Shown here: positions 1 through 64,000 of the stretch, one piece after another
Layout: each line of letters starts with the position of its first letter
Position numbering within the stretch: the first letter of the stretch is position 1
NCBI GenBank assembly: GCA_003551305.1
Contig: PUMJ01000050.1
Span: 12,073 to 76,072 of the forward strand
DNA length: 64,000 nucleotides
Source: Candidatus Brocadiaceae bacterium
Lineage (GTDB): Bacteria; Planctomycetota; Brocadiia; SM23-32
Direction of reading: 5' to 3'
Program-made: the position numbers and the translations under genes
Notes under the pieces: model-generated
What the model saw: the letters and a program-made list of their open reading frames with translations, nothing else
The model's database searches: none
Told to the model about the DNA's origin: nothing

Positions 1-452
1 GCCTGCTGGGCGGGCTGGCGGCGGGGTTCATGGTGCCCTCGCTCCACGTCGGCGCCGCCCCCTACCACACCTTCGAGGTACTGACGGGCATCTACCGGCT
101 GGACGGCCTCATCGCCTCGCTCATCGGGGCGCTGGGGGGCGGGCTGATGGTGGTGTTTTTCGCCATCCTCGGCGCCGTCGTCTTCCGCAAGGAGGCGATG
201 GGCTTCGGCGACGTGAAGCTGATGGCGATGATGGGCGCGTTTTTCGGATGGAAGTTCGTCGTGGTCGCCTTCTTCATCGCGCCCTTCGTCGGGCTGCTCT
301 ACGGGATACCCCTGCTGGTGCTGCGCGACGAGCACGTGATGCCCTACGGCCCGTTCCTCAGCATAGGCGCCGTGGTGACCATCATCTTCCGCAGCGAACT
401 GACCCTCTACCTCGAACCGCTGGAGCACCTGGCCGCGACGCTGCTGGGATGA
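1..452 (+). CDS. pilD: Type IV prepilin leader peptidase (A24 family), C-terminal part; 5' end lies outside the window
   Basis: The reading frame is open from position 1. The motif FGDVKLMAMMGAFFGW and multi-pass hydrophobic stretches are typical of PilD/A24 peptidases. The stop codon is at 450-452. Confidence 0.7.
   Translation, partial: LLGGLAAGFMVPSLHVGAAPYHTFEVLTGIYRLDGLIASLIGALGGGLMVVFFAILGAVVFRKEAMGFGDVKLMAMMGAFFGWKFVVVAFFIAPFVGLLYGIPLLVLRDEHVMPYGPFLSIGAVVTIIFRSELTLYLEPLEHLAATLLG
362..442 (+). repeat. Direct repeat copy 1 (81 bp), the native 3' end of pilD
   Basis: Matches 2497-2577 with 2 mismatches. Encodes ...IGAVVTIIFRSELTLYLEPLEHLAAT, then LLG and stop. Confidence 0.85.
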
Positions 453-544
453 GTTGAGGACGGAACGCTTAGGAATCAGGTTCTCAGACAATACGAGAGC
501 TCAGTAACGCCCTTGACGTAATGCCGCACCTATGGTAGTCTGCC

Positions 545-1516
545 TTGCGGACTCGCGGAAAGGAGGGGCACGTGAGCATAGCGCTTCAAGGCGAAAATGA
601 ACGTGACGGACCTGAACCGCTGTACGAAACTGATCTCGGAACGTGCTACGTTGGGGATTCAAGGGACATCCTACCTTATGTGCCTTCTGATTCCATCGAC
701 CTGCTGATCACTTCGCCTCCGTTCGCCCTGACACGGAAGAAGGAGTACGGCAACAAAGACTCGGATCAATACGTGGATTGGTTTCTGACCTTCGTGCCCG
801 AGATTCATCGCGTGCTGAAGCCGAGAGGCAGCTTTGTGCTCGACCTCGGGGGTGCCTATCTTCCCGGGGCTCCGGTTCGGACGATCTACCAGTTCGACCT
901 CTTGGTCAGACTCTGCAAAGATTACGAGTTTTACCTTGCCCAAGAGTTTTTCCACTACAATCCTTCCCGGCTGCCCTCACCGGCAGAATGGGTGAACATT
1001 CGCCGCATTCGAGTGAAGGATGCCGTCAACTTGGTCTGGTGGTTGTCCATTACGGAAAATCCCAAGGCGGACAACACCCGTGTGCTGAAACCGTATAGCG
1101 ACAGCATGGAGACTCTTCTGAAAAACGGCTACAAAACCAAGCGACGGCCCAGTGGCCACAAGATATCGGGGAACTTCGCAAGACGTAACGATGGTGCAAT
1201 TCCTCCGAATCTACTTGAATTACCCAATACACGCAGCAACACGCTGTATCTGCGTCGGTGTCGTGAACGAGGCCTGAAACCACATCCGGCGCGCTTCCCG
1301 GAGGAGTTTCCGGAGTTCTTCATAGATTTTCTGACAGAGCCCGGCGATACGGTCTTGGACATTTTTGCGGGGTCCAACACGACAGGATTCGTGGCCGAAC
1401 GAAAGAGCAGGCAATGGCTGGCCTTCGAGAAGAGTTTGGAGTACGCCAGGGCCAGCGCATTCAGATTTGAAACCCCCGGCGAACTCTTCCCGGACGTGAA
1501 AAATGCGTCAGCTTGA
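545..1516 (+). CDS. DNA methyltransferase, beta-class N4/N6 family (motif IV SPPF precedes motif I FAGSNTTG); probable N4-cytosine MTase
   Basis: Carries DLLITSPPFAL (motif IV) and VLDIFAGSNTTG (motif I) in the beta-class order. An in-frame GTG at 572 behind AAAGGAGGGG is an alternative start. The 3' end overlaps the next gene by 14 nt. Confidence 0.8.
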   Translation: MRTRGKEGHVSIALQGENERDGPEPLYETDLGTCYVGDSRDILPYVPSDSIDLLITSPPFALTRKKEYGNKDSDQYVDWFLTFVPEIHRVLKPRGSFVLDLGGAYLPGAPVRTIYQFDLLVRLCKDYEFYLAQEFFHYNPSRLPSPAEWVNIRRIRVKDAVNLVWWLSITENPKADNTRVLKPYSDSMETLLKNGYKTKRRPSGHKISGNFARRNDGAIPPNLLELPNTRSNTLYLRRCRERGLKPHPARFPEEFPEFFIDFLTEPGDTVLDIFAGSNTTGFVAERKSRQWLAFEKSLEYARASAFRFETPGELFPDVKNASA

Positions 1517-2495
1517 CAAAGAGGGCCTGCTTACACGGGTGCAGCGGGCACTGCGGGAGTGCGGGGCGTGTTTCGAACGGACCTCACCTCGCGGCGAGCA
1601 TCCTGCATACTTTGATCTCTACGAACCTGTTGGACTGAAACTGCGCGTCTACATCTGGAACATCACTCACGGTGGGGCCACGCGTCCTGCTGATGAATAC
1701 CGCATACAAGTTACAGGCGTGGGGAGCCTGCTGGCCAATGATCAGCATAAGACGCTCATCCTCGGCTGGCGCAACGGCTCAGGAATATTCGCCGCCTGGG
1801 ACCCGGTCCGTCACGCTGGGCCGGTGAGCAGTTCGCCCTCCATGCAGATCAAGGAGGAGACTCTCCAGGAGGCTGCCCTGCGGGGAGTATCGCTCTGCTA
1901 CCGGGGTGAGGGCGAGATTACGGTAGCCTTCACACCTTCGATGTTCCTTGCCTATGTTCAGCACCAATCAGGCCTGCATGTGGATGCGCATCCGCCCGAA
2001 TGGGTCCAGGAGGTTAACGAAGCCGTGACCCGAGCGTCGGAGTCGGCTTCGCCGCTTCCTATGCCGGCGGACAAGGCTGATCCGCGCGAGCGGACGGTTA
2101 CAGAGGTGGCGCGCATTGTCAGAGACAGCAGCTTCCGTTCCAGGGTTCTCGGGGCTTATGCCCACAGCTGTGCGGCCTGCGGGCTTCAACTGGACTTGGT
2201 TGAAGCCGCGCATATTGTGCCTGTCCGGCATGCTGAAAGCACGGACGAGACGCCCAATGGGCTGTGCCTGTGTGCTCTACACCACAAAGCGATGGATCAA
2301 GCACTTATCAGGATTGAGGTCGATTACCGGCTTTCCGTGAACCCGGACAGGCTGGAGGATCTGCGCGAGGCGAGAAGGATCAAAGGTCTCAAGGATTTCA
2401 CAGGTGCTTTGCGTGACATGATCAAGCTTCCGCCCGAGCCGAAACTCAGGCCCAATCCGGAGTACATCAAACTTCGCAACTCGCTCAAAACGTAA
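1503..2495 (+). CDS. HNH-motif endonuclease with an uncharacterised N-terminal domain; putative restriction endonuclease partner of the MTase
   Basis: C-terminal HNH signature SCAACG...AAHIVP...NGLCLCALHH. Translationally coupled to the MTase through a 14-nt overlap, and sits in the same low-GC segment. Confidence 0.65.
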   Translation: MRQLDKEGLLTRVQRALRECGACFERTSPRGEHPAYFDLYEPVGLKLRVYIWNITHGGATRPADEYRIQVTGVGSLLANDQHKTLILGWRNGSGIFAAWDPVRHAGPVSSSPSMQIKEETLQEAALRGVSLCYRGEGEITVAFTPSMFLAYVQHQSGLHVDAHPPEWVQEVNEAVTRASESASPLPMPADKADPRERTVTEVARIVRDSSFRSRVLGAYAHSCAACGLQLDLVEAAHIVPVRHAESTDETPNGLCLCALHHKAMDQALIRIEVDYRLSVNPDRLEDLREARRIKGLKDFTGALRDMIKLPPEPKLRPNPEYIKLRNSLKT

Positions 2496-2496
2496 A

Positions 2497-2577
2497 CATA
2501 GGCGCCGTGGTGACCATCATCTTCCGCAGCGAACTGACCCTTTACCTCGAACCGCTGGAGCACCTGGCGGCGACGCT
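2497..2577 (+). repeat. Direct repeat copy 2 (81 bp), a displaced or alternative pilD 3' end
   Basis: Identical to 362-442 except for 2 mismatches. Continues in-frame to a stop after the same number of codons (..ATLFA*). Confidence 0.85.
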
Positions 2578-2750
2578 ATTCGCGTGAGCGTCTGCCCGTT
2601 CCCGCCCTCCGCTCGGACTGACATGCAACGCTCCTCACGCAGCTCACCAGGGGGGAAAGGTCCTCAGCGGCTGCCGGTTGTTTGCTGAGGGTGCGAATTG
2701 AGGGTGGGGCGGCTGCCAACCACCATGATCACCTCGGGCACAGGGGGCGG

Positions 2751-2771
2751 CAAAAGCCCCCTTGCGGGGGC
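2751..2771 (-). terminator. Rho-independent terminator for the minus-strand ABC/ArsR operon
   Basis: On the minus strand, GCCCCC-GCAA-GGGGGC hairpin followed by TTTTG, about 80 nt downstream of the permease stop. Confidence 0.5.
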
Positions 2772-2853
2772 TTCCACAGCCGAGGCTTCGGCCGTGAGCT
2801 CAGCCGAACCGGGCGGCTGTGCCACGGTGGCCTCCTGGCGTCGGTCGGCCGCC

Positions 2854-3627
2854 CTACAGACCCCGGGAGCGCCACATGCGGTGGAAGAAACAGGCGCCCA
2901 GGAACATCACCACGGTGAATCCCACCAGGGCCACCAGCGCCACCCAGACCGGGAAGTAGGGCTCCTGCCCGAAACCCGTCCTGATGAGGTCCGCCGCGTA
3001 GGACAGGGGCGAAATGGGCGATATCCACTGCGCCCAACTCGGCATCTCCGCTATGGGCAGGAAGACGCCGCTGACGAACAGCAGCGGCAGGCGCACCAGG
3101 TTCGAAAGCAGCATGATGTTGGACGGGCTGCTGGCCGGCGGCGACGCCAGAAGCACCCCGAGCGTGGCGAAGCTGAGCGCCCCGAGCACGACGCCGCAGA
3201 TCAGAAGCGGCAGGCTCGTGATGACCGAGTCCGTAAGCGCCAGCCCCAGCACCACGGGCACCACCGAGAGGCACGCCCCGAAGAGCAGCCCGCTGGTGAT
3301 GTCGCCCAGCAGGATGGCGCGCAAAGACAGGGGCGAGGAGATGAGCCGCTCGTAGGTCCGGGCGTTCCGCTCCCACGGGGTCACCAGCGGCCCGACGGCG
3401 CTGGCGGTGAACCACAGCGCCATCGCCACCATGCCCGGCACGATGGCGTCCGCCGCGATGGGCCGGCCCATCAGGAAGGTGAGGAAAAAGAAAACGGGGA
3501 ACAGCACCCCGAAGATCAACACCGGGGGCTTCAGGTAGTAGAGCATCGAGTTCTTCTTGGCGATGACGTAGACGCCGTGGGCCTGCCGGCGCCAGGTCCG
3601 GATTCCTTCGCTCACGGTGTCACTCAT
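2854..3627 (-). CDS. ABC-2 family transporter permease
   Basis: Six hydrophobic helices and ABC-2 type permease architecture. Overlaps the upstream ATPase gene by 8 nt. Confidence 0.75.
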   Translation of the reverse strand: MSDTVSEGIRTWRRQAHGVYVIAKKNSMLYYLKPPVLIFGVLFPVFFFLTFLMGRPIAADAIVPGMVAMALWFTASAVGPLVTPWERNARTYERLISSPLSLRAILLGDITSGLLFGACLSVVPVVLGLALTDSVITSLPLLICGVVLGALSFATLGVLLASPPASSPSNIMLLSNLVRLPLLFVSGVFLPIAEMPSWAQWISPISPLSYAADLIRTGFGQEPYFPVWVALVALVGFTVVMFLGACFFHRMWRSRGL

Positions 3628-4564
3628 TGCGGTCCTCCTCGATCGGCTGTCCTGTCAGTTCCAGGAACACGTCTTCCAGGCTCGGCTTGCAGGTGGCTAT
3701 CTCCGCGATGTCAACTCCGCGGCGCTCGGCGAGCCTGACCACCTCCGTGGCGACCCGGCCGGGCTGCTCCGAGTAGAGGCGGAAGCCGCCGGCCCGGCTC
3801 AGGCGCTTCACCCCCGCCAGCGCGGCAAGCTCATCCTCCGGCGGGAGGCCGTCGGTGAAGCTGACCTGCACGTACTGGCTCGACTTCATCGCGTCGCGGA
3901 GCTGGTCCGGGGTGTCTATGGCGACGATGCGGCCCTTGTTGATGATGGCCACCCGGTCGCAGACCTCCTCGGCCTCGGCCATGTTGTGCGTGGTGAGGAA
4001 GACGGTCAGGCCCTCCCGGTTCATGTCGCGCACGATGTTGCGTATCAGGCGGGCGCTGTGCACGTCGAGGCCGCTGGTCGGCTCGTCCAGGAAGAGTATC
4101 TCCGGCCCGCTCACCAGGGCCGAGCAGAGCATCAGGCGCTGGCGCAGGCCCTTGGAGAGGGCGCGGGCTTTCTGCCCTTTGCGGTCGCCCAGGCCGAGAT
4201 TCTTGAGCAGGCGCTCGCCTTCCTCCTCCCGGCGGGCGCGCGGCACGCCGTGCAACTCCGCCATGAGCATCACGTTGCGCCAGACGCTCAGGTCCAGGTA
4301 AACGTTCGCCTCTTCCGGCACGATGCCCAGGTGTGCGCGGGCGTTGAGCGGGTCCCTGCGGATGTCGTGTCCCTGGATGGTCGCCGTGCCCCCGGTGGGG
4401 TCTATGACGCCCGTGAGCATGCGGACGGTCGTCGTCTTGCCCGCCCCGTTGGGGCCGAGGAAGCCGAAGACCTCGCCTTTGTTGACTTCGAACTCGACCC
4501 GGTCCACGGCGGTCAGTTCCCCGAACCGCCGCGTCAGGCCGCGGACCTCAATGCAGGAGGTCAT
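3620..4564 (-). CDS. ABC transporter ATP-binding protein
   Basis: Walker A GPNGAGKTT, signature LSKGLRQRL, Walker B LFLDEPTSGLD. Confidence 0.9.
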   Translation of the reverse strand: MTSCIEVRGLTRRFGELTAVDRVEFEVNKGEVFGFLGPNGAGKTTTVRMLTGVIDPTGGTATIQGHDIRRDPLNARAHLGIVPEEANVYLDLSVWRNVMLMAELHGVPRARREEEGERLLKNLGLGDRKGQKARALSKGLRQRLMLCSALVSGPEILFLDEPTSGLDVHSARLIRNIVRDMNREGLTVFLTTHNMAEAEEVCDRVAIINKGRIVAIDTPDQLRDAMKSSQYVQVSFTDGLPPEDELAALAGVKRLSRAGGFRLYSEQPGRVATEVVRLAERRGVDIAEIATCKPSLEDVFLELTGQPIEEDRNE

Positions 4565-5217
4565 GTCTGTTGTCTCTCCTTGTCTTTCTCAAAGATGAGC
4601 CACATGCCGAGCCCCGTGTCGGGGTCGTCTTCGGGCAGGGCCCCCTCGCCGACCACCTGGACGCGCTCCAGGCCGGCCTGGCGGGCCCAGCGGCGGAACG
4701 TCTCCGGCTTGCGGACCTCCTCGAAGGCGCGGACCGCCTCAGGACCTTTCTTGCGCACGCTCTGGCGGCGACGGCGGATGAACTCCCGCCGCGCCCACAG
4801 GGGATAGGTTTTGCCCAGCCCCCCGCCGAGCATGGCTTTGCCGCCGGGACGCAGCGCGCGGTGGACCTCTCGCACCCCGGCCGGCGGATCGTCCCAGAAG
4901 TAGATGGAGCCGCGGCTGACGACCAGGTCGGCGCAGCCGCGGGCGAGCGGAAGCGACTCCGCTCGCCCCACGACCGGCACCATTCGTCCCTGCAGGCCGC
5001 GCTCAGCGGCCGTCGCCAGCGCCCGCTGCAGGGCCTCTACGTCGGGGTCCAGCAGGACCAGAACGCCGTCTGTGCGCTCGGCCAGCGCGAAACCCAGCGG
5101 GCCTTCGCCGCAGCCAAGGTCAACCCAGACGCCCTGTTGCGGGCTGCACATCTGCATGACATCATGGACGACACACCGGTAGTAGTCCGGCAGGTCGTCG
5201 GCCTGTTGAGCCGGCAT
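4561..5217 (-). CDS. Class I SAM-dependent methyltransferase (small; possibly ArsM-like)
   Basis: Motif I VDLGCGEG, Rossmann-like MTase fold, several Cys residues before motif I. Its 3' end overlaps the ATPase start by 4 nt. Confidence 0.7.
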   Translation of the reverse strand: MPAQQADDLPDYYRCVVHDVMQMCSPQQGVWVDLGCGEGPLGFALAERTDGVLVLLDPDVEALQRALATAAERGLQGRMVPVVGRAESLPLARGCADLVVSRGSIYFWDDPPAGVREVHRALRPGGKAMLGGGLGKTYPLWARREFIRRRRQSVRKKGPEAVRAFEEVRKPETFRRWARQAGLERVQVVGEGALPEDDPDTGLGMWLIFEKDKERQQT

Positions 5218-5247
5218 GTGGCGTCACCCGAAGCAGTTATCGGCGGA

Positions 5248-5658
5248 TCACACGCAGGGGTGGTCCGCCCCGTCGCCGTGGCATTCCCGGACCTGCTCGG
5301 GGGAGCACTCGGCGGGCTTGCCCTCCAGCTTCTCGGGGTTCTCGCAGTCCCCGAGTATCTCGTCGGCCTCGTCACAGGTGGGCCGCTCCTCGCAGGCCAG
5401 GCATTCAGCCGGTGTGCAATCGGCGGCGTTTTCGACGCAGGGGTGGCCCTGAACGTCGCCGTGGCACTCCCGGATCTGCTCCGGCGTGCAGTCCTCCGGC
5501 TTGCCCTTCAGCTTGTCCGGCTGTTCACAGACGGCAGTTCCGACGCAGGGGTGGTCCTGAACGTCACCGTGGCACTCCCGGATCTGCTCCGGCGTGCAGT
5601 CCTGCGGCTTGCCCTTCAGCTTGTCCGGTTGCCGGCATCCTTCATGTCCGGTACACAT
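5248..5658 (-). CDS. Cys/His-rich tandem-repeat protein (3 units of ~36 aa, each C-x12-C-x7-C-H-G-D-x3-H-P-C); putative metal or metalloid binding
   Basis: Start MCTGHEG is preceded by GGAGGAGG. The repeats are visible at both DNA and protein level. The 5' end overlaps the arsR stop. Confidence 0.6.
   Translation of the reverse strand: MCTGHEGCRQPDKLKGKPQDCTPEQIRECHGDVQDHPCVGTAVCEQPDKLKGKPEDCTPEQIRECHGDVQGHPCVENAADCTPAECLACEERPTCDEADEILGDCENPEKLEGKPAECSPEQVRECHGDGADHPCV
5433..5640 (-). repeat. Intragenic ~108-bp tandem repeat (2 near-identical units, plus a third diverged unit at ~5280-5400)
   Basis: Unit 5433-5540 versus 5541-5640: >90% identical, in-frame, 36 codons each. Confidence 0.8.
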
Positions 5659-5954
5659 GACTCCTCCTCCTTTTCGGCCGGGGGCGTGAGCACGTGGGTG
5701 ATCACGCGCCGGCACTCCTCAAGTCTCTCGCGGTTCACACGATAGTGCGCGAAATTGCCCTGTTTTTCGCGTTCAACCAGTCCGGCGTCGCGCAGTATGC
5801 GCAGGTGCTGGCTGACGGCGGCGGACGTCATGTCCAGCCGGGCCGCCAGCGCCCCGACGCACAGGACGCGTTCCTCCAGCAACTGCACGATCTGAACGCG
5901 TGCGGCGACGCCGAAAAGCTTGAACAGCCGCGCGGCCTCTTCCGGGTCAATCAT
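5616..5954 (-). CDS. ArsR/SmtB family metal(loid)-responsive transcriptional repressor
   Basis: Winged-HTH ArsR signature ...LCVGALAARL...AAVSQHLRILRDAGLV. Strong RBS AAAGGAGGTG before the ATG. Confidence 0.85.
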   Translation of the reverse strand: MIDPEEAARLFKLFGVAARVQIVQLLEERVLCVGALAARLDMTSAAVSQHLRILRDAGLVEREKQGNFAHYRVNRERLEECRRVITHVLTPPAEKEEESCVPDMKDAGNRTS

Positions 5955-5959
5955 CGCGC

Positions 5960-6010
5960 ACCTCCTTTAAGCGCTTGCGTATATGCTAACATACTTAAAG
6001 TCCCTGTCAA
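5960..6010 (-). promoter_or_regulatory. Putative arsR operon promoter with overlapping inverted repeat (candidate ArsR operator)
   Basis: AT-rich stretch with a TTGACA -35 (minus strand; plus-strand tgtcaa at 6005-6010). Inverted repeat TTAAG-N22-CTTAA at 5967-5998, immediately upstream of the arsR RBS. Confidence 0.4.
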
Positions 6011-6372
6011 GTCCCTTCCCCGCGAGATTCCTCATGCGCATCTTAACGCCTTTGCGGCGACCCCGTCGAGACGCCTGCACGGACGGATACGGCCAGACAT
6101 GGGGGACGCCCGGGCTCGCGGCCATGGAGACCGGCAAAAGCAATGTTCAGCCGGAAAGAATGCTGTCATTCTGAGGAGGGACGGAGCTCTGACGAGGAAT
6201 CTTTGCACGGGAGTCCATTGCGCGCCTGAACGGCGAGATTCTTCGCTGCGCCGTTCGGCAAACTCAGAGTGAGCTTTGCCGGGCTCAAGAGCAACCAGCA
6301 ACGAGCACGTGTAAGTTGTCCGTGTCTGCCCGTCGTGCTCGTCGTGGTCGGGCCGCTTTCGGCGCGGAACGG

Positions 6373-6400
6373 TTGACAGGTGCGCGGCCGGGTCTATAAT
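6373..6400 (+). promoter_or_regulatory. Consensus sigma70-type promoter upstream of thrS
   Basis: TTGACA (6373-6378), 16-bp spacer, TATAAT (6395-6400). Lies about 160 nt upstream of the thrS ATG. Confidence 0.55.
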
Positions 6401-6563
6401 GCATTTTCTGTCGGTCACGCGGGGCATTACTCGCGCCACCCTTCCCCGTTGTGGGCAACGGCTGGACTTCCCGTTGTGAGGGAGGTCGGTCCGCCGAAGG
6501 CGGCTGCCGCAGGCGGGCTGCCGCGCCCCCGCACCACACTGACCCGGACCCCGGGACTGTCCC

Positions 6564-8495
6564 ATGAACATTGCGCTCACATTGCCTGACGGCAGCGTCA
6601 TCAAGAGACCCGCCGGCACCACCCCGGCCCAGGTGGCCGCCTCCATCGGCCCCGGGCTGGCGCGCGACGCGCTGGCCGCCCGCGTGGACGGCGCGGCCGT
6701 GGACCTGGACGTGCCCCTGGAGCAGGACGCCGAACTGGCCATCATCACCATAGACAGCCCCGAGGGGCTGGAACTCATGCGCCACAGCGTCAGCCACATT
6801 ATGGCCTGCGCGGTGGGCCGCCTGTTCGACGGCGTCAAGTTCGGCATCGGCCCGGCCATCGAGAACGGTTTCTACTACGATTTCGACGTGGACGGCGCCA
6901 TCAGCGCGGACGACCTGGAGCGCATCGAGGAGGAGATGGCGCGCATCGTCGCCGAGGAGATCCCCTTCGAGCGCGTGGAGATGAACATCGAGGAAGCCCG
7001 CGAGCTGATGCGCCGCAAAGACCAGGTCTATAAGCTCGAGCTGCTGGAGGAGATCGAAGACCACGTCCTCTCCCTCTACCGCACCGAGGGCTTCATTGAC
7101 CTGTGCCGCGGCCCGCACGTGCCGCAGGCGGGCAAGGTCGGCGCCTTCCGGCTGCTGAACGTGGCCGGCGCCTACTGGCGCGGCGATTCCGCCCGGCCCC
7201 AGATGCAGCGCATCTACGGCACAGCCTTCCCGACCGAGAAAGAACTGGAGGAGCACCTGGAGCGCCTGCGCAAGGCCGAGGAGCGCGACCACCGCCGCCT
7301 GGGCCAGGAGCTGGACCTGTTCAGCTTCGATGAGGAGATAGGGCAGGGGCTCGTGCTGTGGCACCCGCGGGGGGAGCGCCTTCGCCAGGTCATCGAGGAC
7401 TACTGGCGCCGGCTCCACGCCGAGCGCGGCTACGAGTTCGTGCGCACCCCGCACATCGCCTCCGAGAAAGTCTTCCGGCGCAGCGGCCACATACCGAAGT
7501 ACGAGGACATGATGTACGCGCCGCTGGTCATTGACGAGGAGCGCTACCGGGTCAAGCCGATGAACTGCCCGGCGCACATCAAGATATTCCAGACCCACAC
7601 CCGCTCCTACCGCGACCTGCCGATCCGCTACGCCGAGCTGGGCACCGTCTACCGCTACGAGCTGAGCGGCGCGCTGCACGGGACGGTGCGGGTGCGGGGC
7701 TTCACCCAGGACGACGCGCACATCTTCTGCACCCCCGAGCAGCTTGTCTCCGAGGTCGAGGACCTGCTGGAACTGGTCGAGGAGATGATGGGGGCCTTCG
7801 GCTACGAATACTCCGTCTATCTGGCCACCCGGCCGGAAGTCTCGCTCGAGACGGCCGGCGATGAGGAGTGGGAACGGGCCACCGAGTCCCTGCGCCGGGC
7901 GCTGGAGGAGAAGGGCGTCGCCTACGAGGTGGACGAGGGCGGCGGCGCCTTCTACGCGCCCAAGATAGACTGCAAGCTGCACGACGCCCTGGGCCGGGAG
8001 TGGCAGGGGCCGACCATCCAGGTGGACCTGAACCTGCCCAAGCGCTTCGAGGTGGTTTACGTCGGGGAGGACGGCCGGGAGCACGAGTGCATCATCGTGC
8101 ACCGCGCCATCCTGGGATCGCTGGAGCGCTTCGTCGGCGGGCTCATCGAGCACTTCGGCGGCTGGTTCCCCGTGTGGCTGGCGCCGGAGCAGGTGCGGGT
8201 GCTGTCCATCACCGACGAGCACGCCGATTACGCCCGCCGGGTGCAGCAGCGGCTGCGGGCGGTCGGGGTGCGCGCCGCCGTGGACGCACGCAACGAGACC
8301 ATGGGCTACAAGGTCCGCGCCGGCACCGTGGACAAGGTGCCCTACCTGCTGATCGTCGGCGACCGCGAGGTGGAGAACGGCACCGTCAGCGTCCGCAGCC
8401 ACGAGCAGGGGGACGAAGGGCCGGCGCCGCTGGACGAGTTCCTCGACCGGATAGGCCGGGAGATAGCGGAAAAGCGCCTGCCGGACGACTTCTGA
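6564..8495 (+). CDS. thrS: Threonine--tRNA ligase
   Basis: N-terminal TGS domain (MNIALTLPDGS...), second additional domain, class II catalytic core and anticodon-binding domain; 643 aa. Confidence 0.95.
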   Translation: MNIALTLPDGSVIKRPAGTTPAQVAASIGPGLARDALAARVDGAAVDLDVPLEQDAELAIITIDSPEGLELMRHSVSHIMACAVGRLFDGVKFGIGPAIENGFYYDFDVDGAISADDLERIEEEMARIVAEEIPFERVEMNIEEARELMRRKDQVYKLELLEEIEDHVLSLYRTEGFIDLCRGPHVPQAGKVGAFRLLNVAGAYWRGDSARPQMQRIYGTAFPTEKELEEHLERLRKAEERDHRRLGQELDLFSFDEEIGQGLVLWHPRGERLRQVIEDYWRRLHAERGYEFVRTPHIASEKVFRRSGHIPKYEDMMYAPLVIDEERYRVKPMNCPAHIKIFQTHTRSYRDLPIRYAELGTVYRYELSGALHGTVRVRGFTQDDAHIFCTPEQLVSEVEDLLELVEEMMGAFGYEYSVYLATRPEVSLETAGDEEWERATESLRRALEEKGVAYEVDEGGGAFYAPKIDCKLHDALGREWQGPTIQVDLNLPKRFEVVYVGEDGREHECIIVHRAILGSLERFVGGLIEHFGGWFPVWLAPEQVRVLSITDEHADYARRVQQRLRAVGVRAAVDARNETMGYKVRAGTVDKVPYLLIVGDREVENGTVSVRSHEQGDEGPAPLDEFLDRIGREIAEKRLPDDF

Positions 8496-8584
8496 GCCCG
8501 GGTTCTCGGCCCGGTAGAACGCGGCTCGCACTGTAGCGCCGCCTATCCGCCGTACAGCGAACGCCCACCTGCCATCTGAAAGCC

Positions 8585-9847
8585 ATGGACTCGCTCGAAC
8601 GCAGCAACGTCATCAAGTGCACCGGCGCCCACGTGCTTTTCGGGTTGGGGGGCGGGCTCACCAGCGCCTTCACCGTGCTGCCGCTGATGCTGAAGGCGCT
8701 GGGGGCGAGCGACCTGGTGCTGGGCGTTGCGTTCAGCCTGGCGACGGCGGGCTGGCTCCTGCTGCAGCCGCTGGCCGTGCTCACCTTCGGGCGGCGCAAG
8801 CGCGGCAAGGGCTTCGTGGTGCCCTGGAGCCTGGCGTTCTCGGTGCCCTGGATAGTGGCTATCGGCGCCGTGGTGGCGCTGCTGGGGCGGGAGCGCCCCA
8901 CCCTGGGCATCGGGCTGGTGCTGGGCCTGCTGGCGGTGCGGGTCGTCGGGGAGGGGATGATATTCCCATTCTGGGACGACTGGTTCGCGCACCTGTTCAG
9001 TCGCCGGTTCCGCGGGCGCGCCCTCGGGCTCGTCTCCGGGTTCATGGGGCTGGGCATCAGCGTCGGGGCGGTGCTGGCGGGCCGGGTGCAGGGGGCGCTG
9101 GAGTTCCCGCTCAGCTACGCCGTGCTGTTCTGGGCGGCGGCGGGCCTGCTGGTGGTCGCCTTCGGGGGCATCTGGTGGATGCGCGATCCGGCCTCGCTCG
9201 CCCGGGACGCCACACAGCACACCTTCGGCGAGTTGCTGAGCAAGTTCGGGCAGTCGTTGCGCGAGGTCAACTTCCGCAACTACCTCATCGGCCGGATCGT
9301 CCTGACGCTCGGCGGCGGCGTGGTGGGCTTCTACGCCGCGCACTTCGGCAGCCCGGCTGGGGGCGACGTCGCACCGGCCACCGTTATCACGCTGGGCATG
9401 TTCATCACGCTGCCGCAGGCCGCGTTCGCCTATCTGCTGGGGCGTCTGGGGGACAGGTCCGGCCACAAGGCCAGCGTCGTGGTGGGCGCCTGCGCGCTGG
9501 CGGCTTCTATCGCCGTGGCATGGCTGGGGCGCGGGACGCTGGCCTGCGGGGTGACCTTCGCCCTGCTGGGGCTCTCGACGGCGGCCGGCTGGGGGCCGCA
9601 CCTGAACATGCTGTATGAGACCTGCCCCCACGACAGCCGCGTGGCCCACATCACGCTCAGCAACCTGGTGCTGAGCCCGTTTCTGCTGGCCGTGCCCGTG
9701 GCGACCGGCTGGCTGCGGGAACTGGCCGGGGTGCACGCCTTCGGGCTGGCGCTTGTGCCCGCCGTCGTCAGCGTCCTGTGGCTTTCCTTCCGCGTCAAGG
9801 AGCCGCGTTCGATAGAGGTGGTGGAGATGGATGAAGGGGCTCGATGA
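8585..9847 (+). CDS. MFS transporter
   Basis: About 12 predicted TM helices and MFS-like organisation. Confidence 0.6.
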   Translation: MDSLERSNVIKCTGAHVLFGLGGGLTSAFTVLPLMLKALGASDLVLGVAFSLATAGWLLLQPLAVLTFGRRKRGKGFVVPWSLAFSVPWIVAIGAVVALLGRERPTLGIGLVLGLLAVRVVGEGMIFPFWDDWFAHLFSRRFRGRALGLVSGFMGLGISVGAVLAGRVQGALEFPLSYAVLFWAAAGLLVVAFGGIWWMRDPASLARDATQHTFGELLSKFGQSLREVNFRNYLIGRIVLTLGGGVVGFYAAHFGSPAGGDVAPATVITLGMFITLPQAAFAYLLGRLGDRSGHKASVVVGACALAASIAVAWLGRGTLACGVTFALLGLSTAAGWGPHLNMLYETCPHDSRVAHITLSNLVLSPFLLAVPVATGWLRELAGVHAFGLALVPAVVSVLWLSFRVKEPRSIEVVEMDEGAR

Positions 9848-9970
9848 GCGGCGCATGGCCACCGCCGGCGCGCCATTGGCCCCGCGGGTTGCCGGTCGTT
9901 CTTGCCGCCGTCCATCTCAGCCATGGACAGGCAACCGGCACAAGGCGCCCGCCGGCCTGCGGCGCCCCGC

Positions 9971-11110
9971 TCAGTCCCGCACGTAGCGCTGGCCGGAGAG
10001 TTGTCGCAGCAGCCCGCGGATCTCAAGCGTCAGCAGGGTGCTGGCGACGATGGAGGTCGGCTGTCCGGTGGCCTCGATGACCTCGTTGATGTGCACGGGC
10101 GTGGGCCCGACCGCTTCGAGGACTTCCTTCTCGCGCTCGTTCAGGGCCAGCACGCGGGGGTCCCGCAAAGGCGGGGCGGGCTGGTCACCTTCCGGGGCGG
10201 GCAGGTCGAGCGGTTCGCTCAAGGGGCCGAGCTCCTCGACGACGTCGCGGGCGTCTTCCACCAGAACGGCGCCGTCCCGGATGAGCTGATGGCAGCCGCG
10301 GCTGCCGGGGCGGTCCACGTCGCCGGGCACGGCGAAGACCTGCCGGCCCTGCTCGCCGGCGTGGCGGGCGGTGATGAGGCTGCCGCTGCGCCGGCCGGCC
10401 TCCACGACCACGACGCCGAGGGACAGGCCGCTGATAATGCGGTTGCGGGGAGGGAAATTCTCGGCGCGGGGCGGCGCATGCATGGGCAGCTCGCTGATGA
10501 CGGCGCCGCTGTCGGCCACTTCGAGCGCCAGTTCGAGCCGGCGACGCGGCAGGTCGCGGGCCAGCCCCTGGCCGAGCACGGCCACGGTGCGCCCGCCGGC
10601 CCGGAGAGCACCCCGGTGGGCCTCCGAATCCACGCCGCGGGCCAGCCCGCTGACCACGGTGAAGCCCATGGAGGCCAGGTCGGCGGCCATGCGCGCGGCC
10701 CGGCGGCGACCGTACTGGGAGCAGCGCCGCGAGCCCACCACGGCGATGGCCAGCCGGTCCTGCTCGGCGAGCCGGCCGCGCACCCGCAGCAGCACGGGGG
10801 CGGCCGAGTCCAGGTGCCGCAGCAGCGCCGGGTAGTCCTCGCTAAAGCACGGCACAAGGCGCACCTGTCGCCTTTCCATCAGGTCCAGTTCCCGCTCGAC
10901 GTCGGCGGGGGACGGCCCCCTGCGGACCGCTTCGGCCAGGCGCCGCCCCACGCCGGGGACGCCGGTGAGGGCGTCTGGCGAAGCCGCCAGCGCCTCCCGC
11001 GCCGAGCCGAAGTGCTCGACGAGCGAGTGTATGGTGCCGCTGCCGATGCCGTCACAGAGCGACAGCCTCAGCAGGGCGAGGGTCTCTTCGCGGTGCTCGC
11101 CTGTTGCCAC
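9971..11110 (-). CDS. dprA: DNA processing protein DprA (Smf)
   Basis: Rossmann-like DprA core with VVSGLARGVDSEAHRGAL, plus a C-terminal winged-helix. Confidence 0.9.
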   Translation of the reverse strand: MATGEHREETLALLRLSLCDGIGSGTIHSLVEHFGSAREALAASPDALTGVPGVGRRLAEAVRRGPSPADVERELDLMERRQVRLVPCFSEDYPALLRHLDSAAPVLLRVRGRLAEQDRLAIAVVGSRRCSQYGRRRAARMAADLASMGFTVVSGLARGVDSEAHRGALRAGGRTVAVLGQGLARDLPRRRLELALEVADSGAVISELPMHAPPRAENFPPRNRIISGLSLGVVVVEAGRRSGSLITARHAGEQGRQVFAVPGDVDRPGSRGCHQLIRDGAVLVEDARDVVEELGPLSEPLDLPAPEGDQPAPPLRDPRVLALNEREKEVLEAVGPTPVHINEVIEATGQPTSIVASTLLTLEIRGLLRQLSGQRYVRD

Positions 11111-11131
11111 GGTGGCAGCTCCGAGGCGGGG

Positions 11132-12024
11132 TCAGTAGTTTTCCAGATATTCGTCCGGTTCCATCCCGTCCATCAGCTCGCGCCAGAACGAGGGGGACGG
11201 TCGGTTGACCTCGACCATGACCTCTTCGGCGTCCTCGAGGAACTCGTGGAGGGCGCGGGTGAGGGGCAGTTCGAAGCCGCGTCGTTCGGCCTCGGCCAGG
11301 TAGTAGGCGAGTTGCCCGGACTTGACGCCCACATCCGTCGCCCTGCCCTGGGGTATCAGGTGGGCGAGGTCGGCCAGTTCCCGGCGCCATCCGTCCTCGC
11401 CGCCGACGCCGCGGATGACGGCCTCCAGCTCTGCGCCGGCCCGCACGCCCAGGGCCAGCGCCTCCAGCAGGGCGGCGCGGCGCAGGCCCATGGCAAGCTG
11501 GTTTACGCCTTTGACGACCTGGCCGCAGCCGCTGGGCCCGCAGTAGACGATGTGGTCGGGCTCGCCGAGCACCTCCAGCAGGGGGCGGTGGCGCTCGAAC
11601 ACGGCCCGCTCGCCGCCGGCGAACATGCGCAACGTGCCGGCCCTGGCCCCGCCGGCCCCCCCGCTGACGGGCACGTCCAGCAACGTGGCGTCGCGCTCGG
11701 CGAACTCGTTGGCCAGCCGGCGCGTCCGGGGTGGCGCCACTGTCCCCAGGTCTATGAATACCTGGTGCGGCCGGGCGTTGGGTACAAGCTCCGCCTCGGC
11801 CACCTCGACGAAGGTCCGGGAATGGGGCAGGGAGGTCAGCACGGGGTCGGCCCGGCAGGCGACATCGGCGGCGGATTCGGCGGGCGCCGCGCCCGCCTCC
11901 ACCGCGACCTCCAGCGCCTCGGGCGCGATGTCGTACGCGATCAGGGGGTAACCTGCGGCGAGGAGGTTGCGCGCCATGGGCCCGCCCATGGACCCGAGTC
12001 CGATAAAGCCGGTTTCCGAGGACA
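11132..12024 (-). CDS. NAD(P)-dependent oxidoreductase, 3-hydroxyisobutyrate dehydrogenase / 6PGDH-like family
   Basis: N-terminal GFIGLGSMGGPMARNL dinucleotide-binding motif. Start taken at MSSETGF (12024), not the upstream extension. Lies 21 nt upstream of dprA on the same strand. Confidence 0.8.
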
Positions 12025-12235
12025 TGTCGGGTTCTCCGATCAGTGAGTAGGTGCGGTTTGCCCGAGCGGGGCCGTGCGGCTCCAGTATACGAGCCGGCGG
12101 CAGGCTTTGCACCCGCCACGGGGAGCGCCGGGTACTTGACACCGACGCCTCGTGATAATAGGGTAAATGGTACGTGGCGGGTCCATTAGGAGCGCGCCAT
12201 GAGGTTCTCGAAGCTTACCGGAGGTTGAGCGGGCC

Positions 12236-13966
12236 ATGATTGCTCTGTCAGATCGTCGCTGGCCGTTTGCTGCCGTTGCTCTGCTGGTGGTGGCCCTGGC
12301 GGTTGCCGTGCTACCTACCGGTTGCGGCAGACCGGATGATCCGGAGTTTTACGTCCAGCAGTTGGCCAGCGAGCGGGACGAGACGCGGCGACGCGCCATT
12401 GAAGAGCTGACGCGGATGCAGGAGCGCGCCATACCCGCCATCGAGGAAGGGCTGCAAAGCGACGATCCCCGGGTGCGTTCCGCCTGCCTGCAGGTGCTGG
12501 GCAGGACGCGCCGGATAAGCTCCCTGCTGACGGCCGGCGAGATGCTGGACGACCCCGACGAGGACGTTCGCCTCCAGGCCATCGAGACAGTGGCCGAACT
12601 GTCCGCCGTCTGGACCGAGAGGAGCACTGAACTGCTGGGCAAGGCGCTGCGCCAGGACAACCCCGAGGTGATCCAGAGAGCCGCCCAGGGTCTGAGGGAA
12701 CTGCACGAAGCCGAGGCCATCGAGGTACTGCGTCAGGAGTATGAACAAGGGGATGGGTTGTCCGCCATCTATGCCGCCCGCCACCTCTACGAGGAAGAAC
12801 CCGCGCCGGAGATCGCGCGCTTCCTGCTGGAATCGGTGCGCGCGGGCGCAGATGATGAAATCGAGGCCGCCCGCTCCGCCCTGAAGGAGCTGCAAGACCG
12901 CATCGTGCCGGAACTGGTCGAGTTCGCCGGCCGGCACGGCGGCCGCCCGGAGGAGTTGCTGATCGAGACCCGCGACGACCTGATAGCCGAACTGAACCGA
13001 ATACTGGATGCCCGACGGGCGCAGGACATCCTGGCCGCCCTCGGCGTGATAGCCGATGAGCCGAGCGTCGAGAAGCTGATCACCGACATGCAGGACACGC
13101 GCCTGCAGAGTTCCTGGCGCGTGGCGGCGGCCGACGCCCTGGGCACGGCGGCCGCCTCCGACCGCAGCACCCGCCCGCTACGGCGCCGCATCACCGAAGC
13201 GCTCAACCAGACGATGGACAGGGGCAGGGAAGACAACCGCGTCCGGATAGCGGCGGCCATCTCCCTGTGCCGGCTGCGCCAGGACTCCGGTGTCGAATAC
13301 CTGCTGACACAGCTCGACCGGTTCCAGGACATCGTCGGCGGCGAGCAGAGGCTCAGCGGTTCGGAACTGGACGCCCTGAAAGAACTGCGCATCCGCGCCC
13401 AGGAAGCCCTGACGGCCTCCGGCGAGTTCGTGGTCGAGCCCCTGCGCCAGAGGCTCACGGCGGATGAAGAACCCGGCCCGATCATCATCTGGGCGGCGGT
13501 CAAGACCTTCGGCGAGCTGAGGGTCGATGACACGGTGCCGCTTATGCGCCGGTTCATCCTGGACCGGCGCGAGCCCACCGAACAGCGTCCGCTCATAGAG
13601 GTCCGGGAAGACGGGCAACTGAGCGTGGAAGTGGTCCTGCCCAACTGGCAGGAACCCGACGAACAGGAAGTCCGGGCTTTGATCGACGAGCTGGAGCCGT
13701 TCAGGTATCCGGAATACGTGCGATGGACGGTGGCCAACGCGCTGCGGCAGATAGGCGGGCAGGAAGCCGAGGACATCCTGGCCGAGGCCGCCGGCGAGAA
13801 GCAGGACTTCGTGGACCGGCTGCGCGCCAACCAGGACCTGCGGGACTACCACATGCGCGCGCCCGTCATCGAAGGGCTTATTGCCCGCCACGAGGATGTG
13901 CTCTTCTACGTGAGGCTGGCGATGGAGCAGCTCGGCATGCCGCTGGTGGCTCAGACGGGGTCGTAA
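12236..13966 (+). CDS. HEAT/PBS-lyase repeat lipoprotein
   Basis: Lipoprotein-type signal (..LPTGCG) followed by many HEAT-like repeats (DP.VR..A...LG). Confidence 0.7.
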
Positions 13967-14199
13967 CCGCCGGGAAACAGCGGGTTGCAGCGCAGTATCC
14001 GCAACAGGCCTTTCAACACCCCGACAACCAGGCCTTTCTTGCGGATGGCCTCTATCATGTACTGGCTGCAGGAGGGCCGGAAGCGGCAGCACGGCGGCAG
14101 CAGGGGCGAGATGCACCTCTGGTAGAACCGCACCAGGCCCACGGCCAGCCCGGCCAGCGCCCGTTCAATCCATCTCAGCGGTTTCAGAAGAGCTTCCAT
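13951..14199 (-). CDS. yidD: Membrane protein insertion efficiency factor YidD
   Basis: Conserved YidD sequence ([24 protein letters not shown]), 82 aa. Overlaps the rnpA 3' end. Confidence 0.9.
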
Positions 14200-14545
14200 G
14201 GTCCGCGTTCAGCCTCTCGACCAGTTCCAGGAACGCTTCGGGCACGCGCCGCACCTCCCCGCCCTCTGCCTCCCACGCCACAGAGACCACCAGGTCGTAG
14301 GGCCGCGCCAGCCGGTGACGGTGCAGCCGGAACGCCTCGCGGATGGCCCGCTTCCAGCGGTTGCGCACCACGGCACCGCCGACCCGGCGGCTGACCGCCA
14401 GCCCCAGGCGGCTGCGGCCTCCCTGGCGCGGCAGGGCGCGCACCCGCAGCGGATGAACGTTCATGCGGCGTCCACGGCGATGCACGCGTGCGAAGTCGCC
14501 GGAGCGGACGATGCGCGCCGTTTTCGGAAAGCCGAACCGTTTCAT
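14165..14545 (-). CDS. rnpA: Ribonuclease P protein component
   Basis: RnpA signature (..[11 protein letters not shown]...[25 protein letters not shown]). Start is the internal MKRF at 14545; the longer ORF extension is rejected. Confidence 0.85.
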
Positions 14546-15243
14546 TCCCAGCGACCGGTTATCGAACGCAGCAGCGAGAGCCACTCGTCCACCTCGAAGA
14601 TAGTCCCGGGCTCTTGCCGCCGGGCGGGCCAGCCGTAGCGGTAAGTGCGCTGCGGCATCTGCAGCATCAGGCACGGGACGTCCCACCACTCGCCCCGCCA
14701 GAAACGGAGCAGGTCCTCCAAAGGATGCTCGTGCTCGCCGGACCGGCCCCAGCCGCTCTCGCCCACGATCTGCAGGCGGGGCTCGAAGCGCACCCTCCGT
14801 TCCGTCAGCACGAGTTCGCCCGTGCTGATCTCGAACCACTCGCACGTGGGATACGGAAAATACCGCACCTCGCTTCGCAGGCGTTCCGGCTCGCGGCGGG
14901 CGGGTTCGGGTTCCGGCGTCCCGGTGGTCTCGACAGCGAACTCGGCGGCGTCAACCTCGATCTCGACCTCCTCGGCCGCTGCGGCAGGGTGCTCTGGCCG
15001 GAGCAGCTCCCGGGCTTCCCGCAACCGGGCCTCGGCCACCTCGCCTTCCGCCCTCAATAGGACGCCCCCCTCGGCGGCCTCCACCGTGATCGCCCCGGCC
15101 AGCGCCGGCCGCCGGCGCTGCAGCCAGCGTCGCACGGCATAGGCCCTCGCCTGCGGGCTCAGGGCTCCCGCAGGAGCCCCCAGCACGCGAGCGGACAGTT
15201 CGGCAGCCGGTATGCGCATCTGCTCCTCGCGGCTCATAGTCAT
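14542..15243 (-). CDS. Hypothetical protein
   Basis: Stop overlaps the rnpA start (ATGA). Start MTMSREEQ (15243) overlaps the apbE stop. No recognisable domain. Confidence 0.45.
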   Translation of the reverse strand: MTMSREEQMRIPAAELSARVLGAPAGALSPQARAYAVRRWLQRRRPALAGAITVEAAEGGVLLRAEGEVAEARLREARELLRPEHPAAAAEEVEIEVDAAEFAVETTGTPEPEPARREPERLRSEVRYFPYPTCEWFEISTGELVLTERRVRFEPRLQIVGESGWGRSGEHEHPLEDLLRFWRGEWWDVPCLMLQMPQRTYRYGWPARRQEPGTIFEVDEWLSLLRSITGRWE

Positions 15244-16313
15244 TCCGCCAGAAACCGCCCAAACCCACTGGAAAGGTGGCGCGAGAGACTGCCGTCCGGC
15301 TCCCGCACCAGCAACATACACTCGACCTCCGGCAGGGACTCGACAAGTTCCAGCCCCGGCTCCGCCCCCACCACGCTCAGCGTCGTGGACAGGGCGTCCG
15401 CCGTCATCGCGTCCGGCGCCACCACCGTCACGCTGGCCATATGCTCGACGGGACGGCCGCTGCGGGGGTCCACGATGTGGGAGAACCACTCGTCGCCGAT
15501 CCGGAATCCGCGCGCATAGTCGCCGCTGGTGGCCACCCCGGCCTCATGAAGCTGCAGAATTGTCACATCAACCCCTCCCTCGGGCGAGCGCACCCCGATG
15601 CGCCAGTGCTGCTCGCCCGCGGGCAGACCGAACAGGCGGATGTCGCCGCCGACGTCCACCAGCCCGGCCTCGGCGCCGGCCTCGATCATCGCCTCCGCCG
15701 CCAGGTCCACGGCGTAGCCCTTCGCTATGCCGCCCAGGTCAACCTTCATGCCGGACTCCAGGAAGCGGCCGCTCCCCTCGCCGACCTCCAGCTTCTGCCA
15801 GCCCACGCGGCGCAGTGTCTGCCGGACGAGTTCATCATCGGGGACCCGGCCGCTACCGGCGGCCTCCCGCCACAGCGTGCGCAGCGGGGCGTAGGTGACG
15901 TCGAAGGCGCCCTCGCTGAGGCGCGAGAACTCCCGGGCCGTCCGCAGCACCGTCACCGTCTCCGCCGAGAGGGCCACCTCCCGCTCCGCCCCGTAGCGGT
16001 TCAGTCGGCTGACCTCGCTCTCCTCCCGAAAGGTGCTCATCAGCGTCTCGACGGACTCGATGGCCCCCGCGGCGGCCATCAGAAACGGGCGGGCCGCTGA
16101 CGCCGAGGGCGCCTCCACAGCCACGCGCGCGTCCGTCCCCATGGCGCTGAAGCGGGTCTCGAAACGCTCCGGCCGCCCACGGGTCGGCTGGATGACGAAC
16201 TCATCCTGCCTCGGCGCATGGGCCGTCCGCTCGCCGCTCAGCCACAGCGCCGCCGCCAGCGCCGCGAGGGCGACGAGCGCTATGGCGGTTTTCATCTTTC
16301 CGGGCATCGTCAT
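15240..16313 (-). CDS. apbE: FAD:protein FMN transferase (ApbE family) lipoprotein
   Basis: ApbE family motifs (..DLGGIAKGYAVD..) and an N-terminal signal peptide. Confidence 0.85.
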   Translation of the reverse strand: MTMPGKMKTAIALVALAALAAALWLSGERTAHAPRQDEFVIQPTRGRPERFETRFSAMGTDARVAVEAPSASAARPFLMAAAGAIESVETLMSTFREESEVSRLNRYGAEREVALSAETVTVLRTAREFSRLSEGAFDVTYAPLRTLWREAAGSGRVPDDELVRQTLRRVGWQKLEVGEGSGRFLESGMKVDLGGIAKGYAVDLAAEAMIEAGAEAGLVDVGGDIRLFGLPAGEQHWRIGVRSPEGGVDVTILQLHEAGVATSGDYARGFRIGDEWFSHIVDPRSGRPVEHMASVTVVAPDAMTADALSTTLSVVGAEPGLELVESLPEVECMLLVREPDGSLSRHLSSGFGRFLAE

Positions 16314-16378
16314 CAGGGCTTCCGGCAGATCTCAGCAAATGGTTCCTCGGGGCAGGACCCGTGCGGCCGCCGGCCCTT

Positions 16379-17730
16379 TCACGCACCCCGGCCGCCGCCG
16401 GAGACCGCCGGCTCGGCCCGCACCGGATGCACCTGGCCGCCCATGCTGCGCGCCATGCCTGCGTACTTCGGCGCCATTTTCACGCGCAATTCCATGGTGG
16501 TCTCGCCGCAGTTCGTCTCCAGCACATGTCCGTTCTCGTGCAGGAACGCGATCAGGCGGCCGTTTTCGACGCCCGCCACGACACGGAAAGCCTCCAGCTT
16601 CCGGTCCAGGGCCCGGCAAACCTCCTCCCGCACCTCGTCCAGCCCCTGGCCGGAGACGGCGCTGGTGCATATGACCTCTCCGACCAGCTTCCGCAGCAGC
16701 GGCAGCTCGGACAGGTCCTCCACCAGGTCCGTCTTGTTCAGCAGGTACAGGGTCGGCTTCCCGCCGCAGTCCACCACGCGCAGGGCCTGCCGGACGGATC
16801 GGACCTCCTTCTCGGCGTTGTGCCGGGAGGCGTCAATGACGTGCAGCAGCAGGTCGGCCTGGCGCGCCTCCTCCAGCGTGGCGTGGAAGGAGGCGACCAG
16901 GTGGTGCGGGAACTTGCGCACGAAGCCGACCGTGTCGCTGATAAGTGCCTTGCGGCCGCCGGGCAACTCCCACTCGCGCGTGCGGGTGTCCAGCGTCTCG
17001 AACAGCCGGTCCCGCACCGAAACCCCCGCGCCGGTCAGCGCGTTCATGATGCTGGACTTGCCGGCGTTGGTATAGCCGACCAGCGCCACCGTGGCGAACT
17101 GGTCGGTGCGGCCCTCGACCATCGTGTGGCGGCGGTCTTCGACCCGGCTCAGCGACTCCTTCAGCTCGTGGATGCGCCGCTGCACCAGGCGGCGGTCCAC
17201 CTCGAGCTGCTTCTCGCCGGGGCCGCGCACGCCGATGCCGCCGCCTGCCGGCCCGCCCAGGGTGCCGCCGGCCGTCCGGTCCAGGTGCGTCCACCTCCGC
17301 TTCAGGCGCGGCAGTTCGTACTCGAGCTGGGCCAGCTCCACCTGGAGTCGCGCCTGCTTGGTGCGCGCGTGCGAGGCGAAGATGTCCAGGATCACCTCGC
17401 TGCGGTCAACCACCTTCAGGTCGAGCTTCTGTTCCAGTTTCTTCACCTGGGCGGGGGAGAGTTCGTCGTCACAGATGACGACGTCCGCATTCCGGGCGTC
17501 GCATAACTGCGCCAGCTCCTCCACCTTGCCCTTGCCGACGTAGCAGGCCGGGTCCGGCTTATTCCTTTTCTGGCGAATGCGCCCCACCACTCTGGCGCGC
17601 GCGGAATGCGCGAGGCTGGCCAGCTCCTCGAAGGCCGCCTCGTGGTCCACCTCGTCCCCCCAACCGGCCACCTGCACAAGGACGGCGCGTTCTGCGCGCA
17701 GCGCCAGGTCCGTTCTTCTCAGCTCTGCCA
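16379..17730 (-). CDS. hflX: GTPase HflX
   Basis: HflX N-domain plus G-domain (VALVGYTNAGKSSIMNALTG, DTVGFVRKFPHHLV). Start taken at MAELRR (~17730). Confidence 0.9.
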
Positions 17731-18160
17731 TGTGGCTCCAATGCTTTGAGTGAGAGGTCAACCCGCTCCCTGCGGGCCTATCCTCATTATATGAGCCCGC
17801 CGCCCGGAACGCCACCCCGTCCGTCCCGACGGACTCGTGTTGTCGGGGCGCCGCCGCCCCAACGGGACGCCGCTCCGAAAGAGCGCCATATACCAGCCCC
17901 GGGCGCAGCCCGGGGTCCCCCGAACGCCCCCGAAACCCGCGCCCTGAATGGGCGCCACAGGGGTTGCAGGAGGAATGCGTGGCATCCGCCTGCCCTGTCT
18001 GCGTGCAAGGCGCAGGCCGGCGCAAACCGGCAGTCGGAAAAAGCGGCGGCAAGCGGCGCGCTCACAGAGCGCGCCGCACTCCAGGGGACGCGGCCCGGAC
18101 GATGCAGGGCTGTGCGACATGCACGAACGGTGATCACTGGAGTCCGGACCGGCGTTTCGT

Positions 18161-18189
18161 TTGATTCCGAGAAAAGAAACGGATACTAT
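18161..18189 (+). promoter_or_regulatory. Promoter-like element in a long, lower-GC intergenic region
   Basis: TTGATT (18161-18166), 17-bp spacer, TACTAT (18184-18189). Lies about 300 nt upstream of the radical SAM gene. Confidence 0.3.
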
Positions 18190-18489
18190 ACGTCTTGATG
18201 GGGCTGCCGCTGAGGCGTGCGACGCTGGGGGCCGGCATGGCCGGGCTGTCCGGTTTGTCCGCCAGTGTCCGAACCGTCCGACCACTGCGAAACGAATCCA
18301 TTTTGACGGTTAACAGCGATGACCGCAGGGCACGCCGAGCCTGCCGCACCGACGGGCGTGCTTGTCTCTGATATCCGGGTCAAAAAGGATATCCCCGGCG
18401 CCCCAACGAGACGCGGCACCGGCCATTGCGCGCTGAGGGCCTCACAACTACACTGGGGTTCAGAGCCTCCACCGCACGGAACACCGCCC

Positions 18490-19335
18490 ATGGCACAGCG
18501 GCACGACACCAGCGCCCGCCCCGTTGTGCGGGAGGTCGAGTGCAAGACCCTCCTGAACCGCGGGAAGCTCGGCTACTCGATAAACTGCTACACCGGCTGC
18601 GAGCACGCCTGCGTCTACTGCTACGCCCGCTTCATGCAGCGCTTCCACCCGCACCCGGAGCCGTGGGGCGAGTTCGTGGACGTGAAGGTCAACGCCGCCG
18701 GGGCCCTGGCGAAGCAACTGAAGCGCGCCGAGCCGGGCGGAGTCTTCGTCAGCAGCGCCTGCGACGCCTGGCAGCCCCTGGAGCGGGAGCGGCGGCTGAC
18801 GCGCGCCTGCTGCCGGCTGCTCATCGAACACGGCTTCAAAGTCAACGCCCTCACGAAGAGCCCCCTGGTGCTGCGGGACCTGGACGTCTTCCGGCCCGGC
18901 CTCACCCGCGTGGGCGCCACCATCACCACGCTCGACGCCGGCCTGCGCCGGCTGTGGGAGCCCTGCGCCTCCGGCGTCGAGGAACGCTGGGGCATACTGG
19001 AGTCGGCGAAGGAGGCCGGGCTGGAGACCGCCGTCATGTTCGGGCCGCTGCTTCCGGAACTCTCCGACGGAGGGGAGTCGCTGGAGGCGCTGTTCGGACG
19101 GGCGGCGGAACTCGGGGTGGACGTCGTCTGGGTGGATGCGATGAACCCGCGCCCGCGCGTCTGGCCGGCTGTCGGGCGGCTGGTGCGGCAGCAGTGGCCC
19201 GCGCTGCACGACCGTTACGCGCGCATCTTCCACCACGAGCCGACGCGGGAGAAATACCTGGCCGCCCTGCGCGCGCGGGTGGAAAAGGCCGCCCGGGCCG
19301 CCGGCATCGAGGACCGCCTGGCGGGCTGCCCCTGA
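18490..19335 (+). CDS. Radical SAM protein, SPL / DNA-photolyase-like family (COG1533-like)
   Basis: CYTGCEHACVYC cluster about 30 aa from the chosen start MAQRHD. A start at 18319 is also possible. Confidence 0.7.
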   Translation: MAQRHDTSARPVVREVECKTLLNRGKLGYSINCYTGCEHACVYCYARFMQRFHPHPEPWGEFVDVKVNAAGALAKQLKRAEPGGVFVSSACDAWQPLERERRLTRACCRLLIEHGFKVNALTKSPLVLRDLDVFRPGLTRVGATITTLDAGLRRLWEPCASGVEERWGILESAKEAGLETAVMFGPLLPELSDGGESLEALFGRAAELGVDVVWVDAMNPRPRVWPAVGRLVRQQWPALHDRYARIFHHEPTREKYLAALRARVEKAARAAGIEDRLAGCP

Positions 19336-19385
19336 GGCGTGACTCCGGACACCTGCTCCACATGGTTGCGCCAGCGGGGCCGGGC

Positions 19386-21241
19386 CTATTCGAGGATGTC
19401 GTAGAGGACGGCCCCGTCGGCATTGCGGGGAACGGGCAGGCCGGCGGCCGTCGCCAGGGTCGGCGCCACGCTGGTTATCAGCGTCGGCCGCTGTCGCCGG
19501 TAGCCGCTGCGGACGCCCGGGCCGGCCACGATGAAGTAGGAGTCGTCCCGGTGCGAGCCGGCGTTCAGCAGGGGCCAGTCCCACGTGCCGGTCTCCTGGC
19601 GGGTGTGTTTGCGCCAGAACTCCTGGCGGGACATGATGTCCTCGGGGTTGCGCGCGGTGGGCCAGAGGAAGATGTCGCCGACGCGGTCGCCGCCCACGCC
19701 GAGCCGGCGGGCCTTCTCCCGCGGCAGCACGGCCCAGTACGAGGGTTGCCCCAGCCGGTTGGTCACCTGCGAGAGGGCGGAGATCATCTCTCGGCGCAGG
19801 GACTCATACTCGGCGCCCGGCTTGACGATGCCGTCCGGGTCGCGGCCCTTCACGTTCAGGAGGACGTAGTGCTTACGGCCGTAGGCGATCGACCGGCTCC
19901 ATTCTATGGCGCCGTCGGGGCCGTCCACGAGCCACCCGTACCCGCGCAGCACGTCGTTGATCTTCGGGTGGGGATGACGCACGGGCAGTTGCGTGTCGCC
20001 GCCGTGGTCGCTGACCAGCGCGACCAGCGCTTCCGGCCCGGCGGCCTCCATCACGCGCCCGACAATCTGGTCCCCCCAGCCCATGATGTCGTCCCACAGC
20101 GCCCAGCCCTCCCCGGCGCGCTCGGGCTCGTACATGGGGTGGCGGGGGTCAATCATGTACATGGTCAGGTGGTTGGTCCAGTCCGGCCCGTGCCATTTGA
20201 GCATGAACAGGTCCCACTCGTGGCTGGTGAGGACGTGGCCGGCGGCCTGGCGCCACCAGCGGGCCAGGTGCTTCTGCTCCTCGAAGTAGGTGGCGATGTC
20301 GCAGGCGCCGGCCTGCACCACCTGCTGGCGGGAGCACTGGATGATGAACGGGCCGCACGCTTCCAGCAGTTCGTCGGTCAGCCCCCGCGGGTGCACGAAC
20401 TCCTCCAGCGGGTATATCTCGCTCAGGTAGAGGTGCACGCGGGAGGCGTCGGGCTCCAGGATGAGCAGCTTGCCGCGCAGGCCGGCGCGCACGTCCCCGC
20501 GGTCGGTGCTGAAGGTGTGGTGGACCCATTCGCTCATCCGGTCGAGTTCGAAGACCAGGAGGGGCTGGTCCCCGCCGCGTCGGGCGTACAGTTCGACGCG
20601 CTCGTAGCCCCCGGCCCCCTCGAGGATGAGGGCGTGGAGCGGCTTGACGCTCTCGTAACGGCTGGCGCGTCCCGGCCGTATGCTGACCTTGAAATAGAGC
20701 GCGCCTTCCGGGGCGCCGGGCCAGTCTTCGGCGGGCTGCGGTGTGACGGGGGTCACGTGGCACTGCACCCGGTAGTCGTCCAGCGAGCGGGGGTGCGTGG
20801 TGTAGGCGCGGGCCTCCTGCAGGGCGCGAATGGCGTTGTCGGGGCGGCCGTCCTCACCCACGTGAACCAGCCCGTCCTCGACGGTGAGGGGCCAGGAATG
20901 GGCCCAGTCGAAGACGACGGACCGGCCCCCCTCGCGGCGGACCGCCTCCCAGAGATGCTCCGCCTTGCAGACGGAGGAAGGGAAGCCCCTCACCCACTCG
21001 TCCAGCGGCCGGCCGGGGAAGTGGGTGCTCATGTTGCAGCCGCTCACCCAGGGGCTGGCGCCGGTGGAGAGGCAGGCCCAGTTCGTGCCTGTCTCGAAAG
21101 GAAAGCACGGCCACGTCTGCGTGGTGCTGCCGCGCTCGATGAGGCGCTTCACGTTCGGCATGACCCCGCGCTCGACGAACTCGAGCAGCGTGGGCAGCGA
21201 GATGGAATCGAACCCGACAACGGCCACTTTTCGGCTCTTCA
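19386..21241 (-). CDS. Alkaline phosphatase superfamily protein (type I phosphodiesterase / nucleotide pyrophosphatase-like)
   Basis: N-terminal metal-site region VAVVGFDS and the LVSDHGG motif. Start taken at MKSRKV (21241). Confidence 0.7.
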
Positions 21242-21535
21242 TTGCTATCGTCTCCCGGGGTGATTGCCTTTCGGCGCGTATCAACAGGGTCTCGGCGGGG
21301 TTGAGTCGACGTGCGGCGGATTGCCGAGTGCGTCGCCGTGCACGCCGAACAGAGCATTGCGGTCTCCCGTTCCGGAACCGGTTGCCTTCCGCTATGTCAT
21401 TCCTGAGCCACGCATTGGCGGCAAGAAGGGTCTGCGACCCGGAACCGCCGCGGTGCACGGTCCGCCTGCCAGGGGCGTCAAACCTCCAGAACCCCACGCG
21501 AGGAGACCATGGCACGGGCGCCCGGGGCCTGCGCC

Positions 21536-23017
21536 TCAGTGCCGCCCACGGTTGTTCCAACCCGTGCGGGCGCGCGCCTGCTCCAGGTCCACCTCCCGCA
21601 GGTTGGGGCGCAACCGGCCGTCCCGGGCGTGCTCGTCTCCCTGGCGTTCAAAATAGCTGATCAGCCTCTCCCGCCACATCTCCAGCGTGTCTCTGCAGTC
21701 CGGGTCATCGGCCAGATCATGGCAATCGTTCGGGTCGTTCTCCTGGTCAAACAGAAACTCGTAGTCGTCCTGAGCGAACCACATGTACTTCGTGCGGCCG
21801 TCGCTCATGCCGAACACTTCGGCGCACCGGCCGAACGTATAGCTGCGGAACGGCGCCCCGTCGTCCAGAAGCTGCGGCACGAGGCTGCGGCCCTCGACCG
21901 AGTCCGGCACATCGAGGCCGCAGACCTCCAGGATGGTCGGCATGATGTCCATCAGGTCCACCGGCGCGGTGTCGTTGGCCCGACCGGGGCGGAAACCGCG
22001 CTCGGCCGCCCATGGGCGCGGCGGGCGCACGATGAACGGCACGTTCGTGGAGCCGCGGAAGAAGTCGCCCTTCGCCAGGTTGCCGTGGTCGAAAAGCTGG
22101 TCCCCGTGGTCGCTGGTGAAGATGATGAGCGTGTTCCCCAGCAGGCCGTGCTCCCGCAGGTGGCCCAGCAGGACGCCGACGGTGCTGTCTATGTGGGTGA
22201 CCAGCGCCGCGTAACCGCGCAGGCTCTGTTGGATCATCAGCGGGTGGTCGGCATAGTCGTCGTAGTTGTTGCGCAGTTGCAGCGCCCGCACGCGTCCCGG
22301 CAGCTTTCGGTCCACCCAGTCCCCGCGCGCCGGCTCGGGCATCGACGCGTCGCGGTAGAGTTCATAGTAGTCGCGCGGCGGGGTGAGGGGCGGGTGCGGC
22401 TTGTCGAAGGAGACGTGCAGGAAGAAGGGGCGCGTGGGGTCGCGGCGGTCTATGAACTCCATGGCGCGCTGGCCGGTCCAGTGCGTGGTGGTGAACTTCT
22501 CCGGCAGCGGGCTCATCCGAACGCCGTACTCGTTGTTGCCCAGCCCGTGGGTGTAGGCCAGGTGCCCGTAGCCGTTCTCGTCCAGGAACGCCTCGTAGTC
22601 GTCCTTCAGCATGCCTGCGTGGCGGCGGCCTTCCTCGTTGAGCTGGACGTCCTCGAAGCCGATGCGGTTGCGCTGCGGGTGGGTGTGCAGCTTGCCGGAC
22701 GCGAATGTCTGGTAGCCGGCGCGGGTCATCACTTCGGCCAGCTTCGGGCCCTCGGGGAAGGGCTGCTCACTGTTGCGGTCCATGTGGATCGAGTAGGTGC
22801 CCAGGCCGGTCATCATGATGCGGCGGGCGGGCACGCAGACCGGGCACTGGCTGAAGGCGCGCCGGAAGTTGACACCTTCATAGGCTAACTGGTCAATCTG
22901 CGGGGTCATCATCGTAGGATGCCCCCCGACCCCCAGCCAGTCGGCGCGCAGGTGATCGCAGCATATCAGCAGAACGTTCGGTCTCGCGGGGTCCCGCGCC
23001 GGGTCCGGCATGTTCAC
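21536..23017 (-). CDS. Sulfatase (formylglycine-dependent; C-x-P-x-R = CVPAR)
   Basis: LLICCDHLRAD...CPVCVPARRIMMTGL, the classic sulfatase N-terminus. Confidence 0.9.
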   Translation of the reverse strand: MNMPDPARDPARPNVLLICCDHLRADWLGVGGHPTMMTPQIDQLAYEGVNFRRAFSQCPVCVPARRIMMTGLGTYSIHMDRNSEQPFPEGPKLAEVMTRAGYQTFASGKLHTHPQRNRIGFEDVQLNEEGRRHAGMLKDDYEAFLDENGYGHLAYTHGLGNNEYGVRMSPLPEKFTTTHWTGQRAMEFIDRRDPTRPFFLHVSFDKPHPPLTPPRDYYELYRDASMPEPARGDWVDRKLPGRVRALQLRNNYDDYADHPLMIQQSLRGYAALVTHIDSTVGVLLGHLREHGLLGNTLIIFTSDHGDQLFDHGNLAKGDFFRGSTNVPFIVRPPRPWAAERGFRPGRANDTAPVDLMDIMPTILEVCGLDVPDSVEGRSLVPQLLDDGAPFRSYTFGRCAEVFGMSDGRTKYMWFAQDDYEFLFDQENDPNDCHDLADDPDCRDTLEMWRERLISYFERQGDEHARDGRLRPNLREVDLEQARARTGWNNRGRH

Positions 23018-23065
23018 GCTCCCAGGTAAATGGCCGCTCCATGATACGCCTCTTCGCCTGGCGTG

Positions 23066-23509
23066 TCACGTCCGGCGGCTACAGGCTACGGAGACGACGA
23101 TAATGCGCATGTCCTCGTCCGAGGTGTTCGCCAGCCCGTGTTCCCCACCCGGGAAGACGGCCCCGATGTCGCCGGGGCCCACCTCGTGCCGCTCGCCGTC
23201 CAGAGTCATCACGCCCCGGCCGGAGATGATGAAGTAATACTCCTCGTCGCCCTCGTGGCGGTGTACGCCGATGGAGGCGCCGGGCGGGATGACGTCGTCG
23301 TGGAAGAACCGCAGGTGGCGTCCCTCCAGGTCCCCGTGGTCCAGCACCCGCACCCAGTCCAGCTCTCCCTCTCCGCCGTGGCATTCCGGCAGGGGCGCGC
23401 GGGGCATCTCCTTGCGCGTTCTCAGCAGGCTTGTGCACTGCATGGCACTCTGCTCCTCATGTCTCGCGGCAATGGCGCGTGCAGGGCCCGGGCTGGGTGC
23501 CTCCGGCAC
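23066..23509 (-). CDS. Cupin domain protein
   Basis: Cupin motifs G(X)5HXH... and P-G-X5-H. True start may be the internal MQCTSL (~23443). Confidence 0.7.
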   Translation of the reverse strand: MPEAPSPGPARAIAARHEEQSAMQCTSLLRTRKEMPRAPLPECHGGEGELDWVRVLDHGDLEGRHLRFFHDDVIPPGASIGVHRHEGDEEYYFIISGRGVMTLDGERHEVGPGDIGAVFPGGEHGLANTSDEDMRIIVVSVACSRRT

Positions 23510-23527
23510 CGAGGCCCCCGGGCCATT

Positions 23528-24889
23528 TTAGCTGTGGTGGGGCTTGTCGTCACCGGCCGGCCGTTTCATCCTGAAGGCGCTGACGAGGTAGAGCAGACCG
23601 CCGGCCGCGACGACTGAGAACAGGGCCGTCATCCCCACCGACTCGGCCAGCCAGGCGCCGGCCAGGGGCAGCAGAGTCAGCGGGCTGGTCAGGGTGTTGA
23701 GGAAAGCGATGTAGGAGGGGCGGCGCTCGGCCGGGGCGCTGGTTATCAGGAAGCGGTATCCTCCCAGGCCGTTCGCCTGTAAGCCGATACCGATGCACGC
23801 CAGCCCCACCAGGTAAACGACGAACGGCAGGTCGAGGCCGTAGGTGACACCAGGCACAGGAATCTCAAACAGGGGGGGAAGAAGCGGGGCCAGCAGGGCG
23901 AGCGCGGGCGCGCTGAACATGAACGCACCCGCTCCAATCAGGGCGGCACGGGACCCCCACACGTCCGCCACCTTACCCCAGACGCCACCGGAGACGACCC
24001 GGCTCAACTTGACCGTCGCCACCATGATGCCGCCCAGCACGGCAACCTCGGCCCCCTGCTGGAGGCGTTGTGTTCCATAGGGGATGAAGAAGGCCATCAT
24101 GAGGTAGTTGATCCGAAAGGCCACGCGCATCCACATGTAGCAGCGGTAGTTGTGTCGGTCCTTCAGCCACTCGAATCCCCGCCGGAGCGCCTCACGAAGG
24201 TTCGTTCTGTTCTCGGCGCTGGGGCCGGGTTCTTCCCGGCACAAAGACCAAGTACTCATGTCGATGGCGACCAGAACGGTGCCGATGGCCGCCAACAGGA
24301 CGTAGTTGGGTGGGAGCGGGAGATTGCTCAGAATGGGCTGGATGACCAGCAGGCCGACGACGATGGAGGCCGTCCCACCCAGGAGCTTCCGCATGCCCAG
24401 AAAGGAGCCGACCCGCCCGGGTGGGATCAACCGCCCCACCATGTCCATGAAGATGACATGGGCCACGCCGCCGGCCACGTAGGCCACCAGATACGTGCCG
24501 TAGAAAAGGGTCAGCGACAGGGCATCCGGATTCTGGCTGACCAGCCACATGGCGCCCACAAACGCGGTGAACGCCACAGAGCGCACGACGGTCATCGCGA
24601 TGAAGTAGGGGCGCCGCCGGGGCAGGTGTTCCAGGAAGCCGCTGGCGATCAACTGGGGGGCCAGAACGCCCGCTTTGCTGATGATGGGGATGATGGCCAC
24701 CAGGAGGGTGCTGCCGGTCACCGCGTAGATGAAACCGGCCAGCACGAGAGTGGGATCGCGGAAGTTCAGCGCCATGTCCGCAAAGACGCCCGCCACCACG
24801 CCGAGCACGTGGTTGCGGCGCGTGTGGGAGGCGTTGGCGCCCAGTTCGTGGGCCTGTGATTCGTCGAGTGTCGCCGTCGCTTCACCCAT
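23528..24889 (-). CDS. MFS transporter
   Basis: Twelve or more TM helices and MFS-like topology. Confidence 0.7.
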   Translation of the reverse strand: MGEATATLDESQAHELGANASHTRRNHVLGVVAGVFADMALNFRDPTLVLAGFIYAVTGSTLLVAIIPIISKAGVLAPQLIASGFLEHLPRRRPYFIAMTVVRSVAFTAFVGAMWLVSQNPDALSLTLFYGTYLVAYVAGGVAHVIFMDMVGRLIPPGRVGSFLGMRKLLGGTASIVVGLLVIQPILSNLPLPPNYVLLAAIGTVLVAIDMSTWSLCREEPGPSAENRTNLREALRRGFEWLKDRHNYRCYMWMRVAFRINYLMMAFFIPYGTQRLQQGAEVAVLGGIMVATVKLSRVVSGGVWGKVADVWGSRAALIGAGAFMFSAPALALLAPLLPPLFEIPVPGVTYGLDLPFVVYLVGLACIGIGLQANGLGGYRFLITSAPAERRPSYIAFLNTLTSPLTLLPLAGAWLAESVGMTALFSVVAAGGLLYLVSAFRMKRPAGDDKPHHS

Positions 24890-24954
24890 GGTGAGCGGGC
24901 CACCCCTTCGGTTTTGCTCTGCTCGCGGGAGTGGTTCGGCCCGAGGGCCGGCGA

Positions 24955-25755
24955 TCAGCCGGTGAGTATATCCTCGAGGAGGGCTTTCAGGCGGGCAATA
25001 CTGACCTTGACGTCGAGTTCGCCCCCGGCCAGGTATTCGATCGAGTAGCGGCCTTCGTAGCCTCGCTCAGCGAAGGCGTCCAGCACCCACTCGAAGTCCA
25101 CCTTGCCCTCGCCCGTGGGGGCCTGCATGGCGTCGGCGTCGGCGTCGCGCAGGTGCACGTGCACCGCCCTGTCCAACAGCGGCTCCGTCTGGCGCACGTC
25201 CATGCCCTGCATCACGAAGTGGCTGGGGTCGTAGCCGATGCGCATCTGCGGCGCGGCCTCGAACAGACGCTCGCACTGCTCTATCGTCTCGAACGGGGTG
25301 TTGTAGTGAAGCTCGACGGCAAATGTAACCCCGGCCTCCGCGGCCACCTCCATCATCTCGCGCCAGGTGGCGGCCGTGTCGGCCAGCAGGTCCTCCCAGG
25401 GCCGATCCTCGACCTTGACGCCGGGGTAGAAAGTCGCGACCTCCACGTCCAGCTCGTTCATCAGGCCGGCGACGGCACGCGCCTGGCGCAGCCGCTCGGC
25501 GTTTGTCTGCTCGTCGCGCTGGTGCAGGTGCGGCAGGGCGACGTTCATGGCCACGGGAGTGAGTTCGTACTGCGCCAGCAGCTCCTTGACGCGCCCGGCG
25601 ACGGCATCCGGCTCCTCGGCCAGTTCGCCCGGCACGATGTGGTTCCAGGATTCGATGGTGATCAGGTCAACCAGCTCGAAACCGAGGCGACTGACCTCGG
25701 CCAGGGCCGTTTGCAGCGACCCTCTGAAGGCACTTGTGGAACAGGCTATGGCCAT
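24955..25755 (-). CDS. Sugar phosphate isomerase/epimerase (xylose-isomerase-like TIM barrel)
   Basis: AP-endonuclease 2 / xylose isomerase-like TIM family, with conserved E/H/D metal ligands. Confidence 0.75.
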   Translation of the reverse strand: MAIACSTSAFRGSLQTALAEVSRLGFELVDLITIESWNHIVPGELAEEPDAVAGRVKELLAQYELTPVAMNVALPHLHQRDEQTNAERLRQARAVAGLMNELDVEVATFYPGVKVEDRPWEDLLADTAATWREMMEVAAEAGVTFAVELHYNTPFETIEQCERLFEAAPQMRIGYDPSHFVMQGMDVRQTEPLLDRAVHVHLRDADADAMQAPTGEGKVDFEWVLDAFAERGYEGRYSIEYLAGGELDVKVSIARLKALLEDILTG

Positions 25756-25925
25756 GGCGCTCTCTCCTTACTGCCCCCTGTGGACGTGCTTCCTATTGAG
25801 GATAGGCAACAATAACCCGCCCTTCAAGGCGCCGCGCGCTTTTGCGCAGGTTCTGGCGGAAGGCGTGTTGCGTTTCGTCGCCGGGGGCTTAGAATGGCGC
25901 CCTGCCGGCATTCAACCCACCCGAG

Positions 25926-27056
25926 GTGCCCATGAACGCCCGTGAACGCTTCATCGAGACGCTGACGTTCGGAACCCCCGACAAGGTCCCCTTCTCCCCG
26001 GGCTGGCCGCGGGAATCAACCCGTGCCAACTGGCGCACACAGGGCCTGCCCGAGGGCCGCAACTGGTTCGAAGTCCTCTGTGAAGAGATAGGCGTCGAGC
26101 GCGAGCCCACGAAGGACCGGGTCAGCCACGGCGTGGACTTCCGGATGATACCGCAGTTCGAGGAGAAGACCCTCGAACACCGCGACGGCCATTACGTGGT
26201 GCAGGACTGGAAGGGCAACATCTGTGAGATATCGGACCAGTTCGACCCGCGCTACCTGCGCCAGGCCATAGATTTCGTGACGCGCAAGTGGATCAAGCTG
26301 CCGGTCGAGAACCGCGACGACTGGGAGGATATGAAGCGCCGCTACGACCCTGAGGCGCCGGGCCGGTTCCCCGAGGACTTCGAGGAGCGCTGCCGGCGGC
26401 TGCGCGAGCGGGATTACCCCTGCACGGTACACTTCTCCGGCCCGTTCTGGCAGATACGCGAGTGGGTCGGCTTCGAGCGGCTGTGCATGATGTTCATCGA
26501 GGAGCCCGACTTCCTGGCCGAGATGGTCGAGTTCTGGACGGAGTTCGTCTCGCGCACCCTGGCCCCCATCCTCGAGGCCGGCGTGGCCGACAGCGTTTAC
26601 ATCAGCGAGGACATGGCCTTCAAGGAACGCCCGATGGTCAGTCCGGTGATGGCGCGGGAGTTCCTCAAGCCGGCCTACGACCGCTGGGGCGGCCAGGTCC
26701 GCCAGGCCGGCGTGCCCGTCTATGACATGGACTCCGACGGCAAGATCGAGGAGCTGATCCCCGTCTGGATGGAGGCCGGCATCAACGTCTGCGACCCCGT
26801 CGAGGTGGCGGCCGGCAACGACATCGTCCGCTACCGGCAGGAGTTCGGACGCCAGATGGCCTACCGCGGCGGCGTGGACAAGCGCGCCATGGCGAAAGGC
26901 GGGGAGGTCATCGAGGCGGAGCTGGAGCGCGTCGCCCCCGTGGTGCAGGACGGCGGCTACATCCCGAGCTGCGACCACGGCGTGCCGGCGAACGTCTCCT
27001 GGCCGGACTTCGTCCACTACTCCCGCCTGCTGGCGGGGTTGACCGGCTGGCTGTGA
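25926..27056 (+). CDS. Uroporphyrinogen decarboxylase (URO-D) family protein
   Basis: URO-D/MtaA-like fold throughout. Confidence 0.7.
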   Translation: MPMNARERFIETLTFGTPDKVPFSPGWPRESTRANWRTQGLPEGRNWFEVLCEEIGVEREPTKDRVSHGVDFRMIPQFEEKTLEHRDGHYVVQDWKGNICEISDQFDPRYLRQAIDFVTRKWIKLPVENRDDWEDMKRRYDPEAPGRFPEDFEERCRRLRERDYPCTVHFSGPFWQIREWVGFERLCMMFIEEPDFLAEMVEFWTEFVSRTLAPILEAGVADSVYISEDMAFKERPMVSPVMAREFLKPAYDRWGGQVRQAGVPVYDMDSDGKIEELIPVWMEAGINVCDPVEVAAGNDIVRYRQEFGRQMAYRGGVDKRAMAKGGEVIEAELERVAPVVQDGGYIPSCDHGVPANVSWPDFVHYSRLLAGLTGWL

Positions 27057-27099
27057 GTGAACCCTGAACTGCCCCGAGCTCCCTCTGGGCACTGCCGCC

Positions 27100-28215
27100 T
27101 CATAGGCGTTTGAACTCGGCGGCGACGGCGCGGGCTTTCTCGAAGGAGACCGGCGGAGGCAGCACGCCCGCTGAGGTGAGGAATATCCCGCGCCTGTCCG
27201 GGCACCGCTCCAGGTCGGCTGACACCTCGGCCACTATCTGCTCGACCGGCGCCAGCCAAAGCGCGGCGTTGGTGCCGCCGATGAGGGCCTTTGACGGCAT
27301 GCGCGCCCGCCCCTCGGCCAGGGTCGTGTCGCCGACCGGGGGCGTCGTGTACGCCTCGTTGGCCTGGGCGGGCAGCTCGTCTATCATCTCCAGCAGGGCG
27401 TTGAGCGTACCGCACATGTGGTGGACGGCGATCTTGCCGTGTTCGATGATGATATCCCCGTATTCGCGAAGCTGCGGCATGCAGAACTCGCGGAACATGG
27501 CCGGGCTGATCAGCGTGGTGCTCGTGTTCTCCGAGAGCCAGAAGCTATCGGCCGCCACCCGGGGCAGCAGGGCCTCGAGCTCGCGCACGCGGTCGCGGTG
27601 CATCAGCTCCACCACCTCGCGGAAAAGCTCCGGTTCGTCGTGCAGAAGGTAGGTGGTGTTCTGCGGCCCGCACTGGTGCTCGACCAGGTCCATCAGGGGG
27701 GAGGGGCCGATGCCCGTCATGGTGAAGGCGTCCCGCGCCTCGAGATCTTTCCGGCGAGCGGCCCACTCCTCGGCCTTCTCGGTCGGCACCGCGAAGGTCG
27801 TATCTTTGAACAGCCAGCGCAGGCGCCGGAGGTTCTCGGCGCTGTCGGCGGGGAACTTCGTCGGGTGCCAGCTCTCCGTATAGGGGTCGTAGGTCTGCTC
27901 AGCCACCAGGGGGCCGTCGGGCGTCTCCATGGTCTTGCGGCGCACGCCGTCTTTCTCGGAGGTCGTTATCTCGACGTGCGGCGTCTGTTTGCGCGCCCCT
28001 CCCCAGCAGCCCAGCATCAGGTCACAACCGGCCGCCCGGAGCAGTTCCTCGGCGCCCATGTCGCAGTAGGGCCCGGGCTGGGAGGATTGCCAGGTGCGGT
28101 TGGTCATCTTCAGCCAGACGGGGAAGCGGTCCACCTCCTCGCCCCGGATGGTGGCGAAGATGCGCTCCCGGTTGGTCATCGTCTCGGTGCTGCTACCTGC
28201 CTCTGCGGCCGCCAT
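27100..28215 (-). CDS. Uroporphyrinogen decarboxylase (URO-D) family protein (paralog)
   Basis: URO-D-like. Convergent with the previous gene. Confidence 0.7.
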   Translation of the reverse strand: MAAAEAGSSTETMTNRERIFATIRGEEVDRFPVWLKMTNRTWQSSQPGPYCDMGAEELLRAAGCDLMLGCWGGARKQTPHVEITTSEKDGVRRKTMETPDGPLVAEQTYDPYTESWHPTKFPADSAENLRRLRWLFKDTTFAVPTEKAEEWAARRKDLEARDAFTMTGIGPSPLMDLVEHQCGPQNTTYLLHDEPELFREVVELMHRDRVRELEALLPRVAADSFWLSENTSTTLISPAMFREFCMPQLREYGDIIIEHGKIAVHHMCGTLNALLEMIDELPAQANEAYTTPPVGDTTLAEGRARMPSKALIGGTNAALWLAPVEQIVAEVSADLERCPDRRGIFLTSAGVLPPPVSFEKARAVAAEFKRL

Positions 28216-28299
28216 GGGCCCGCGCTCCTTCCCGAATCCGGTCCACCGTCAGGCGGAGTTTAGCCCATTCGGGGTCTTTCGCCAACTGCCGGTCACCGG

Positions 28300-29499
28300 C
28301 TATTGCGCAGCCCAGGAGATCGAGAGCACGTGGACCCCCCGTCCCGACATCTGCCGCACGCACTTGCGCTCCAGAACCCCCGAGCGCACGACGTCGGAGA
28401 CGAGCAACGCAGACTGGCCGGCCTGAACCGCGGCGTCCAGGACCGGCTCGACGTGGCGATCATCCGGCCCGCCGGGCCTCGCCCGGAACAGGTCCCGGCA
28501 GGGCACGCCGAGCAGCCGGGCCACTTGCCGCGCCAGGGGCCGGCAGTCGCTATGCCTGTCAGCCGGCGGGTGCGTTACGAAGTCGAACGTGCCGAGTTCG
28601 GCCCGCTCATCCAGCAGGCGGACGGTGTCGGCGGCCATCTGCAGGCCAAATTCGTCATCAAGCCCCCGTGACCACTTGCCGAACGAACTTCGCTCCGCCT
28701 CGCTTAGCGCGTCCCACTGCCGCGCCGCGAAGGCCCCGAGGGTCACCCGCGGCACGTGGCAGTAGCGTTCATTCTCGGCAAACGAGCCGGAGAACTCCCA
28801 GGCGAGCGTGGACTCGCGGGCGGCTTTCATGGTCTCCCGCAGAGGTTCGACTTCCGGCCGGTAGGGCGTGTAGCTGACCACGACCTTCAGCGCCGCCGCG
28901 TGTTCGCCCCGCGATGGGTCCTGCCGGAACGCCTCGATCTCAGCCTCCAGCGACGAGGCCACCGAGCGCGCCTCGCCCTCGTCGGCATCCGGCAGGGCAA
29001 CCATGAACTCCCCGGGCCCGATGCGCCCGACGGCGTATCCGCCACCCAGCCGGGTGCGCAGAAGGCGCGCAACGTGCTTGACCAGCGCGTCGCCGACCGC
29101 GTAGCCGTACTCGTGGTTGAGCTTGTTCAGGTTCATCAGGGCCACATTCACCAGCCATGCCCGCCGGCCGACGTCGCCCGACTCCATGCGCCACTGGTCA
29201 AGCTCGCAGATAATGCCACTGCGGTTGGGCAGCCCCGTCAGGTCGTCAATCATCCCGTCTCTGTCCTCCAGCAGGCGGCGCGCTCGCCAATGGCCCTGCG
29301 CCGCCAGCACCGAAACGGGTACTGACAGGACGAATCCGCCCCAGATGCCGATGCGCATCAACGGGCCCGCACCGCTCCTGAGGGCGGACAGGGCCATCAA
29401 AAACAGGAATCCGCTGAGCGCCAGCGTAACGAACAATATGCGCCGGCTGGACCGGCGCATCCTTGCGCCCGCGCCGTCCGCCTGCACGGCCACATCCAT
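28300..29499 (-). CDS. Membrane protein: 2 TM + degenerate GGDEF (GPGEF) domain + C-terminal ComF-like phosphoribosyltransferase domain
   Basis: RIGPGEFMVALPD is the GGDEF-core position. C-terminal ALLVSDVVRSGVL is a type I PRTase PRPP-loop-like signature. Start MDV follows GGAGGAGGGAAG. Confidence 0.7.
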   Translation of the reverse strand: MDVAVQADGAGARMRRSSRRILFVTLALSGFLFLMALSALRSGAGPLMRIGIWGGFVLSVPVSVLAAQGHWRARRLLEDRDGMIDDLTGLPNRSGIICELDQWRMESGDVGRRAWLVNVALMNLNKLNHEYGYAVGDALVKHVARLLRTRLGGGYAVGRIGPGEFMVALPDADEGEARSVASSLEAEIEAFRQDPSRGEHAAALKVVVSYTPYRPEVEPLRETMKAARESTLAWEFSGSFAENERYCHVPRVTLGAFAARQWDALSEAERSSFGKWSRGLDDEFGLQMAADTVRLLDERAELGTFDFVTHPPADRHSDCRPLARQVARLLGVPCRDLFRARPGGPDDRHVEPVLDAAVQAGQSALLVSDVVRSGVLERKCVRQMSGRGVHVLSISWAAQ

Positions 29500-30083
29500 A
29501 CTTCCCTCCTCCCTCCGCCACGTGCCGGCAGCGCCCCGGCGCCCCCCGTCCGCTGGGTCGCCGGCGTTTCCCGAACCTGCACTCGCTTCGTGGCTGATGC
29601 ACCAGCTCACCGCAAGCCCGAAACGGCATGGCCCCGGTGGGCTCCGTCACACCGCAAATATTACGAAAAATCGCGCCCCATTTGCAAGACATTGCGCGCG
29701 GTGGCCCTATTCAGGGAGCCGGGCCACCGGGTGCGGCCTGCTATCTTGCCGGTTACAGGAGATCGGTCCACCCCCTGATTTCTCAGGGCAGGTCGCTCGC
29801 CGGAGTGGGCGGGATTGCGAGCGCAAGGGCCAGGGTAACCACAACGACCACCACGAGGACGGGCTTCCTTCGTCCGACAGGAGGCGAACTTCGGCGCCGG
29901 GGCGACGAGGGGACCGTCCGGACGCGTCGGCGGCTAACTTCGCTATCGGAGCGGAAGACGACTCGGCGCGAACATGGCGACAGGGCCAGGGCCGGCCAAC
30001 AGCCGGTCGCTGTCGGGCACATTCTCCCCAAAGAGGCAGGCGCACATGCGCAGCGGCGCACCCTGCACTTCTACCGCGAGGCG

Positions 30084-30092
30084 TGCTATAGT
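30084..30092 (+). promoter_or_regulatory. Extended -10 element (TGcTATAGT) upstream of the membrane protein gene
   Basis: TATAGT at 30087-30092 with an upstream TG. Lies about 60 nt upstream of the candidate GTG start. Confidence 0.3.
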
Positions 30093-30149
30093 GGGTGGTC
30101 TGGCCCGCACGGGTCGGACCGCAATCCGCTCCCTACCCCACTGGCCGTC

Positions 30150-31493
30150 GTGGATTCCATTCAACGTCGCTATCTGAGGTTTTACTGGCCCCTGGCCCTG
30201 ATGGGCGTGGTGTTGCTGACGGGTCGGCTGGCGCAGAACTTCGTGCTCCTGCATTACGAGGCCGGGGTGGAGGAGCTGGCCGTATATGCCCTGGCGCTGG
30301 CCGTGTTCGGGCCCTTCCGCGCCGCGCTGATATTCGTCTCCCAGATGACCAACGTGCTGGTGCGCGGGCCGAAGTCCTTCCGGCACAGCCTGCGGTTCGT
30401 GACCGGCATTTCGCTGGTGCTGACCCTTCCCATAGCGCTGCTGGCCTGGACCCCGCTGGGCCCGATGCTGCTGCCCTTCATCTACGACGTGCCGCCGGCA
30501 CGCATAGCGCGCATAGTGCTTTACATGCGGTTTTTCACGCCGCTGATCCTGCTGGAAGGGCTCAGTCGCTTCGGGGAAGGGCTGCTGGTGCAGGCGCACC
30601 GCACGGCAACCGTCACGGTGATGCACGCGCTCGAACTGGCGCTCCTGGCGGGGGTGCTGGCAACCGGTATGTGGCACGGCTGGGACCCCGTGCTCACCAT
30701 CAGCCTGTCGCTCATTCTGCCGCGCGTCCTCTACCTGGTCCTGGCCGCCGGGCTGGCGGCTCTCTTCCATCACCACCGGCATCCGGAAGAGGACAGCGCA
30801 CTGAGCCTGCGGGAGATGCTGGCCTTCTTTCTGCCCATGGCCGGCACGTCCATCCTTTTCTCCCTGACGCGGCCCATCATCTACGGATTCGTCACAGCGC
30901 TGAACCCCACGGGTGACCCTGCGCTCCCCAACGTGGACGTCATCGTTGCCGTCGTCAGCCTGGCCTCCACCTTCGAGGCCATCTTCCTGGGCGCCGTCAA
31001 CCAGTTCCGCCACCTGATGGTGACGTTCGGGCGGGACGAGCTGGCGCAACTGCGGCGCTTCATGGTGCGGACGACGGCCGTTATCACGGGCCTGATGCTG
31101 GTGGTGGTGGCCACCCCCCTGGCCGAACTGTTCTTCCGCTACCTGCAGGGCGCCACGGGGGAGACGCTCCGCATGGTGCGGCAGGCCGTCTGGGTCACGC
31201 TCGTGGTGCCGGGGGCCATCTGCTGGCGCAACTACTACCACGGGCAGGTCATGGTGCATCGCCGCACGGGCGGCATGCTGGTGGGCGCCCTTATGCGCGA
31301 CCTGTCGGTGCTGGTCGGCGCGGCGGCGCTCTCGGCCGTCGGCCTCTACAACCACGTCACGGCCACGGCCATGCTCCCCCTGGCCTTCAGTTCCGAGGCC
31401 GCTACGGTCATGCTCCTCACCCGCTCCTGGCTGCGGGCCGCCGGCCAGCCCGGCCGGGACCGCCAGCCGGAGGCCGAGCCCGCCCCCGATTGA
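30150..31493 (+). CDS. Multi-pass membrane protein, MOP-superfamily (MATE/Wzx-like flippase) candidate
   Basis: About 12 TM helices. Start assigned to GTG 30150 after the -10 element; the frame is open upstream, so the start is uncertain. Confidence 0.45.
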   Translation: MDSIQRRYLRFYWPLALMGVVLLTGRLAQNFVLLHYEAGVEELAVYALALAVFGPFRAALIFVSQMTNVLVRGPKSFRHSLRFVTGISLVLTLPIALLAWTPLGPMLLPFIYDVPPARIARIVLYMRFFTPLILLEGLSRFGEGLLVQAHRTATVTVMHALELALLAGVLATGMWHGWDPVLTISLSLILPRVLYLVLAAGLAALFHHHRHPEEDSALSLREMLAFFLPMAGTSILFSLTRPIIYGFVTALNPTGDPALPNVDVIVAVVSLASTFEAIFLGAVNQFRHLMVTFGRDELAQLRRFMVRTTAVITGLMLVVVATPLAELFFRYLQGATGETLRMVRQAVWVTLVVPGAICWRNYYHGQVMVHRRTGGMLVGALMRDLSVLVGAAALSAVGLYNHVTATAMLPLAFSSEAATVMLLTRSWLRAAGQPGRDRQPEAEPAPD

Positions 31494-31656
31494 CCCTCCG
31501 CCGCCGAGCGGACATGCATACCCGCTCATGCTGTCGCCGTCATACCGCTCCGTTCCGACTCACCTTATGCTCGCGGTGCCTGTTGTGGTTAGATTCGGCG
31601 GGCCGGTTGTCTTATCATGACGGCAGGCAAGGCGAAAGGACACGTGAGGTGCCCGC

Positions 31657-33531
31657 ATGGCGGTCGAGGTCTCAGATCAACTGCGCCGGAAGATAGACCG
31701 GCTGCCCCGCAAACCGGGCGTCTACCTGATGAAGGACGTCCGCAAGGAGGTCATCTACGTCGGCAAGGCGAAGGACCTCCGCGCCCGGGTGCGCAGCTAC
31801 TTCCAGGAAGGCCGCCAGGAGTGGCGGCTCATCTCCGAGCGCATCGAACAGGTGCGGGACGTGGACGTGGTGGTGACCGCCTCCGAGAAGGAAGCGCTGC
31901 TGCTGGAGAGCAACTTCATCAAGCAGTTCCGCCCCCGTTACAACGTCAACTTCCGCGACGATAAGAGCTTTGTCAGCATCAAGATAGACCGCACCGAGCC
32001 CTGGCCGCGCCCTGTGGTCACCCGCCGGCTGGAGGACGAGGATGCGCTCTACTTCGGCCCGTACGCCAGCGCCCGCGCCGCCCGCAAGACGCTGAAGGTG
32101 CTGCAGGACGTCTTCCCGCTGCGCCGCTGCAGCATCCGCCAGTGCCGCGAGCGCCGGCGCCCCTGCCTCTACGGTGAGATGGGCAAGTGCGCCGCCCCCT
32201 GCTGTTCGGACATCTCCCGCGAGGAATACGACCGCATCATTGACCAGGTGGTGATGTTCCTGAAGGGCCGGGCCGACGAGCTGCTGGATGAACTGCGGCG
32301 GCAGATGGAGGCGGCCGCCCGGGAGTTGAACTTCGAGAAAGCCGCCAACATCCGCGACCGCATCAGGGCCGTCGAGGAGACCCTGGAGGCCCAGCACGTG
32401 GCGGACTCCGCCGCCGACGCGGACCGCGACGTCTTCGGCATCTGCACGCTGGACAGATACGTCTCCATCGCCGTGCTGTTCGTGCGGGACGGCAACGTGC
32501 GGGACGTGGCCACCTATCGCTTCCCGGCCGAGCTGGACAGCGAGGAGGCGATTTTCGGCTCCTTTCTGAACCAGTTCTACGCCGCCAACCGCTTCGTGCC
32601 TGAGCAGGTGCTGGTGCCCGTGGAGACGCCCGATGCCGGGGTGCTGGAGTCCTGGCTCGGCGAGAAGAAGGGCCGGCGCGTGCGCATCCTGCACCCCCAG
32701 AGAGGCGCCAAGCGGCGGCTGATCGAACTGGCCAACCGCAACGCCCGCCAGGCGGAGCGGACGGCCACCTCCGCCGAGGAAAGGCGCCGCCTCCAGATGG
32801 AGTCCCTGCAGCGCATCCTGGACCTGACCGAGCTGCCCCGCACCATCGAGTGCTTCGACATCTCCACCACCCAGGGCCGCGAGGCCGTCGGCTCGATGGT
32901 CGTCTTCCGGGACGGCGAACCGGACAAGTCCTCCTACCGCCGCTACCGCATCCGCGACATCGAAGGGCAGGACGACTTCGCCATGATGGAGCAGGTGCTG
33001 CGCCGCCGCTACGGGCGGCTGGTCGAGCAGGACGCCGACCCCCCCGAACTCGTCCTCGTAGACGGGGGCAGGGGGCAGTTGGGCGTGGCACTGCGGGTGC
33101 TGCGCGAGCTGGGGGTTGAGGCCCCGGACGTGGCGGCCCTGGCGAAGGCCCGTGCGGCCGGGGGACGGCAGGTGCGCGCCGAACGTGTCTTCCAGCCATC
33201 GGAGGACCGGCTCGGCGTGCGCGAAGCCCCCGTCGAGGTGCCAGAGGACAGCTACGGGTTCCGTCTGATCACGCGCGTGCGGGACGAGGCCCACCGCTTC
33301 GCCGTGCAGTACCACCGCCGTCTGCGGCGCAAGGCTTCGATGGAGTCCCCCCTGATAGAGGTCCCGGGCATCGGCAAGCAGAAAGCGCGCCGCCTGATGG
33401 ACCACTTCGGCGGGCTCAATAAGGTCCGCCGGGCCACCGTCGAGGAGCTGAAGGCCGTCCCGGGCATCTCCGATGCCCTGGCCGCCGCCATCATCAAGCA
33501 CTTCCGCCCTGAAAGCGGCGACGCGGATTGA
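31657..33531 (+). CDS. uvrC: Excinuclease ABC subunit C
   Basis: N-terminal GIY-YIG (GVYLMKDVRKEVIYVGKAKDLR), UvrBC-interaction region, RNaseH-like domain and C-terminal HhH. Confidence 0.95.
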   Translation: MAVEVSDQLRRKIDRLPRKPGVYLMKDVRKEVIYVGKAKDLRARVRSYFQEGRQEWRLISERIEQVRDVDVVVTASEKEALLLESNFIKQFRPRYNVNFRDDKSFVSIKIDRTEPWPRPVVTRRLEDEDALYFGPYASARAARKTLKVLQDVFPLRRCSIRQCRERRRPCLYGEMGKCAAPCCSDISREEYDRIIDQVVMFLKGRADELLDELRRQMEAAARELNFEKAANIRDRIRAVEETLEAQHVADSAADADRDVFGICTLDRYVSIAVLFVRDGNVRDVATYRFPAELDSEEAIFGSFLNQFYAANRFVPEQVLVPVETPDAGVLESWLGEKKGRRVRILHPQRGAKRRLIELANRNARQAERTATSAEERRRLQMESLQRILDLTELPRTIECFDISTTQGREAVGSMVVFRDGEPDKSSYRRYRIRDIEGQDDFAMMEQVLRRRYGRLVEQDADPPELVLVDGGRGQLGVALRVLRELGVEAPDVAALAKARAAGGRQVRAERVFQPSEDRLGVREAPVEVPEDSYGFRLITRVRDEAHRFAVQYHRRLRRKASMESPLIEVPGIGKQKARRLMDHFGGLNKVRRATVEELKAVPGISDALAAAIIKHFRPESGDAD

Positions 33532-33641
33532 GGGAACAGCGCAGCCAACCCTTTCGCGCCTCGCCCGCGCCGGGCCCCACGAGGTCCGCTTGTGAGCGGA
33601 GGCGCCGGCGAGCAACGAATCACAAGCAACGAGCAACGATC

Positions 33642-34133
33642 TCACGCTCCGGCCGGCCGCCGCACGATGCCCACGCCGCTGCACAGGGCGAACAGGAAGG
33701 GCGCCAGGGCGGTGGTGAAGAGCGCCTGCCCCGCCGCAAGCGGCACCAGGTCCGAGAGGCGCGCCCGGGTTACGGCGGCGGTCCCCCCGGCCCACAGCAA
33801 GCCGACGGCCAGAGTGTAGGCGAACGTCAGCAGCAGGTCGGTCCAGGGTGACTCCCGCACCAGGCGCGTCTTCAGGTGCCAGAGCAGCGCCGTGACCGGC
33901 ACCATCGCCAGCGGGGCGGCCCCCAGCGCCCCGGCCGAGCCGAAGTCGCGCAGCAGCCCCACGATGAAGACCCCCCAGAGCGCCGTGCGGAGGTCCCCAT
34001 CGAGCGTCAGGAACGCCGCCGCGGCCAGCAGCAGGTCCGGCCGCAGGAAGCGGTAGCTGAACCGGTGCATGACCGTCGCCTGCAGCAGATAGAGCGCGAC
34101 GACGCACAGGGCGAAACGTCCTTTGCGCAGCAT
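33642..34133 (-). CDS. Small polytopic membrane protein (MreD-like)
   Basis: About 160 aa with 4-5 hydrophobic helices. Start taken at MLRKGRF (34133). No mreB or mreC nearby. Confidence 0.35.
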   Translation of the reverse strand: MLRKGRFALCVVALYLLQATVMHRFSYRFLRPDLLLAAAAFLTLDGDLRTALWGVFIVGLLRDFGSAGALGAAPLAMVPVTALLWHLKTRLVRESPWTDLLLTFAYTLAVGLLWAGGTAAVTRARLSDLVPLAAGQALFTTALAPFLFALCSGVGIVRRPAGA

Positions 34134-34515
34134 GGGAGGGTCTCCGGCTGAACCGGGGTCGATTCTCCCACAAGCCGCCGCCCCGCTGCAAGGCGCCCGG
34201 GCGTCTTTGCCAGGACATCGCACCCAGCCCCTGGCAGTGCTGAGCACGGCGTTCAGCTCTCAGCGCCTGGCGCAAGCAACCGGCAGCCGCTTTTCGTCTT
34301 GTCTCTTGATTCAAGCCGCGGAACGAATACCATAGGTTTCGGCCAGCGGAAGGTGCCTTACGCCCGATATGTCCGCTGCCGTCTCGTTTGGGCGGCGACG
34401 ACCGGTATGGACGTGCTGCGCAAGCCGCTTCCTGCGAAACGAACCCACTTCGGGGTCGGCCTGACCCGAACTCAACCGGGGACACTGCGACGCCAGAGCG
34501 ACAGAAGGGACCAAC

Positions 34516-37179
34516 ATGACAAGCCGGCAGAGAGACGGCGCCGGGGCGCCGATGCAACTGCGATGTGAATACCTGACCGACCCCCTGGGCATCGAGGAGC
34601 GCGTGCCGCGCCTGTCGTGGGTTGTCAACGACGAGCGCCGGGGCGCCATCCAGACCGCTTACCAGATCCTGGTGGCCGCCTCCCGGGAGTCCCTGGCCGC
34701 CGGAGACGCCGACGTTTGGGACAGTGGCCGGGTCGAGTCCGACCGCTGTGCCCACGTCGAGTACGACGGACCGGTGCGCGAGTCCCGCCGCCGCTACTGG
34801 TGGAAGGTGCGCACCTGGGACGCCGAAGGCGCCGCTTCCCCCTGGAGCGAGCCCGCCTGGTGGGAAATGGGGCTGCTGGAGCCGGCCGACTGGACGGCCG
34901 AGTGGATAGGGATGCGGGACGAGCGCCGCCCCCAGCCTGCCACTTACCTGCGGCGCGAATTCCGCCTGGAGCGCCCCGTGCGGCGCGCGCGGCTCTATGC
35001 CACCGCGCTCGGCCTCTACCTGCTTCGCCTGAACGGCCGGGCGGTCAGCGATGACGTCCTGGCGCCGGGCTGGACCGACTACCGTAAGAGAGTGATGTAC
35101 CAGACCTATGACGTGACGGACATGCTGCAGGACGGCGCGAACGCGCTGGGTGCCGTGCTGGGAGAAGGCTGGTACTGCGGCCAGATAGGGTGGGGCCAGG
35201 GGGAGGACCAGTTCGGTGAGCATCCCCCGCGCCTGCTGGCGCAACTGGAGGTGGAGTTTGAGGACGGCGTCACCCAGCGGGTGACCACCGACGGCACATG
35301 GCGCTGCGGCGAAGGCCCCATCCGCCGCTCCCAGTTCTACGACGGGGAGCGCTACGACGCACGCCGCGAGATGCCCGGCTGGGACCGGGCGGGTTTCGAC
35401 GACGCCGACTGGCAGCCGGCCGAGACCTTCGAGGACGCCGGCGCCGAGCGCAACGCCCGGCAGCACCCGCCCATCCGCGTCACCGAGGAACTGCGCCCTG
35501 TGGGCGTAGAGGAGATTGAGCCGGGCAAGTACGTCTTCGACATGGGTCAGAACCTGGTCGGCTTCTGCCGCCTGCGCGTGAGGGGGCCGGCCGGCACGGA
35601 GGTGACGCTGCGCCACGCCGAGGTGCTCAACGACGACGGCACCCTCTACACGGAGAACCTGCGCAAGGCGAAGGCCACCGACACCTACGTGCTGCGGGGC
35701 GGGGAGGAGGAGACTTTCACGCCGCACTTCACCTACCACGGGTTCCGCTACGTCGAGGTGACCGGCTACCCGGGCACGCCCGACGAGGACGACCTGACAG
35801 GCCTGGTTGTGCACAACGACTGCGCGCCGGCCGGCCGCATCGAGACGTCTTCCGAGATGGTCAACCGCCTGCAGCGCAACATCGTGTGGGGGCAGCGCGG
35901 CAACATGCACAGCGTGCTGACCGACTGCCCGCAGCGCGACGAGCGGCTGGGCTGGATGGGTGATGCGCAGATGTTCGCGCCCACGGCCTGCTACAACATG
36001 GACATGGCGGCGATGCTGACGAAGTTCGCCCGCGACATGATGGACGAGCAGACCCCCGAGGGCGCCTTCCCCGACGTCTGCCCCTACCTGAGCCCGAAGG
36101 GCCTGCTGCCCCCGGCCGGCGCCCCCGCCTGGATGGACGCCGGCGTCATCGTGCCCTGGACCGTTTACCAGTTCTACGGCGACCGGCGCATCCTGGAGCG
36201 GCACTTCGAGAGCATGTGCCGCTACGTGGACTACGTCAGCGGCGAGAACCCGGAGGGCATCTGGGAGAACGCGCGCGGCAACGACTACGGCGACTGGGTG
36301 CCGGCGGGCGAGCAGACGGACAAGACGATGTTCGCCACGCTGAACCACTTCTACTCCACCACGCTCACCGCGCGGACGGCCCGGGTGCTGGGCCGCGAGG
36401 AGGCCGGCGAGAAATACGAGGCCCGCGCGCGGGCGGTGCGCGACGCGTTCAACGAGCGCTACCTGCGCGAGGACGGAACCTACGAGAACGCCACCCAGAC
36501 CGTCTGCGCCCTGGCCCTTGCGTGGGGCGTTGCGCCGGAGGAGCACCGCGCGTCCGTGGCCGACGACCTGGTGGCCAACATCGAGGGGCGGGGCGGGCAC
36601 CTGTCCACCGGTTTCGGCGGCACGCAATGGCTGCTGCCGGCCCTGTGCGGGACGGGGCACGAGGACGTGGCCGTGCGCCTCCTTCTGCAGCGCGAGCAGC
36701 CCTCCTGGGGCTACATGATCGAGAAGGACGCCACCACCATCTGGGAACTGTGGGACAGCGACACCGCCGGGCCGAGCATGAACTCGCGCAACCACTTCGC
36801 CTACGGCTCGGTGGGACAGTGGCTGTTCGGCTGGCTGGCCGGCATCCGCACCGAGGCCGACGACTGGGCGCAGTTCAGCGTCACGCCGTGCCCCGCCCCT
36901 GCCGGGGGCGAACTGACCCGCGTTAGGGCGACCTATGCCTCCATCCGGGGCGAGATAGTGACCGAGTGGCAGGTGAACGACGAGGGACTGGAAGTGACGG
37001 TGCGTGTGCCGGCCAACAGCCGGGCGACGCTCAGTCTGCCCGCGTCCGACCCCGAAGCGGTTACCGAGAGCGGCCGGCCAGCGGCCGACGCGGAGGGCAT
37101 AAGCGCCGTTCGAGCAGAAGACGGGCGCGTCATATATGGTCTATCCGCAGGCACTTACATGTTCACTGTGCGGGAGTAA
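34516..37179 (+). CDS. Alpha-L-rhamnosidase (GH78)
   Basis: GH78 N-terminal motif (LRCEYLTDPLGIEERVPRLSWV) and an (alpha/alpha)6 catalytic domain; 887 aa. Confidence 0.9.
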   Translation: MTSRQRDGAGAPMQLRCEYLTDPLGIEERVPRLSWVVNDERRGAIQTAYQILVAASRESLAAGDADVWDSGRVESDRCAHVEYDGPVRESRRRYWWKVRTWDAEGAASPWSEPAWWEMGLLEPADWTAEWIGMRDERRPQPATYLRREFRLERPVRRARLYATALGLYLLRLNGRAVSDDVLAPGWTDYRKRVMYQTYDVTDMLQDGANALGAVLGEGWYCGQIGWGQGEDQFGEHPPRLLAQLEVEFEDGVTQRVTTDGTWRCGEGPIRRSQFYDGERYDARREMPGWDRAGFDDADWQPAETFEDAGAERNARQHPPIRVTEELRPVGVEEIEPGKYVFDMGQNLVGFCRLRVRGPAGTEVTLRHAEVLNDDGTLYTENLRKAKATDTYVLRGGEEETFTPHFTYHGFRYVEVTGYPGTPDEDDLTGLVVHNDCAPAGRIETSSEMVNRLQRNIVWGQRGNMHSVLTDCPQRDERLGWMGDAQMFAPTACYNMDMAAMLTKFARDMMDEQTPEGAFPDVCPYLSPKGLLPPAGAPAWMDAGVIVPWTVYQFYGDRRILERHFESMCRYVDYVSGENPEGIWENARGNDYGDWVPAGEQTDKTMFATLNHFYSTTLTARTARVLGREEAGEKYEARARAVRDAFNERYLREDGTYENATQTVCALALAWGVAPEEHRASVADDLVANIEGRGGHLSTGFGGTQWLLPALCGTGHEDVAVRLLLQREQPSWGYMIEKDATTIWELWDSDTAGPSMNSRNHFAYGSVGQWLFGWLAGIRTEADDWAQFSVTPCPAPAGGELTRVRATYASIRGEIVTEWQVNDEGLEVTVRVPANSRATLSLPASDPEAVTESGRPAADAEGISAVRAEDGRVIYGLSAGTYMFTVRE

Positions 37180-37456
37180 GGGCGAGCAGCGGCGGACTGC
37201 CGGGCGCGTGGGCCCCAGCCGCCCCGCCCCGGGCGAGTAAGCCCCGGCTTAGGAAGTGTGGCACATCCGTTCCCCGGATGCCGAACTGGGAATGGCGCGC
37301 GACGGCCCGGCTTCGCGTCCATCGTATCCCGCCGTGCGAACGGGGGGACAAGGGTCGCGATCAGCCGACCGGAGGCGCTCCAGGTTGCGCGGCCGCGCCC
37401 CGCATGATATAAAGGTTTGCAGGAACCTACCTTGAACGCAGGGACATGCCTTCCTC

Positions 37457-38014
37457 ATGAACTGGAAGAAGCACATCATCATCTTCCTGGTTGTTTTCCT
37501 GCTCGGCGGCCTGCTGATGCGGCCGGGCGGGTGCGCGCCGGCCGGCGTCGGGCACCCCGAGGACGCGGTGTTTGTGGAACTGAGCGTGCCGGAAGCGCCC
37601 CGCGTCGAACACCAGGCCGCCGTCTCCTACACCATCCGGGCCGAAGTGGCCGACACGCCCGAGAAGCGGCAGCAGGGGCTGACCGGTCGGCGAGGACTGG
37701 AGCCCGGCTACGGGATGCTCTTCGTCTATCCCGAACCGTCCGAGCCCCGGATGAGCCAGGCAGAGACGCCCTTCCCCCTCTCGGTGGCCTTTGTGACCGA
37801 GGACGGCGAGATCATCGGCATCAGGGACACCGAGCCGAACGACTCGACCATCTTCACGCCGCCTGAGCCGGTTCCCTACGTGCTGCAGGTGCGGGGGGGC
37901 TGGTTCGCGGACAGGGGGCTGGAGGAGGGCGACCGGCTCGAAATCGGCGGGCTCCCCGAAGAGCGCCCGGCCGGCCCCGAGGGTGAAGCGCCCGAACAGC
38001 CCCTCACCGGGTGA
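37457..38014 (+). CDS. DUF192 (COG1430) family protein, secreted
   Basis: Signal/TM N-terminus. Motifs ...RQQGLTGRR..GYGMLFVY...FPLSVAFVTEDGEIIGI...YVLQVRGGW match DUF192. Confidence 0.65.
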   Translation: MNWKKHIIIFLVVFLLGGLLMRPGGCAPAGVGHPEDAVFVELSVPEAPRVEHQAAVSYTIRAEVADTPEKRQQGLTGRRGLEPGYGMLFVYPEPSEPRMSQAETPFPLSVAFVTEDGEIIGIRDTEPNDSTIFTPPEPVPYVLQVRGGWFADRGLEEGDRLEIGGLPEERPAGPEGEAPEQPLTG

Positions 38015-40025
38015 CCTCGGAGTCGGTCTCTTCCAGATCCTCACGCTCCTGCAGGCTCAGGCCCGCCATGTGGTGCGTCTTGACGGCGACCCAGATGCAG
38101 GCGGTCAGCCCGCCGAACAGCAGGGCGGCGGCCACGGCGGCCATCGCCGCGGGTGCCACCACCTGGCCGGCCGATCGCCCCGTGGCGATGCCCAGCCAGG
38201 CGAGAAACACCAGGAACAGCACCCCCGTTCCACCGATGGCGACCACCATGCGGTTGTGGCGCGCCAGCAGCAGCGCCACGCAGAACAGGAAACCGAACCA
38301 CCCCCATCCGGCCAGCGTCACCGAGTGGGGCAGTATCGCGTCGTAGCCGCCATAGACCTCGGTCACGTCGGTGAGGAACTGGTTGGCCAGCAGGAAGATG
38401 AGGATCGCCGGCGTGATGACCTTCACGAACGCGTCGAACCAGTTGTGGACCTTTATCTCGCTGTGCTCGTTGATATAGTCCTTCAGCTCGTCTAAATGGA
38501 AGAAGTAGCCCACGGCGATGCACTGCAGCAGGCCGACCAGCACCAGCCCGTAGTTGCTCATCCAGCGGTCCACGATGTCCAGCCACATCAGGCCGCTGCG
38601 CGTGCAAAACACCAGGCTGCCCAGGAATCCGATGATGCACAGAGCGGCGGTCATGACGGGCCGGCTCACCCAGGCCAGGCGGTCGCGCAGACCCGTCACG
38701 GCGCCCTCGATGAGGCTGAAGGCACTGTCAATGCCCAGAGTGATGAGGCAGGCGAAAAAGACAAATGACAGGGCGCCGATGGCCCAGCCGGCCATGGGCA
38801 TCTTGGCCAGAGCGATGGGATAGGTGATGAACACGAGGCCCGGCCCGCCGGCCACCACGTCCTCCACGCTCTGGCCCTGCACGAAGGCCAGGTAGCCGAG
38901 CACGCTGAAGACGGCCAGGCCGGCTATGAAGCTAATGGCGCAGTTGCCGAAGCTCGTGATGAAGGCGCTGTTGGTGACGTCGCTCTCGGGCGGCATGTAG
39001 CTCGCATAGGCTATCAGGATGCCGAACCCGAGGCTGAGGCTGAAGAAAATCTGGCCGTAGGCGGCTATCCAGACCGACGGGTCTTTGAGCATCTCCCAGT
39101 TCGGCCTGAGGTAGTAGAACAGCCCCTCGGCCGAGCCCGGCAGCGTCACGCCACGCAGAAGCATCACCAAGAGCAGCAGGATGGGCAGCGGCACGGTGAC
39201 CATGACGACCTTGCCGACGCTGTGGACGCCCTTGAAGATGATGAGGAAGATGGCCAGCCACGTTACGAAGGCGCCTATCAGCAGCCCGGGGGTCAGGCGG
39301 AAGAGCCGCGGCGGGGCGCGCTCCGCCTGCCCGCCCCCCTCCTCGGCGGCGGCCTGCACCCAGTAGCCGGGGCGGAAGCCGCCGAGCACGACCTCGTTGA
39401 AGTAGTTCTCCACGTTCTCGGTGAGGGAGACGAACCGGACGTCGCGGTTCTCGGGCCGGGCCTGCCGTTCTTCGACTTCGGCGGGGCTCAGCACGGGCAG
39501 GCGGTCCTCGGGGGCGCGGCGCTGCTGGGCGGCCTCCTCGCGGGCGCGCTGCCGCTCGTCGCGCGCCAGGATGTAAAGGCTCACCCTCTCGGCCGGGAAC
39601 TCCGTCAGCACCGCTTCGCCGTCCACGACATCCACCTCGTGCGTGGGGGCGGGCCGCGTCCAGGCGACGTTCCAGGAAGCGGCCGCGTAGTGCCAGGCGT
39701 AGGCCATCACGACCACGTAATAAAATGTGATGGTGGTGGCGACCAGGAGGGCGAACCACCCGACCCACCGGAAGTGCTCGGTGACGGCGGCCATGGCCTT
39801 CGGCGCGCCGCCCTGGAACTTCTGACCCAGGGCGTACTCGACGATCATCAGCGGTATGCCGGCGCTGAAGAGAGCGACGAAATAGGGGATGAAGAACGCG
39901 CCCCCGCCGTGCTGGTAGGCGATAGTGGGGAAGCGCCACAGGTTGCCCAACCCCACCGCGCTGCCGATGGCGGCCATGATGAAGGCGGTGCGGCTGATCC
40001 ACCTGTCCCGGGGTTGCTGCGCCAT
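38004..40025 (-). CDS. Sodium-dependent transporter, NSS (SNF) family, with a long charged insertion
   Basis: N-terminal AIGSAVGLGNLWRFP is the NSS hallmark. Start taken at MAQQPR (40025). Confidence 0.85.
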   Translation of the reverse strand: MAQQPRDRWISRTAFIMAAIGSAVGLGNLWRFPTIAYQHGGGAFFIPYFVALFSAGIPLMIVEYALGQKFQGGAPKAMAAVTEHFRWVGWFALLVATTITFYYVVVMAYAWHYAAASWNVAWTRPAPTHEVDVVDGEAVLTEFPAERVSLYILARDERQRAREEAAQQRRAPEDRLPVLSPAEVEERQARPENRDVRFVSLTENVENYFNEVVLGGFRPGYWVQAAAEEGGGQAERAPPRLFRLTPGLLIGAFVTWLAIFLIIFKGVHSVGKVVMVTVPLPILLLLVMLLRGVTLPGSAEGLFYYLRPNWEMLKDPSVWIAAYGQIFFSLSLGFGILIAYASYMPPESDVTNSAFITSFGNCAISFIAGLAVFSVLGYLAFVQGQSVEDVVAGGPGLVFITYPIALAKMPMAGWAIGALSFVFFACLITLGIDSAFSLIEGAVTGLRDRLAWVSRPVMTAALCIIGFLGSLVFCTRSGLMWLDIVDRWMSNYGLVLVGLLQCIAVGYFFHLDELKDYINEHSEIKVHNWFDAFVKVITPAILIFLLANQFLTDVTEVYGGYDAILPHSVTLAGWGWFGFLFCVALLLARHNRMVVAIGGTGVLFLVFLAWLGIATGRSAGQVVAPAAMAAVAAALLFGGLTACIWVAVKTHHMAGLSLQEREDLEETDSEVTR

Positions 40026-40338
40026 GACTCTCGGGCCCCTGCCGGATGGAGGTAGCTGGGAAAGATGCGGCACCATACGCCAGGTGGCAGCATTCTACAG
40101 GAGGCGCCCCGAACGAATCAACTGGGCAAGGGACTGCCAAAGCGGCAGACGCCCGGTGCGCCATGCCATATTGGCAGTGTCGTGGGTGGGTGCCGGGACG
40201 AGAGCCGGACCGCGTGAGGCTGTATGATGTTTTATATAAGGCGTTTAGCGCACAGGTTGACCTCCTGGCATGGTCGTTGCTCAAACATAGAGTGAACGGA
40301 CAGAAGGTAGTGAGACTCTTGGACAAGGGGGTAGAGCC

Positions 40339-40791
40339 ATGGCTGACATAATGAGAAGGCCGACGTCTCTGAGCAGGTACTTTGGCATGCCGTTCCAGCG
40401 TCTGTTCGAGGAATTCTTCGAAGACCTCGAGGGCGAGACAGGGCTGACCCAGATGCGGCGCACCGGCCGCTTCATCCCGGCGGTTGACGTGACCGAAGAT
40501 GAGAACTCGGTCGTGCTGACGGCCGAAGTGCCAGGGATGGAGAAGGAGGACCTGGAAGTCTCGATCGACAACGGCGTCCTCACCCTGAGGGGTGAGAAGA
40601 AAGAAGAGGACGTCGCAGAAGAGGCCGGTTACCACAGGGTCGAGCGGCGGTTCGGCCAGTTCGAGCGGCGGCTCCGTCTGCCCGACTACGTGGACACCGA
40701 GAAGGTCGACGCCTCCTACGAGAACGGCGTGCTGAAGCTGACGCTGTCGAAGACGGAGACCGCCAGGGCGAGGTCCATCGAGATCAAATAA
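40339..40791 (+). CDS. Hsp20/alpha-crystallin family small heat shock protein
   Basis: Alpha-crystallin domain, ...GVLKLTLSK... C-terminal region; 150 aa. Confidence 0.9.
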   Translation: MADIMRRPTSLSRYFGMPFQRLFEEFFEDLEGETGLTQMRRTGRFIPAVDVTEDENSVVLTAEVPGMEKEDLEVSIDNGVLTLRGEKKEEDVAEEAGYHRVERRFGQFERRLRLPDYVDTEKVDASYENGVLKLTLSKTETARARSIEIK

Positions 40792-40864
40792 AGGCGGCTC
40801 TCAGCGAGGACGTGCAGCGGCCGGCCGGGACTGCTCCCGGCCGGCCGTTCCCGTTTCGGGGCGG

Positions 40865-41905
40865 TCAGAGGTCAGCGGGTTGCCTCTTGCGGGCGGAGCG
40901 TTCCATGGCGAGGATGACGCGTGTGACCTCCCGGCCGTCCTCGAACCCGACCAGGGGCTGGTCGCCGGAGGCGACGCAGTCCACGAAGTGGCGGATGCTC
41001 TCGGTGGCGAAGCCGACGCGCCGGCCGTGCACGGTGGGGGAGATGAATGTGTCCGGGCAGTGTGGCCCGTCCTGTGCGATGTGCACCAGCCTGTGCGGGC
41101 TGCCGTCGAAGTGGAAGGCCCCCCGCTCACCGACGACCTCCAGCTTGAAGTCCACCAGGCTCGGGCTCGCCTCGGGCAGTATCCAGCACGTCTCCAGCAG
41201 CGCCCGCGCGCCGCGGCGGAACTCGATGATGGACATGTAGTAGTCGGGCGTCTTGATGTCCATCCCCGCCAGCACGCGGCTGTCACTGACGGTGTAAACC
41301 CGGCTTGCCTGGTCGTCCAGCAGCCAGAAGAGCGTGTCCAGGCAATGGCTGCCCAGGAACCAGTTGACGCTTGAGCGCCCGGCCCAGGGCAGCATCTGTG
41401 TGGGCACGAACAGGGTATCCGACAGGCGGCAGTAAACCATCCTCACCTCCCCGAGCAGGCCGGCCGCGACGTCCCGACGTATCTGCACCACGCCGGGGCT
41501 CCAGCGGTTGTGGAAGTCCACCATGAAGGGGACGGGGTTGCGGCTCAGGGCCTCGCCGATGCGGTCGCAGTCTTCCAGGGTGGTGGCCAGGGGCTTTTCA
41601 ACCAGGACGGCTTTGCCGGCTTCAACGGCGGCCAGGACGATGTCGGCGTGGGTGAAATCGGGGGTGACCACGGAGACGGCGTCCACGTCGTCCCGCCGCA
41701 TCATCTCACGGTAGTCGCGGTGTGTGGCCACGGTTCCGGTCCGCGCCGCGGCCTCCTGCAGGCGGTCGGCGTTCATGTCGCACAGGGCGGTGAGGCGGGC
41801 GCGCGGGTGGTCCAGGTAGGTCTCCAGGTGCACTTGCCCCCAGGTGCCGAGTCCGATGACGCCGAAACGTGCCCTCTGCATTGCGGCCCTCCCTTGCCGA
41901 AGCAC
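40865..41905 (-). CDS. Gfo/Idh/MocA family oxidoreductase
   Basis: N-terminal Rossmann fold (RFGVIGLGTWGQVH) plus the GFO_IDH_MocA C-terminal domain. Confidence 0.85.
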   Translation of the reverse strand: MLRQGRAAMQRARFGVIGLGTWGQVHLETYLDHPRARLTALCDMNADRLQEAAARTGTVATHRDYREMMRRDDVDAVSVVTPDFTHADIVLAAVEAGKAVLVEKPLATTLEDCDRIGEALSRNPVPFMVDFHNRWSPGVVQIRRDVAAGLLGEVRMVYCRLSDTLFVPTQMLPWAGRSSVNWFLGSHCLDTLFWLLDDQASRVYTVSDSRVLAGMDIKTPDYYMSIIEFRRGARALLETCWILPEASPSLVDFKLEVVGERGAFHFDGSPHRLVHIAQDGPHCPDTFISPTVHGRRVGFATESIRHFVDCVASGDQPLVGFEDGREVTRVILAMERSARKRQPADL

Positions 41906-41908
41906 AGG

Positions 41909-43156
41909 TCAGTAGGCGGCCCAGGCGGCCACCTGCAGATGGGCGCCGGCGGCGGAGAGCTTCTTTACGCACCGGCGCTCCAGGATTCCGGAGCTGATGA
42001 CGTCGGAGATGAGCAGGGCGCCTTCGCCCTTGTCAATGACGGCGTCCACGGCCGGTTCGATGCTCCTGCTCTCGGGACCGCTGCTGTCGGCGCGCATGAC
42101 GTCGCGGTAAGGGACGCCCAGTTGCCTGGCGACGGCCTCGGCGAGCTGACGGGCCGGATACGTGCGGCCGCCGCCGGCCCCGCCGGGCGCCGGCACGGCG
42201 GTGACGAAGTCCACCCAGTTGGTCTCGGCTTTCTCGTCCAGCAGTTTCACGATGTCGTTGCACATCGTCTCGGTCACGACATCGCTCAGCTCGCGTTTCC
42301 AGAGCTTGAAAGCCTCCTGCTGGGGTTTGCTCAGGCTCTGCCAGCGGTGCGCGGCGAAGGCGCCGAGGGTCACCCGCGGCACGTGGTAGTAGGTCTCTGT
42401 CTCGTCCCCGGCGGTCTCGGGCAGCTTGCCGTGGGCGGTGGCCTCCTTGGCGCTGGTAACGGTCTCGTGCAGCGATGCGCGTTCCGGCACGTAGTCGGCG
42501 ACGCTGACGCGGGCCTTCAGCGAATGGACCTCGCCGCGCTCGCCCAGGCTCAGCCGATAGTCGGAGACGACCTGCTTGAGGGTATCTGCGAGGGACTCGG
42601 CCTCCGAGACGCTGGCGTTCGGCAGGATGACCAGGAACTCGTCCCCCCCTAAGCGCCCGACAATGTAATCCTCTGAGGCGGCCTCGCGGATGAGGCCGGC
42701 CAGGTCCTGCAGGACGGCGTCGCCAACCATCTGGCCGTACTCGTAGTTGACGCGGTTGAGGTTCTCCAGGTCAACGTCCACCAGTCGGATTCTCTTGCCG
42801 AACTCCTGGGGGCCAAGCTCGTAGCGCTCCAGCGCCGCCACCAGCCCTTTGCGGTTGGGCAGGCCCGTCAGGGTGTCGGTCACGCCGAGTTCGGAGGACT
42901 TGCGCCGGGAGTAGCGGCGCGCCTGCCAGTAGGTGCTCACCGCGTAGGCCGCCACCACCAGCGCCCAGACGGGCATCGCCCACAGCAACGCCCTGGGCCA
43001 GATACCCAGGGTGTCCGCGCGACCCAGGCCGACCGCTGCCGTCAGCATCATGCCGAACAGCACCAGCAGCGTGAGGGCCGCCCGGCGGGAGTGGCGATGG
43101 ATGCTGCGCGTTATGACCTCTTCTTCGGTGTCCGACTCATGCCACATCAGACCCAT
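41909..43156 (-). CDS. Membrane protein: 2 TM + GGDEF domain (canonical GGDEF) + C-terminal ComF-like phosphoribosyltransferase domain; paralog of 28300-29499
   Basis: RLGGDEFLVILP, shared linker motif YHVPRVTLGAFAA, C-terminal ALLISDVISSGIL. Start MGLMW follows a GGAGG RBS. Separated from the downstream oxidoreductase gene by 3 nt. Confidence 0.75.
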   Translation of the reverse strand: MGLMWHESDTEEEVITRSIHRHSRRAALTLLVLFGMMLTAAVGLGRADTLGIWPRALLWAMPVWALVVAAYAVSTYWQARRYSRRKSSELGVTDTLTGLPNRKGLVAALERYELGPQEFGKRIRLVDVDLENLNRVNYEYGQMVGDAVLQDLAGLIREAASEDYIVGRLGGDEFLVILPNASVSEAESLADTLKQVVSDYRLSLGERGEVHSLKARVSVADYVPERASLHETVTSAKEATAHGKLPETAGDETETYYHVPRVTLGAFAAHRWQSLSKPQQEAFKLWKRELSDVVTETMCNDIVKLLDEKAETNWVDFVTAVPAPGGAGGGRTYPARQLAEAVARQLGVPYRDVMRADSSGPESRSIEPAVDAVIDKGEGALLISDVISSGILERRCVKKLSAAGAHLQVAAWAAY

Positions 43157-43404
43157 GGTTCGGCCTCCGGAAAACGTGACACACCTACCGCTTCTATGCG
43201 GGGCCTTCACAACGTGCCGGTGGGGGTTCTGCTGGCCAGCAACCGCTGAGAGCATAACCGGAAAGGCCCGGATATGCAAGCCGGTTCGGGTGCCGCCCGG
43301 GGCATCCAGTGTTTGCGCGCCGATACGAGTCGGCACCCCCCCGCATGGCCGGCCCCGCTGCGGCAGAAACAGGAGGGATTCCGGCGTTACAGCCACTGCG
43401 GGGA

Positions 43405-44556
43405 TCAGTTCATGCTGCCGCGGGGCTCGAGGTCTATCTTGATGGCCAGGAACCGCAGCAGGTCACGCAGGCTGAGCATGCCGACGGCCCGGTCGTGTTC
43501 CACGACCACGGCCCGGTTCTCGTCGCGCTGCCGCAGGAACGACAGGGCGTCCACCGCGTCCATGTCCGGGTGGATGGTCACGCACTGGTCCAGACCCTTC
43601 ATCAACTCGTCAACCAGCTTGTCGGCCCATTCTTCCCTGTCCAGTTCCCGGGGGGCGCGGGAGCTGACCATGCCCAGCAGCCGGCCCTCCTCGTCAACCA
43701 CGGGGTAGTAGCTGAAGCGGTGATGGAAGACGAACTCGTTCACGAAGTCCTGGACGGTCAGATCACGCGGGACCACCACGACGTCGGTGGTCATGAAACG
43801 CCGCACGGTCTCCCCCTGAAGCTGCTGGCGGATGACCACCATCTGCAGGCTGCTCATGGCCGCCTGCCGCAGGAAGAAGCCGATGATGATAAACCAGAGC
43901 CCGCCCAGTACGTCCACCTGCAGGGTCATGATGACTCCGAGCACGATGAGGGCGATGCCGAAGAACGCCCCGATGTTGGCGGCGACGTTCGTGGCGGCGC
44001 GCAGGTTGTTCGTCAGGGCCCACAGCACGCTGCGCACCACGCGTCCGCCGTCCAGCGGGAAGGCCGGCATCAGGTTGAAGGCCGCCAGCACGAAATTGAT
44101 GATCCACAGGTAGTGGGCCAGCGCGACGATGGCGGGGTCCCAGCCGACCGCGGAGCCCAGAAACCACAGAATCAGAAACCCGATGCCCAGGAAGATGCTG
44201 GAAGCCGGCCCGACGATGGCCATGAAGAACTCCGCCGGCGCCGTCGGCGGCTCGTCCTGGAGCTGGCTGACGCCCCCGAAGATAAACAGCGTGATCCCCG
44301 CCACCGGCATCCCGGTCCGCCGCGCCACCAGGCTGTGGGCAAGTTCGTGGATCAGCAGGCAGGCAAACAGCCCCATTGTGCCCACAAACCCCAGCAACCA
44401 CCGCAGCCCCACAGACGGTTCCTCCAGGTGCTGGGGAAACCAGCCCTCGGCCAGCGTAAACATGACCAGCGCGACCAGAAAGAGCCACGACAGGTTCACG
44501 TTGACGGGTATGCCGAAAACCTTGAACAGCGTGCGGTCTTTGCCGAAAAATGCCAT
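43405..44556 (-). CDS. Site-2 protease family (M50) zinc metalloprotease with a C-terminal CBS pair
   Basis: HELAHSLVAR (HExxH) within TM helices, plus two CBS motifs at the C-terminus. Confidence 0.85.
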   Translation of the reverse strand: MAFFGKDRTLFKVFGIPVNVNLSWLFLVALVMFTLAEGWFPQHLEEPSVGLRWLLGFVGTMGLFACLLIHELAHSLVARRTGMPVAGITLFIFGGVSQLQDEPPTAPAEFFMAIVGPASSIFLGIGFLILWFLGSAVGWDPAIVALAHYLWIINFVLAAFNLMPAFPLDGGRVVRSVLWALTNNLRAATNVAANIGAFFGIALIVLGVIMTLQVDVLGGLWFIIIGFFLRQAAMSSLQMVVIRQQLQGETVRRFMTTDVVVVPRDLTVQDFVNEFVFHHRFSYYPVVDEEGRLLGMVSSRAPRELDREEWADKLVDELMKGLDQCVTIHPDMDAVDALSFLRQRDENRAVVVEHDRAVGMLSLRDLLRFLAIKIDLEPRGSMN

Positions 44557-44760
44557 CAGCCCCTCGCGAGCTTGTGTTCAGGTCCCGGAAAAGTCACCAC
44601 TATCATTATGGCCTACGGGCCGGGCTGCGCCAAGGGGCGCCGGCGGGCGCCGCCTCCAGCCCTCAGCATCTGCGGGCCTCCGACAAAGCAGGGCCACCGC
44701 GGCCCGTGCACGCCGCAGACACCTCCGGGCGGCTGGTGTGCTACGGTTCAGGGGACTCCT

Positions 44761-47397
44761 TCAGGCGGTCTGCGCCGCGGCGAGGGCCCGGCAGATGGCC
44801 CGGCCCGCCCGTAGACCTTCGGCCACGGCCCTCACGGCGGTGGTGCCGCCGTTGACCACGTCCCCTGCGGCGTAGACGCCCGGCCGTGACGTCTGCATCG
44901 TTTCGGTCTCGACGGCAACCAGCCCTCGCTCGTTCAGCTCGACGCCCGGCAGCTCGGCCAGCAGTCCGGACGGCCTCTGCCCGATGGCCTCGACGGCCAT
45001 CTCCACGGCTATGACCGCTTCGCTGTCGGGCATCTCCTCCGGGCGGCGCCGGCCCGAGTCGTCGGGCTCTCCCAGCTCCGTTCGCACGGTGTGCACGCCG
45101 CTCAGCCGGCCGTCAGAGACGCGGTAGCCGGTGGGCTGGGTGAGCAGGACGAAGTGCACCCCTTCCCGCAGGGCTGCGTCCCGCTCCTCCGGCCAGGCGG
45201 GCATCTCAGTGAAAGAGCGTCGGTAGATGAGGTAAACGTCCCGCGCGCCGCGGCGGCGCGCCACCAGGGCGGCATCCATCGCCGTGTTGCCGCCGCCCAG
45301 GACGGCCACGCGGTCCGGCATCGTCGCCTCGGGCGCATCCTTCATGCGCCGCAGGAAGGGCAGCGCCGCCTCGACTCCCTCGATGTTCCGCGCCTCGTCC
45401 CCGAGTGTCACGGGTTCCGTCAGGCCCAGGGCCAGCACCACGGCGTCGTGGCCGGCCAGCAGTTCATCCAGGGAGACGTCCTGCCCCAGGGCCGTCTCGA
45501 ATCGCCACTGCAGCCGGTCTTCGGGGGCCTCGCCCAGGCGGGCCTGCAGTTCGGCTTCCACATCTTCGTCCTGGAGCCGCTCGGAGGGGATGGTTCGGCG
45601 CGCCAGGCCGCCGGGTTCCTCGGCGGCCTCGATGATGGTGACCCGGTGGCCGGCCTCCAGTAGTTGAAGGGCGCAGGCCATGCCCGCCGGGCCGGCGCCC
45701 ACCACGGCAATGCGGCCGTCCGTCGGCTCTTGCGGCAACTGCAGTCCGGCCCAGCCCTGCTTGCGGGCCTCTCGGCAGACGTAGAGCTGGATCTCGCGAA
45801 TGGGCACCGGATCGCCCGTCATCGTGCCCTCGATGCACTCCCCCTCGCACTGGACCTCGACGGGGCAGATGTAGGCGCAGAGTTCGGGCAACGGGTTGCA
45901 GCGCCGCAGCACGTCGTAGGCTTCCCGCAGTCGGCCATCGGCGACGGCCCGCACGAAGGCCGGCACGTCCACGGTGGCCGGGCAGCCCTGCTGGCAGGTG
46001 GGGGCCGCGCAGTCCCGGCAGCGCTCGGCCTGCCGGCGGACGGTGTCCGGCGCCAGGCGACGCCCCTGGCGGAACAGCGGGCCATAGACCTCCTTGTCGC
46101 GGACGACGCAGCCGGCCGGCTGGCCGTCCCGCATCATCTGGGTGCAGCAACTACAGGTGATGCAGCTCTTCAGCGGCTCCATCCGGCCGTTCTGCAGGAT
46201 GTCACGGGGGAAGTCCGGATAGGCGAAGCCCTGCCGGCCCAGGCCGATCATCGTGGCCCAGCCCTCCCGCACGACGCCCGCCGCCACGTGGGGCATGAAC
46301 TGACGCAGGTAGGAGTAGCCGGACCCCAGGGTGACCAGGTCCGGATATGCCTGCTGGATGCGGCGGGCGATGCCGATGATGCGACCGACGCCGACCAACG
46401 GGTGCTCCTCGGGCGGGGTGAAGCCGGCGATCGGGTAGTCGTAGGGGCGGTTGTAGTGCGGCTGCCAGTAGGGATTACCGGCGGTCACGTTCAGCAGCGG
46501 CGCCCCCTGCCTGCGCAGCATGCCGACCAGCTCCAGCGGCTCGGCCAGGTCCACTGCACTGGGGTCCTGCCGATCCACCCCCCAGCCGTAGGGGTGGGGG
46601 ATGGCATCGTAGGTGTTGAGCCGGCTTGTGGGGATGAGTTCAGGGAACTCGGCGGCCACCTTCTCATGCACCTCCCGCAGCAGGCGTGTGCGGTCGGCCA
46701 GTTCCGGGCCGCCGTAGCGACTGTCGGGGCGGGTGAAGGACTCCAGCAGTTCCGCGATCAGGTAGCCGTGGCATGCCTTCACGTCCACGCCGTCGAAGCC
46801 GGCCCGCCGGGCCAGTTCGGCCGTGCGCAGGTAGTCGTCCTGGAGCCGGTCGAGCTCCTCGTCCGTGATCAGGGGGTAGTCTTCGGTCAGGCCGTGCTTG
46901 GGTGCCAGGATGGGCGAGTGGTGGGCGATGATGGGCGCAGGCTCGCCCTCGGGGCGGCTGTAGCGGCCGGAGTGCGTCATCTGCAGGATGAGCAGCGGCT
47001 CGTGCTCGGGCCCCATGGTGTCGCGAGCGGCCCGGCGGACCTCCTCCAGCAGGCGGCTTATCTCGCCGAGGGTCTTTTCGGTGAGCTGCATCTGGCCGGG
47101 GTTGGCGCGGCCCTCGGGCACGACGGCGCAGGCCTCGAACCAGAGCAGCCCCGCCCCGCCGGACGCGAAGCGCAGGTAGCGGCGGCGCGTCAGATCCCCG
47201 GGGGCGCCCGCCGGGGTGCAGTCGCAGCCCTCCATGGGCTGTATGGCCAGGCGGTTGGGGGCAAGCCTGTCGCCTATCCGCACCGGCTCGCCCAGCACGT
47301 CGAAGTCATCGCTGACGGGCAGTTCGACGCCCAGCGCGTCCAGCTTGCTCAGCAGGTCATCCAGGGTCTTGTAGTGGAATCGCTCGAAGTCGCTCAT
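44761..47397 (-). CDS. Fused flavin oxidoreductase: OYE-like NADH:flavin oxidoreductase N-domain + GltD-like FAD/NAD(P)-binding Fe-S domain
   Basis: OYE TIM-barrel region in the N-terminal half. Cys clusters (CITCSCC, CRDC..C..C) and GAGPAG dinucleotide motifs in the C-terminal half. Start taken at MSDFERF (47397). Confidence 0.75.
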   Translation of the reverse strand: MSDFERFHYKTLDDLLSKLDALGVELPVSDDFDVLGEPVRIGDRLAPNRLAIQPMEGCDCTPAGAPGDLTRRRYLRFASGGAGLLWFEACAVVPEGRANPGQMQLTEKTLGEISRLLEEVRRAARDTMGPEHEPLLILQMTHSGRYSRPEGEPAPIIAHHSPILAPKHGLTEDYPLITDEELDRLQDDYLRTAELARRAGFDGVDVKACHGYLIAELLESFTRPDSRYGGPELADRTRLLREVHEKVAAEFPELIPTSRLNTYDAIPHPYGWGVDRQDPSAVDLAEPLELVGMLRRQGAPLLNVTAGNPYWQPHYNRPYDYPIAGFTPPEEHPLVGVGRIIGIARRIQQAYPDLVTLGSGYSYLRQFMPHVAAGVVREGWATMIGLGRQGFAYPDFPRDILQNGRMEPLKSCITCSCCTQMMRDGQPAGCVVRDKEVYGPLFRQGRRLAPDTVRRQAERCRDCAAPTCQQGCPATVDVPAFVRAVADGRLREAYDVLRRCNPLPELCAYICPVEVQCEGECIEGTMTGDPVPIREIQLYVCREARKQGWAGLQLPQEPTDGRIAVVGAGPAGMACALQLLEAGHRVTIIEAAEEPGGLARRTIPSERLQDEDVEAELQARLGEAPEDRLQWRFETALGQDVSLDELLAGHDAVVLALGLTEPVTLGDEARNIEGVEAALPFLRRMKDAPEATMPDRVAVLGGGNTAMDAALVARRRGARDVYLIYRRSFTEMPAWPEERDAALREGVHFVLLTQPTGYRVSDGRLSGVHTVRTELGEPDDSGRRRPEEMPDSEAVIAVEMAVEAIGQRPSGLLAELPGVELNERGLVAVETETMQTSRPGVYAAGDVVNGGTTAVRAVAEGLRAGRAICRALAAAQTA

Positions 47398-47729
47398 GGT
47401 CTGTCCTGGCAGCGGATTGGGATAGTCAGGGGGGAACGGGCCAGGCAAAGCTCCGGAACAGTCATTCTACCCGCGCACGCCCCGGTGTTCAATAGGGTCG
47501 CCCGGGCCCGCGCCCGGCGACGGGCCGGCACACGTCCCGGCAGCAAACGCTCTCATCCGGCCGCCCCTCGGGCGTTGCGTGTTGGGCAACGCGGCAGGCG
47601 GCGGCGGATTGACACGCGGATGCCCTTGAAAGGTTGCGGGAGCCGTTGCCCTTTCCGAGGGGCGTCGCGGCCGGTAGAATGCCCTCGTTTCAGGCCACCT
47701 GCCGGCGAGAGCCCTCAAGAGGACCGGAC

Positions 47730-48999
47730 CATGCAGATAAGCGCCGCCTTCCCGAGATACGAGTCTTTCTCCCCCCTCGTCCCGGTCTGGTGCGTCACGC
47801 CCGGGCGCCCGGGATGCATTCACCGCTTCTTCGACACCTCCCCTGTCAGCCCGTCGGGGCGTTACCTGGCCGTCTTCCAGTTGCCTTACGAGGACCGGCT
47901 GCCGACCCCTGGCGACGCCGGCCGCGTGGTGGTCATTGACCTGCAGACCGGCGAGGACCGGCTCGTCACCGAAACGCGCGGCTGGGAGACGCAGATGGGG
48001 GCCAACATCAACTGGGGCGGCTCCGATACCGAACTCTACTTCAACGATGTAGATACCGAGACCTGGATCCCCTTCGCCTGGAAGCTCGACCCCCTCTCGG
48101 GCCGCAAAACGCGCCTGGAGGGCACCGTTTACCACGCCTCGCCGGACGGCCGCCGGCTCATCTCGGCCAACATGACCACCATGCGCCGCACGCAGCCCGG
48201 CTACGGCGTGGTGGTCCCCGACGAGCACGTGCGGCGCAACGTCGGCCCCGCCGGCGACGACGGCTTCCACCTGACCGACACCCGCACCGGCCGGCGGCGC
48301 CTGCTGGCCTCCATACGCGAACTGCTGGCCGAGGCTGACCCGCCCGTCCTCATGGACGAGCCCGGCCGGCAGGCCATCTACGGCTTCCACGGCAAGTTCA
48401 ACCCGGCCGGCGACTGGCTGATGCTGAGCCTGCGCTGGTTCACGGCCCGCGAAGAGCCCGTCTTCGACGCGTTCTCGCGTGACGACGTGGAGGTCCGCTT
48501 TGCCTGGGTCACCATGCCGCTGGAGGGAACCCGCAGGCACTGCGCCATCGGCCCCGAGCTGTGGGAGAGGGGCGGGCACCACGCCACGTGGCGTCCGGAC
48601 GGCCGCCGCATCTCCATGAACCTCAACATAGACCGGGACGTCATGCGTTTCTGCGAGGTCAACGCGGACGGCAGCGGGCTGCGCAAGATGCGCGAGGACC
48701 TGACCGGCTCGGGCCACCCGACGGTGCATCGCGACGGACGCCACCTGATAACGGACACCTATACGTGGGAGGAGGTCTCCTTCGGCGACGGCACGGTGCC
48801 CCTGCGCTGGGTGGACCTGCGGACCGGGCAGGAACAGGTGGCGGTGCGCATCAACACCCGGCCGCGTAGCGGGATCAGCGCGCTACGCGTGGACCCGCAC
48901 CCCGCCTGGGACCGCTCATGGCGCTACGTGACGTTCAACGGATTCGTGGACGGCACGCGCCGCGTTTACATCGCGGATATGAGCGGGCTGCTCGGGTGA
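47730..48999 (+). CDS. Beta-propeller protein, oligogalacturonate lyase-like (PL22-like)
   Basis: N-terminus MQISAAFPRYESF...TPG resembles the OGL-family N-terminus; WD40/TolB-like repeats follow. The long upstream ORF extension is rejected. Confidence 0.55.
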
Positions 49000-49141
49000 G
49001 CCTGCTCACCCGGGCTGTGGCCCCGCACGATTGAGCAGCCCGCCCCGCATGCAAAGCCCCTGGCAGGGGCGGCTCAGGGAGTATCCGTCTGATTCTCCCC
49101 CTCCGGGGGCCATCCCGCGCCCCTTCACTGCGCAGGCGGCG

Positions 49142-50470
49142 TCAGACGATGTCAGCGGCCGGGGTTGTCTTGCGCCCGCTGATATCTTTCAGCAGGGTGG
49201 GTCCGTCCTCCACAAGGGGGTCGGGGCGGCCCCAGCGGGCCTGCATCTGCTCCAGCCACCGGTCCAGGCGGCGTTCCAACTCGGCGGCCACCTCCGGCTC
49301 GGTGTGTATCAAGTTGCCCTGCTCCTCGGGGTCCCGGGCCAGGTTGTAGAGTTCCTTCGGCGCGCTGCCGTGCCAGTTGTGGCGGTAGGTGTCGGAGGCC
49401 GCGCGGATGAACTTCCACTCCCGCGTGCGCACGCCGCGCTTGACCTGCCAGGTGGCCTCCCCCAGGAAGAGGCTCTCGTGGGGGCCGTCTTCCGGCGCGG
49501 GCCCTATGGCCAGCAGGTCGGCGCCTTCCATCGGCTCGGGCACGGGCAGGCCGGCGCGCCTCAGCAGGGTCACCGGCAGGTCGGTCATCTGCGTCAGGCC
49601 TTTCACGCGCTCGCCGGCTCGCTCCGCGCCGGGCAGCTTCATGATGAGCGGCACGTGCAGGTTGGCGTCGTAGAGGCCGTGGTGGTCGAAGGCGCCCTCG
49701 TGCTCGGTCAACACCTCGCCGTGGTCGGAGAAGGCCACGATGAGCGTCTCGTCGTAGAGGCCGCGCTCTTTGAGCGCCTCGAACAGGCGCCAGAGTTGCT
49801 CGCCGTTGTAGGCGATCTCGGCGTCGTACTGGGCCACGACGTAATCGGCGTCGGCAATATCGTCGTCCACCCAGCCAACACCGGGGCTGCCCTGGGCCCG
49901 GCAGCGGCGCATCGAACTGTGCCGGGGGTCGGTCGGGTCGCCCTCGTAGTAGAGTCCGTTATAGGGGCCGGGGGGGAAGTACGGCGTGTGGGGGTCCCAG
50001 TAGTGCAGGAACACCAGGAAAGGGTCGGCGGCGGACAGTTCGTCCATCAGATCGGTGGCGGCGCCGGTGACCAGTTCGCCGTTTCTTTTCTCTCGCTTCT
50101 TTTTGTCGCGGCCCATGTCGGGCCAGGAGTATTGCTCCCACCCGCGGCGGAAGAACTCGGCGTGCCCCTGCAGATTGTCCAGGGCGCAGGTCTGGTAGCC
50201 GGCCGCGGCGAAAAGCTCCGGCAGCCACGGGGCCTCCTCGGGCAGCCCGCGCGGGGGTATGACGCCCGCGATGGCGTGCCCGTAGTCGGGCAGACCGGTG
50301 AACAGCGAGGTGAAGGATGGGTCGGTGGGGATGGAGGGGGCGAAGAAGTTCTCGAACAGCACGCCGTCCTCGGCCAGCGCCTGAAGGGCCGGGCTGGTCG
50401 CCCTCTCGTAGCCGTAGCAGTCCAGGTGGTCGGCACGCAGCGTGTCAACCGCTATAAGAATGATGTTCAT
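49142..50470 (-). CDS. Sulfatase-like hydrolase/transferase (alkaline phosphatase superfamily; no C/S-x-P-x-R formylglycine motif)
   Basis: IAVDTLRADHL N-terminus; the position of the FGly motif reads SIPTD. Confidence 0.7.
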   Translation of the reverse strand: MNIILIAVDTLRADHLDCYGYERATSPALQALAEDGVLFENFFAPSIPTDPSFTSLFTGLPDYGHAIAGVIPPRGLPEEAPWLPELFAAAGYQTCALDNLQGHAEFFRRGWEQYSWPDMGRDKKKREKRNGELVTGAATDLMDELSAADPFLVFLHYWDPHTPYFPPGPYNGLYYEGDPTDPRHSSMRRCRAQGSPGVGWVDDDIADADYVVAQYDAEIAYNGEQLWRLFEALKERGLYDETLIVAFSDHGEVLTEHEGAFDHHGLYDANLHVPLIMKLPGAERAGERVKGLTQMTDLPVTLLRRAGLPVPEPMEGADLLAIGPAPEDGPHESLFLGEATWQVKRGVRTREWKFIRAASDTYRHNWHGSAPKELYNLARDPEEQGNLIHTEPEVAAELERRLDRWLEQMQARWGRPDPLVEDGPTLLKDISGRKTTPAADIV

Positions 50471-50507
50471 AGGCGTTTCCTCTCGGGGTTTGCGATCGGC
50501 ATGGGGC

Positions 50508-51824
50508 TCATCTATCGGTGATGCGCTCTCCGCCGGCGGGGATGCTCAGCCCCCCGCAACAGCAGAACATGTCGTCGGGCTTCATCATCAGCCTGTCGGC
50601 GAGCATTTCCCAAAGGTCCGGGTGTTCGCTGCACAGGGCGAAGGGGGTGTCCGGGCTGATGCGGCGGGCTTCCTCGATGTAATGGGCGTAAATCTCGGCC
50701 CGCACGCCGAGCGGAAAAGGCGCGTGGCGCAGCCCGGCCAGCTCATCCGCCGTCTCGCGCATGCGGCGCATGAAGTCCTGGTCCATGGCGTTCACGTCGA
50801 AGATGCGCTCGAACTCCGAGGCCTCCATCATGGCCAGCACCCATCCGCGCAGGACCTCCGGGGTAACCCGGTCAAACAGGAGTTCCAGCATCTGCGTGGT
50901 CTGCTCGCGCCAGTCGGCGATGGGGATGATGGGGGAGAAGCCGGCCCGCACCGGGAACCCCTCCCGCTGGCAGAAACGCATGGCCTCGATGCGCCGCTGA
51001 AGCGAGGGGGTGCCGGGTTCACTCTGGCGCACCTGCCCGTCCATGCAGAGTGTCCAGTTGATGGGCACGTGCTCGCGATAGGACAGGTCTGCCAGCCATC
51101 GCACGTTGTCGCTGCGGGTGTAGAGCAGCAGGTATTTGCCGTGCTCGGCAAAGCAACGAGCCAGCGTCTCGGAAGCGCCGTATTCCGGCTCGAACGCCAG
51201 CACGTCGCTGTAAAGGTCATAGCGATAGAGGAGCTGCTCGGGGCGGCGTTCGAACATGGCCGCCAGATGCCGGCAGAAATCCTCGATGTCCAGCATCAGG
51301 TTGACCACGAAGCCGTTGCCGCAGTAAGCGCATTTATGCACACAGCCGCTGACTGTGTGCACTCCCCAGCCGCCCTGGCAGACGAAATGGCGGTTGGGGG
51401 TCAGCAGCTCGCGTTGGCTGAAGGCGAAGTCCTCCCCGACCCCGCAGAAATGGTTCTGCAGGCGGCGGGCGTGCGGGTTCCTCAGTTGCCGGGGTTGCGG
51501 CAGCCGTTCCGACTCGTCCCACACAAAGGTGTTAAACACGATGACCGGGTCGCCGGGCATGTCGAAGTAGCCCTGGCGGACGCGGCCGTGGCCTCCCCCG
51601 ATTCTCTCCTCCGTGGCAATCTCTTCTGTGGCGCCGGCCGCCTCGATCACCTGCGGCAGATCCTCCAAACCCACGACCGGCACGTCGGCGCGGCTCACAC
51701 CCATGGCGTCCAGCATGCGCTCCATGCGCTCGACAGCTTCCGGGTTGTCGAAGACGCGTTCATGGGCGAAAAGAGCGGCTGGTTCCAGCTCATACACGGT
51801 ATCTTGCCTCAGATCGGCAGGCAC
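50508..51824 (-). CDS. Radical SAM protein (CxxxCxxC: CVHKCAYC), SPL-like
   Basis: Radical SAM cysteine triad at about aa 165. C-terminal CCCGG. Confidence 0.6.
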   Translation of the reverse strand: MPADLRQDTVYELEPAALFAHERVFDNPEAVERMERMLDAMGVSRADVPVVGLEDLPQVIEAAGATEEIATEERIGGGHGRVRQGYFDMPGDPVIVFNTFVWDESERLPQPRQLRNPHARRLQNHFCGVGEDFAFSQRELLTPNRHFVCQGGWGVHTVSGCVHKCAYCGNGFVVNLMLDIEDFCRHLAAMFERRPEQLLYRYDLYSDVLAFEPEYGASETLARCFAEHGKYLLLYTRSDNVRWLADLSYREHVPINWTLCMDGQVRQSEPGTPSLQRRIEAMRFCQREGFPVRAGFSPIIPIADWREQTTQMLELLFDRVTPEVLRGWVLAMMEASEFERIFDVNAMDQDFMRRMRETADELAGLRHAPFPLGVRAEIYAHYIEEARRISPDTPFALCSEHPDLWEMLADRLMMKPDDMFCCCGGLSIPAGGERITDR

Positions 51825-51877
51825 GGTTGCTCAGTCCGCCGTAGCGTCCGTGGGGCATCCGGTTCTCGGGACCCCTA

Positions 51878-53611
51878 TCAGGGGTGCGAGCCATGCGCCT
51901 CCACTCTCTCGATGCCGAAGCCGGCGCGGATGTAGTCGTTGACGGCCCTGGCGGTGTATTGCGGCCGCCAGTTGGCCCTGGACTGCTCGCGCACCTCGGC
52001 CACGAACGCCTCGAAAGTCGGCTCCCCGCCCACCGCCGCATTGTAACGGGCGACGGTGCGCTCGGGGTCGGCGAAGCTGACCTCTTGCGCCACGGCTCCC
52101 CTCTCCCCGGCCCGCTCGACCCAGCCGTCCAGCCCGTAGCTCTGGTCGCCGATCCTGAACCACCGCTCCGGCTCGCCGACGCCGTGGTATATGTTCTGCG
52201 CCAGGCGGTAGGGCGCCAGGTTGCCGGCGGCGTGCACCAGGGCCGCTTCAGTGGCGGTGGACTGAACCACGTTCCGCGAGATCAGGATGCTCTGCTGGCG
52301 GGCGCCCCCGGGCAACTGTACCATGGCGGAGGTGCTGTGCAGTCCGTGAATGAGGTTGCCGTGGATGCGCACGTTGCGGGTCGAGCCGCCCCCGACGCGG
52401 ATGCCGTAGACGTTGCCGACCTCCGGGTTGTCCTGGTGGATGATGCAGTTACCGGCCAGCACCCCTCCGTCCCAATCACTGATGCCGATGTACCAGCCCA
52501 GGGTGCGGCCGGTGGGCCGGGTGCGCCCGACGCCGGCCAGGACGTTGTTGATGATGGTGACGTTCTGAAAGCGGAGCGGTTCGTCCGTGTTGCCGCCGAT
52601 GCCGATGCCGATCTCGCCCTCGACGTAGAGGTTGTCGTCTATCAGCAGGTCGCTCGAGGCGCCGGGATTGTCGGCGCGCCACTTGTTGCCCATGCTGGCC
52701 GCGCGCAGGAACATGTTGCCGCGGAAGACGACGTTCCGGCACCGGCTGAAGTAGGTATTATGGTTGAACATCGTGGCGCGGCCTTCGCTGCGATTACGTC
52801 CTCCGTCGCCCTGGATGCGCCAGCCGTTATGGTCGAAGATGTTCTCCTCCAGCAGCATTCCGTCCAGCCCGGCGGCAAAGAACCCGTTGGAGTGGCCGGT
52901 GACCGAGTAGGTGTTCAGCACCAGGTTACGCCGCACAACCGCGCCCCGGAAACTGCCCCGTCGGGTCTGCATGACCAGGGACCCGAACTCGATGCGGCAG
53001 TCTTCCACAAGGATGTGACGGCCGGCGCCGTCGGGGCCTACAAGGAAATGGAAACCGCTGTTGCCGGCGTAGGACTCGAACTCAGGGCTCTCCGTGTCGC
53101 GGGTGTGCGCGTGGAAGTGCAGCCCGACGATGGCCATGTTCTCGAACGAGCCGTAGAGGAAGATGGCCCCGCCCACGCGGCCCGTCTTCAACAGGGGGCG
53201 GGCCTCATCCGGCCCGTAGGTAGCGAGCAAGAAGCGCTCGGACGGGGAGCGGCCGTCCGGCAGGGAGCGGATCGTCTCGCGCTGATACCATGTGTCGCCG
53301 CGCCGCAGCAGCACCCAGTCCGCAGCGCCGGAACGCGCGTGCTCCAGGGCGGCCTCCACGGTGCGGAAGGGGCGGACCTGCCCGGCGGGCAGGAAGGGGT
53401 CCGCACCCACGGCGGCGTCCCCCGGTGAGTGGGGGCGGCCCATCTCGTCGTCACCGTGGCTGCTGCTGACGTAGATGAGGCGGGTGTCCCGCGACGGGGT
53501 GAACACCGTCCATCCTTCAGCGTCCCTTGCCAGACCTTCGGCCCCCTCGGCAGGGGCGCACAGCACACCGGCGACCAAAAGCGCCGCGAGAGCGCAACCG
53601 GGTATCCTCAT
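51878..53611 (-). CDS. Secreted right-handed parallel beta-helix repeat protein (pectate-lyase-fold)
   Basis: Signal peptide; repeated N-x-V/I-x-x-N beta-helix rungs. Confidence 0.65.
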   Translation of the reverse strand: MRIPGCALAALLVAGVLCAPAEGAEGLARDAEGWTVFTPSRDTRLIYVSSSHGDDEMGRPHSPGDAAVGADPFLPAGQVRPFRTVEAALEHARSGAADWVLLRRGDTWYQRETIRSLPDGRSPSERFLLATYGPDEARPLLKTGRVGGAIFLYGSFENMAIVGLHFHAHTRDTESPEFESYAGNSGFHFLVGPDGAGRHILVEDCRIEFGSLVMQTRRGSFRGAVVRRNLVLNTYSVTGHSNGFFAAGLDGMLLEENIFDHNGWRIQGDGGRNRSEGRATMFNHNTYFSRCRNVVFRGNMFLRAASMGNKWRADNPGASSDLLIDDNLYVEGEIGIGIGGNTDEPLRFQNVTIINNVLAGVGRTRPTGRTLGWYIGISDWDGGVLAGNCIIHQDNPEVGNVYGIRVGGGSTRNVRIHGNLIHGLHSTSAMVQLPGGARQQSILISRNVVQSTATEAALVHAAGNLAPYRLAQNIYHGVGEPERWFRIGDQSYGLDGWVERAGERGAVAQEVSFADPERTVARYNAAVGGEPTFEAFVAEVREQSRANWRPQYTARAVNDYIRAGFGIERVEAHGSHP

Positions 53612-53802
53612 GTCCTCATCCTCCGTTCAGCAGGGCGCAACGCGGTCGGGGCCCTCCCTGGCACCGACCCGGAGGGCATTGTACGGGCGCCGGGACGGCC
53701 GGTCAACGCGCCGTGGGGGGGAGGGCAGGCCCCTCGCCTTCGGTTTGCAGGTATGGCTCCGCGGTGTATCATGGTCACTTACCCCCTCTTTCCGGAGAGA
53801 CC

Positions 53803-55125
53803 ATGAGACTCAACTGTGCCCGCAGTAGACTGACCCTCTGCGCGGCGGCGCTGATGGCCCTCGTGCTGGCTGCGCCGGTGCGCGCCGACCGCGCCTCCAC
53901 GCAGGAACGGGACCGCGCCGTGCGCCGGCTGATGCGGGAGCACCTGGAGACGAACCTGATGCTCTGGTGGCTGGAGCACAGCCCGGATTGGCAATATGGC
54001 GGGTTCCTGCTGGAGCTGGACCGTTACGGCCGCCCGCGCCGCGGCCGCAAGATGCTGGTCACGCAGACGCGGCAGATATGGTCCTTCGCCCGCCTGTGGC
54101 GGGCCGGCTACCGCGACCCCCGCCTGCGGGAAGCCGCCGAGCGGGGGCTGGACTTCCTGGAAGAGCACTTCTGGGACGAGGAGCACGAGGGCTGGTTCCT
54201 GCGCACGGACCGGGCGGGCGAGCCGACCCAGACCCAGAAGAGCACCTACGCCCACGCGTTCGTGATCTTTGCCGGGGCCGAGTATTACCGCGCCTTCGGC
54301 GACGAGCGGGGGCTGCAGGTGGCCGAGCGGACTTTCCGAGTGCTGGAGGAGCATGCGGCCGACCCGGACCACGTGGGCTACTTCAACGAGTTCCGCCGGG
54401 ACTGGAGCCCGCCGCGGTGGGGGGGCCGCACCAAGAGCATGAACACCCAGCTCCACCTGATGGAGGCTCTGGCGGAACTCTACCGCGCCACCGGCGATGA
54501 GGTCCACGCACAGAGGTTGCGCGAGATACTGGATGCCATGGTCGAGAACGCCTACCTGCCCGAGCACAGGGTCTGCCTTGAATACTTCGGGCCGGACTGG
54601 ACGCCCGTGACCGAAGGTCGGGCCGGGTGGCGCAACCGCCACACCTCCTACGGGCACAATGTGGAATTCGCCTGGCTGATGCAGGAGGCGGTGGAGGTGC
54701 TCGACCTGCCGCCGGAGCCCTATCGGGAGATCGGCCTGGCCCTGGTGGACCGGGCGCTGGAGAGCGCCTGGGAGCCCATGACCGGCGCCCTTTACAACGC
54801 CGGTCCCCTGGAGGGCAGGGCCACAGACCACCAGGTGAGCTGGTGGCCGCAGGCGGAGAGCCTGGTGGCGCTGGACTGGGCCTGGCGTACCACGGGCGAG
54901 GAGCGCTACCTGACAGCCCTGGAACGCCAGGCACGATGGGTGGTGGACCACCAGGCTGACGGCGTCTACGGCGGCTGGTGGGATACGCTCGCCCCGGACG
55001 GCACCGTTATCGGGCCGCGGAAAGCCCACGAATGGCACGGCGCCTACCACGAGGTGCGCGGCGTGCTGAAAGTCGCCGAGGACGTCTGGAACGACGGCGA
55101 GAACCGGGCCGAGAGCCGACCCTGA
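53803..55125 (+). CDS. N-acylglucosamine 2-epimerase (AGE) family protein, secreted
   Basis: Signal peptide MRLNCARSRLTLCAAALMALVLAAPVRA, then an AGE-family (alpha/alpha)6 barrel. Confidence 0.75.
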   Translation: MRLNCARSRLTLCAAALMALVLAAPVRADRASTQERDRAVRRLMREHLETNLMLWWLEHSPDWQYGGFLLELDRYGRPRRGRKMLVTQTRQIWSFARLWRAGYRDPRLREAAERGLDFLEEHFWDEEHEGWFLRTDRAGEPTQTQKSTYAHAFVIFAGAEYYRAFGDERGLQVAERTFRVLEEHAADPDHVGYFNEFRRDWSPPRWGGRTKSMNTQLHLMEALAELYRATGDEVHAQRLREILDAMVENAYLPEHRVCLEYFGPDWTPVTEGRAGWRNRHTSYGHNVEFAWLMQEAVEVLDLPPEPYREIGLALVDRALESAWEPMTGALYNAGPLEGRATDHQVSWWPQAESLVALDWAWRTTGEERYLTALERQARWVVDHQADGVYGGWWDTLAPDGTVIGPRKAHEWHGAYHEVRGVLKVAEDVWNDGENRAESRP

Positions 55126-55156
55126 CCGGCACGTTTCGCGGCCACTGCCCGCGCCG

Positions 55157-55195
55157 CTGCCGCCGGCCAACCTTGCCGTGTATAGCCGGCGGCAG
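55157..55195 (+). terminator. Strong stem-loop (11-bp stem) downstream of the AGE gene; possible terminator
   Basis: CTGCCGCCGGC-N17-GCCGGCGGCAG. No clear T-tract follows. Confidence 0.3.
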
Positions 55196-55360
55196 TTGGC
55201 CGCGCACCGGGCGCCGAAGACTGCATCCCCGCCTGCCCCCGGCCCGCCTCCCGCGGCGGCGGCATTCTTTCCCGCTGGGCAGAGCCGAGCCATTCGGTTA
55301 AAATGGATACAGGACGGTCAAGGCTTCAGACAGCACCCACACCCGAAACGGGACGCCCTG

Positions 55361-55951
55361 ATGAATGAAGAAGAGAGACAGAGAAGCACTTTCATGGGGC
55401 CGATCGCGCTGGTCTTCTTCGTACTGCTCATCATCGGGACGGTGCTCTACATCGCCCTGGTTCTCCCAGAAGAGGGTTTCCAAGCAGGCGTGCTGCCGAC
55501 TCCGCGCATCCCCGCCGAGCCGCAGGATACGGACCTGACCATGGAGTACGAATGGCGGGTCTACGACGCCGACGGGGAAGAGCTCGACGTGGGCGCCTTC
55601 CGGGGAAAAGCGCTCTTCGTCAACATCTGGGCCACCTGGTCCCCGCTGGCCGTGGAGGAGATACCGGCCATCCAGAGGCTCTATGACCAGGTCGCCGACG
55701 AGGAGGGGATCGCCGTGCTGGCCATCGCCATGGACAGCCCGAACTCGGTGCGCCACTTCGCCGAGCGCAACAACATCACCATGCCCGTATACAGCACGCG
55801 GCACATCCCGGACAAGCTGGATACCCAGACGATACCGACCACCTACGTGGTGGCGCCGGACGGCCGGGTCGTCTTTGAGCATACCCGCGCGGCAGCATGG
55901 GATGAGCCGGTTGTGGTCGAGTTCCTGCGCCAGCTCGCACCGGCACCGTGA
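55361..55951 (+). CDS. Thioredoxin-like (TlpA/redoxin) membrane-anchored protein lacking the CxxC motif
   Basis: N-terminal TM, then NIWATWSPLAVEE where TlpA has WCxxC. Confidence 0.55.
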   Translation: MNEEERQRSTFMGPIALVFFVLLIIGTVLYIALVLPEEGFQAGVLPTPRIPAEPQDTDLTMEYEWRVYDADGEELDVGAFRGKALFVNIWATWSPLAVEEIPAIQRLYDQVADEEGIAVLAIAMDSPNSVRHFAERNNITMPVYSTRHIPDKLDTQTIPTTYVVAPDGRVVFEHTRAAAWDEPVVVEFLRQLAPAP

Positions 55952-56145
55952 GGGCGGACGGCTCAGCGCGACGACATGACGGGCACCACGAACCACACCG
56001 GCGGCGGGATGAGGACCCACGGGCGGAGTTTCAACCCCGGCGGGCAGCCTTGTTGTGAACTGCGTGGAGAGTTGGAGGGAGAGGGTCCGAATCCGTCCCT
56101 ATTGGTGCGGGGGAAGAGCGGACCAGTGACGCAGGAGGACGCCGG

Positions 56146-57492
56146 ATGAAGGTGCAGACGGCCGTTGTGCTGCTTGCCGCCGGGTTGTTGCAGGCGTGCG
56201 CGGGCCTGCCGCAAGAGCCCGTCGCGGGGATGGACCTCGAGGCGGAGGCGAGGGGTTTTGTGGAGGAGATGCACGTGGGCGAGTTCGAGGCGGCCGCGCG
56301 CCGCTTCGGCCCGGAGATGGACGAGGCCATGCCGCCCGCCCGCCTGCAGGAGAGCTGGAGCCTGCTGACCGGCCAGGTCGGCGCCCTGGAGCGCGTCACG
56401 GCCGTCCGGCAGGAGGAGGTGGGACAGTTCCGGGCCGCCATCGTCGCGTCCCGTTTCGAGCGGGCCACCATAGACATCAAAATGGTCTTCGACGCCCGGG
56501 GCCACATAACGGGCTTGTGGTTCCTGCCCGGCCTGTCGGAGGATGTGGCCGGGCCGCCGGCCTACGCCGAGCCGGACAGGTTCGAGGAGGTCGAAGTGAC
56601 CGTCGGCCGGGGCGAGTGGGCCGCGCCCGGCACCCTGTCGCTGCCGGTCGGGGAGGGGCCGTTCCCGGCCGTGGTGCTCGTGCACGGCTCCGGGCCACAG
56701 GACCGCGACCAGACAGTCGGCGGCGTCAAGCCGTTCCGCGACCTGGCCTGGGGGCTGGCCTCGCGCGGCGTCGCCGTGCTGCGCTACGAGAAGCGCACCT
56801 ACGCCCACCGGGACCGGCTCTTCGCCCTGCAGACGGCCATCACGGTGAGGGAGGAGACCATTGACGACGCCCTGGCCGCCGCTGAACTGCTGCGGGGACA
56901 CGAGCGCGTTGATCGCGACCGCATCTTCTTGCTCGGCCACAGCCTGGGAGCCATGCTGGCACCGCGCATCGCCGCAGAAGACGAGGGGATAGCGGGCTTC
57001 ATATTGATGGCCGCCCCCGCCCGCCCGCTGGAAGACGCCATCCTGCACCAGACGGCCCACGTGTTCGGGCTGGACGGGGAGCTTTCAGAGACCCAGCAGA
57101 GCCACCTGCGGCAGATCGAGCAGCAGGTAGCCCGCATCAAGCGGCTGCGCCCGACGGACGCAGACTCCGGCGAGGTGCTGCTGGGCGCCGCCCCCGCCTA
57201 CTGGCTGGACCTGCGGGGCTATGACGCCCCCCGCCGCGCCGCCGACATGCGGCGCCCGCTGCTGGTGCTGCATGGGGGGCGCGACTACCAGGTCACGGAC
57301 GAGGACTTCAGCCGCTGGCACCGCGCCCTGCACCGCCGCGACAACGTCACCCTCAGGGACTACCCTGACCTGAACCACCTGTTCATCTCCGGCGAAGGCC
57401 GCAGCACCCCGGCTGAATACCAGCAGCCCGCCAACGTCTCGGAGGTCGTGGTGCGCGACATCGCCCGCTGGATCCGTGAGACCGGAAGGTAA
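56146..57492 (+). CDS. Alpha/beta hydrolase lipoprotein (dienelactone hydrolase / S9-like)
   Basis: Lipoprotein signal (LLQACAG), GHSLG nucleophile elbow, and VVLVHGSG. Confidence 0.75.
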   Translation: MKVQTAVVLLAAGLLQACAGLPQEPVAGMDLEAEARGFVEEMHVGEFEAAARRFGPEMDEAMPPARLQESWSLLTGQVGALERVTAVRQEEVGQFRAAIVASRFERATIDIKMVFDARGHITGLWFLPGLSEDVAGPPAYAEPDRFEEVEVTVGRGEWAAPGTLSLPVGEGPFPAVVLVHGSGPQDRDQTVGGVKPFRDLAWGLASRGVAVLRYEKRTYAHRDRLFALQTAITVREETIDDALAAAELLRGHERVDRDRIFLLGHSLGAMLAPRIAAEDEGIAGFILMAAPARPLEDAILHQTAHVFGLDGELSETQQSHLRQIEQQVARIKRLRPTDADSGEVLLGAAPAYWLDLRGYDAPRRAADMRRPLLVLHGGRDYQVTDEDFSRWHRALHRRDNVTLRDYPDLNHLFISGEGRSTPAEYQQPANVSEVVVRDIARWIRETGR

Positions 57493-57620
57493 GCGGGACG
57501 CCGAGGAGCCCCGCCCCCCTGCGGCGGGAACGCGGAGGACTGCAGACATGCGGCCACCTCATGCCGTCGATCCGCCGCCGCCCGGCAGGCAGATCCAGCG
57601 TCTGTGGCTGTCGTCCCTTT

Positions 57621-58799
57621 TCAGTCCGTCTTCCGGCGGCGAACTTCCTCCAGGAACGGCGTGCGGCCGGTTTCGACGCACCTGGCGGCATAAAGGTACA
57701 TGGCCGCCGACCAGGTCTGCCAGTCCTGCCCGGCGACCTGCGCGTCCTGGGCGCGGAACCACTCGTTGAAACCGAACTCGACGTCGTGGTCGCGGGCGGG
57801 CCTGACCAGCCGGGTCAGGGCCTCGAAGTTCCGCTCAGCGATGCGCGGGCGTCCGGCAGCGACGGCCGCTGCCACGTAGAAGCCGCATATGAACGGCCAG
57901 ACGCCGCCGTTGTGGTATTCGCCGGGCCGGCCGTAAGTCTCGTAGCGGGGGCGCCAGTCAGGGTCCTCCGGGCGGATGTAGGGGAAGAAATTCGGCGGCA
58001 GGTCAAGCGCCAGGTCGCCGCCCGCGCGCAGGACCTTGCACTCGGCCTCGACCCAGGCGATGAGCCGCTGCGCCCGCGTCGGCGAGGCAATGCCCAACAG
58101 CACCGCCAGGCTGTTGCCCAGCAGGTCGAACCGCTCGCTGTTGTATGCCTTGTAGGACCAGAGGGCGTAGTAGGGCTTGTGCGGCACCGCCAGCCCCTCG
58201 TGCACGTGCCGCTGGCGGCGGCCGCCCCGCACGTCGAACCTGTTCATAAGCGCTCGCAGTCTGTCGGCGCGCTCGTGACAGCCGAACAGCCGCAGGTGCC
58301 CGTGCACCAGCGAGTTGACGTAAAGCCCGTAGCCCTGCACCCACTGCTCGTCGCGCCAGTCGCTGGTGGGCTGCTGGGCCACCATAACCTCGTCGTCCGG
58401 CGCCTGGTACTCCATCCACCTGAGGGCCTTGCGGGCGGCCTCTTCCAGGAAGCCCCGCTGCCCGGACGCCTGCCGATAGGCGGCCAGGCCGATGAGGAAC
58501 AGCGGGGTGGTGTCGCTGGCCCCTCGCTCGTCCCGGTCATGGGCCAGGGACGGGATGTGGCCCAGGGGGCTCTGGTTGTGGGCCAGCGCCTCCAGGGTGC
58601 GCCGCACGGCGTCGTGCAGCCGTTCACTGTCGCTGGTCAGCATGCCGAGTGCGGCGATCATGATGTCGCGCGTGTAGGGCTCGGGGTATCCCCACCCGGC
58701 CGTGCGCGGCAGGCCCCGGCAGGGCCCGCGGGCATTGTGCAGCAGGACCTCCAGCGCCGCCTCTCTGGCTTCTTGGGCGGGGCGGTCGAGCTTCGCCAT
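57621..58799 (-). CDS. (alpha/alpha)6-barrel glycoside hydrolase (GDE_C / GH63-GH100-like)
   Basis: GWGYPEPYTRDIMIA and further (alpha/alpha)6 hydrolase motifs. Lies 2 nt after the GT4 stop. Confidence 0.6.
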   Translation of the reverse strand: MAKLDRPAQEAREAALEVLLHNARGPCRGLPRTAGWGYPEPYTRDIMIAALGMLTSDSERLHDAVRRTLEALAHNQSPLGHIPSLAHDRDERGASDTTPLFLIGLAAYRQASGQRGFLEEAARKALRWMEYQAPDDEVMVAQQPTSDWRDEQWVQGYGLYVNSLVHGHLRLFGCHERADRLRALMNRFDVRGGRRQRHVHEGLAVPHKPYYALWSYKAYNSERFDLLGNSLAVLLGIASPTRAQRLIAWVEAECKVLRAGGDLALDLPPNFFPYIRPEDPDWRPRYETYGRPGEYHNGGVWPFICGFYVAAAVAAGRPRIAERNFEALTRLVRPARDHDVEFGFNEWFRAQDAQVAGQDWQTWSAAMYLYAARCVETGRTPFLEEVRRRKTD

Positions 58800-58801
58800 A
58801 G

Positions 58802-59944
58802 TCAGTCTATCCCCAATCGGTCGGAAATGATCTCGGTAAAACGCCTGGCCACGGCGCGGTAGTCGTATCTCTCGGCGGCCCTCCTGCGGCCGGCCTCGCC
58901 CATGCGGCGGCGCAGTTGCGGGTCTTCCATCAGTTTCAGCAGGTAGTCGGCCAGGTCGTGGACGCTGGCGCGGTAATCGGCCGTGCGGGGCGGGTCGAAC
59001 ACGATGCGGTGTTCCCGCTCATAGCCGGACTCCTCCCCCACGACGGCCTCGCCGACGCGGATTTCCTGGGCGATGCCGGCCAGGAACGCCGTCTCCCCGT
59101 GCACCAGGGTGTCCAGCATGGCCATCGCCCGTATGCCGAGCACGGGCCGGCCGCAGGCGCCGGCCTCCACCTGCGGCATGCCGAACCCCTCCAGCCGCGA
59201 GGGCCCGGCGTAGATGTCACACGCAGCCAGCAGGTAGGGCATGAAGGTGCGGGAGAACATACCGGCCGTGTAAACGACGTTCTTGTCAATGCCGAGCTGG
59301 GTGGCCAGATGCATGTCATAGAGGTTCTGCTGGACGGTTCGAGGCTGGGGCCAGACCTTGCAGACGTACTTCCAGTCGGGCGCGCGGGTGTCTATCAGGG
59401 CGAGCGCCTGCATGACCTCCTGGGCGCCTTTGCTGGCGGCGTCCCCCCCGACGGTCAGGATCATGATCTGGTCCGGCCCGATGCCCAGCGTATCGCGCAC
59501 GGCCGCAACCTTCGGGTCGCTACGTTCCCGCGGTGTGAACGAGTCCGTGTCGCAGCCCACCGGCAGGACCTCCAGGATGTCCTCCTTCAGGCCGTCGCGC
59601 ACGTAGACCTCCTTGACCCAGTTGCTGGTCACCAGGATGAGCGGCAGGTTGTTGAGCACTTCCATGTAGTTGGCTATGTAGCCGTCGGCCACCAGCCAGG
59701 GCACGGGGCGGGCGCCGTAACGCTGAGGGTGCAGCACCAGGTGCGGCGTATGGCCCCAGTAGCCGACCCCCACCACCACGTCCGGCTCGAACCAGCGGTA
59801 GTACCACTCCTTCTCCTGGCTGGACTCGAAGTGGGCCGCCTGCGCCTCGACCCCCATCTCCCGCAGACCCCGGTAGAGCAGGTCGCCCTGCGTGGCCAGC
59901 CCGCCCGGTGAGGGCGGGTAGTCGTAGAGCATCAGCACTTTCAT
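58802..59944 (-). CDS. Glycosyltransferase family 4 (GT4)
   Basis: GT-B fold with the EGFG motif. Start MKVLML (59944) overlaps the LmbE stop as ATGA. An upstream ATG at 59971 is also possible. Confidence 0.8.
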   Translation of the reverse strand: MKVLMLYDYPPSPGGLATQGDLLYRGLREMGVEAQAAHFESSQEKEWYYRWFEPDVVVGVGYWGHTPHLVLHPQRYGARPVPWLVADGYIANYMEVLNNLPLILVTSNWVKEVYVRDGLKEDILEVLPVGCDTDSFTPRERSDPKVAAVRDTLGIGPDQIMILTVGGDAASKGAQEVMQALALIDTRAPDWKYVCKVWPQPRTVQQNLYDMHLATQLGIDKNVVYTAGMFSRTFMPYLLAACDIYAGPSRLEGFGMPQVEAGACGRPVLGIRAMAMLDTLVHGETAFLAGIAQEIRVGEAVVGEESGYEREHRIVFDPPRTADYRASVHDLADYLLKLMEDPQLRRRMGEAGRRRAAERYDYRAVARRFTEIISDRLGID

Positions 59945-60672
59945 CGCTCCGTCCCCCTTTCCTTCTGCCATGTGCGCAAGCTTCCCGGCGAGTCGAAGGC
60001 GAAAAACGCCTCGATGCCGGGGGTGGTCCGCGCCTCGAAACTTCCGGGTCCGAACCCGTACACCTCGGTGACTATGCGCCGTTTCTCCCGCCGGACCGGC
60101 TCGGGCAGCCTCAGCTTCGCATGGGCCGACGGCTCGGCCCGCGGCAGGCGCCGGCCCCCGGCGTCCGCGTAGGCGAACAGCCGCAGGGCCCGGGCCGTCA
60201 GGTCACCCGCCTGCCAGAGCGAGGTCACCGCGCGGCTGACCTCTTCGTGGCGCCGGTGGCGGGTGTATTCACCGCGCGGGCCGTGGGTGAACACCACGTC
60301 GAAGCGCCGCCCCCCGAGCAACCTCACGACGGCCTCCTCGACCGCAGCAGGCTCCAGTGGCGTCTGCTGCGGCCCGTCATCCAGGTCTTCCATCCGCCCC
60401 TCAGCCCCCAGGGCCTCGAGCGCGCGGCCGAACCTGGGCGCCCGGTCCGGGTCGCCGGCCCGACACAGCGTCACTATCCACCAGCGGCATTGCGGGTGCA
60501 GCAGAACCGTCCCGCCGACCCAGAGTGTCTCGTCGTCCGGATGGGCCACCACCACCGCGCCCTCCGAAGTCCCCTCCGGCATGACCTTCCTGTGGTCCGC
60601 TGCCATGGCGTTCCCCCCGGCCGTCCGTAGGCCCGCGTGCAACAATCCCCATGATATCACAAGCCCCGCCAC
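59941..60672 (-). CDS. PIG-L/LmbE family N-acetylglucosaminyl deacetylase
   Basis: VVVAHPDDETL motif. The start may be internal (MAADH or MPEG). Confidence 0.8.
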   Translation of the reverse strand: MAGLVISWGLLHAGLRTAGGNAMAADHRKVMPEGTSEGAVVVAHPDDETLWVGGTVLLHPQCRWWIVTLCRAGDPDRAPRFGRALEALGAEGRMEDLDDGPQQTPLEPAAVEEAVVRLLGGRRFDVVFTHGPRGEYTRHRRHEEVSRAVTSLWQAGDLTARALRLFAYADAGGRRLPRAEPSAHAKLRLPEPVRREKRRIVTEVYGFGPGSFEARTTPGIEAFFAFDSPGSLRTWQKERGTER

Positions 60673-60742
60673 TGCAACACGGATTTAGCCCGGGTCCCCG
60701 GTTTTCGGAACCCGGGGTTCCGGGGCCCGCCGCGCAGGGGGC

Positions 60743-62215
60743 TCAGAGCGGCGGCAGCGTGAGCTCGTCGGCGACTTCCTCCTGCCAGGCGCGTATGCGC
60801 TCGGCGAGCCGCCGCATAAGCGGCCGCATCTCGGCCGAGACGGCCAGGTTGCGCGTCTCGCCGGGGTCTTCCTGCAGGTTGTAGAGTTCGTGGTCGCCCC
60901 GCATGCTCCAGTTCAGCTTCCAGCCGTCGGGGGTGATGACAGTGCGGACGGGGTCGGAGGCGGCCTCCTCGGCTTCCTCAATGGTGGCGATTTCGGCCAG
61001 GGGTTCGGGCAGTTCGTCCTCCGCCGCCACCCGTCCCATGATGCTGGCGTTGGCGCCGTTCCACGCAATACAGACGTCCTGCCGGGGCGGGGCGGCGCCC
61101 TCCTTGAGCGCGCCCCTCAGGCTGACCCCCTCCAGGTGGTCGGGCGCCGGGTGGCCCATCAGGTCCAGCAGGGTGGGCACCAGGTCCACCTGGCTGACGG
61201 GCCGGGCGATGCGCCGCGCCGTGGACTGGCCCGGCAGACGAACCAGCAGGGGCACCCTGACCGCCTCCTGGAACATCACGCACTTGGCCAGAAGCTGGTG
61301 GCTGCCCATCATATCCCCATGGTCGGAGGTATAGACCACGATGGTGTTTTCGTCCAGCCCGCAGTCCTCCAGTGTGGCCAGGATGTCGCCCACGTAGGTG
61401 TCCACCAGGCTGCACAACCCCCAGTAGTTGGCGATCAGGCGGCGCCAGTCGGCCTCCGTCTTCAGCGGCAGCCCGCTGTGACCGTAGATGCGGTAGGCGC
61501 GCTGCATCAGGCGCACAAGCAGGGGCTGGTCCTCGGTGGGGACGGCCTCGAAGTTGTCTGGCAACCTGACCTCGGACGGCTCATGCTGCTCGTCGCGGGG
61601 GCCGTAGAACGGACTGTGCGGTTCCAGGAAGTTGACGTAGGCCACCCACGGCCGGCCGCGGTTCTGGCGTATCCAGCGACACGTTTCCCGCGCCAGGAAG
61701 GCCGGCTTGCTGTACTGCTCCGGCAGGCGCGCCGTCTGGCCCCGCCCGAAGACCGTCCCGTTCTTCGGCTCGAACCCGTTCTCCACCAGGAAGTGGTGGT
61801 ATGAGGAGCGCGCCTCCCGGTCCCGTCCTTCGCTGTAGTGGGGGATGTACATGTCCTCGATGCTCACCCACTGCTCGAAACCGTGCTGAGGGAATATCTC
61901 GTCCCCCAGGTGCCACTTGCCGAAGTAGCCGGTGGCATATTCCCCCTGCGGCAGCATCTCCGGCAGGCAGGGCACGTCTTCGGGCAAGGGGATGTTATTC
62001 GCCACGCAGCCGTTCGTGTGCGGGTATAGCCCCGTCATGATGGTGGAACGGGAGGGGGTGCAGACGGGCTGGGTCACGTAGGCGTTCTCGAAAACCGCGC
62101 TTTCCCGGCCCAGGCGGTTCAGGTTCGGCGTCTCGATGCGGTCGTTGCCGTAGGCGGCCATGGTGTCGGCGCGCTGCTCATCGGTAAACAGGAAAAGCAC
62201 GTTCGTCTTCGCCAT
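60743..62215 (-). CDS. Sulfatase (formylglycine-dependent; CTPSR)
   Basis: LFLFTDEQRAD...CTPSRSTIMTGL. Confidence 0.9.
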   Translation of the reverse strand: MAKTNVLFLFTDEQRADTMAAYGNDRIETPNLNRLGRESAVFENAYVTQPVCTPSRSTIMTGLYPHTNGCVANNIPLPEDVPCLPEMLPQGEYATGYFGKWHLGDEIFPQHGFEQWVSIEDMYIPHYSEGRDREARSSYHHFLVENGFEPKNGTVFGRGQTARLPEQYSKPAFLARETCRWIRQNRGRPWVAYVNFLEPHSPFYGPRDEQHEPSEVRLPDNFEAVPTEDQPLLVRLMQRAYRIYGHSGLPLKTEADWRRLIANYWGLCSLVDTYVGDILATLEDCGLDENTIVVYTSDHGDMMGSHQLLAKCVMFQEAVRVPLLVRLPGQSTARRIARPVSQVDLVPTLLDLMGHPAPDHLEGVSLRGALKEGAAPPRQDVCIAWNGANASIMGRVAAEDELPEPLAEIATIEEAEEAASDPVRTVITPDGWKLNWSMRGDHELYNLQEDPGETRNLAVSAEMRPLMRRLAERIRAWQEEVADELTLPPL

Positions 62216-62320
62216 CGGTCGGGCTCCTTCGGGGGAAACACCACGGTTCCCGGACGGCTAACATCCTACCGCCCGCTCCTGCGAACGCAACGCGCAGCCG
62301 GCCGGCGGCCCGTGACGACC

Positions 62321-63607
62321 TCATTGCCCGGACAGTGAGTGCCGGGCTCGCTGGAGTTCACGGGCGCGGTCGCCGAGTTGCTCGGCGCGAACCGGGCCTC
62401 GCTCCGTGACGATCTCAGAGACAAGATCGGCGGGGACGGTCTCGAAGCAGGGGTTCCGCACGTTCACCCCGGGCAGGCTCTCGCCGAGCTCGGAAGGATC
62501 CATCGTCTCCATCTCGGGACGGTGGCCGACGGGCAGCACCTTGCTCTCGGAGGCCACGACCAGCGTCCGTGCCCCGCCCCACGCGGCGCCGCAGCAGAGG
62601 GCGAAAGTGCCCGTCTTGTTCACCACGGAGCCGTCCGGCAGGAGGCTGTCCGCGCCGGTGAGCACGAGGTCGGCCTCAGCGGCGGTGCGCACGGCGGCGG
62701 CGTCGGTGACGAGTTCGGCGGGGATGGCGAAGGAAGCAGCCAGCTCAGCCGTGCGCCGGCCCTCGCGCGCGGGTCGGGATTCCGCGACGCTCAGCCGTCC
62801 GATGCGACCGGCGGCCCCGCGCAGAGTGGCCAGCACCGAGAAGGAGTAGCTCAGAGTGACGACGTGGCTTCCGTCGGGGATACGCCCTGCGGCACACTCC
62901 GCTGCGCGAAGGGGGGCCAGCTCCCGCCGGGCGATCAGGTCCTCCAGCGCCTGGACCAGCCCCCCGCCCCGGCCGGTGTCGCGGGCAAGGGCCCCGGCCT
63001 CCAGCCCCGCGCTCAGCACGGGCGCCATGCTGGGGCGCAGGGAGAGCGCGGCGCGGCACAGTTCGCGGAAGCGTTCCCGGGGGCCTTCGGCCGCCCACCT
63101 GAGCGCCGTCAGGGTCCGGAGCCCCAGCTCCTCGGCGCCGTGTTCGCGGTCGGCCCGCACCTGCTGGAAGACCGCCCCGGGGTCCGGCCGGCCGTCATGC
63201 CGGGCTACCGCCTGCCAGGTCTCGGTCAGTCGGGGGACGGTCTCCCGTTGCGGGATGTGGTCCGGCTCGGTCCAATCGAAGCGGATGTGCTCCCAGTCAC
63301 GCCGCACCCGTTCGGGGGCCAGGCAGCGGAAGCGGTAGGGATGGACCACCCAGAGGGTGTTCAGGTCCCAGTCGGCGGACCGGACCGGCAGCCCTTCGGC
63401 TGCCAGTTCGACGTCGGAGCGCCGCAGCCCGGTCTCCTCCTTGATCTCGCGGAATGCCTGCTTGCGGGGCCCGGCCTCCTCGACGGATCCGCTCACGGCG
63501 GCCCACCGGCCGGGGTAGGTGCCCACGTCCTCGCTTCGCTCGCCGAGCAGGACCCGTCCGTCCCCGGGGCGCACCAGAAAGCACGTAACCACGTGGCGGA
63601 GTTCCAT
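62321..63607 (-). CDS. Fusion protein: N-terminal Nudix hydrolase + C-terminal eIF-2B alpha/beta/delta-like domain (ribose-1,5-bisphosphate isomerase / MtnA family)
   Basis: Nudix box ..REIKEETGL in the N-terminal ~150 aa. GADSLLPDGSVVNKTGTFALC, the e2b2/MtnA hallmark, in the C-terminal part. Confidence 0.7.
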   Translation of the reverse strand: MELRHVVTCFLVRPGDGRVLLGERSEDVGTYPGRWAAVSGSVEEAGPRKQAFREIKEETGLRRSDVELAAEGLPVRSADWDLNTLWVVHPYRFRCLAPERVRRDWEHIRFDWTEPDHIPQRETVPRLTETWQAVARHDGRPDPGAVFQQVRADREHGAEELGLRTLTALRWAAEGPRERFRELCRAALSLRPSMAPVLSAGLEAGALARDTGRGGGLVQALEDLIARRELAPLRAAECAAGRIPDGSHVVTLSYSFSVLATLRGAAGRIGRLSVAESRPAREGRRTAELAASFAIPAELVTDAAAVRTAAEADLVLTGADSLLPDGSVVNKTGTFALCCGAAWGGARTLVVASESKVLPVGHRPEMETMDPSELGESLPGVNVRNPCFETVPADLVSEIVTERGPVRAEQLGDRARELQRARHSLSGQ

Positions 63608-63619
63608 GAGGCGTGGGGG

Positions 63620-64000
63620 TCAGAACTCGGGGGGGATGTCTATGGGGCGGCCTTCGTGGACCTCGGCGTTGGCGGCGCGGTAAGCCTCGTAGTACTGGCC
63701 CGCTATGACCTCCCAGCTCACCACGTCCATCAGGTAGCGGTAGAGCCTGAAGCCGAGTTCCCAGCGCAGCCCCTCGTCGGTGGCGAGCCTGACGATATTC
63801 TCGTGAAGCATACGGCGGTTTGTGAACAACAGACCGCCGCCGTTCTCGAGCGTCTGGGCCGTCAGCCCCTCCAGGGGCGCCGTGGTGACGTAAGGCTTGT
63901 TCAGCGCAATAATGCGGGCCAGCGTGCCGGACTGCGTCTCGTCCACCGTGGGCAGGACGATGAAGTCGCAGATGCCCATCACCTTGTAATAGACGTCCCC
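63620..64000 (-). CDS. Glycosyltransferase (GT-B, GT4-like), C-terminal part only; gene continues beyond the window end
   Basis: Typical GT4 C-terminal helix region; ORF open to position 64000. Confidence 0.5.
   Translation of the reverse strand, partial: GDVYYKVMGICDFIVLPTVDETQSGTLARIIALNKPYVTTAPLEGLTAQTLENGGGLLFTNRRMLHENIVRLATDEGLRWELGFRLYRYLMDVVSWEVIAGQYYEAYRAANAEVHEGRPIDIPPEF

Follow-up and report, generated by a model that had tools for sequence, protein, structure and literature searches.

A membrane-anchored protein with a degenerate GGDEF domain and a ComFC-derived phosphoribosyltransferase-fold tail

Described relatives of the two domains

GGDEF proteins are usually understood through the domains that accompany them. 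The protein discussed here, copy 1 of two paralogs in the window (the whole stretch of DNA analysed, 64,000 nucleotides long), combines a GGDEF domain with a C-terminal domain of phosphoribosyltransferase (PRT) fold, here called the tail. The original prediction stated that no such architecture was known to be described, and the literature searched indeed yielded no description of a fusion of GGDEF with PRTase, ComF or Pribosyltran. Public copies of copy 1-type proteins carry no informative names either. A GGDEF domain with a ComF-derived PRT tail is therefore a rare and apparently undescribed combination of known domains.

On the GGDEF side, copy 1 resembles degenerate GGDEF sensors such as PdeA/CC3396 and LapD, in which the catalytic motif is destroyed, the guanine-recognition residues are kept, and a second domain is adjacent. 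We take the GTP-binding GGDEF* domain of C. crescentus PdeA/CC3396, which is degenerate and followed by an output domain, to be a suitable likeness. The partner in the degenerate GGDEF sensors is an EAL domain, whereas in copy 1 it is a domain with PRT-like fold. Binding of c-di-GMP in the manner of PopA or PelD is unlikely for copy 1, because it lacks an RxxD I-site.

For the tail, the comparison is with ComFC/ComF(GntX) (COG1040; H. pylori ComFC, PDB 7p0h). The zinc ribbon of ComFC is essential. ComFC dimerises, and the physiological ligand and role of its PRT domain are still open questions (PMC9005727). ComFC and ComF(GntX) have a four-Cys zinc ribbon, an RxRGxDQ PPi loop and an invariant flexible-loop Gln, all absent from the tail. 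In the PRPP loop, the tail has SD..(R/S)SG.L where these proteins have DD..TTG.T. Unlike them, the tail is preceded by a membrane hairpin and a GGDEF domain, and neither comFA nor a competence context turned up.

PurR and PyrR of B. subtilis use the PRT fold as a ligand sensor, without or beside transferase chemistry. This is what we propose for the tail, and the two proteins may be the closest analogy for its possible way of working. They control binding to DNA or RNA and their PRPP/nucleotide-binding loops are still recognisable, whereas the tail has a degenerate loop and a GGDEF partner. There is no evidence for a specific kinship of the tail with PurR and PyrR beyond the shared superfamily. 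A further comparison is with SLOG/DprA-PRTase fusions (e.g. ShosT) and ParB_N-PRTase fusions, which are regarded as enzymes or toxins. According to a motif scan, many of them have the canonical [DE]D-x-x-[TS][TS]G-x-[TS] loop, which has been lost in the GGDEF-fused family, and the copy 1 locus is without defence-island context. Copy 1 thus belongs to the GGDEF and PRT-fold superfamilies, but does not pass for an active cyclase, a PRTase enzyme, or a ComF protein proper.

Copy 1 and its two domains

The copy 1 gene occupies positions 28300..29499 of the minus strand and encodes 399 amino acids, followed by a stop codon at 28300-28302. The start codon, ATG at 29499, is preceded at a distance of 5 nt by a GGAGG-rich Shine-Dalgarno sequence, GGAGGGAGGAGGG. 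The open reading frame reaches further upstream, to a GTG at 29610. However, the 399-residue product is identical to the gene product called in public assemblies (P0001/P0111), and the boundaries of the original prediction, which started from ATG 29499, were therefore accepted. The AlphaFold model of the full-length protein has a pLDDT of 83.4.

Near the N-terminus, two stretches are strongly hydrophobic (Kyte-Doolittle >1.6 in 19-residue windows), namely residues 21-40 and 47-68. They are separated by a loop of six residues, and together span 29296..29439 (minus strand). The AlphaFold model shows them as a hairpin of two helices, 2-41 and 46-81, in agreement with the two transmembrane segments of the original prediction. 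Clusters of Arg residues, read from the sequence, flank the hairpin on both cytoplasmic sides, and both of its ends are predicted to be cytoplasmic. Since the loop between the transmembrane segments is so short, there is no periplasmic sensor domain. Copy 1 is thus an inner-membrane-anchored cytoplasmic protein with a GGDEF domain and, C-terminal to it, a ComFC-derived type I PRT-fold domain. The architecture is not a chance match, because a full-length paralog is present in the window and the combination recurs in about 21 clusters.

The GGDEF domain comprises residues 84-232 (28804..29250, minus strand). Pfam PF00990 matches residues 84-229 (E=5e-17, 62.6 bits against a cut-off of 23.8), TIGR00254 also matches (E=5.6e-16, 58.7 bits against a cut-off of 37.4), and the best of the matching PDB diguanylate cyclases reaches E=5.9e-9. 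Among the many cyclases that NCBIfam reports, LapD-type receptors also appear, with weak similarity. The active site is degenerate, as originally predicted from the GPGEF that takes the place of GG[DE]EF at residues 161-165 (29005..29019, minus strand). In alignments with 3ign, 4urq and 5m3c, the third, metal-binding acidic residue of the motif is a Gly. The damage extends to the canonical DxDxFKxxN segment, which HMMER comparison with solved cyclases and the family alignment place at ALMNLNKLN, residues 120-128 (29116..29142, minus strand). Alignment with the same three structures shows the metal Asp replaced by Ala120 and the conserved Lys by Asn125, so that the acidic third motif residue, the metal Asp and the Lys of active cyclases are all missing. 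Since Ala120, Asn125 and GPGEF replace the catalytic residues, and neither the two Mg ligands nor the Lys remain, the sequence supports the conclusion that copy 1 is not a cyclase.

Other features of the nucleotide site are retained. Comparison with the solved cyclases shows that copy 1 keeps the Arg that precedes the GGDEF motif, and the guanine-recognition pair Asn128 and Asp137 (the latter at 29089-29091). The pair is conserved in nearly all family members, and we take it to be equivalent to N335 and D344 of PleD. The GGDEF domain of copy 1 may therefore still bind a guanine nucleotide. The RxxD I-site, expected five residues upstream of GGDEF, is absent from copy 1 (GGGY) and copy 2 (SEDY), and the family alignment has no RxxD at the canonical position in any member.

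The identity of the tail is not apparent from single-sequence searches. On copy 1 alone, PF00156 remains sub-threshold (E=0.18, 11.5 bits against a cut-off of 26.3), as it does in five of six close relatives, and no ComF model matches in the Pfam and NCBIfam scans. A tail profile built from six sequences found 99 matches at E<=1e-3 among 1.84 billion representative proteins. The best 21 (E<1e-10) are mostly proteins of about 400 residues with the tail at the C-terminus, and GGDEF is present in 17 of the 19 that were scanned. Among the weaker matches, 77 were scanned; PF00156 was detected in 69 and the ComF-type double zinc ribbon DZR_2 in 18, while fusions to ParB_N or SLOG/DprA-like domains occur in a few. 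Against the PDB, the best match of the six-sequence profile was a malate dehydrogenase at E=0.035, which is not meaningful. A profile of 23 sequences matched the OPRTase 3m3h at E=3e-5, and nearly all of its weaker matches are PRTases. When this profile was compared by hhalign with 18 zinc-ribbon ComF-like proteins, the match had a probability of 99.3% (E=1.1e-20, 147 columns), started just past the zinc ribbon, and extended to the C-terminus.

Structure comparison gives the same picture. The tail has the five-stranded parallel sheet of the type I PRT core, and shares with ComF/ComFC both this core and the strand and helices that precede it. ComFC is the best structural match, with 140 of 155 residues aligned, and PurR, PyrR, 7rmw and 5vog are also among the matches. 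From the profile searches, the PDB matches and the hhalign comparison, we conclude that the tail is a ComF-derived PRT-fold domain. The original prediction of a PRTase-like fold is thereby upheld, but the domain is larger than the ~100 residues that were assumed. It extends over about 155 residues (245-399; 28303..28767, minus strand), is without zinc ribbon, and is the best conserved part of the family.

The active site loops of the tail are strongly altered. The segment ALLVSDVVRSGVL (residues 364-376; 28372..28410, minus strand) is aligned to PRPP loops by both HMMER and hhalign, with VVVVEDLISTGGS as the counterpart in the OPRTase 3m3h and VLLVDDVxTTGAT in ComF-like proteins. The PRPP-loop signature that had been noted in the original prediction is thus correctly located, but it is a remnant, which has only one of the two acids and no TTGxT. 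The loop reads LLVSDVVRSGVL and departs from the pattern of active PRTases, in which four hydrophobic and two acidic residues precede xx[TS][TS]Gx[TS]. Across the family, the length of the loop is conserved. The second Asp (D369) is its only invariant residue, and the TTGxT positions vary freely; one member, P0024, has kept DD. In the H. pylori ComFC, the PRPP loop is DDIITTGTTL, and the T165A substitution abolishes nucleotide binding (PMC9005727). In copy 1, the residue equivalent to T165 is Leu. Since the residues with which ComFC binds PRPP or nucleotide (DD, and TTGTT including T165; PMC9005727) are not conserved, the suggestion that the tail binds PRPP is weakened.

The other loops have diverged as well. 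DFVTHPPA (residues 306-313; 28561..28584, minus strand), identified from the family invariants and hhalign, corresponds to a strand and the start of the PPi loop. It aligns to DVVTxVPxSxxRxRxRGxDQ of ComF, and its F307, T309 and P312 are invariant in the family, but in copy 1 the RxRGxDQ motif is absent after it. The segments aligned to the PPi loop and the flexible loop are short and variable in the family (PADRHSDCR; RARPGGPDDRHVEP). In the 18 zinc-ribbon ComF-like proteins, the invariant residues are four Cys (C16, C19, C30, C33), K85, P120, R129, A138, Q162, L190, D193, D194, T197, G199, L209 and G213. Only the equivalents of P120, A138, L190, D194 and L209 persist in the GGDEF-fused family, whereas the four Cys, K85, R129, Q162, D193, T197 and G199 are absent or variable. 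Copy 1 has no counterpart of the four-Cys zinc ribbon, the tail being preceded instead by the GGDEF domain and a linker, and the tail has none of the RxRGx[DN]Q PPi loop and the flexible-loop Gln (R129 and Q162 in ComF-like proteins).

Despite these losses, mean pairwise identity in the family is 40% in the tail, compared to 33% in the GGDEF domain and 26% in the transmembrane region. The family has conserved residues of its own, namely DFVTxPP, PxR, EPxxD, D369 and LRRC, the last with a nearly invariant Arg (L-R-R-C) after the remodelled phosphate loop. The conserved segments align with the PPi loop, the PRPP loop and the flexible-loop region. Because the conserved residues lie in segments that align to active-site loops, a pocket seems to be maintained in the tail.

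Paralog, family and genomic context

Copy 2, the paralog, has the same architecture. It is encoded at 41909..43156 of the minus strand, comprises 415 amino acids, and was found by tblastn (E=2e-83) with a Pfam GGDEF match at E=8e-24. Identity to copy 1 is 40% overall and 50% in the tail, where LLISDVISSGILE (41978-42016) represents the remnant of the PRPP loop. Aligned to solved cyclases, copy 2 keeps the metal Asp (DVD) and GGDEF (42635-42649), but the Lys of DxDxFK is replaced here too, by Asn, with an Arg one position later. Since this canonical Lys is missing, copy 2 is no more than a candidate cyclase.

To find orthologs, a single genome was scanned for each species. The 15 loci obtained all lie in MAGs that carry the labels Candidatus Brocadiia, Brocadiaceae or Planctomycetota and have a GC content of 64-73%. 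Fourteen are of the copy 2 type, and D[VI]D and GGDEF are present in all of them whose sequence spans this region. The sole copy 1 ortholog, L001, is intact, 63% identical, and has the same class of lesions (NVS, GPEEF); its MAG also carries a copy 2 ortholog, L003. In view of this distribution, copy 1 is best described, on sequence grounds, as a lineage-specific duplicate that has lost catalysis while its reading frame is still intact.

The close relatives come from uncultured Planctomycetota ("Brocadiia"). The architecture is rare, with about 21 clusters (at 50% identity) among the 1.84 billion representatives, and the family members come from metagenomes and MAGs. About half of the more distant metagenomic members have degenerate GGDEF motifs, such as GGSEF, GGREF, QGCSF, VGAEF, TGAEF and GGPQF. 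The tail is kept in all of these, which indicates that the combination of domains is independent of cyclase activity.

Genomic context was compared across 15 loci from genomes and 9 from metagenomes, and no functional partner emerged. Copy 1 is flanked by a divergent gene for a MATE-like membrane protein on one side, and by two URO-D-like genes (Pfam PF01208; 25926-27056, plus strand, and 27100-28215, minus strand) on the other. The MATE-like gene is conserved from about 30201 onwards, some 700 bp away from the copy 1 start, and Rfam at gathering score detects nothing in the interval (29500-30200). The long MATE-like reading frame, 29628-31493, has an Arg-rich and apparently non-conserved N-terminal extension. 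In two other MAGs (loci L006, 7277-8335, and L015, 682-1740), a URO-D-like gene (27% identical) is located directly between the copy 2 ortholog and a GFO oxidoreductase gene, which hints at an older pairing of the GGDEF-PRT gene with a URO-D-like gene.

The neighbours of copy 2 are an M50-CBS peptidase gene on one side and, on the other, a GFO/IDH/MocA oxidoreductase gene (Pfam; 40865-41905, minus strand) that starts 3 nt past the copy 2 stop. According to tblastn, an ortholog of the oxidoreductase gene follows the copy 2 ortholog in 10 of 14 loci (in one case as a contig-end fragment), with variable spacing, and no mechanistic link between the two genes is evident. Other recurrent neighbours of copy 2 resemble, by eye, Ffh, TrmD, L19, SHMT and subunits of 2-oxoacid:ferredoxin oxidoreductase. 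As these wider neighbours look like housekeeping genes, we read the shared neighbourhood as inherited gene order rather than a functional operon. No Rfam riboswitch was found near either copy.

The nine distant-member loci have no common neighbour. P0022 and P0024 adjoin a Flp/Fap pilin gene (L019 307-618) and a T2SSF gene, TadB/C or PilC-like (L020 352-1446). A link to the Flp/Tad pilus was considered but not retained, with two of the nine distant loci in its favour and nothing similar in the other seven. Neither the window nor the 24 related loci have adjacent competence genes or linkage to comFA.

Several other features of the window were recorded. PurF was considered for a weak tblastn match at 22431-22676 and rejected, because the reading frame encodes a sulfatase. 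Several sulfatase/phosphodiesterase-type genes and one for an alpha-L-rhamnosidase are found at 19386-21560, 21536-23017, 49142-50470 and 60743-62215 (minus strand), and at 34516-37179 (plus strand); such genes are typical of planctomycetes that degrade polysaccharides, and they have no relation to the GGDEF-PRT proteins. An Rfam Acido-Lenti-1 sRNA motif at 17871-17915 (minus strand; 37.3 bits against a gathering threshold of 37) lies in the upstream part of the reading frame of an HflX-type GTPase (16379-18052). The permuted tmRNA of 518 nt that ARAGORN reports at 11813-12330 (plus strand) is probably a false positive, since Rfam finds no tmRNA there. A single reading frame at 62321-63607 (minus strand) joins an N-terminal NUDIX domain to an IF-2B-family domain (Pfam 'Initiation factor 2 subunit family'). 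The first 2000 nucleotides (1-2000) have a GC content of 58.5%, compared to about 65-73% elsewhere, and the reading frames there failed the GC3 filter.

Possible functions of the tail

In the interpretation that we favour, at slightly less than even odds (about 0.45), the tail would be a non-catalytic module for ligand binding or dimerisation, copy 1 a nucleotide-sensing adaptor with a dead cyclase, and copy 2 a source of c-di-GMP. The tail would then not be a phosphoribosyltransferase, but a regulatory module like the PRT folds of PurR and PyrR, and the presence of these co-opted folds among its structural matches is consistent with such a role. It might bind a phosphorylated or nucleotide-type ligand from the cytoplasm at the remodelled pocket, provide a dimer contact of the PRT/ComFC type, or both, and could thereby control the pairing of two GGDEF domains. 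Copy 2 and its orthologs would represent the ancestral type; their cyclase site is largely intact, and the output would probably be c-di-GMP. For copy 1, a role as a sensor or adaptor that binds GTP or another guanine nucleotide, possibly in a pair with copy 2, appears most likely, because the guanine-recognition Asn and Asp and the tail are kept while the cyclase site is dead. A common small-molecule ligand across the family is not assured, since the 5'-phosphate loop is so variable.

In GGDEF proteins, sensing is usually the task of N-terminal domains, which argues against the tail as a sensor and for the tail as an output. It might bind a macromolecule, such as ssDNA or a membrane or pilus partner, as ComFC does, with the GGDEF domain as the input, through binding of GTP or c-di-GMP or through local c-di-GMP synthesis. 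We regard this as somewhat unlikely, despite several points in its favour. The order of GGDEF domain and tail presumably resembles that of PdeA/CC3396, with a degenerate GGDEF domain ahead of the output domain. The tail is the best conserved part of the protein, whereas about half of the family can do without the GGDEF catalytic motif. The closest structural relative is ComFC, a membrane-associated protein whose binding of ssDNA does not depend on its PRPP site (PMC9005727). Related ComF-like PRT domains also occur at the C-terminal end of fusions with DprA/SLOG and ParB_N domains, and two distant members adjoin Flp pilin or T2SSF genes. However, the zinc ribbon that is essential in ComFC is missing from the tail, neither the window nor the conserved synteny contains competence genes, and the adjacency to pilus genes is limited to two of nine distant loci.

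A built-in receptor for c-di-GMP or pGpG, which would provide product feedback in place of the missing I-site, is a more doubtful proposition. The absence of a canonical RxxD from copy 1, copy 2 and the family would leave room for such a device, the family-specific Arg of LRRC could contribute to it, and PRT folds are able to bind guanine nucleotides including ppGpp (7rmw and 5vog). Yet no known c-di-GMP-binding motif was identified in the tail, so that the idea is purely positional, and feedback would leave the retention of the tail in lineages with a dead cyclase unexplained.

It is very improbable that the tail is an active enzyme of the phosphoribosyltransferase type, with PRPP as its substrate or else a guanine nucleotide that the GGDEF domain makes or binds. 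The PRT fold, the invariant second Asp, the conserved length of the PRPP loop and the DD of P0024 would fit, but the first acid, TTGxT, the RxRGxDQ of the PPi loop and the flexible-loop Gln are lost or variable, and the Pfam PRTase score stays sub-threshold (11.5 against 26.3 bits). Decay of copy 1 as a duplicate of copy 2 without function of its own, which the lost catalytic residues and the single ortholog among the other scanned species-representative genomes might suggest, is hardly credible for a gene with an intact reading frame, a strong Shine-Dalgarno sequence, all family-invariant tail residues and the guanine-binding pair, and with an equally intact L001 ortholog that shares its class of substitutions.

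The scope of these findings is limited to a small family known from metagenomes and MAGs. Within it, the preferred reading of the tail as a regulatory module lets one ask whether the status of the nucleotide or PRPP pool feeds into c-di-GMP signalling. A PRT fold that is fused to a guanine-nucleotide domain, and kept even with a dead cyclase, also offers a defined soluble construct for ligand tests on degenerate PRT domains. More speculatively, and with low probability, ComF-type PRT folds may be partners of guanine-nucleotide or c-di-GMP signalling, and the tail may represent a new class of membrane-anchored effectors or receptors under the control of c-di-GMP or GTP. If the fusion is a true 'Rosetta stone' in this sense, the tail could reveal the physiological ligand or role of ComFC-like PRT domains.

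What the first reader, a model, noticed from the sequence alone, without database searches (positions are those of the whole stretch)
41909..43156. Second GGDEF-PRTase paralog (canonical GGDEF), leading a Gfo/Idh/MocA oxidoreductase gene
It has the same domain order as 28300-29499. The linker motif is shared (YHVPRVTLGAFAA[HR].W..LS), as is the C-terminal signature (ALLISDVISSGIL). This copy retains an intact GGDEF, so it is probably an active diguanylate cyclase. It sits 3 nt upstream of the Gfo/Idh/MocA oxidoreductase gene. Two paralogs 13 kb apart, one catalytic and one degenerate, recall the cyclase/receptor pairing seen in other c-di-GMP systems. Here the added domain is new.
Basis: partly seen in the sequence, partly recalled or inferred. 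Interest (0 to 1): 0.65.

Follow-up and report, generated by a model that had tools for sequence, protein, structure and literature searches.

The report
c-di-GMP cyclase with PRTase-like tail
This gene encodes a membrane-anchored enzyme of the bacterial c-di-GMP signalling family that carries an unannotated C-terminal domain with the fold of a phosphoribosyltransferase (closest to the competence protein ComFC); the fusion is real, rare and confined to one group of uncultured Planctomycetota, but its function is still only inferred.

The parts
41909..43156 (-). Copy 1 CDS, 415 aa: TM hairpin, GGDEF domain, ComF-like PRT-fold domain
   Evidence: ORF; GGAGG upstream of the ATG; identical to P0091; Pfam GGDEF
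42935..43081 (-). Two hydrophobic helices (residues 26-44 and 56-74) joined by a loop of about 10 residues. Basic residues lie on both cytoplasmic sides. There is no periplasmic sensor domain.
   Evidence: Kyte-Doolittle scan; AF2 helices 2-45 and 52-90
42428..42880 (-). GGDEF domain (residues 93-243)
   Evidence: Pfam PF00990 E 8.2e-24; PDB diguanylate cyclases E 1e-13 to 1e-9; Foldseek
42635..42649 (-). GGDEF motif (residues 170-174), preceded by R168. No RxxD I-site upstream (the sequence there is ASEDY).
   Evidence: Translation; family table
41912..42388 (-). ComF-like type I PRTase-fold domain (residues 257-415). The 'linker' motif YHVPRVTLGAFAA is its first beta-strand.
41981..42016 (-). 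Degenerate PRPP loop LLISDVISSGIL (residues 381-392). D385 is conserved in the whole family.
   Evidence: hhalign column mapping onto VLLVDDVvTTGxT; ComFC 155-LLDDIITTGTTL-166 (PMC9005727); conservation
40865..41881 (-). Gfo/Idh/MocA oxidoreductase, 338 aa from the ATG with a GGGAGG Shine-Dalgarno (the longest ORF starts at GTG 41905). Probably co-transcribed with copy 1.
   Evidence: Pfam; sequence; 338-aa call in a public assembly; below every NCBIfam cut-off; synteny
28300..29499 (-). Copy 2 CDS, 399 aa, same architecture. It carries GPGEF (29005-29019), the D327 equivalent is Ala, and the PRPP-loop remnant is LLVSDVVRSGVL (28372-28407).

Best explanation
Copy 1 is an inner-membrane-anchored diguanylate cyclase with no periplasmic sensor. 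Its C-terminal ComF-like pseudo-PRTase domain most likely serves as the cytoplasmic regulatory module.

Shown:
- Architecture: TM hairpin, then a short juxtamembrane helix, then GGDEF, then a PRT-fold domain.
- The GGDEF motif and the residues for metal binding (D129) and guanine binding (N137, D146) are intact.
- The PRT-fold domain is closest to ComFC, lacks the zinc finger, and has a degenerate PRPP loop.
- This domain occurs only fused to GGDEF and is the most conserved part of the family.

Inferred:
- The PRT-like domain no longer catalyses phosphoribosyl transfer.
- It still uses the remnant of the ribose-5-phosphate site (D385, SSG) and family-invariant R351 and R394 to bind a phosphorylated small molecule. 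Candidates are a nucleotide, PRPP or (p)ppGpp, or a sugar phosphate linked to the neighbouring Gfo/Idh/MocA dehydrogenase.
- It may also dimerise, as most type I PRTases and ComFC do.
- Either way, it would set whether the two GGDEF domains of a dimer can meet productively to make c-di-GMP.

Copy 2 is a catalytically dead paralog of the same design. It retains the guanine-binding residues and probably acts as a nucleotide-binding regulator, not as a cyclase.
For: - Paralogy and architecture.
- Profile chain: 53 of 61 weaker profile hits carry Pfam Pribosyltran and 10 carry the ComF zinc ribbon DZR_2. hhalign probability is 99.85%.
- Degenerate loop. D157 to S, T164 to I and T165 to L relative to ComFC. 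T165A abolishes nucleotide binding in ComFC (PMC9005727). Across the wider family the loop is LLVxD followed by variable residues.
- Exclusive fusion: all 20 full-length representatives with E<=1e-17 have the module at the C-terminus of a protein of about 400 aa, and 18 of 20 hit GGDEF.
- Conservation: the PRT-like domain is more conserved than GGDEF in every between-clade comparison (34-58% against 27-47%). D385, R351 and R394 are conserved in all four clades.
- No other sensor: the periplasmic loop is about 10 residues.
- Precedents: PurR and PyrR use the PRT fold for regulation, and ComFC binds PRPP, AMP and ADP with no known catalysis (PMC9005727).
- Likely activity of copy 1: D327, N335 and D344 are reported as the essential residues (PMC7288161) and all three are present. 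RLGGDEFL is invariant in about 55 of 60 copy-1-type sequences.
Against: - No ligand, dimer or activity has been observed. The full-length AF2 model gives no confident inter-domain arrangement (pTM 0.43).
- The T165 equivalent, which is needed for nucleotide binding in ComFC, is Leu or Val here. Canonical nucleotide binding may therefore be lost as well.
- The PRPP loop beyond D385 is not conserved across the wider family. This argues against one common phosphoribosyl ligand.
- Regulatory domains of cyclases are usually N-terminal to GGDEF. A C-terminal position is more typical of an output domain such as EAL.
- The K332 equivalent is Asn, and no equivalent of R446 is evident. Copy 1 could therefore be a poor or inactive cyclase.
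- The Gfo partner is missing in L004, L029 and L033 and beside all divergent members. Any metabolic link through Gfo is not obligatory.
Confidence: 0.45

Rival explanations
1. The roles are reversed. The GGDEF domain is the input: it binds GTP or another guanine nucleotide at the A-site. The PRT-like domain is the output, controlling a partner or an unknown reaction. The analogy is degenerate-GGDEF/EAL proteins in which GTP binding to the dead GGDEF activates the C-terminal domain. I recall Caulobacter PdeA/CC3396 as the example from memory; it was not checked here.
For: The guanine-binding N137 and D146 are conserved in all clades, including those whose GGDEF motif and metal-binding Asp are lost: copy 2 and all six clade C members. 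The C-terminal position is typical of output domains. The PRT-like domain is the more conserved half.
Against: In the copy-1 orthogroup the catalytic motif RLGGDEF, D129 and R168 are strictly conserved, which points to real catalysis there. No candidate output activity or conserved partner gene was found for the divergent clades.
Confidence: 0.2
2. One reading: copy 1 (active cyclase) and copy 2 (degenerate) form a dedicated cyclase/receptor pair. Copy 2 would sense the c-di-GMP made by copy 1, or would heterodimerise with copy 1.
For: One intact and one degenerate paralog share the same architecture in one genome. Active and degenerate forms recur across the family. Shared TM and PRT-like domains could allow heterodimers (inference only).
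Against: Copy 2 has no RxxD I-site: GGGY occupies that position. Copy-2-type proteins are found in only two clusters, P0007 and P0144, against more than 60 copy-1-type clusters. Most carriers of copy 1 therefore appear to lack copy 2, although this was not tested genome by genome. The genes are 13 kb apart and their neighbours are unrelated. The context of the only other copy-2-type gene differs again. In an NJ tree copy 2 branches outside the whole copy-1/P0008/P0148 group.
Confidence: 0.1
3. The C-terminal domain is a catalytically active, divergent phosphoribosyltransferase. It would make or modify a nucleotide, coupled to c-di-GMP synthesis.
For: It has a type I PRTase fold with the second acidic residue D385 and an S-S-G phosphate-loop remnant. 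PRTase domains in other nucleotide-centred systems have been proposed to make nucleotides (PMC5512222).
Against: The first acidic residue of the DD pair is Ser, and both Thr residues after the Gly are hydrophobic (mapping). The loop is essentially unconserved across the family. Pfam Pribosyltran does not reach threshold, and no PDB sequence match was found.
Confidence: 0.05
4. A ComFC-like role in DNA uptake or ssDNA handling at the membrane, placed under c-di-GMP control.
For: The closest structure is ComFC, a membrane-associated ssDNA-binding protein. ComFB and ComFC have been connected to c-di-GMP-dependent motility control in B. subtilis (bioRxiv 10.1101/2025.07.11.664319). A dprA gene lies in the same window.
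Against: There is no zinc finger, which ComFC needs in vivo. No competence genes are adjacent, and dprA is 31 kb away. The conserved neighbours are a sugar dehydrogenase and housekeeping genes.
Confidence: 0.05

Closest known systems
ComFC / ComF-GntX family (H. pylori ComFC, PDB 7P0H)
   Different: There is no 4-Cys zinc finger. The PRPP loop is LLISDVISSGIL where ComFC has LLDDIITTGTTL, including loss of the Thr whose mutation abolishes nucleotide binding in ComFC. The domain is fused to TM and GGDEF instead of standing alone. It is not in a competence context. Sequence identity is about 10%.
Regulatory pseudo-PRTases: B. subtilis PurR (PRPP- and ppGpp-binding) and PyrR
   Different: PurR and PyrR keep a canonical PRPP loop and regulate DNA or RNA binding. 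Here the partner is a GGDEF domain, and no ligand has been identified.
Canonical diguanylate cyclases (PleD, WspR, DgcZ, SiaD, T. maritima tDGC)
   Same: GGDEF fold and motif. Equivalents of PleD R300, D327, N335, D344, R366 and E370/E371 are present.
   Different: The K332 equivalent is Asn. No clear R446 equivalent exists. There is no RxxD inhibitory site. There is no N-terminal sensor or receiver domain. A C-terminal PRT-like domain is present.
Proteins with a degenerate GGDEF used as a nucleotide sensor or receptor (PdeA/CC3396, PelD and PopA types; recalled from memory, not checked here)
   Same: Copy 2 and clade C members have lost their catalytic residues but keep the fold and the guanine-contacting Asn and Asp.
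   Different: There is no EAL domain, and no RxxD I-site of the kind PelD and PopA use to bind c-di-GMP.

Membership tests
GGDEF diguanylate cyclase (active) | GG[DE]EF motif with the preceding Arg (PleD R366) | tested here: met
   Copy 1 has GRLGGDEF, residues 167-174. Copy 2 has GRIGPGEF, so the motif is not met there.
GGDEF diguanylate cyclase (active) | Metal-binding Asp (PleD D327) and guanine-binding Asn and Asp (N335, D344), reported as essential (PMC7288161) | tested here: met
   Copy 1 has D129, N137 and D146, from the HMMER alignments to solved cyclases and the family table. In copy 2 the D327 equivalent is Ala, while N and D are kept.
GGDEF diguanylate cyclase (active) | Phosphate-contacting side chains K332, K442 and R446 (PleD) | tested here: inconclusive
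   The K332 equivalent is Asn, followed by Arg (alignment). K237 in the last helix plausibly equals K442 (A-K motif). No Arg lies at the R446 position. Only main-chain contacts are reported for residues 330-332 in PMC7288161. A side-chain contact of K332 is reported in 10.1101/2025.08.22.671821.
GGDEF diguanylate cyclase (active) | c-di-GMP synthesis from GTP | not testable with these tools
   Requires an enzyme assay.
GGDEF with allosteric I-site / c-di-GMP receptor type | RxxD five residues upstream of GGDEF | tested here: not met
   That position reads SEDY in copy 1 and GGGY in copy 2.
Type I phosphoribosyltransferase superfamily | PRT core fold (parallel sheet with flanking helices) | tested here: met
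Type I phosphoribosyltransferase superfamily | PRPP loop: four hydrophobic residues, two acidic residues, then x-x-[ST]-[ST]-G-x-[ST] | tested here: not met
   Copy 1 has LLIS-D-VI-SS-G-IL. The first acidic residue is Ser and the last position is Leu. The loop is variable across the family.
Type I phosphoribosyltransferase superfamily | Pfam PF00156 above its gathering score | tested here: not met
   No hit for copy 1. Copy 2 scores E 0.18, 11.5 bits, against a cut-off of 26.3. Six of 20 family representatives reach E<=0.01.
ComF/GntX (ComFC) family | N-terminal 4-Cys zinc ribbon (DZR_2) | tested here: not met
   There are no Cys pairs in residues 244-316 and no DZR_2 hit.
ComF/GntX (ComFC) family | PRT domain with the ComF-type N-terminal extension | tested here: met
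Known anti-phage defence proteins (PADLOC) | Match to a PADLOC model | tested here: not met
   No hit for copy 1, copy 2 or Gfo at E<=0.01.

The most novel reading that the evidence does not exclude
The ComF-like pseudo-PRTase module is a previously unrecognised sensor domain for a ribose-phosphate metabolite or alarmone (PRPP, a nucleotide or (p)ppGpp). It would be hard-wired to a GGDEF domain, giving Planctomycetota a direct allosteric link between nucleotide or central-carbon status and c-di-GMP synthesis. The catalytically dead paralogs (copy 2, clade C) would act as nucleotide-binding regulators built on the same chassis.
Probability: 0.25. Interest if true: 0.7.

Novelty: new variant of a known kind. 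Interest (0 to 1): 0.5.

Why it matters
GGDEF proteins are among the most abundant bacterial signalling proteins, and their partner domains indicate what each one responds to. This partner domain escapes Pfam, NCBIfam and sequence searches of the PDB. As a result, about 75 database entries are labelled simply 'diguanylate cyclase', and half of each protein goes unexplained. Three observations point to a tight functional coupling between GGDEF and a nucleotide-binding fold: the module is PRT/ComF-like, it is more conserved than the GGDEF domain, and it persists when the cyclase motif decays. If the module senses PRPP, nucleotides or (p)ppGpp, it would be a new route of cross-talk between metabolism and c-di-GMP. 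It would also be a second example, after ComFC, of a non-catalytic ComF-type PRT domain whose ligand could be identified. Three things limit its importance: the family is small, it is restricted to uncultured Planctomycetota, and no function has been shown.

Tried and rejected
- Sequence searches of the C-terminal domain against Pfam, NCBIfam and the PDB gave nothing significant. The fold assignment needed a profile chain and a structure prediction.
- A single-sequence search of the 5.8-billion-protein database found only 5 fragments. Two of them looked like stand-alone C-terminal proteins but are split gene calls caused by N runs or frameshifts. I therefore rejected the idea of a free-standing version.
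- No riboswitch or other RNA element lies upstream of copy 1: no Rfam hit better than E 0.9. Only one unrelated hit reached a gathering score in the whole window.
- Defence system: no PADLOC hit.
- I-site or receptor role for copy 2: no RxxD.
- A conserved partner gene for the whole family was rejected. Neighbours of P0025, P0019, P0008, P0015 and P0144 are all different.
- Gfo substrate assignment failed. The best NCBIfam matches (inositol 2-dehydrogenase, UDP-GlcNAc 3-dehydrogenase) fall far below their cut-offs.
- The afdb50 fold library was unavailable.
It was rerun with the close-family alignment.
- Literature searches for GGDEF with PRTase, Pribosyltran or ComF found no description of the fusion.

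Full report
**1. The observation**

The minus strand carries an ORF ending at 41909. A GGAGG lies 7 nt upstream of the ATG. All orthologues start at the same place, and a database protein, P0091, is 100% identical. The ORF can be extended to a GTG at 43396, but nothing supports that start.

Pfam finds GGDEF in this protein (E 8.2e-24, residues 93-243) and in the 28300-29499 protein (E 5e-17). The only PRTase signal is a sub-threshold hit in the second protein (E 0.18). The two proteins align end to end: 40% identity over 396 columns, E 6e-94. The C-terminal 168 residues alone are 49% identical. YHVPRVTLGAFAAHRW in copy 1 corresponds to CHVPRVTLGAFAARQW in copy 2, and ALLISDVISSGIL corresponds to ALLVSDVVRSGVL. 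tblastn finds no third copy in the window.

**2. Anatomy of copy 1**

There are two hydrophobic segments, residues 26-44 and 56-74, joined by about 10 residues and flanked by basic residues. The AlphaFold model shows them as a helical hairpin. The second helix runs on to residue 90 and leads straight into the GGDEF domain. There is therefore no periplasmic sensor domain.

Alignments to solved cyclases place the key residues as follows:
- D129 at the metal-binding Asp (PleD D327).
- N137 and D146 at the guanine-binding N335 and D344.
- R168 at R366.
- GGDEF at residues 170-174.
- R102 at R300.

D327, N335 and D344 are the residues reported as essential (PMC7288161). Three things deviate from the canonical enzyme:
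- The P-loop Lys (K332) is Asn, followed by Arg.
- No Arg lies at the R446 position, although K237 plausibly corresponds to K442.
- There is no RxxD inhibitory site.

In roughly 55 of the 60 copy-1-type sequences, RLGGDEF, the DVD/DID motif and NxxxGxxxGD are invariant. This argues for a working active site. I put about 65% on copy 1 being an active cyclase.

Copy 2 has Ala at the D327 position and GPGEF. Its one relative, P0144, has Ser and GPEEF. Copy 2 is catalytically dead but keeps the guanine-contacting Asn and Asp.

**3. The C-terminal domain**

Sequence methods fail on it. There is no Pfam or NCBIfam family for copy 1 and no significant PDB sequence match, even with a profile. Three independent lines show that it is a type I PRTase fold of the ComF kind.

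(a) Profile chain. A profile of the domain was searched against 1.84 billion representatives. It finds 21 strong hits, all with the same architecture. It then finds a tail of weaker hits, of which 53 of 61 carry Pfam Pribosyltran and 10 carry the ComF zinc ribbon DZR_2. Profile-profile comparison with that tail gives 99.85% probability and aligns LLISDVISSGIL on VLLVDDVvTTGxT. This step is partly circular, because the profile itself selected the tail. The Pfam calls on the tail are independent.

(b) Pfam within the family. Six of 20 family representatives hit Pribosyltran at E<=0.01.

(c) Structure. An AlphaFold model of the 168-residue module is confident (pLDDT 89.8, pTM 0.87).
- All of the Foldseek top 50 are PRTases, and ComFC has the highest query TM-score, 0.60.

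It corresponds to the strands that extend the sheet in ComFC.

The module differs from ComFC in two ways. It has no four-Cys zinc finger. In the PRPP loop, ComFC has 155-LLDDIITTGTTL-166 and copy 1 has 381-LLISDVISSGIL-392. The first Asp is Ser, and T164 and T165 are Ile and Leu. T165A abolishes nucleotide binding in ComFC (PMC9005727). Across the wider family only LLVxD is kept and the rest of the loop varies freely. Phosphoribosyl transfer is therefore unlikely. 'PRTase' should be read as the name of the fold.

**4. The family**

With a family profile, the 5.8-billion-protein database yields about 75 clusters. Each is annotated at most as 'diguanylate cyclase' or 'GGDEF domain-containing protein', with only PF00990 precomputed. 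Every member that carries an organism name is a Planctomycetota MAG labelled Brocadiia or Brocadiaceae. The taxonomy of the unnamed metagenomic members was not tested. The closest genome locus is 86-90% identical to the window protein.

Two apparently free-standing C-terminal proteins, P0001 and P0002, are artefacts of N runs and frameshifts. The module was never seen without GGDEF among strong hits: 18 of 20 hit GGDEF and the other two are fragments.

An NJ tree gives three clades:
- Clade B holds the copy-1 orthogroup, P0008, P0148 and, as the outermost branch, copy 2 with P0144.
- Clade A mostly keeps GGDEF.
- In clade C all six members have degenerate motifs and have lost the metal Asp.

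In every between-clade comparison the PRT-like domain is more conserved than the GGDEF domain (34-58% against 27-47% identity). The polar residues conserved in all four groups are N137, D146 and R168 in GGDEF, and R351, D385 and R394 in the PRT-like domain. The module is thus the constrained core of the family, and it remains coupled to a guanine-binding GGDEF fold even when catalysis is lost.

**5. The Gfo/Idh/MocA neighbour**

The downstream ORF is a Gfo/Idh/MocA oxidoreductase. No specific NCBIfam model reaches its cut-off: the inositol 2-dehydrogenase model scores 152 bits against 355. The 3-nt gap applies to the longest ORF (GTG 41905). ATG 41881 is preceded by GGGAGG and gives the 338-aa product called in public assemblies and seen in orthologues. 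The spacing is therefore probably 27 nt.

A Gfo orthologue lies immediately downstream on the same strand in about 18 of 21 copy-1-type loci that have enough downstream sequence:
- 8 of the first 9 loci have it. In L005 a URO-D-like gene sits between the two genes, and L004 lacks Gfo.
- 10 further metagenome loci have it, while L029 and L033 lack it.

The gaps range from about 20 to 600 nt. The common context elsewhere is SHMT, copy 1, Gfo, CDP-alcohol phosphatidyltransferase(-), ffh, rpsP, trmD, rplS. In L004, L029 and L033, Gfo is missing from exactly that slot. In the window and in L003 the flanks differ (OYE-GltD fusion, M50 protease, then copy 1, Gfo, Hsp20), yet the pair stayed together. 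The pair is therefore conserved through at least one rearrangement but is dispensable. Divergent family members and the copy-2-type gene have unrelated neighbours. A functional link with Gfo is possible but unproven.

**6. Mechanism**

My best reading, at about 0.45 confidence, is this. Copy 1 is a membrane-tethered cyclase whose only candidate regulatory element is the C-terminal pseudo-PRTase. The fold binds ribose-5-phosphate ligands in PurR, PyrR and ComFC without catalysis, and it usually dimerises (PMC9005727). The module probably binds a phosphorylated metabolite or nucleotide, or dimerises, or both. In doing so it would control whether two GGDEF domains can pair productively. The family-invariant D385, R351 and R394 are the obvious candidate binding residues.

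The evidence against is real:
- The Thr needed for nucleotide binding in ComFC is absent.
- The loop is not conserved across the family.
- The domain lies C-terminal to GGDEF.
- The full-length model gives no inter-domain geometry (pTM 0.43).

The main rival, at 0.2, reverses the logic. GGDEF would be a guanine-nucleotide input and the PRT-like domain the output. This fits the dead-GGDEF members better.

There is no I-site, only two copy-2-type clusters exist, and the contexts are unrelated. An active PRTase and a ComFC-like DNA-uptake role get about 0.05 each.

No riboswitch precedes the gene, and there is no match to known defence proteins.

**7. Novelty and score**

Both domains belong to known superfamilies. 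The combination, and this zinc-finger-less ComF-like subfamily with a degenerate loop, are not annotated in Pfam or NCBIfam. They also do not appear in any paper I could retrieve. The only paper found that discusses both domain types treats them separately, in phage polyvalent proteins (PMC5512222).

Recent work gives the cross-talk hypothesis some context but is not evidence for it. (p)ppGpp binds PleD (10.1101/2025.08.22.671821), and ComFB and ComFC are tied to c-di-GMP-dependent motility.

I rate this as a new variant of a known kind, with interest 0.5. It is a clean, verifiable new architecture with a testable ligand-sensing hypothesis. It is confined to uncultured Planctomycetota, and no function has been demonstrated.

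Noticed in passing
window 9971-11110 (-): A dprA gene (DNA_processg_A, DprA winged helix and N-terminal HHH domains). DprA is the known partner of ComFC in natural transformation. It lies 18 kb from copy 2 and 31 kb from copy 1, and there is no evidence of a link.
   Followed up: no
window 17871-17915 (-): An Rfam Acido-Lenti-1 RNA hit just at its gathering score (37.3 against 37 bits). It lies in the 5' part of the long hflX ORF (16379-18052), upstream of where the HflX domains begin (aa 139). It is probably in the hflX leader.
   Followed up: no
window 25926-27056 (+) and 27100-28215 (-); locus L005 8596-9627: Two URO-D / MtaA-CmuA-like genes sit next to copy 2, one of them directly downstream on the same strand. 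In L005 a URO-D-like gene lies between the copy-1 orthologue and Gfo. This is a recurrent but unexplained association.
   Followed up: partly
window 29628-31493 (+) and 51878-53611 (-): Two large ORFs with good coding statistics (621 aa, with apparently hydrophobic stretches not analysed further, transcribed divergently from copy 2; and 577 aa). The 621-aa ORF has no Pfam or NCBIfam hit. The 577-aa ORF has no Pfam hit and was not scanned against NCBIfam.
   Followed up: no
window 44761-47448 (-): An 895-aa fusion of an OYE-type flavin oxidoreductase with a GltD-like Fe-S/NAD(P) module (small subunit of glutamate synthase). It is conserved upstream of the M50-CBS protease and copy 1 in L003.
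   Followed up: no
loci L004, L029, L033 (downstream of the copy-1 orthologue): Gfo is missing from the otherwise conserved slot between the GGDEF-PRT gene and the CDP-alcohol phosphatidyltransferase, ffh and trmD cluster. The partnership is therefore dispensable in some lineages.
   Followed up: yes
family alignments A3/A5 (P0009-P0025): In clades A and C the conserved Arg of DxLTGLxNR (PleD R300) is Trp (LTGLLNW). All six clade C members have degenerate GGDEF motifs yet keep the guanine-binding Asn and Asp.
   Followed up: partly
window 19386-23017, 34516-37179, 49142-50470, 53527-55125, 57621-58799: Several polysaccharide-degradation genes: two sulfatases, an alpha-L-rhamnosidase, a GlcNAc 2-epimerase-like protein, a GH100/GDE-like protein and a phosphodiesterase-family protein. 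This fits my general expectation (not checked here) of a heterotrophic, glycan-degrading planctomycete and not an anammox organism, despite the 'Brocadiia' label of the related MAGs. GC content is 68%.
   Followed up: no

Follow-up and report, generated by a model that had tools for sequence, protein, structure and literature searches.

The 64,000-nt window of planctomycete DNA analysed here encodes a protein in which a Nudix domain is fused to a domain of the IF-2B (eIF-2B-family) fold, and this fusion is genuine and unbroken, well past anything expected by chance. With slightly better than even confidence, we favour a reading of its sequence in which an active Nudix pyrophosphatase is joined to a module that would bind phospho-sugars or nucleoside monophosphates (NMPs), the latter not being a ribose-1,5-bisphosphate (R15P) isomerase. 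The gene is complete (62321..63607, minus strand): its uninterrupted open reading frame begins with an ATG, includes the stop codon and specifies a protein of 428 residues, with a mass of 46.5 kDa and a pI of 6.1 calculated from the composition, which in the homologue search is exact cluster P0001. The NUDIX model of Pfam matches residues 5-121 (E 2e-9; 38 bits, cut-off 21.1) and the IF-2B model residues 217-405 (E 3.5e-29; 102 bits, cut-off 22.4). A family profile widens the latter match to residues ~140-421, which are aligned with residues 21-317 of the T. kodakarensis (Tk) R15P isomerase (R15Pi), indicating that the whole IF-2B fold is present with its N-terminal helical subdomain. The search with the fusion protein recovered 724 cluster representatives at E<=1e-3, and homologues matching over the whole length, with both Pfam domains, were found with E down to 1e-184. 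Together with these matches, an AlphaFold2 model (pLDDT 96.2, pTM 0.93) bears out the fusion of a Nudix to an eIF-2B-family domain that a preliminary description had proposed. A search with PADLOC for a role in anti-phage defence gave no match.

The Nudix domain (residues ~1-135; 63203..63607, minus strand) contains a variant Nudix box, GSVEEAGPRKQAFREIKEETGL (residues 40-61; 63425..63490, minus strand). Its second half, the REIKEETGL at residues 53-61 already noted in the preliminary description, fits the REUXEEXGU part of the consensus GX5EX7REUXEEXGU. The first part is one residue shorter, with a G-to-RE spacing of 13 against the canonical 14, and in place of the Glu of GX5E a conserved Glu stands at G+3. 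An alignment of 36 homologues shows no variation at G40, E54, E57 or E58 and conservation of 90% or more at E43, with R53 falling outside the conserved positions. The REx2EE helix is intact, the catalytic glutamates are in place, and the domain does not look like a dead version of the fold. Given that the metal-binding glutamates of this helix are kept, the domain most likely functions as a pyrophosphohydrolase whose substrate is a nucleoside-diphosphate-X or a compound of the NTP type.

The top sequence and structure neighbours of this domain are MutT-related, YfcD and NudI proteins, among which ADP-ribose pyrophosphatases are mixed with many others, and the structural neighbours returned by the fold search point to no particular substrate. 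ADP-ribose pyrophosphatases carry a conserved Pro approximately 16 residues past the Nudix box; no Pro was found at this position, the nearest being P74, 13 residues past the box. On neither count does the domain fit the ADP-ribose pyrophosphatase subfamily, though ADP-ribose itself could still be a substrate. The domain differs from the minimal MutT, YfcD and NudI-type enzymes (PDB: 3grn, 2fkb, 3oga) in the shortened first half of its box, the lack of conservation of the Arg, and its own motifs WVVHPFxF, DWEH and TVPxL, which accompany a further subfamily motif, VVTCFL. It also differs from them in that the subfamily is always accompanied by an IF-2B module, in the same polypeptide or as the product of an adjacent gene.

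In the helical subdomain of the IF-2B domain (residues ~140-240; 62888..63190, minus strand), which was delineated using the profile alignment to 3vm6 and 5yfs, conservation and the helices of the AlphaFold2 model, the profile alignment places D153-x2-H156-G157 at the Arg22-Gly23 position of the Ph R15Pi and R191, in the motif LRPSM, at its Arg65. The Rossmann-like subdomain (residues ~245-428; 62324..62875, minus strand) holds three further elements of the pocket. The alignments show that the TLSYS loop (62843..62857, minus strand) presents Ser253 where R15Pi and MtnA have their catalytic Cys, and Ser255 as a ligand of the 5-phosphate. The ESRPAREG loop (62759..62782, minus strand) has Glu282 in place of Gln166, a 1-phosphate ligand of the Ph R15Pi. 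The third element, GADSLLPDGSVVNKTGT (62606..62656, minus strand), identified in a motif scan, contributes Asp320, equivalent to the catalytic and sugar-binding Asp of the isomerases, as well as Asn330 and Lys331, equivalent to their sugar and phosphate ligands. These positions were compared in the 145 nearest family representatives at 50% identity, both fused and standalone: position 253 holds Ser in 143 and Thr in the other two, Ser255, Asp320 and Asn330 occur in all 145, Lys331 in 143, and Glu occupies position 282 in 144. The set of sugar 5-phosphate ligands (Ser255, Lys356, Asn330/Lys331 and Asp320) is kept, and no position in the alignment of the fusion family has a conserved Cys. The hallmark GADSLLPDGSVVNKTGTFALC, from which an isomerase had been deduced in the preliminary description, is indeed present at residues 318-338, but it marks the entire PF01008 family and is not specific for isomerases; its GAD...NK.GT pattern is found equally in PH0440 (PDB: 1vb5), a protein without the catalytic Cys.

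According to that description, R15P would be produced by the Nudix domain, using PRPP or ADPR-1''-P, and then isomerised to ribulose-1,5-bisphosphate (RuBP) by the domain fused to it, as in a pathway of the pentose-bisphosphate or AMP-salvage type. Some Nudix enzymes do convert PRPP to R15P. The best single PDB and NCBIfam matches are also R15P isomerases; the residues Ser137, Lys240 and Asn214 (Ph numbering), which bind the 5-phosphate and the sugar, are invariant as Ser255, Lys356 and Asn330, and the catalytic Asp (Tk Asp202, Ph Asp204) is retained as Asp320 in GAD. However, the catalytic Cys itself (Tk Cys133, Ph Cys135, in THCHS) aligns with Ser253, and a Ser at this position reproduces the C133S and C135S mutants, which are inactive and were used to obtain substrate complexes, the Ph C135S protein having retained the binding of R15P and RuBP (PMC5789824). 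Of the 1-phosphate ligands, Arg65 and Lys215 are kept as R191 and K331, but Arg22 is replaced by His156 and Gln166 by the nearly invariant Glu282 (ligands and residue roles of R15Pi as in PMC5789824). The two R15Pi references combine Cys with Gln, as against Ser/Thr with Glu in 144 of the nearest representatives. The AMP-activator site is likewise missing: Arg190, Lys194, Arg229 and Trp231 of the Ph enzyme correspond in the profile alignment to Val, Ala, Ala and Thr, and none of the positions of this site, the Arg124 equivalent included, is among the conserved columns of the 36-sequence alignment. The score against the R15Pi equivalog (NCBIfam TIGR00511; EC 5.3.1.29) is 89.8 bits, compared with a cut-off of 314.1.

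The situation in Haloferax volcanii (H. volcanii) also speaks against such an activity. Its protein HVO_1934, which is tied to the fusion family through its annotation and size, groups in published trees with HVO_2706 and far from HVO_0966, the separately encoded and annotated R15Pi of this organism (PMC8576121). As for the pathway, the crude scan of the 64 kb found no motif of RuBisCO or AMP phosphorylase, in agreement with what had been remarked of the window, and neither the motif scan nor Pfam analysis of 30 genes recovered AMP phosphorylase, ribose-1-phosphate kinase, form III RuBisCO or RuBP phosphatase in the window. No such partner lies beside the fusion gene in the related loci examined. 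On the whole, production of R15P followed by its isomerisation appears very improbable, and the planctomycete fusion is probably not a part of AMP salvage or of a pentose-bisphosphate pathway.

The other activity that had been considered for this domain, that of an MtnA-type 5-methylthioribose-1-phosphate (MTR-1-P) isomerase in methionine salvage, fares no better. MtnA requires a Cys/Asp pair, and the Cys is absent from the fusion protein. The MtnA models TIGR00512 and TIGR00524 score 56.2 bits (cut-off 279) and 62.5 bits (cut-off 185.85), which is below the scores of the R15Pi and PH0440 models, and in the PDB profile search MtnA ranks under R15Pi, PH0440 and eIF2B-beta. The C-terminal domain does not group with the MtnA proteins, and none of the other annotated genes of the window was recognised as one of methionine salvage. 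The chance that the protein is an MtnA is hence close to negligible. Membership in both the R15Pi and the MtnA families is rejected in view of the catalytic residues taken together with the curated cut-offs, and we infer that the domain would be unable to act as a Cys-dependent isomerase of either R15P or MTR-1-P.

The presence of Ser or Thr at position 253 in all 145 representatives and of Glu at position 282 in 144, along with the wide failure of the fusion protein to reach any of the NCBIfam equivalog cut-offs, places the IF-2B domain by its sequence in the PH0440-type "aIF2B" clade, apart from those of R15Pi and MtnA. When the two positions are considered jointly, 143 of the 145 nearest representatives show the Ser/Glu pair, and the remaining two Thr with Glu. 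The marks of the clade in the fusion protein are TLSYS, ESRPAREG, GAD and NKTGT, and PH0440 carries THSFS and ESSPDYEG; the best PDB match of a standalone relative (P0128) is PH0440 itself. The NCBIfam model of the PH0440 group, NF006210, gives the fusion protein 63.1 bits against a cut-off of 339, and the standalone relatives fail it too, which restricts the placement to the broad PH0440-type clade as opposed to the narrow equivalog. In a neighbour-joining tree of the C-terminal domain, which is crude and carries no support values, a planctomycete clade stands beside a haloarchaeal one, and fused and standalone forms are interleaved.

The phyletic pattern of the fusion is wide and uneven. It is present in planctomycete metagenome-assembled genomes (MAGs), most Halobacteria, Nitrososphaeria and scattered bacteria, with 80 loci, from no fewer than 80 genomes at species level and from many phyla, and 28 further fused representatives beyond these loci. 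Among the bacterial carriers are Planctomycetota, Chloroflexota, Acidobacteriota, Rhodothermales, Gammaproteobacteria, Actinomycetota and Deinococcota. A full-length alignment of 36 sequences has a mean column identity of 46%. The protein in the window is hence a new member of a known, widespread and already annotated family. At three loci the family occurs in a split form, in which the Nudix and IF-2B domains are encoded by separate genes that are adjacent or overlap, the separate Nudix gene belonging to the same subfamily as that in the fusions. The recurring fusion and the split adjacent pairs support a functional coupling of the two modules. We also considered whether the standalone relatives of the His-156 type are always accompanied by a Nudix partner; this holds for P0132 and fails for P0142, whose upstream gene is of the Oxidored_molyb type.

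Immediately upstream of the fusion gene, and cut by the edge of the window, lies the 3' end of a gene for a GT4-like glycosyltransferase of ~400 aa (63620..64000, minus strand). Its stop codon precedes the ATG of the fusion gene by 12 nt, for which reason the two genes are probably co-transcribed; no terminator-like site was found in this gap. A Logan contig that is identical to the window (L004) extends the glycosyltransferase to 397 aa, with 75% identity to the 408-aa protein of another locus (L002). Comparison of neighbourhoods, using tblastn of reference neighbours and GC3-filtered ORF calls, revealed a planctomycete cluster in which PGI, a 757-aa GT4 protein and a 408-aa GT4-like protein are followed by the Nudix/IF-2B gene as the last member. 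The three upstream genes retain this order in all ten planctomycete loci with enough flank, and the closest relative (L010) has no glycosyltransferase upstream. The 757-aa and 408-aa proteins show only weak matches to MshA and PimA-like GT4 enzymes, and searches with the C-terminal half of the former and with the latter gave nothing useful. In Halobacteria the upstream genes encode CofE and a luciferase-like protein and the downstream gene a 2-hydroxyacid dehydrogenase (2-Hacid_dh). No neighbour shared by all phyla was found; the neighbourhoods are lineage-specific, and those of the other lineages have nothing in common.

Among the Nitrososphaeria, the aIF2-alpha gene is situated near the fusion gene, ~0.75 kb downstream of it in two MAGs. 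This is consistent with a role in translation like that attributed to archaeal aIF2B, with a/eIF2-alpha as the partner that the IF-2B domain would bind and a nucleotide or the 5' end of an RNA as the target of the Nudix domain; the occurrence of RppH-type enzymes among the structural neighbours of the Nudix domain points in the same direction. The organism from which the window derives and many other carriers are bacterial, and bacteria are not known to have e/aIF2, so for want of a partner this role is essentially excluded for the bacterial protein. PH0440-type aIF2Bs do bind aIF2-alpha in vitro, as reported for archaeal proteins only (Dev 2009, as cited in PMC4787765 and PMC8576121). Yet in the aIF interaction network HVO_1934 has only one or two partners, and its deletion, even when combined with that of HVO_2706, causes no growth phenotype (PMC8576121, PMC3828320). 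A translational function thus has only a slim chance of being the correct explanation.

The interpretation we favour, a Nudix enzyme joined to a binding module, draws on eIF2B-alpha, whose homologous pocket binds AMP, GMP, R5P and G6P without turnover (PMC4787765, PMC5789824), the Kd values being 10 uM for AMP and 2.9 uM for GMP, with weaker binding of R5P and G6P in the same pocket (PMC4787765). By analogy, the IF-2B domain of the fusion may be a binding module for a phospho-sugar or nucleoside monophosphate, and probably also serves in dimerisation. Its ligand could be the product or a substrate moiety of the Nudix domain, namely an NMP or a pentose or hexose phosphate, or else an allosteric effector. 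Since the fusion gene is the last in the PGI-GT4-GT4-like cluster, its role in planctomycetes would most likely be the control or clean-up of the pool of nucleotide-sugars and sugar-phosphates that feeds the glycosyltransferases of the cluster. The neighbourhood is not conserved between phyla, and this role may therefore be specific to the lineage, or wrong. The absence of the upstream glycosyltransferase from L010 and the departures of the Nudix box from the consensus also count against the favoured interpretation.

A further point that weighs on the binding-module interpretation is that Asp320, Glu282 and Ser253 remain essentially invariant at less than 50% identity, a pocket as strictly conserved as the active site of an enzyme. 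In the eukaryotic eIF2B subunits, whose role is purely regulatory, this Asp has been lost. This strictness suggests that the IF-2B domain might possess a second catalytic activity: the protein might be a bifunctional enzyme whose IF-2B domain is a new isomerase, in which Glu282, together with Asp320, would take over from the Cys as general base. The isomerase would act on a sugar 5-phosphate lacking a 1-phosphate, such as R5P released from ADP-ribose by the Nudix domain, and the two steps would be channelled. A swap of Cys for Glu as the base is known in the RpiB enzymes. The replacements of Cys by Ser and of Gln by Glu co-occur (144 of the 145 representatives with Ser or Thr have Glu; the R15Pi references have Cys and Gln), and there is little or no variation at Asp320, Asn330, Lys331, Lys356 and Ser255, as in an active site. 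The fusions and split operons, moreover, speak for consecutive or coupled steps, and Glu282 lies at the position that touches the C1 substituent in R15Pi (PMC5789824). Against this, PH0440-type proteins have been described as having lost the catalytic residues (PMC4787765), deletion of HVO_1934 had no phenotype in 12 conditions (PMC3828320), and the likeness of the Nudix domain to minimal MutT, YfcD and NudI-type enzymes is at least as great as to ADP-ribose pyrophosphatases. We thus regard a second enzymatic activity as unlikely.

The main value of this analysis is one of correction: the account of a Nudix enzyme channelling its product to an R15P isomerase rested on a motif common to the whole family, and fails when the catalytic residues are inspected. 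What remains is a lead on the role of the non-isomerase eIF2B-like proteins of archaea and bacteria. Their occurrence in bacteria, the invariant pocket (Ser, Glu, Asp, Asn-Lys and Lys) and the recurring Nudix partner argue for a metabolic function involving nucleotides or phospho-sugars in preference to a role as translation factors. The dedicated pairing with a Nudix domain, fused in many phyla and split at no fewer than three loci, raises the more speculative and rather doubtful prospect that the whole Ser/Glu clade processes or senses a Nudix product, in its strongest form as a Cys-independent sugar-phosphate isomerase using Glu282 and Asp320. Such a clade would take in the homologues of aIF2B in archaea as well as the metabolic protein from which the regulatory subunits of eIF2B presumably descend. 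Were the isomerase to exist, the fusion would be a genuine two-step channelled enzyme with a chemistry new for PF01008.

Of the known systems, the haloarchaeal fusion proteins of the HVO_1934 type have the same Pfam composition, NUDIX with IF-2B, and the same length, showing 35-41% identity over 94-99% of the query and sharing TLS[RY]S, ESRPxxEG, GAD...VNKTGT and the Nudix subfamily motifs with the protein in the window; they differ in being archaeal, the latter being bacterial (planctomycete). PH0440 (the "aIF2B" of Pyrococcus horikoshii) and the standalone IF-2B proteins of ~280-320 aa from bacteria and archaea represent a further point of comparison, PH0440 having no Nudix domain and a Lys where the fusion protein has His156. 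The R15P isomerases (TK0185, PDB: 3a11/3vm6; PH0208, PDB: 5yfj) are set apart by the three replacements in the fusion protein (Cys to Ser, Arg22 to His and Gln166 to Glu), by its Nudix domain, by the lack of conservation of the AMP site and by the absence of AMP phosphorylase or RuBisCO nearby. The comparison with eIF2B-alpha, the eukaryotic regulatory subunit that binds sugar-phosphates and NMPs, shows a lower profile score (122 bits), and the fusion protein, as opposed to this subunit, is found in bacteria. In eIF2B-alpha, Ser stands at the position of Glu282 and GAE in place of GAD, the Asp being kept in the fusion protein. The two nevertheless share the same fold and the lack of a catalytic Cys (PMC4787765, PMC5789824), eIF2B-alpha having Ala or Gly at the position of Ser253 (PMC5789824).

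The Nudix/IF-2B fusion gene (62321..63607, minus strand) is one uninterrupted ORF with an ATG start and a stop codon, encoding 428 aa, in which REIKEETGL occupies residues 53-61 and GADSLLPDGSVVNKTGTFALC residues 318-338. Both Pfam domains score above their gathering thresholds (NUDIX, residues 5-121, E 2e-9; IF-2B, residues 217-405, E 3.5e-29), and the catalytic helix of the Nudix domain is intact. The fusion reported in the preliminary description is therefore real and complete. In a profile alignment built on 36 homologues, residues ~140-421 pair with residues 21-317 of the T. kodakarensis ribose-1,5-bisphosphate isomerase (R15Pi), implying that the entire IF-2B fold is present, its N-terminal helical subdomain included. 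The AlphaFold2 model from the 36-homologue alignment is very confident (pLDDT 96.2, pTM 0.93), the high pTM suggesting that the mutual arrangement of the two domains may be fixed.

The preliminary description had the Nudix domain generating R15P and the fused domain isomerizing it, or acting as an MtnA-type (MTR-1-P) isomerase. On this question the residue-level comparison with the P. horikoshii (Ph) R15Pi is decisive. In that enzyme Cys135 and Asp204 are catalytic, Arg22, Arg65, Gln166 and Lys215 bind the 1-phosphate, Ser137, Lys240, Asn214 and Lys215 bind the 5-phosphate and sugar, and the AMP site is separate from the substrate ligands; its C135S mutant is inactive, yet binds R15P (Kd 13.8 uM) and RuBP (Kd 7.5 uM) (PMC5789824, Gogoi and Kanaujia). 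In our alignments the window protein keeps Asp204 (as Asp320), Ser137 (Ser255), Lys240 (Lys356), Asn214/Lys215 (Asn330/Lys331) and Arg65 (Arg191); Cys135 is replaced by Ser253 ('THCHS' versus 'TLSYS'), Arg22 by His156 and Gln166 by Glu282, the AMP-site residues are not kept, and no position of the 36-sequence family alignment holds a conserved Cys. We infer that the C-terminal domain cannot act as a Cys-dependent isomerase of either R15P or MTR-1-P, and having Glu in the 1-phosphate site should disfavor a bisphosphate ligand. With the catalytic Cys lost and the 1-phosphate site altered, the isomerase part of the earlier reading falls away while the fusion stands: the R15P model and the MtnA model are each highly improbable for this bacterial protein. 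A crude motif scan of the window found no RuBisCO, AMP phosphorylase signature or second IF-2B motif, and by Pfam annotation 30 window genes present a typical planctomycete heterotroph repertoire. The analysis lends no support to the proposed pathway role.

An exhaustive HMMER search with the C-terminal domain against 1.84 billion representatives gave 4348 matches, the best 150 being a mix of Nudix-fused and standalone proteins of ~280-320 aa. Among the 145 alignable proteins of these best 150 of 4348, the Cys position is Ser in 143 and Thr in 2, the Gln position is Glu in 144, Ser255, Asp320, Asn330 and Lys356 are present in all 145, and Lys331 in 143; both R15Pi references carry Cys and Gln at the first two positions. 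The Ph 'aIF2B' protein PH0440 (1vb5) is the best PDB match of one standalone relative, P0128. Given the Ser/Thr and Glu of the nearest representatives, and the similar motifs of PH0440 (THSFS ... ESSPDYEG ... GAD ... VNKAGT), sequence evidence places the domain in the PH0440-type 'aIF2B' clade. In the literature this clade is presented as having lost catalytic residues and as binding aIF2-alpha in vitro (PMC4787765, citing Dev 2009). Ser253, Glu282 and Asp320 are invariant in an enzyme-like manner, which could be accommodated if the correlated Cys-to-Ser and Gln-to-Glu change had relocated the general base, making the module a new kind of sugar-phosphate isomerase that would take the Nudix product as its substrate; we regard this main rival as unlikely but worth keeping in view. 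In two Nitrososphaeria MAGs an aIF2-alpha gene (L024:10072-10857, with S1 and EIF_2_alpha domains by Pfam; L030:10090-10872) lies ~0.75 kb downstream of the fusion, beyond one opposite-strand gene. This proximity is intriguing given the reported aIF2-alpha binding of PH0440-type aIF2B, and could be coincidence in two related MAGs; a translation-factor role for this bacterial protein is very improbable.

The Nudix/IF-2B architecture is shared by ~50 planctomycete MAG proteins (47-70% identity) and by very many Halobacteria (35-41%). A single peptide pattern, scanned over one genome per species, recovered 166 relatives, whose carriers include MAGs labelled Ca. Brocadiia or Brocadiaceae as well as Halobacteria, Nitrososphaeria and Ktedonobacterales, and further Acidobacteriota, Rhodothermales, Gammaproteobacteria, Gaiellaceae and Trueperaceae. 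Two Ktedonobacterales MAGs encode the modules as neighboring, unfused genes, the Nudix stop codon being followed by GGAGG and ATG in one (TAA; L031) and by ATG in the other (TAG; L071), and on a contig from a metagenome the genes for a 149-aa Nudix protein and a 304-aa IF-2B protein overlap by 4 nt. Scored with the Nudix HMM of the fused family, these unfused Nudix genes reach 157-166 bits. Fusion in many lineages, adjoining split pairs and matches to the same Nudix HMM together show that the partnership is specific and recurrent. Other standalone relatives have Oxidored_molyb or archease as a neighbor, or none. Immediately upstream of a split Nudix/IF-2B operon on a metagenomic contig (L091:3992-5915), on the opposite strand, is a gene of the CinA family, that of NMN deamidase, PncC, which for that lineage hints at a connection with NAD or ADP-ribose metabolism.

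In the window the fusion is preceded by a GT4-like glycosyltransferase gene cut by the window edge, whose stop codon at 63620 lies 12 nt before the fusion ATG, with no terminator-like site in the gap; an identical Logan contig (L004) reveals 397 aa of its product. The order PGI, 757-aa GT4, 408-aa GT4-like protein, Nudix/IF-2B is kept in 10/10 planctomycete loci with enough upstream DNA. In this cluster, seen at L002:2902-7962, L005, L006 and L011-L018, the 757-aa protein combines an MshA-like GT4 N-terminal half with an unassigned 365-aa C-terminal half bearing a 'GYCTDDNARAL' segment, and the divergent 408-aa protein has no PDB or NCBIfam match. Genes for two sulfatases (493 aa, 490 aa) and for a Phosphodiest-family protein of 724 aa occupy 19386..23017 and 60743..62215 of the window; the closest relative, L010, shares the downstream sulfatase and lacks the GT. 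The window also encodes a rhamnosidase (34516-37179) and, at 38004-40076, an SNF symporter; this pair directly flanks the cluster in L002, L005 and L006 but lies ~25 kb off in the window, suggesting rearrangement.

Elsewhere in the window, three tightly packed minus-strand genes (57621..60672) begin with that of a PIG-L family deacetylase (59941-60672); a GT4 glycosyltransferase of 389 aa (58802-59971) overlaps it by 31 nt and is followed, after a 2-nt gap, by a GH100/GDE_C-like six-hairpin glycosidase (57621-58799). The GT4/PIG-L pair resembles the first two steps of mycothiol/bacillithiol synthesis, with weak MshA and BshA matches, and could yield a glucosamine-containing glycoside. Two convergent URO-D-family paralogues (25926..28215; 376 aa, plus; 371 aa, minus) have only weak Pfam scores, as is commoner among corrinoid-dependent methyltransferase-like proteins than for true uroporphyrinogen decarboxylase. 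At 3600..12050 long ORFs have GC1 (0.8-0.9) above GC3 (about 0.7), a pattern that frames antisense to real genes should show, and the GC3-filtered gene list is unreliable there.

In many haloarchaeal genera (L001, L008, L020-L089) the common neighbors are a divergent upstream pair, one gene for CofE (F420-0:gamma-glutamyl ligase) and one for a luciferase-like oxidoreductase, and a downstream D-2-hydroxyacid dehydrogenase. Nucleotide-linked F420 biosynthetic intermediates would in principle be Nudix-type substrates. The loci of other lineages have no shared neighbors.

The window gene is a further member of an already annotated family, named in public databases 'NUDIX domain-containing protein', 'translation initiation factor 2B subunit/8-oxo-dGTP pyrophosphatase' or the like; the literature searched contained no biochemical characterization of it. 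Deletion of one member, H. volcanii HVO_1934, gave no phenotype in 12 conditions, and its pull-downs few partners (PMC3828320, PMC8576121). We favor, with moderate confidence, a reading in which the Nudix domain is an active pyrophosphatase while the aIF2B-type domain binds a product or substrate moiety, or an effector, and probably dimerizes the enzyme, because the NMPs and sugar phosphates that Nudix reactions release are also eIF2B-alpha-type ligands, the types predicted for the C-terminal domain. In the planctomycete lineage, the fusion may be linked to how the co-clustered glycosyltransferases are supplied with nucleotide sugars or hexose phosphates, the weakest step of this proposal. The recurrent pairing and its bacterial occurrence offer a way to test what the non-isomerase eIF2B-like proteins do. 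Among known systems, the homologous eIF2B-alpha pocket binds AMP (Kd 10 uM) and GMP (2.9 uM), and R5P and G6P more weakly (PMC4787765); by analogy the C-terminal pocket should bind a sugar 5-phosphate or nucleoside monophosphate.
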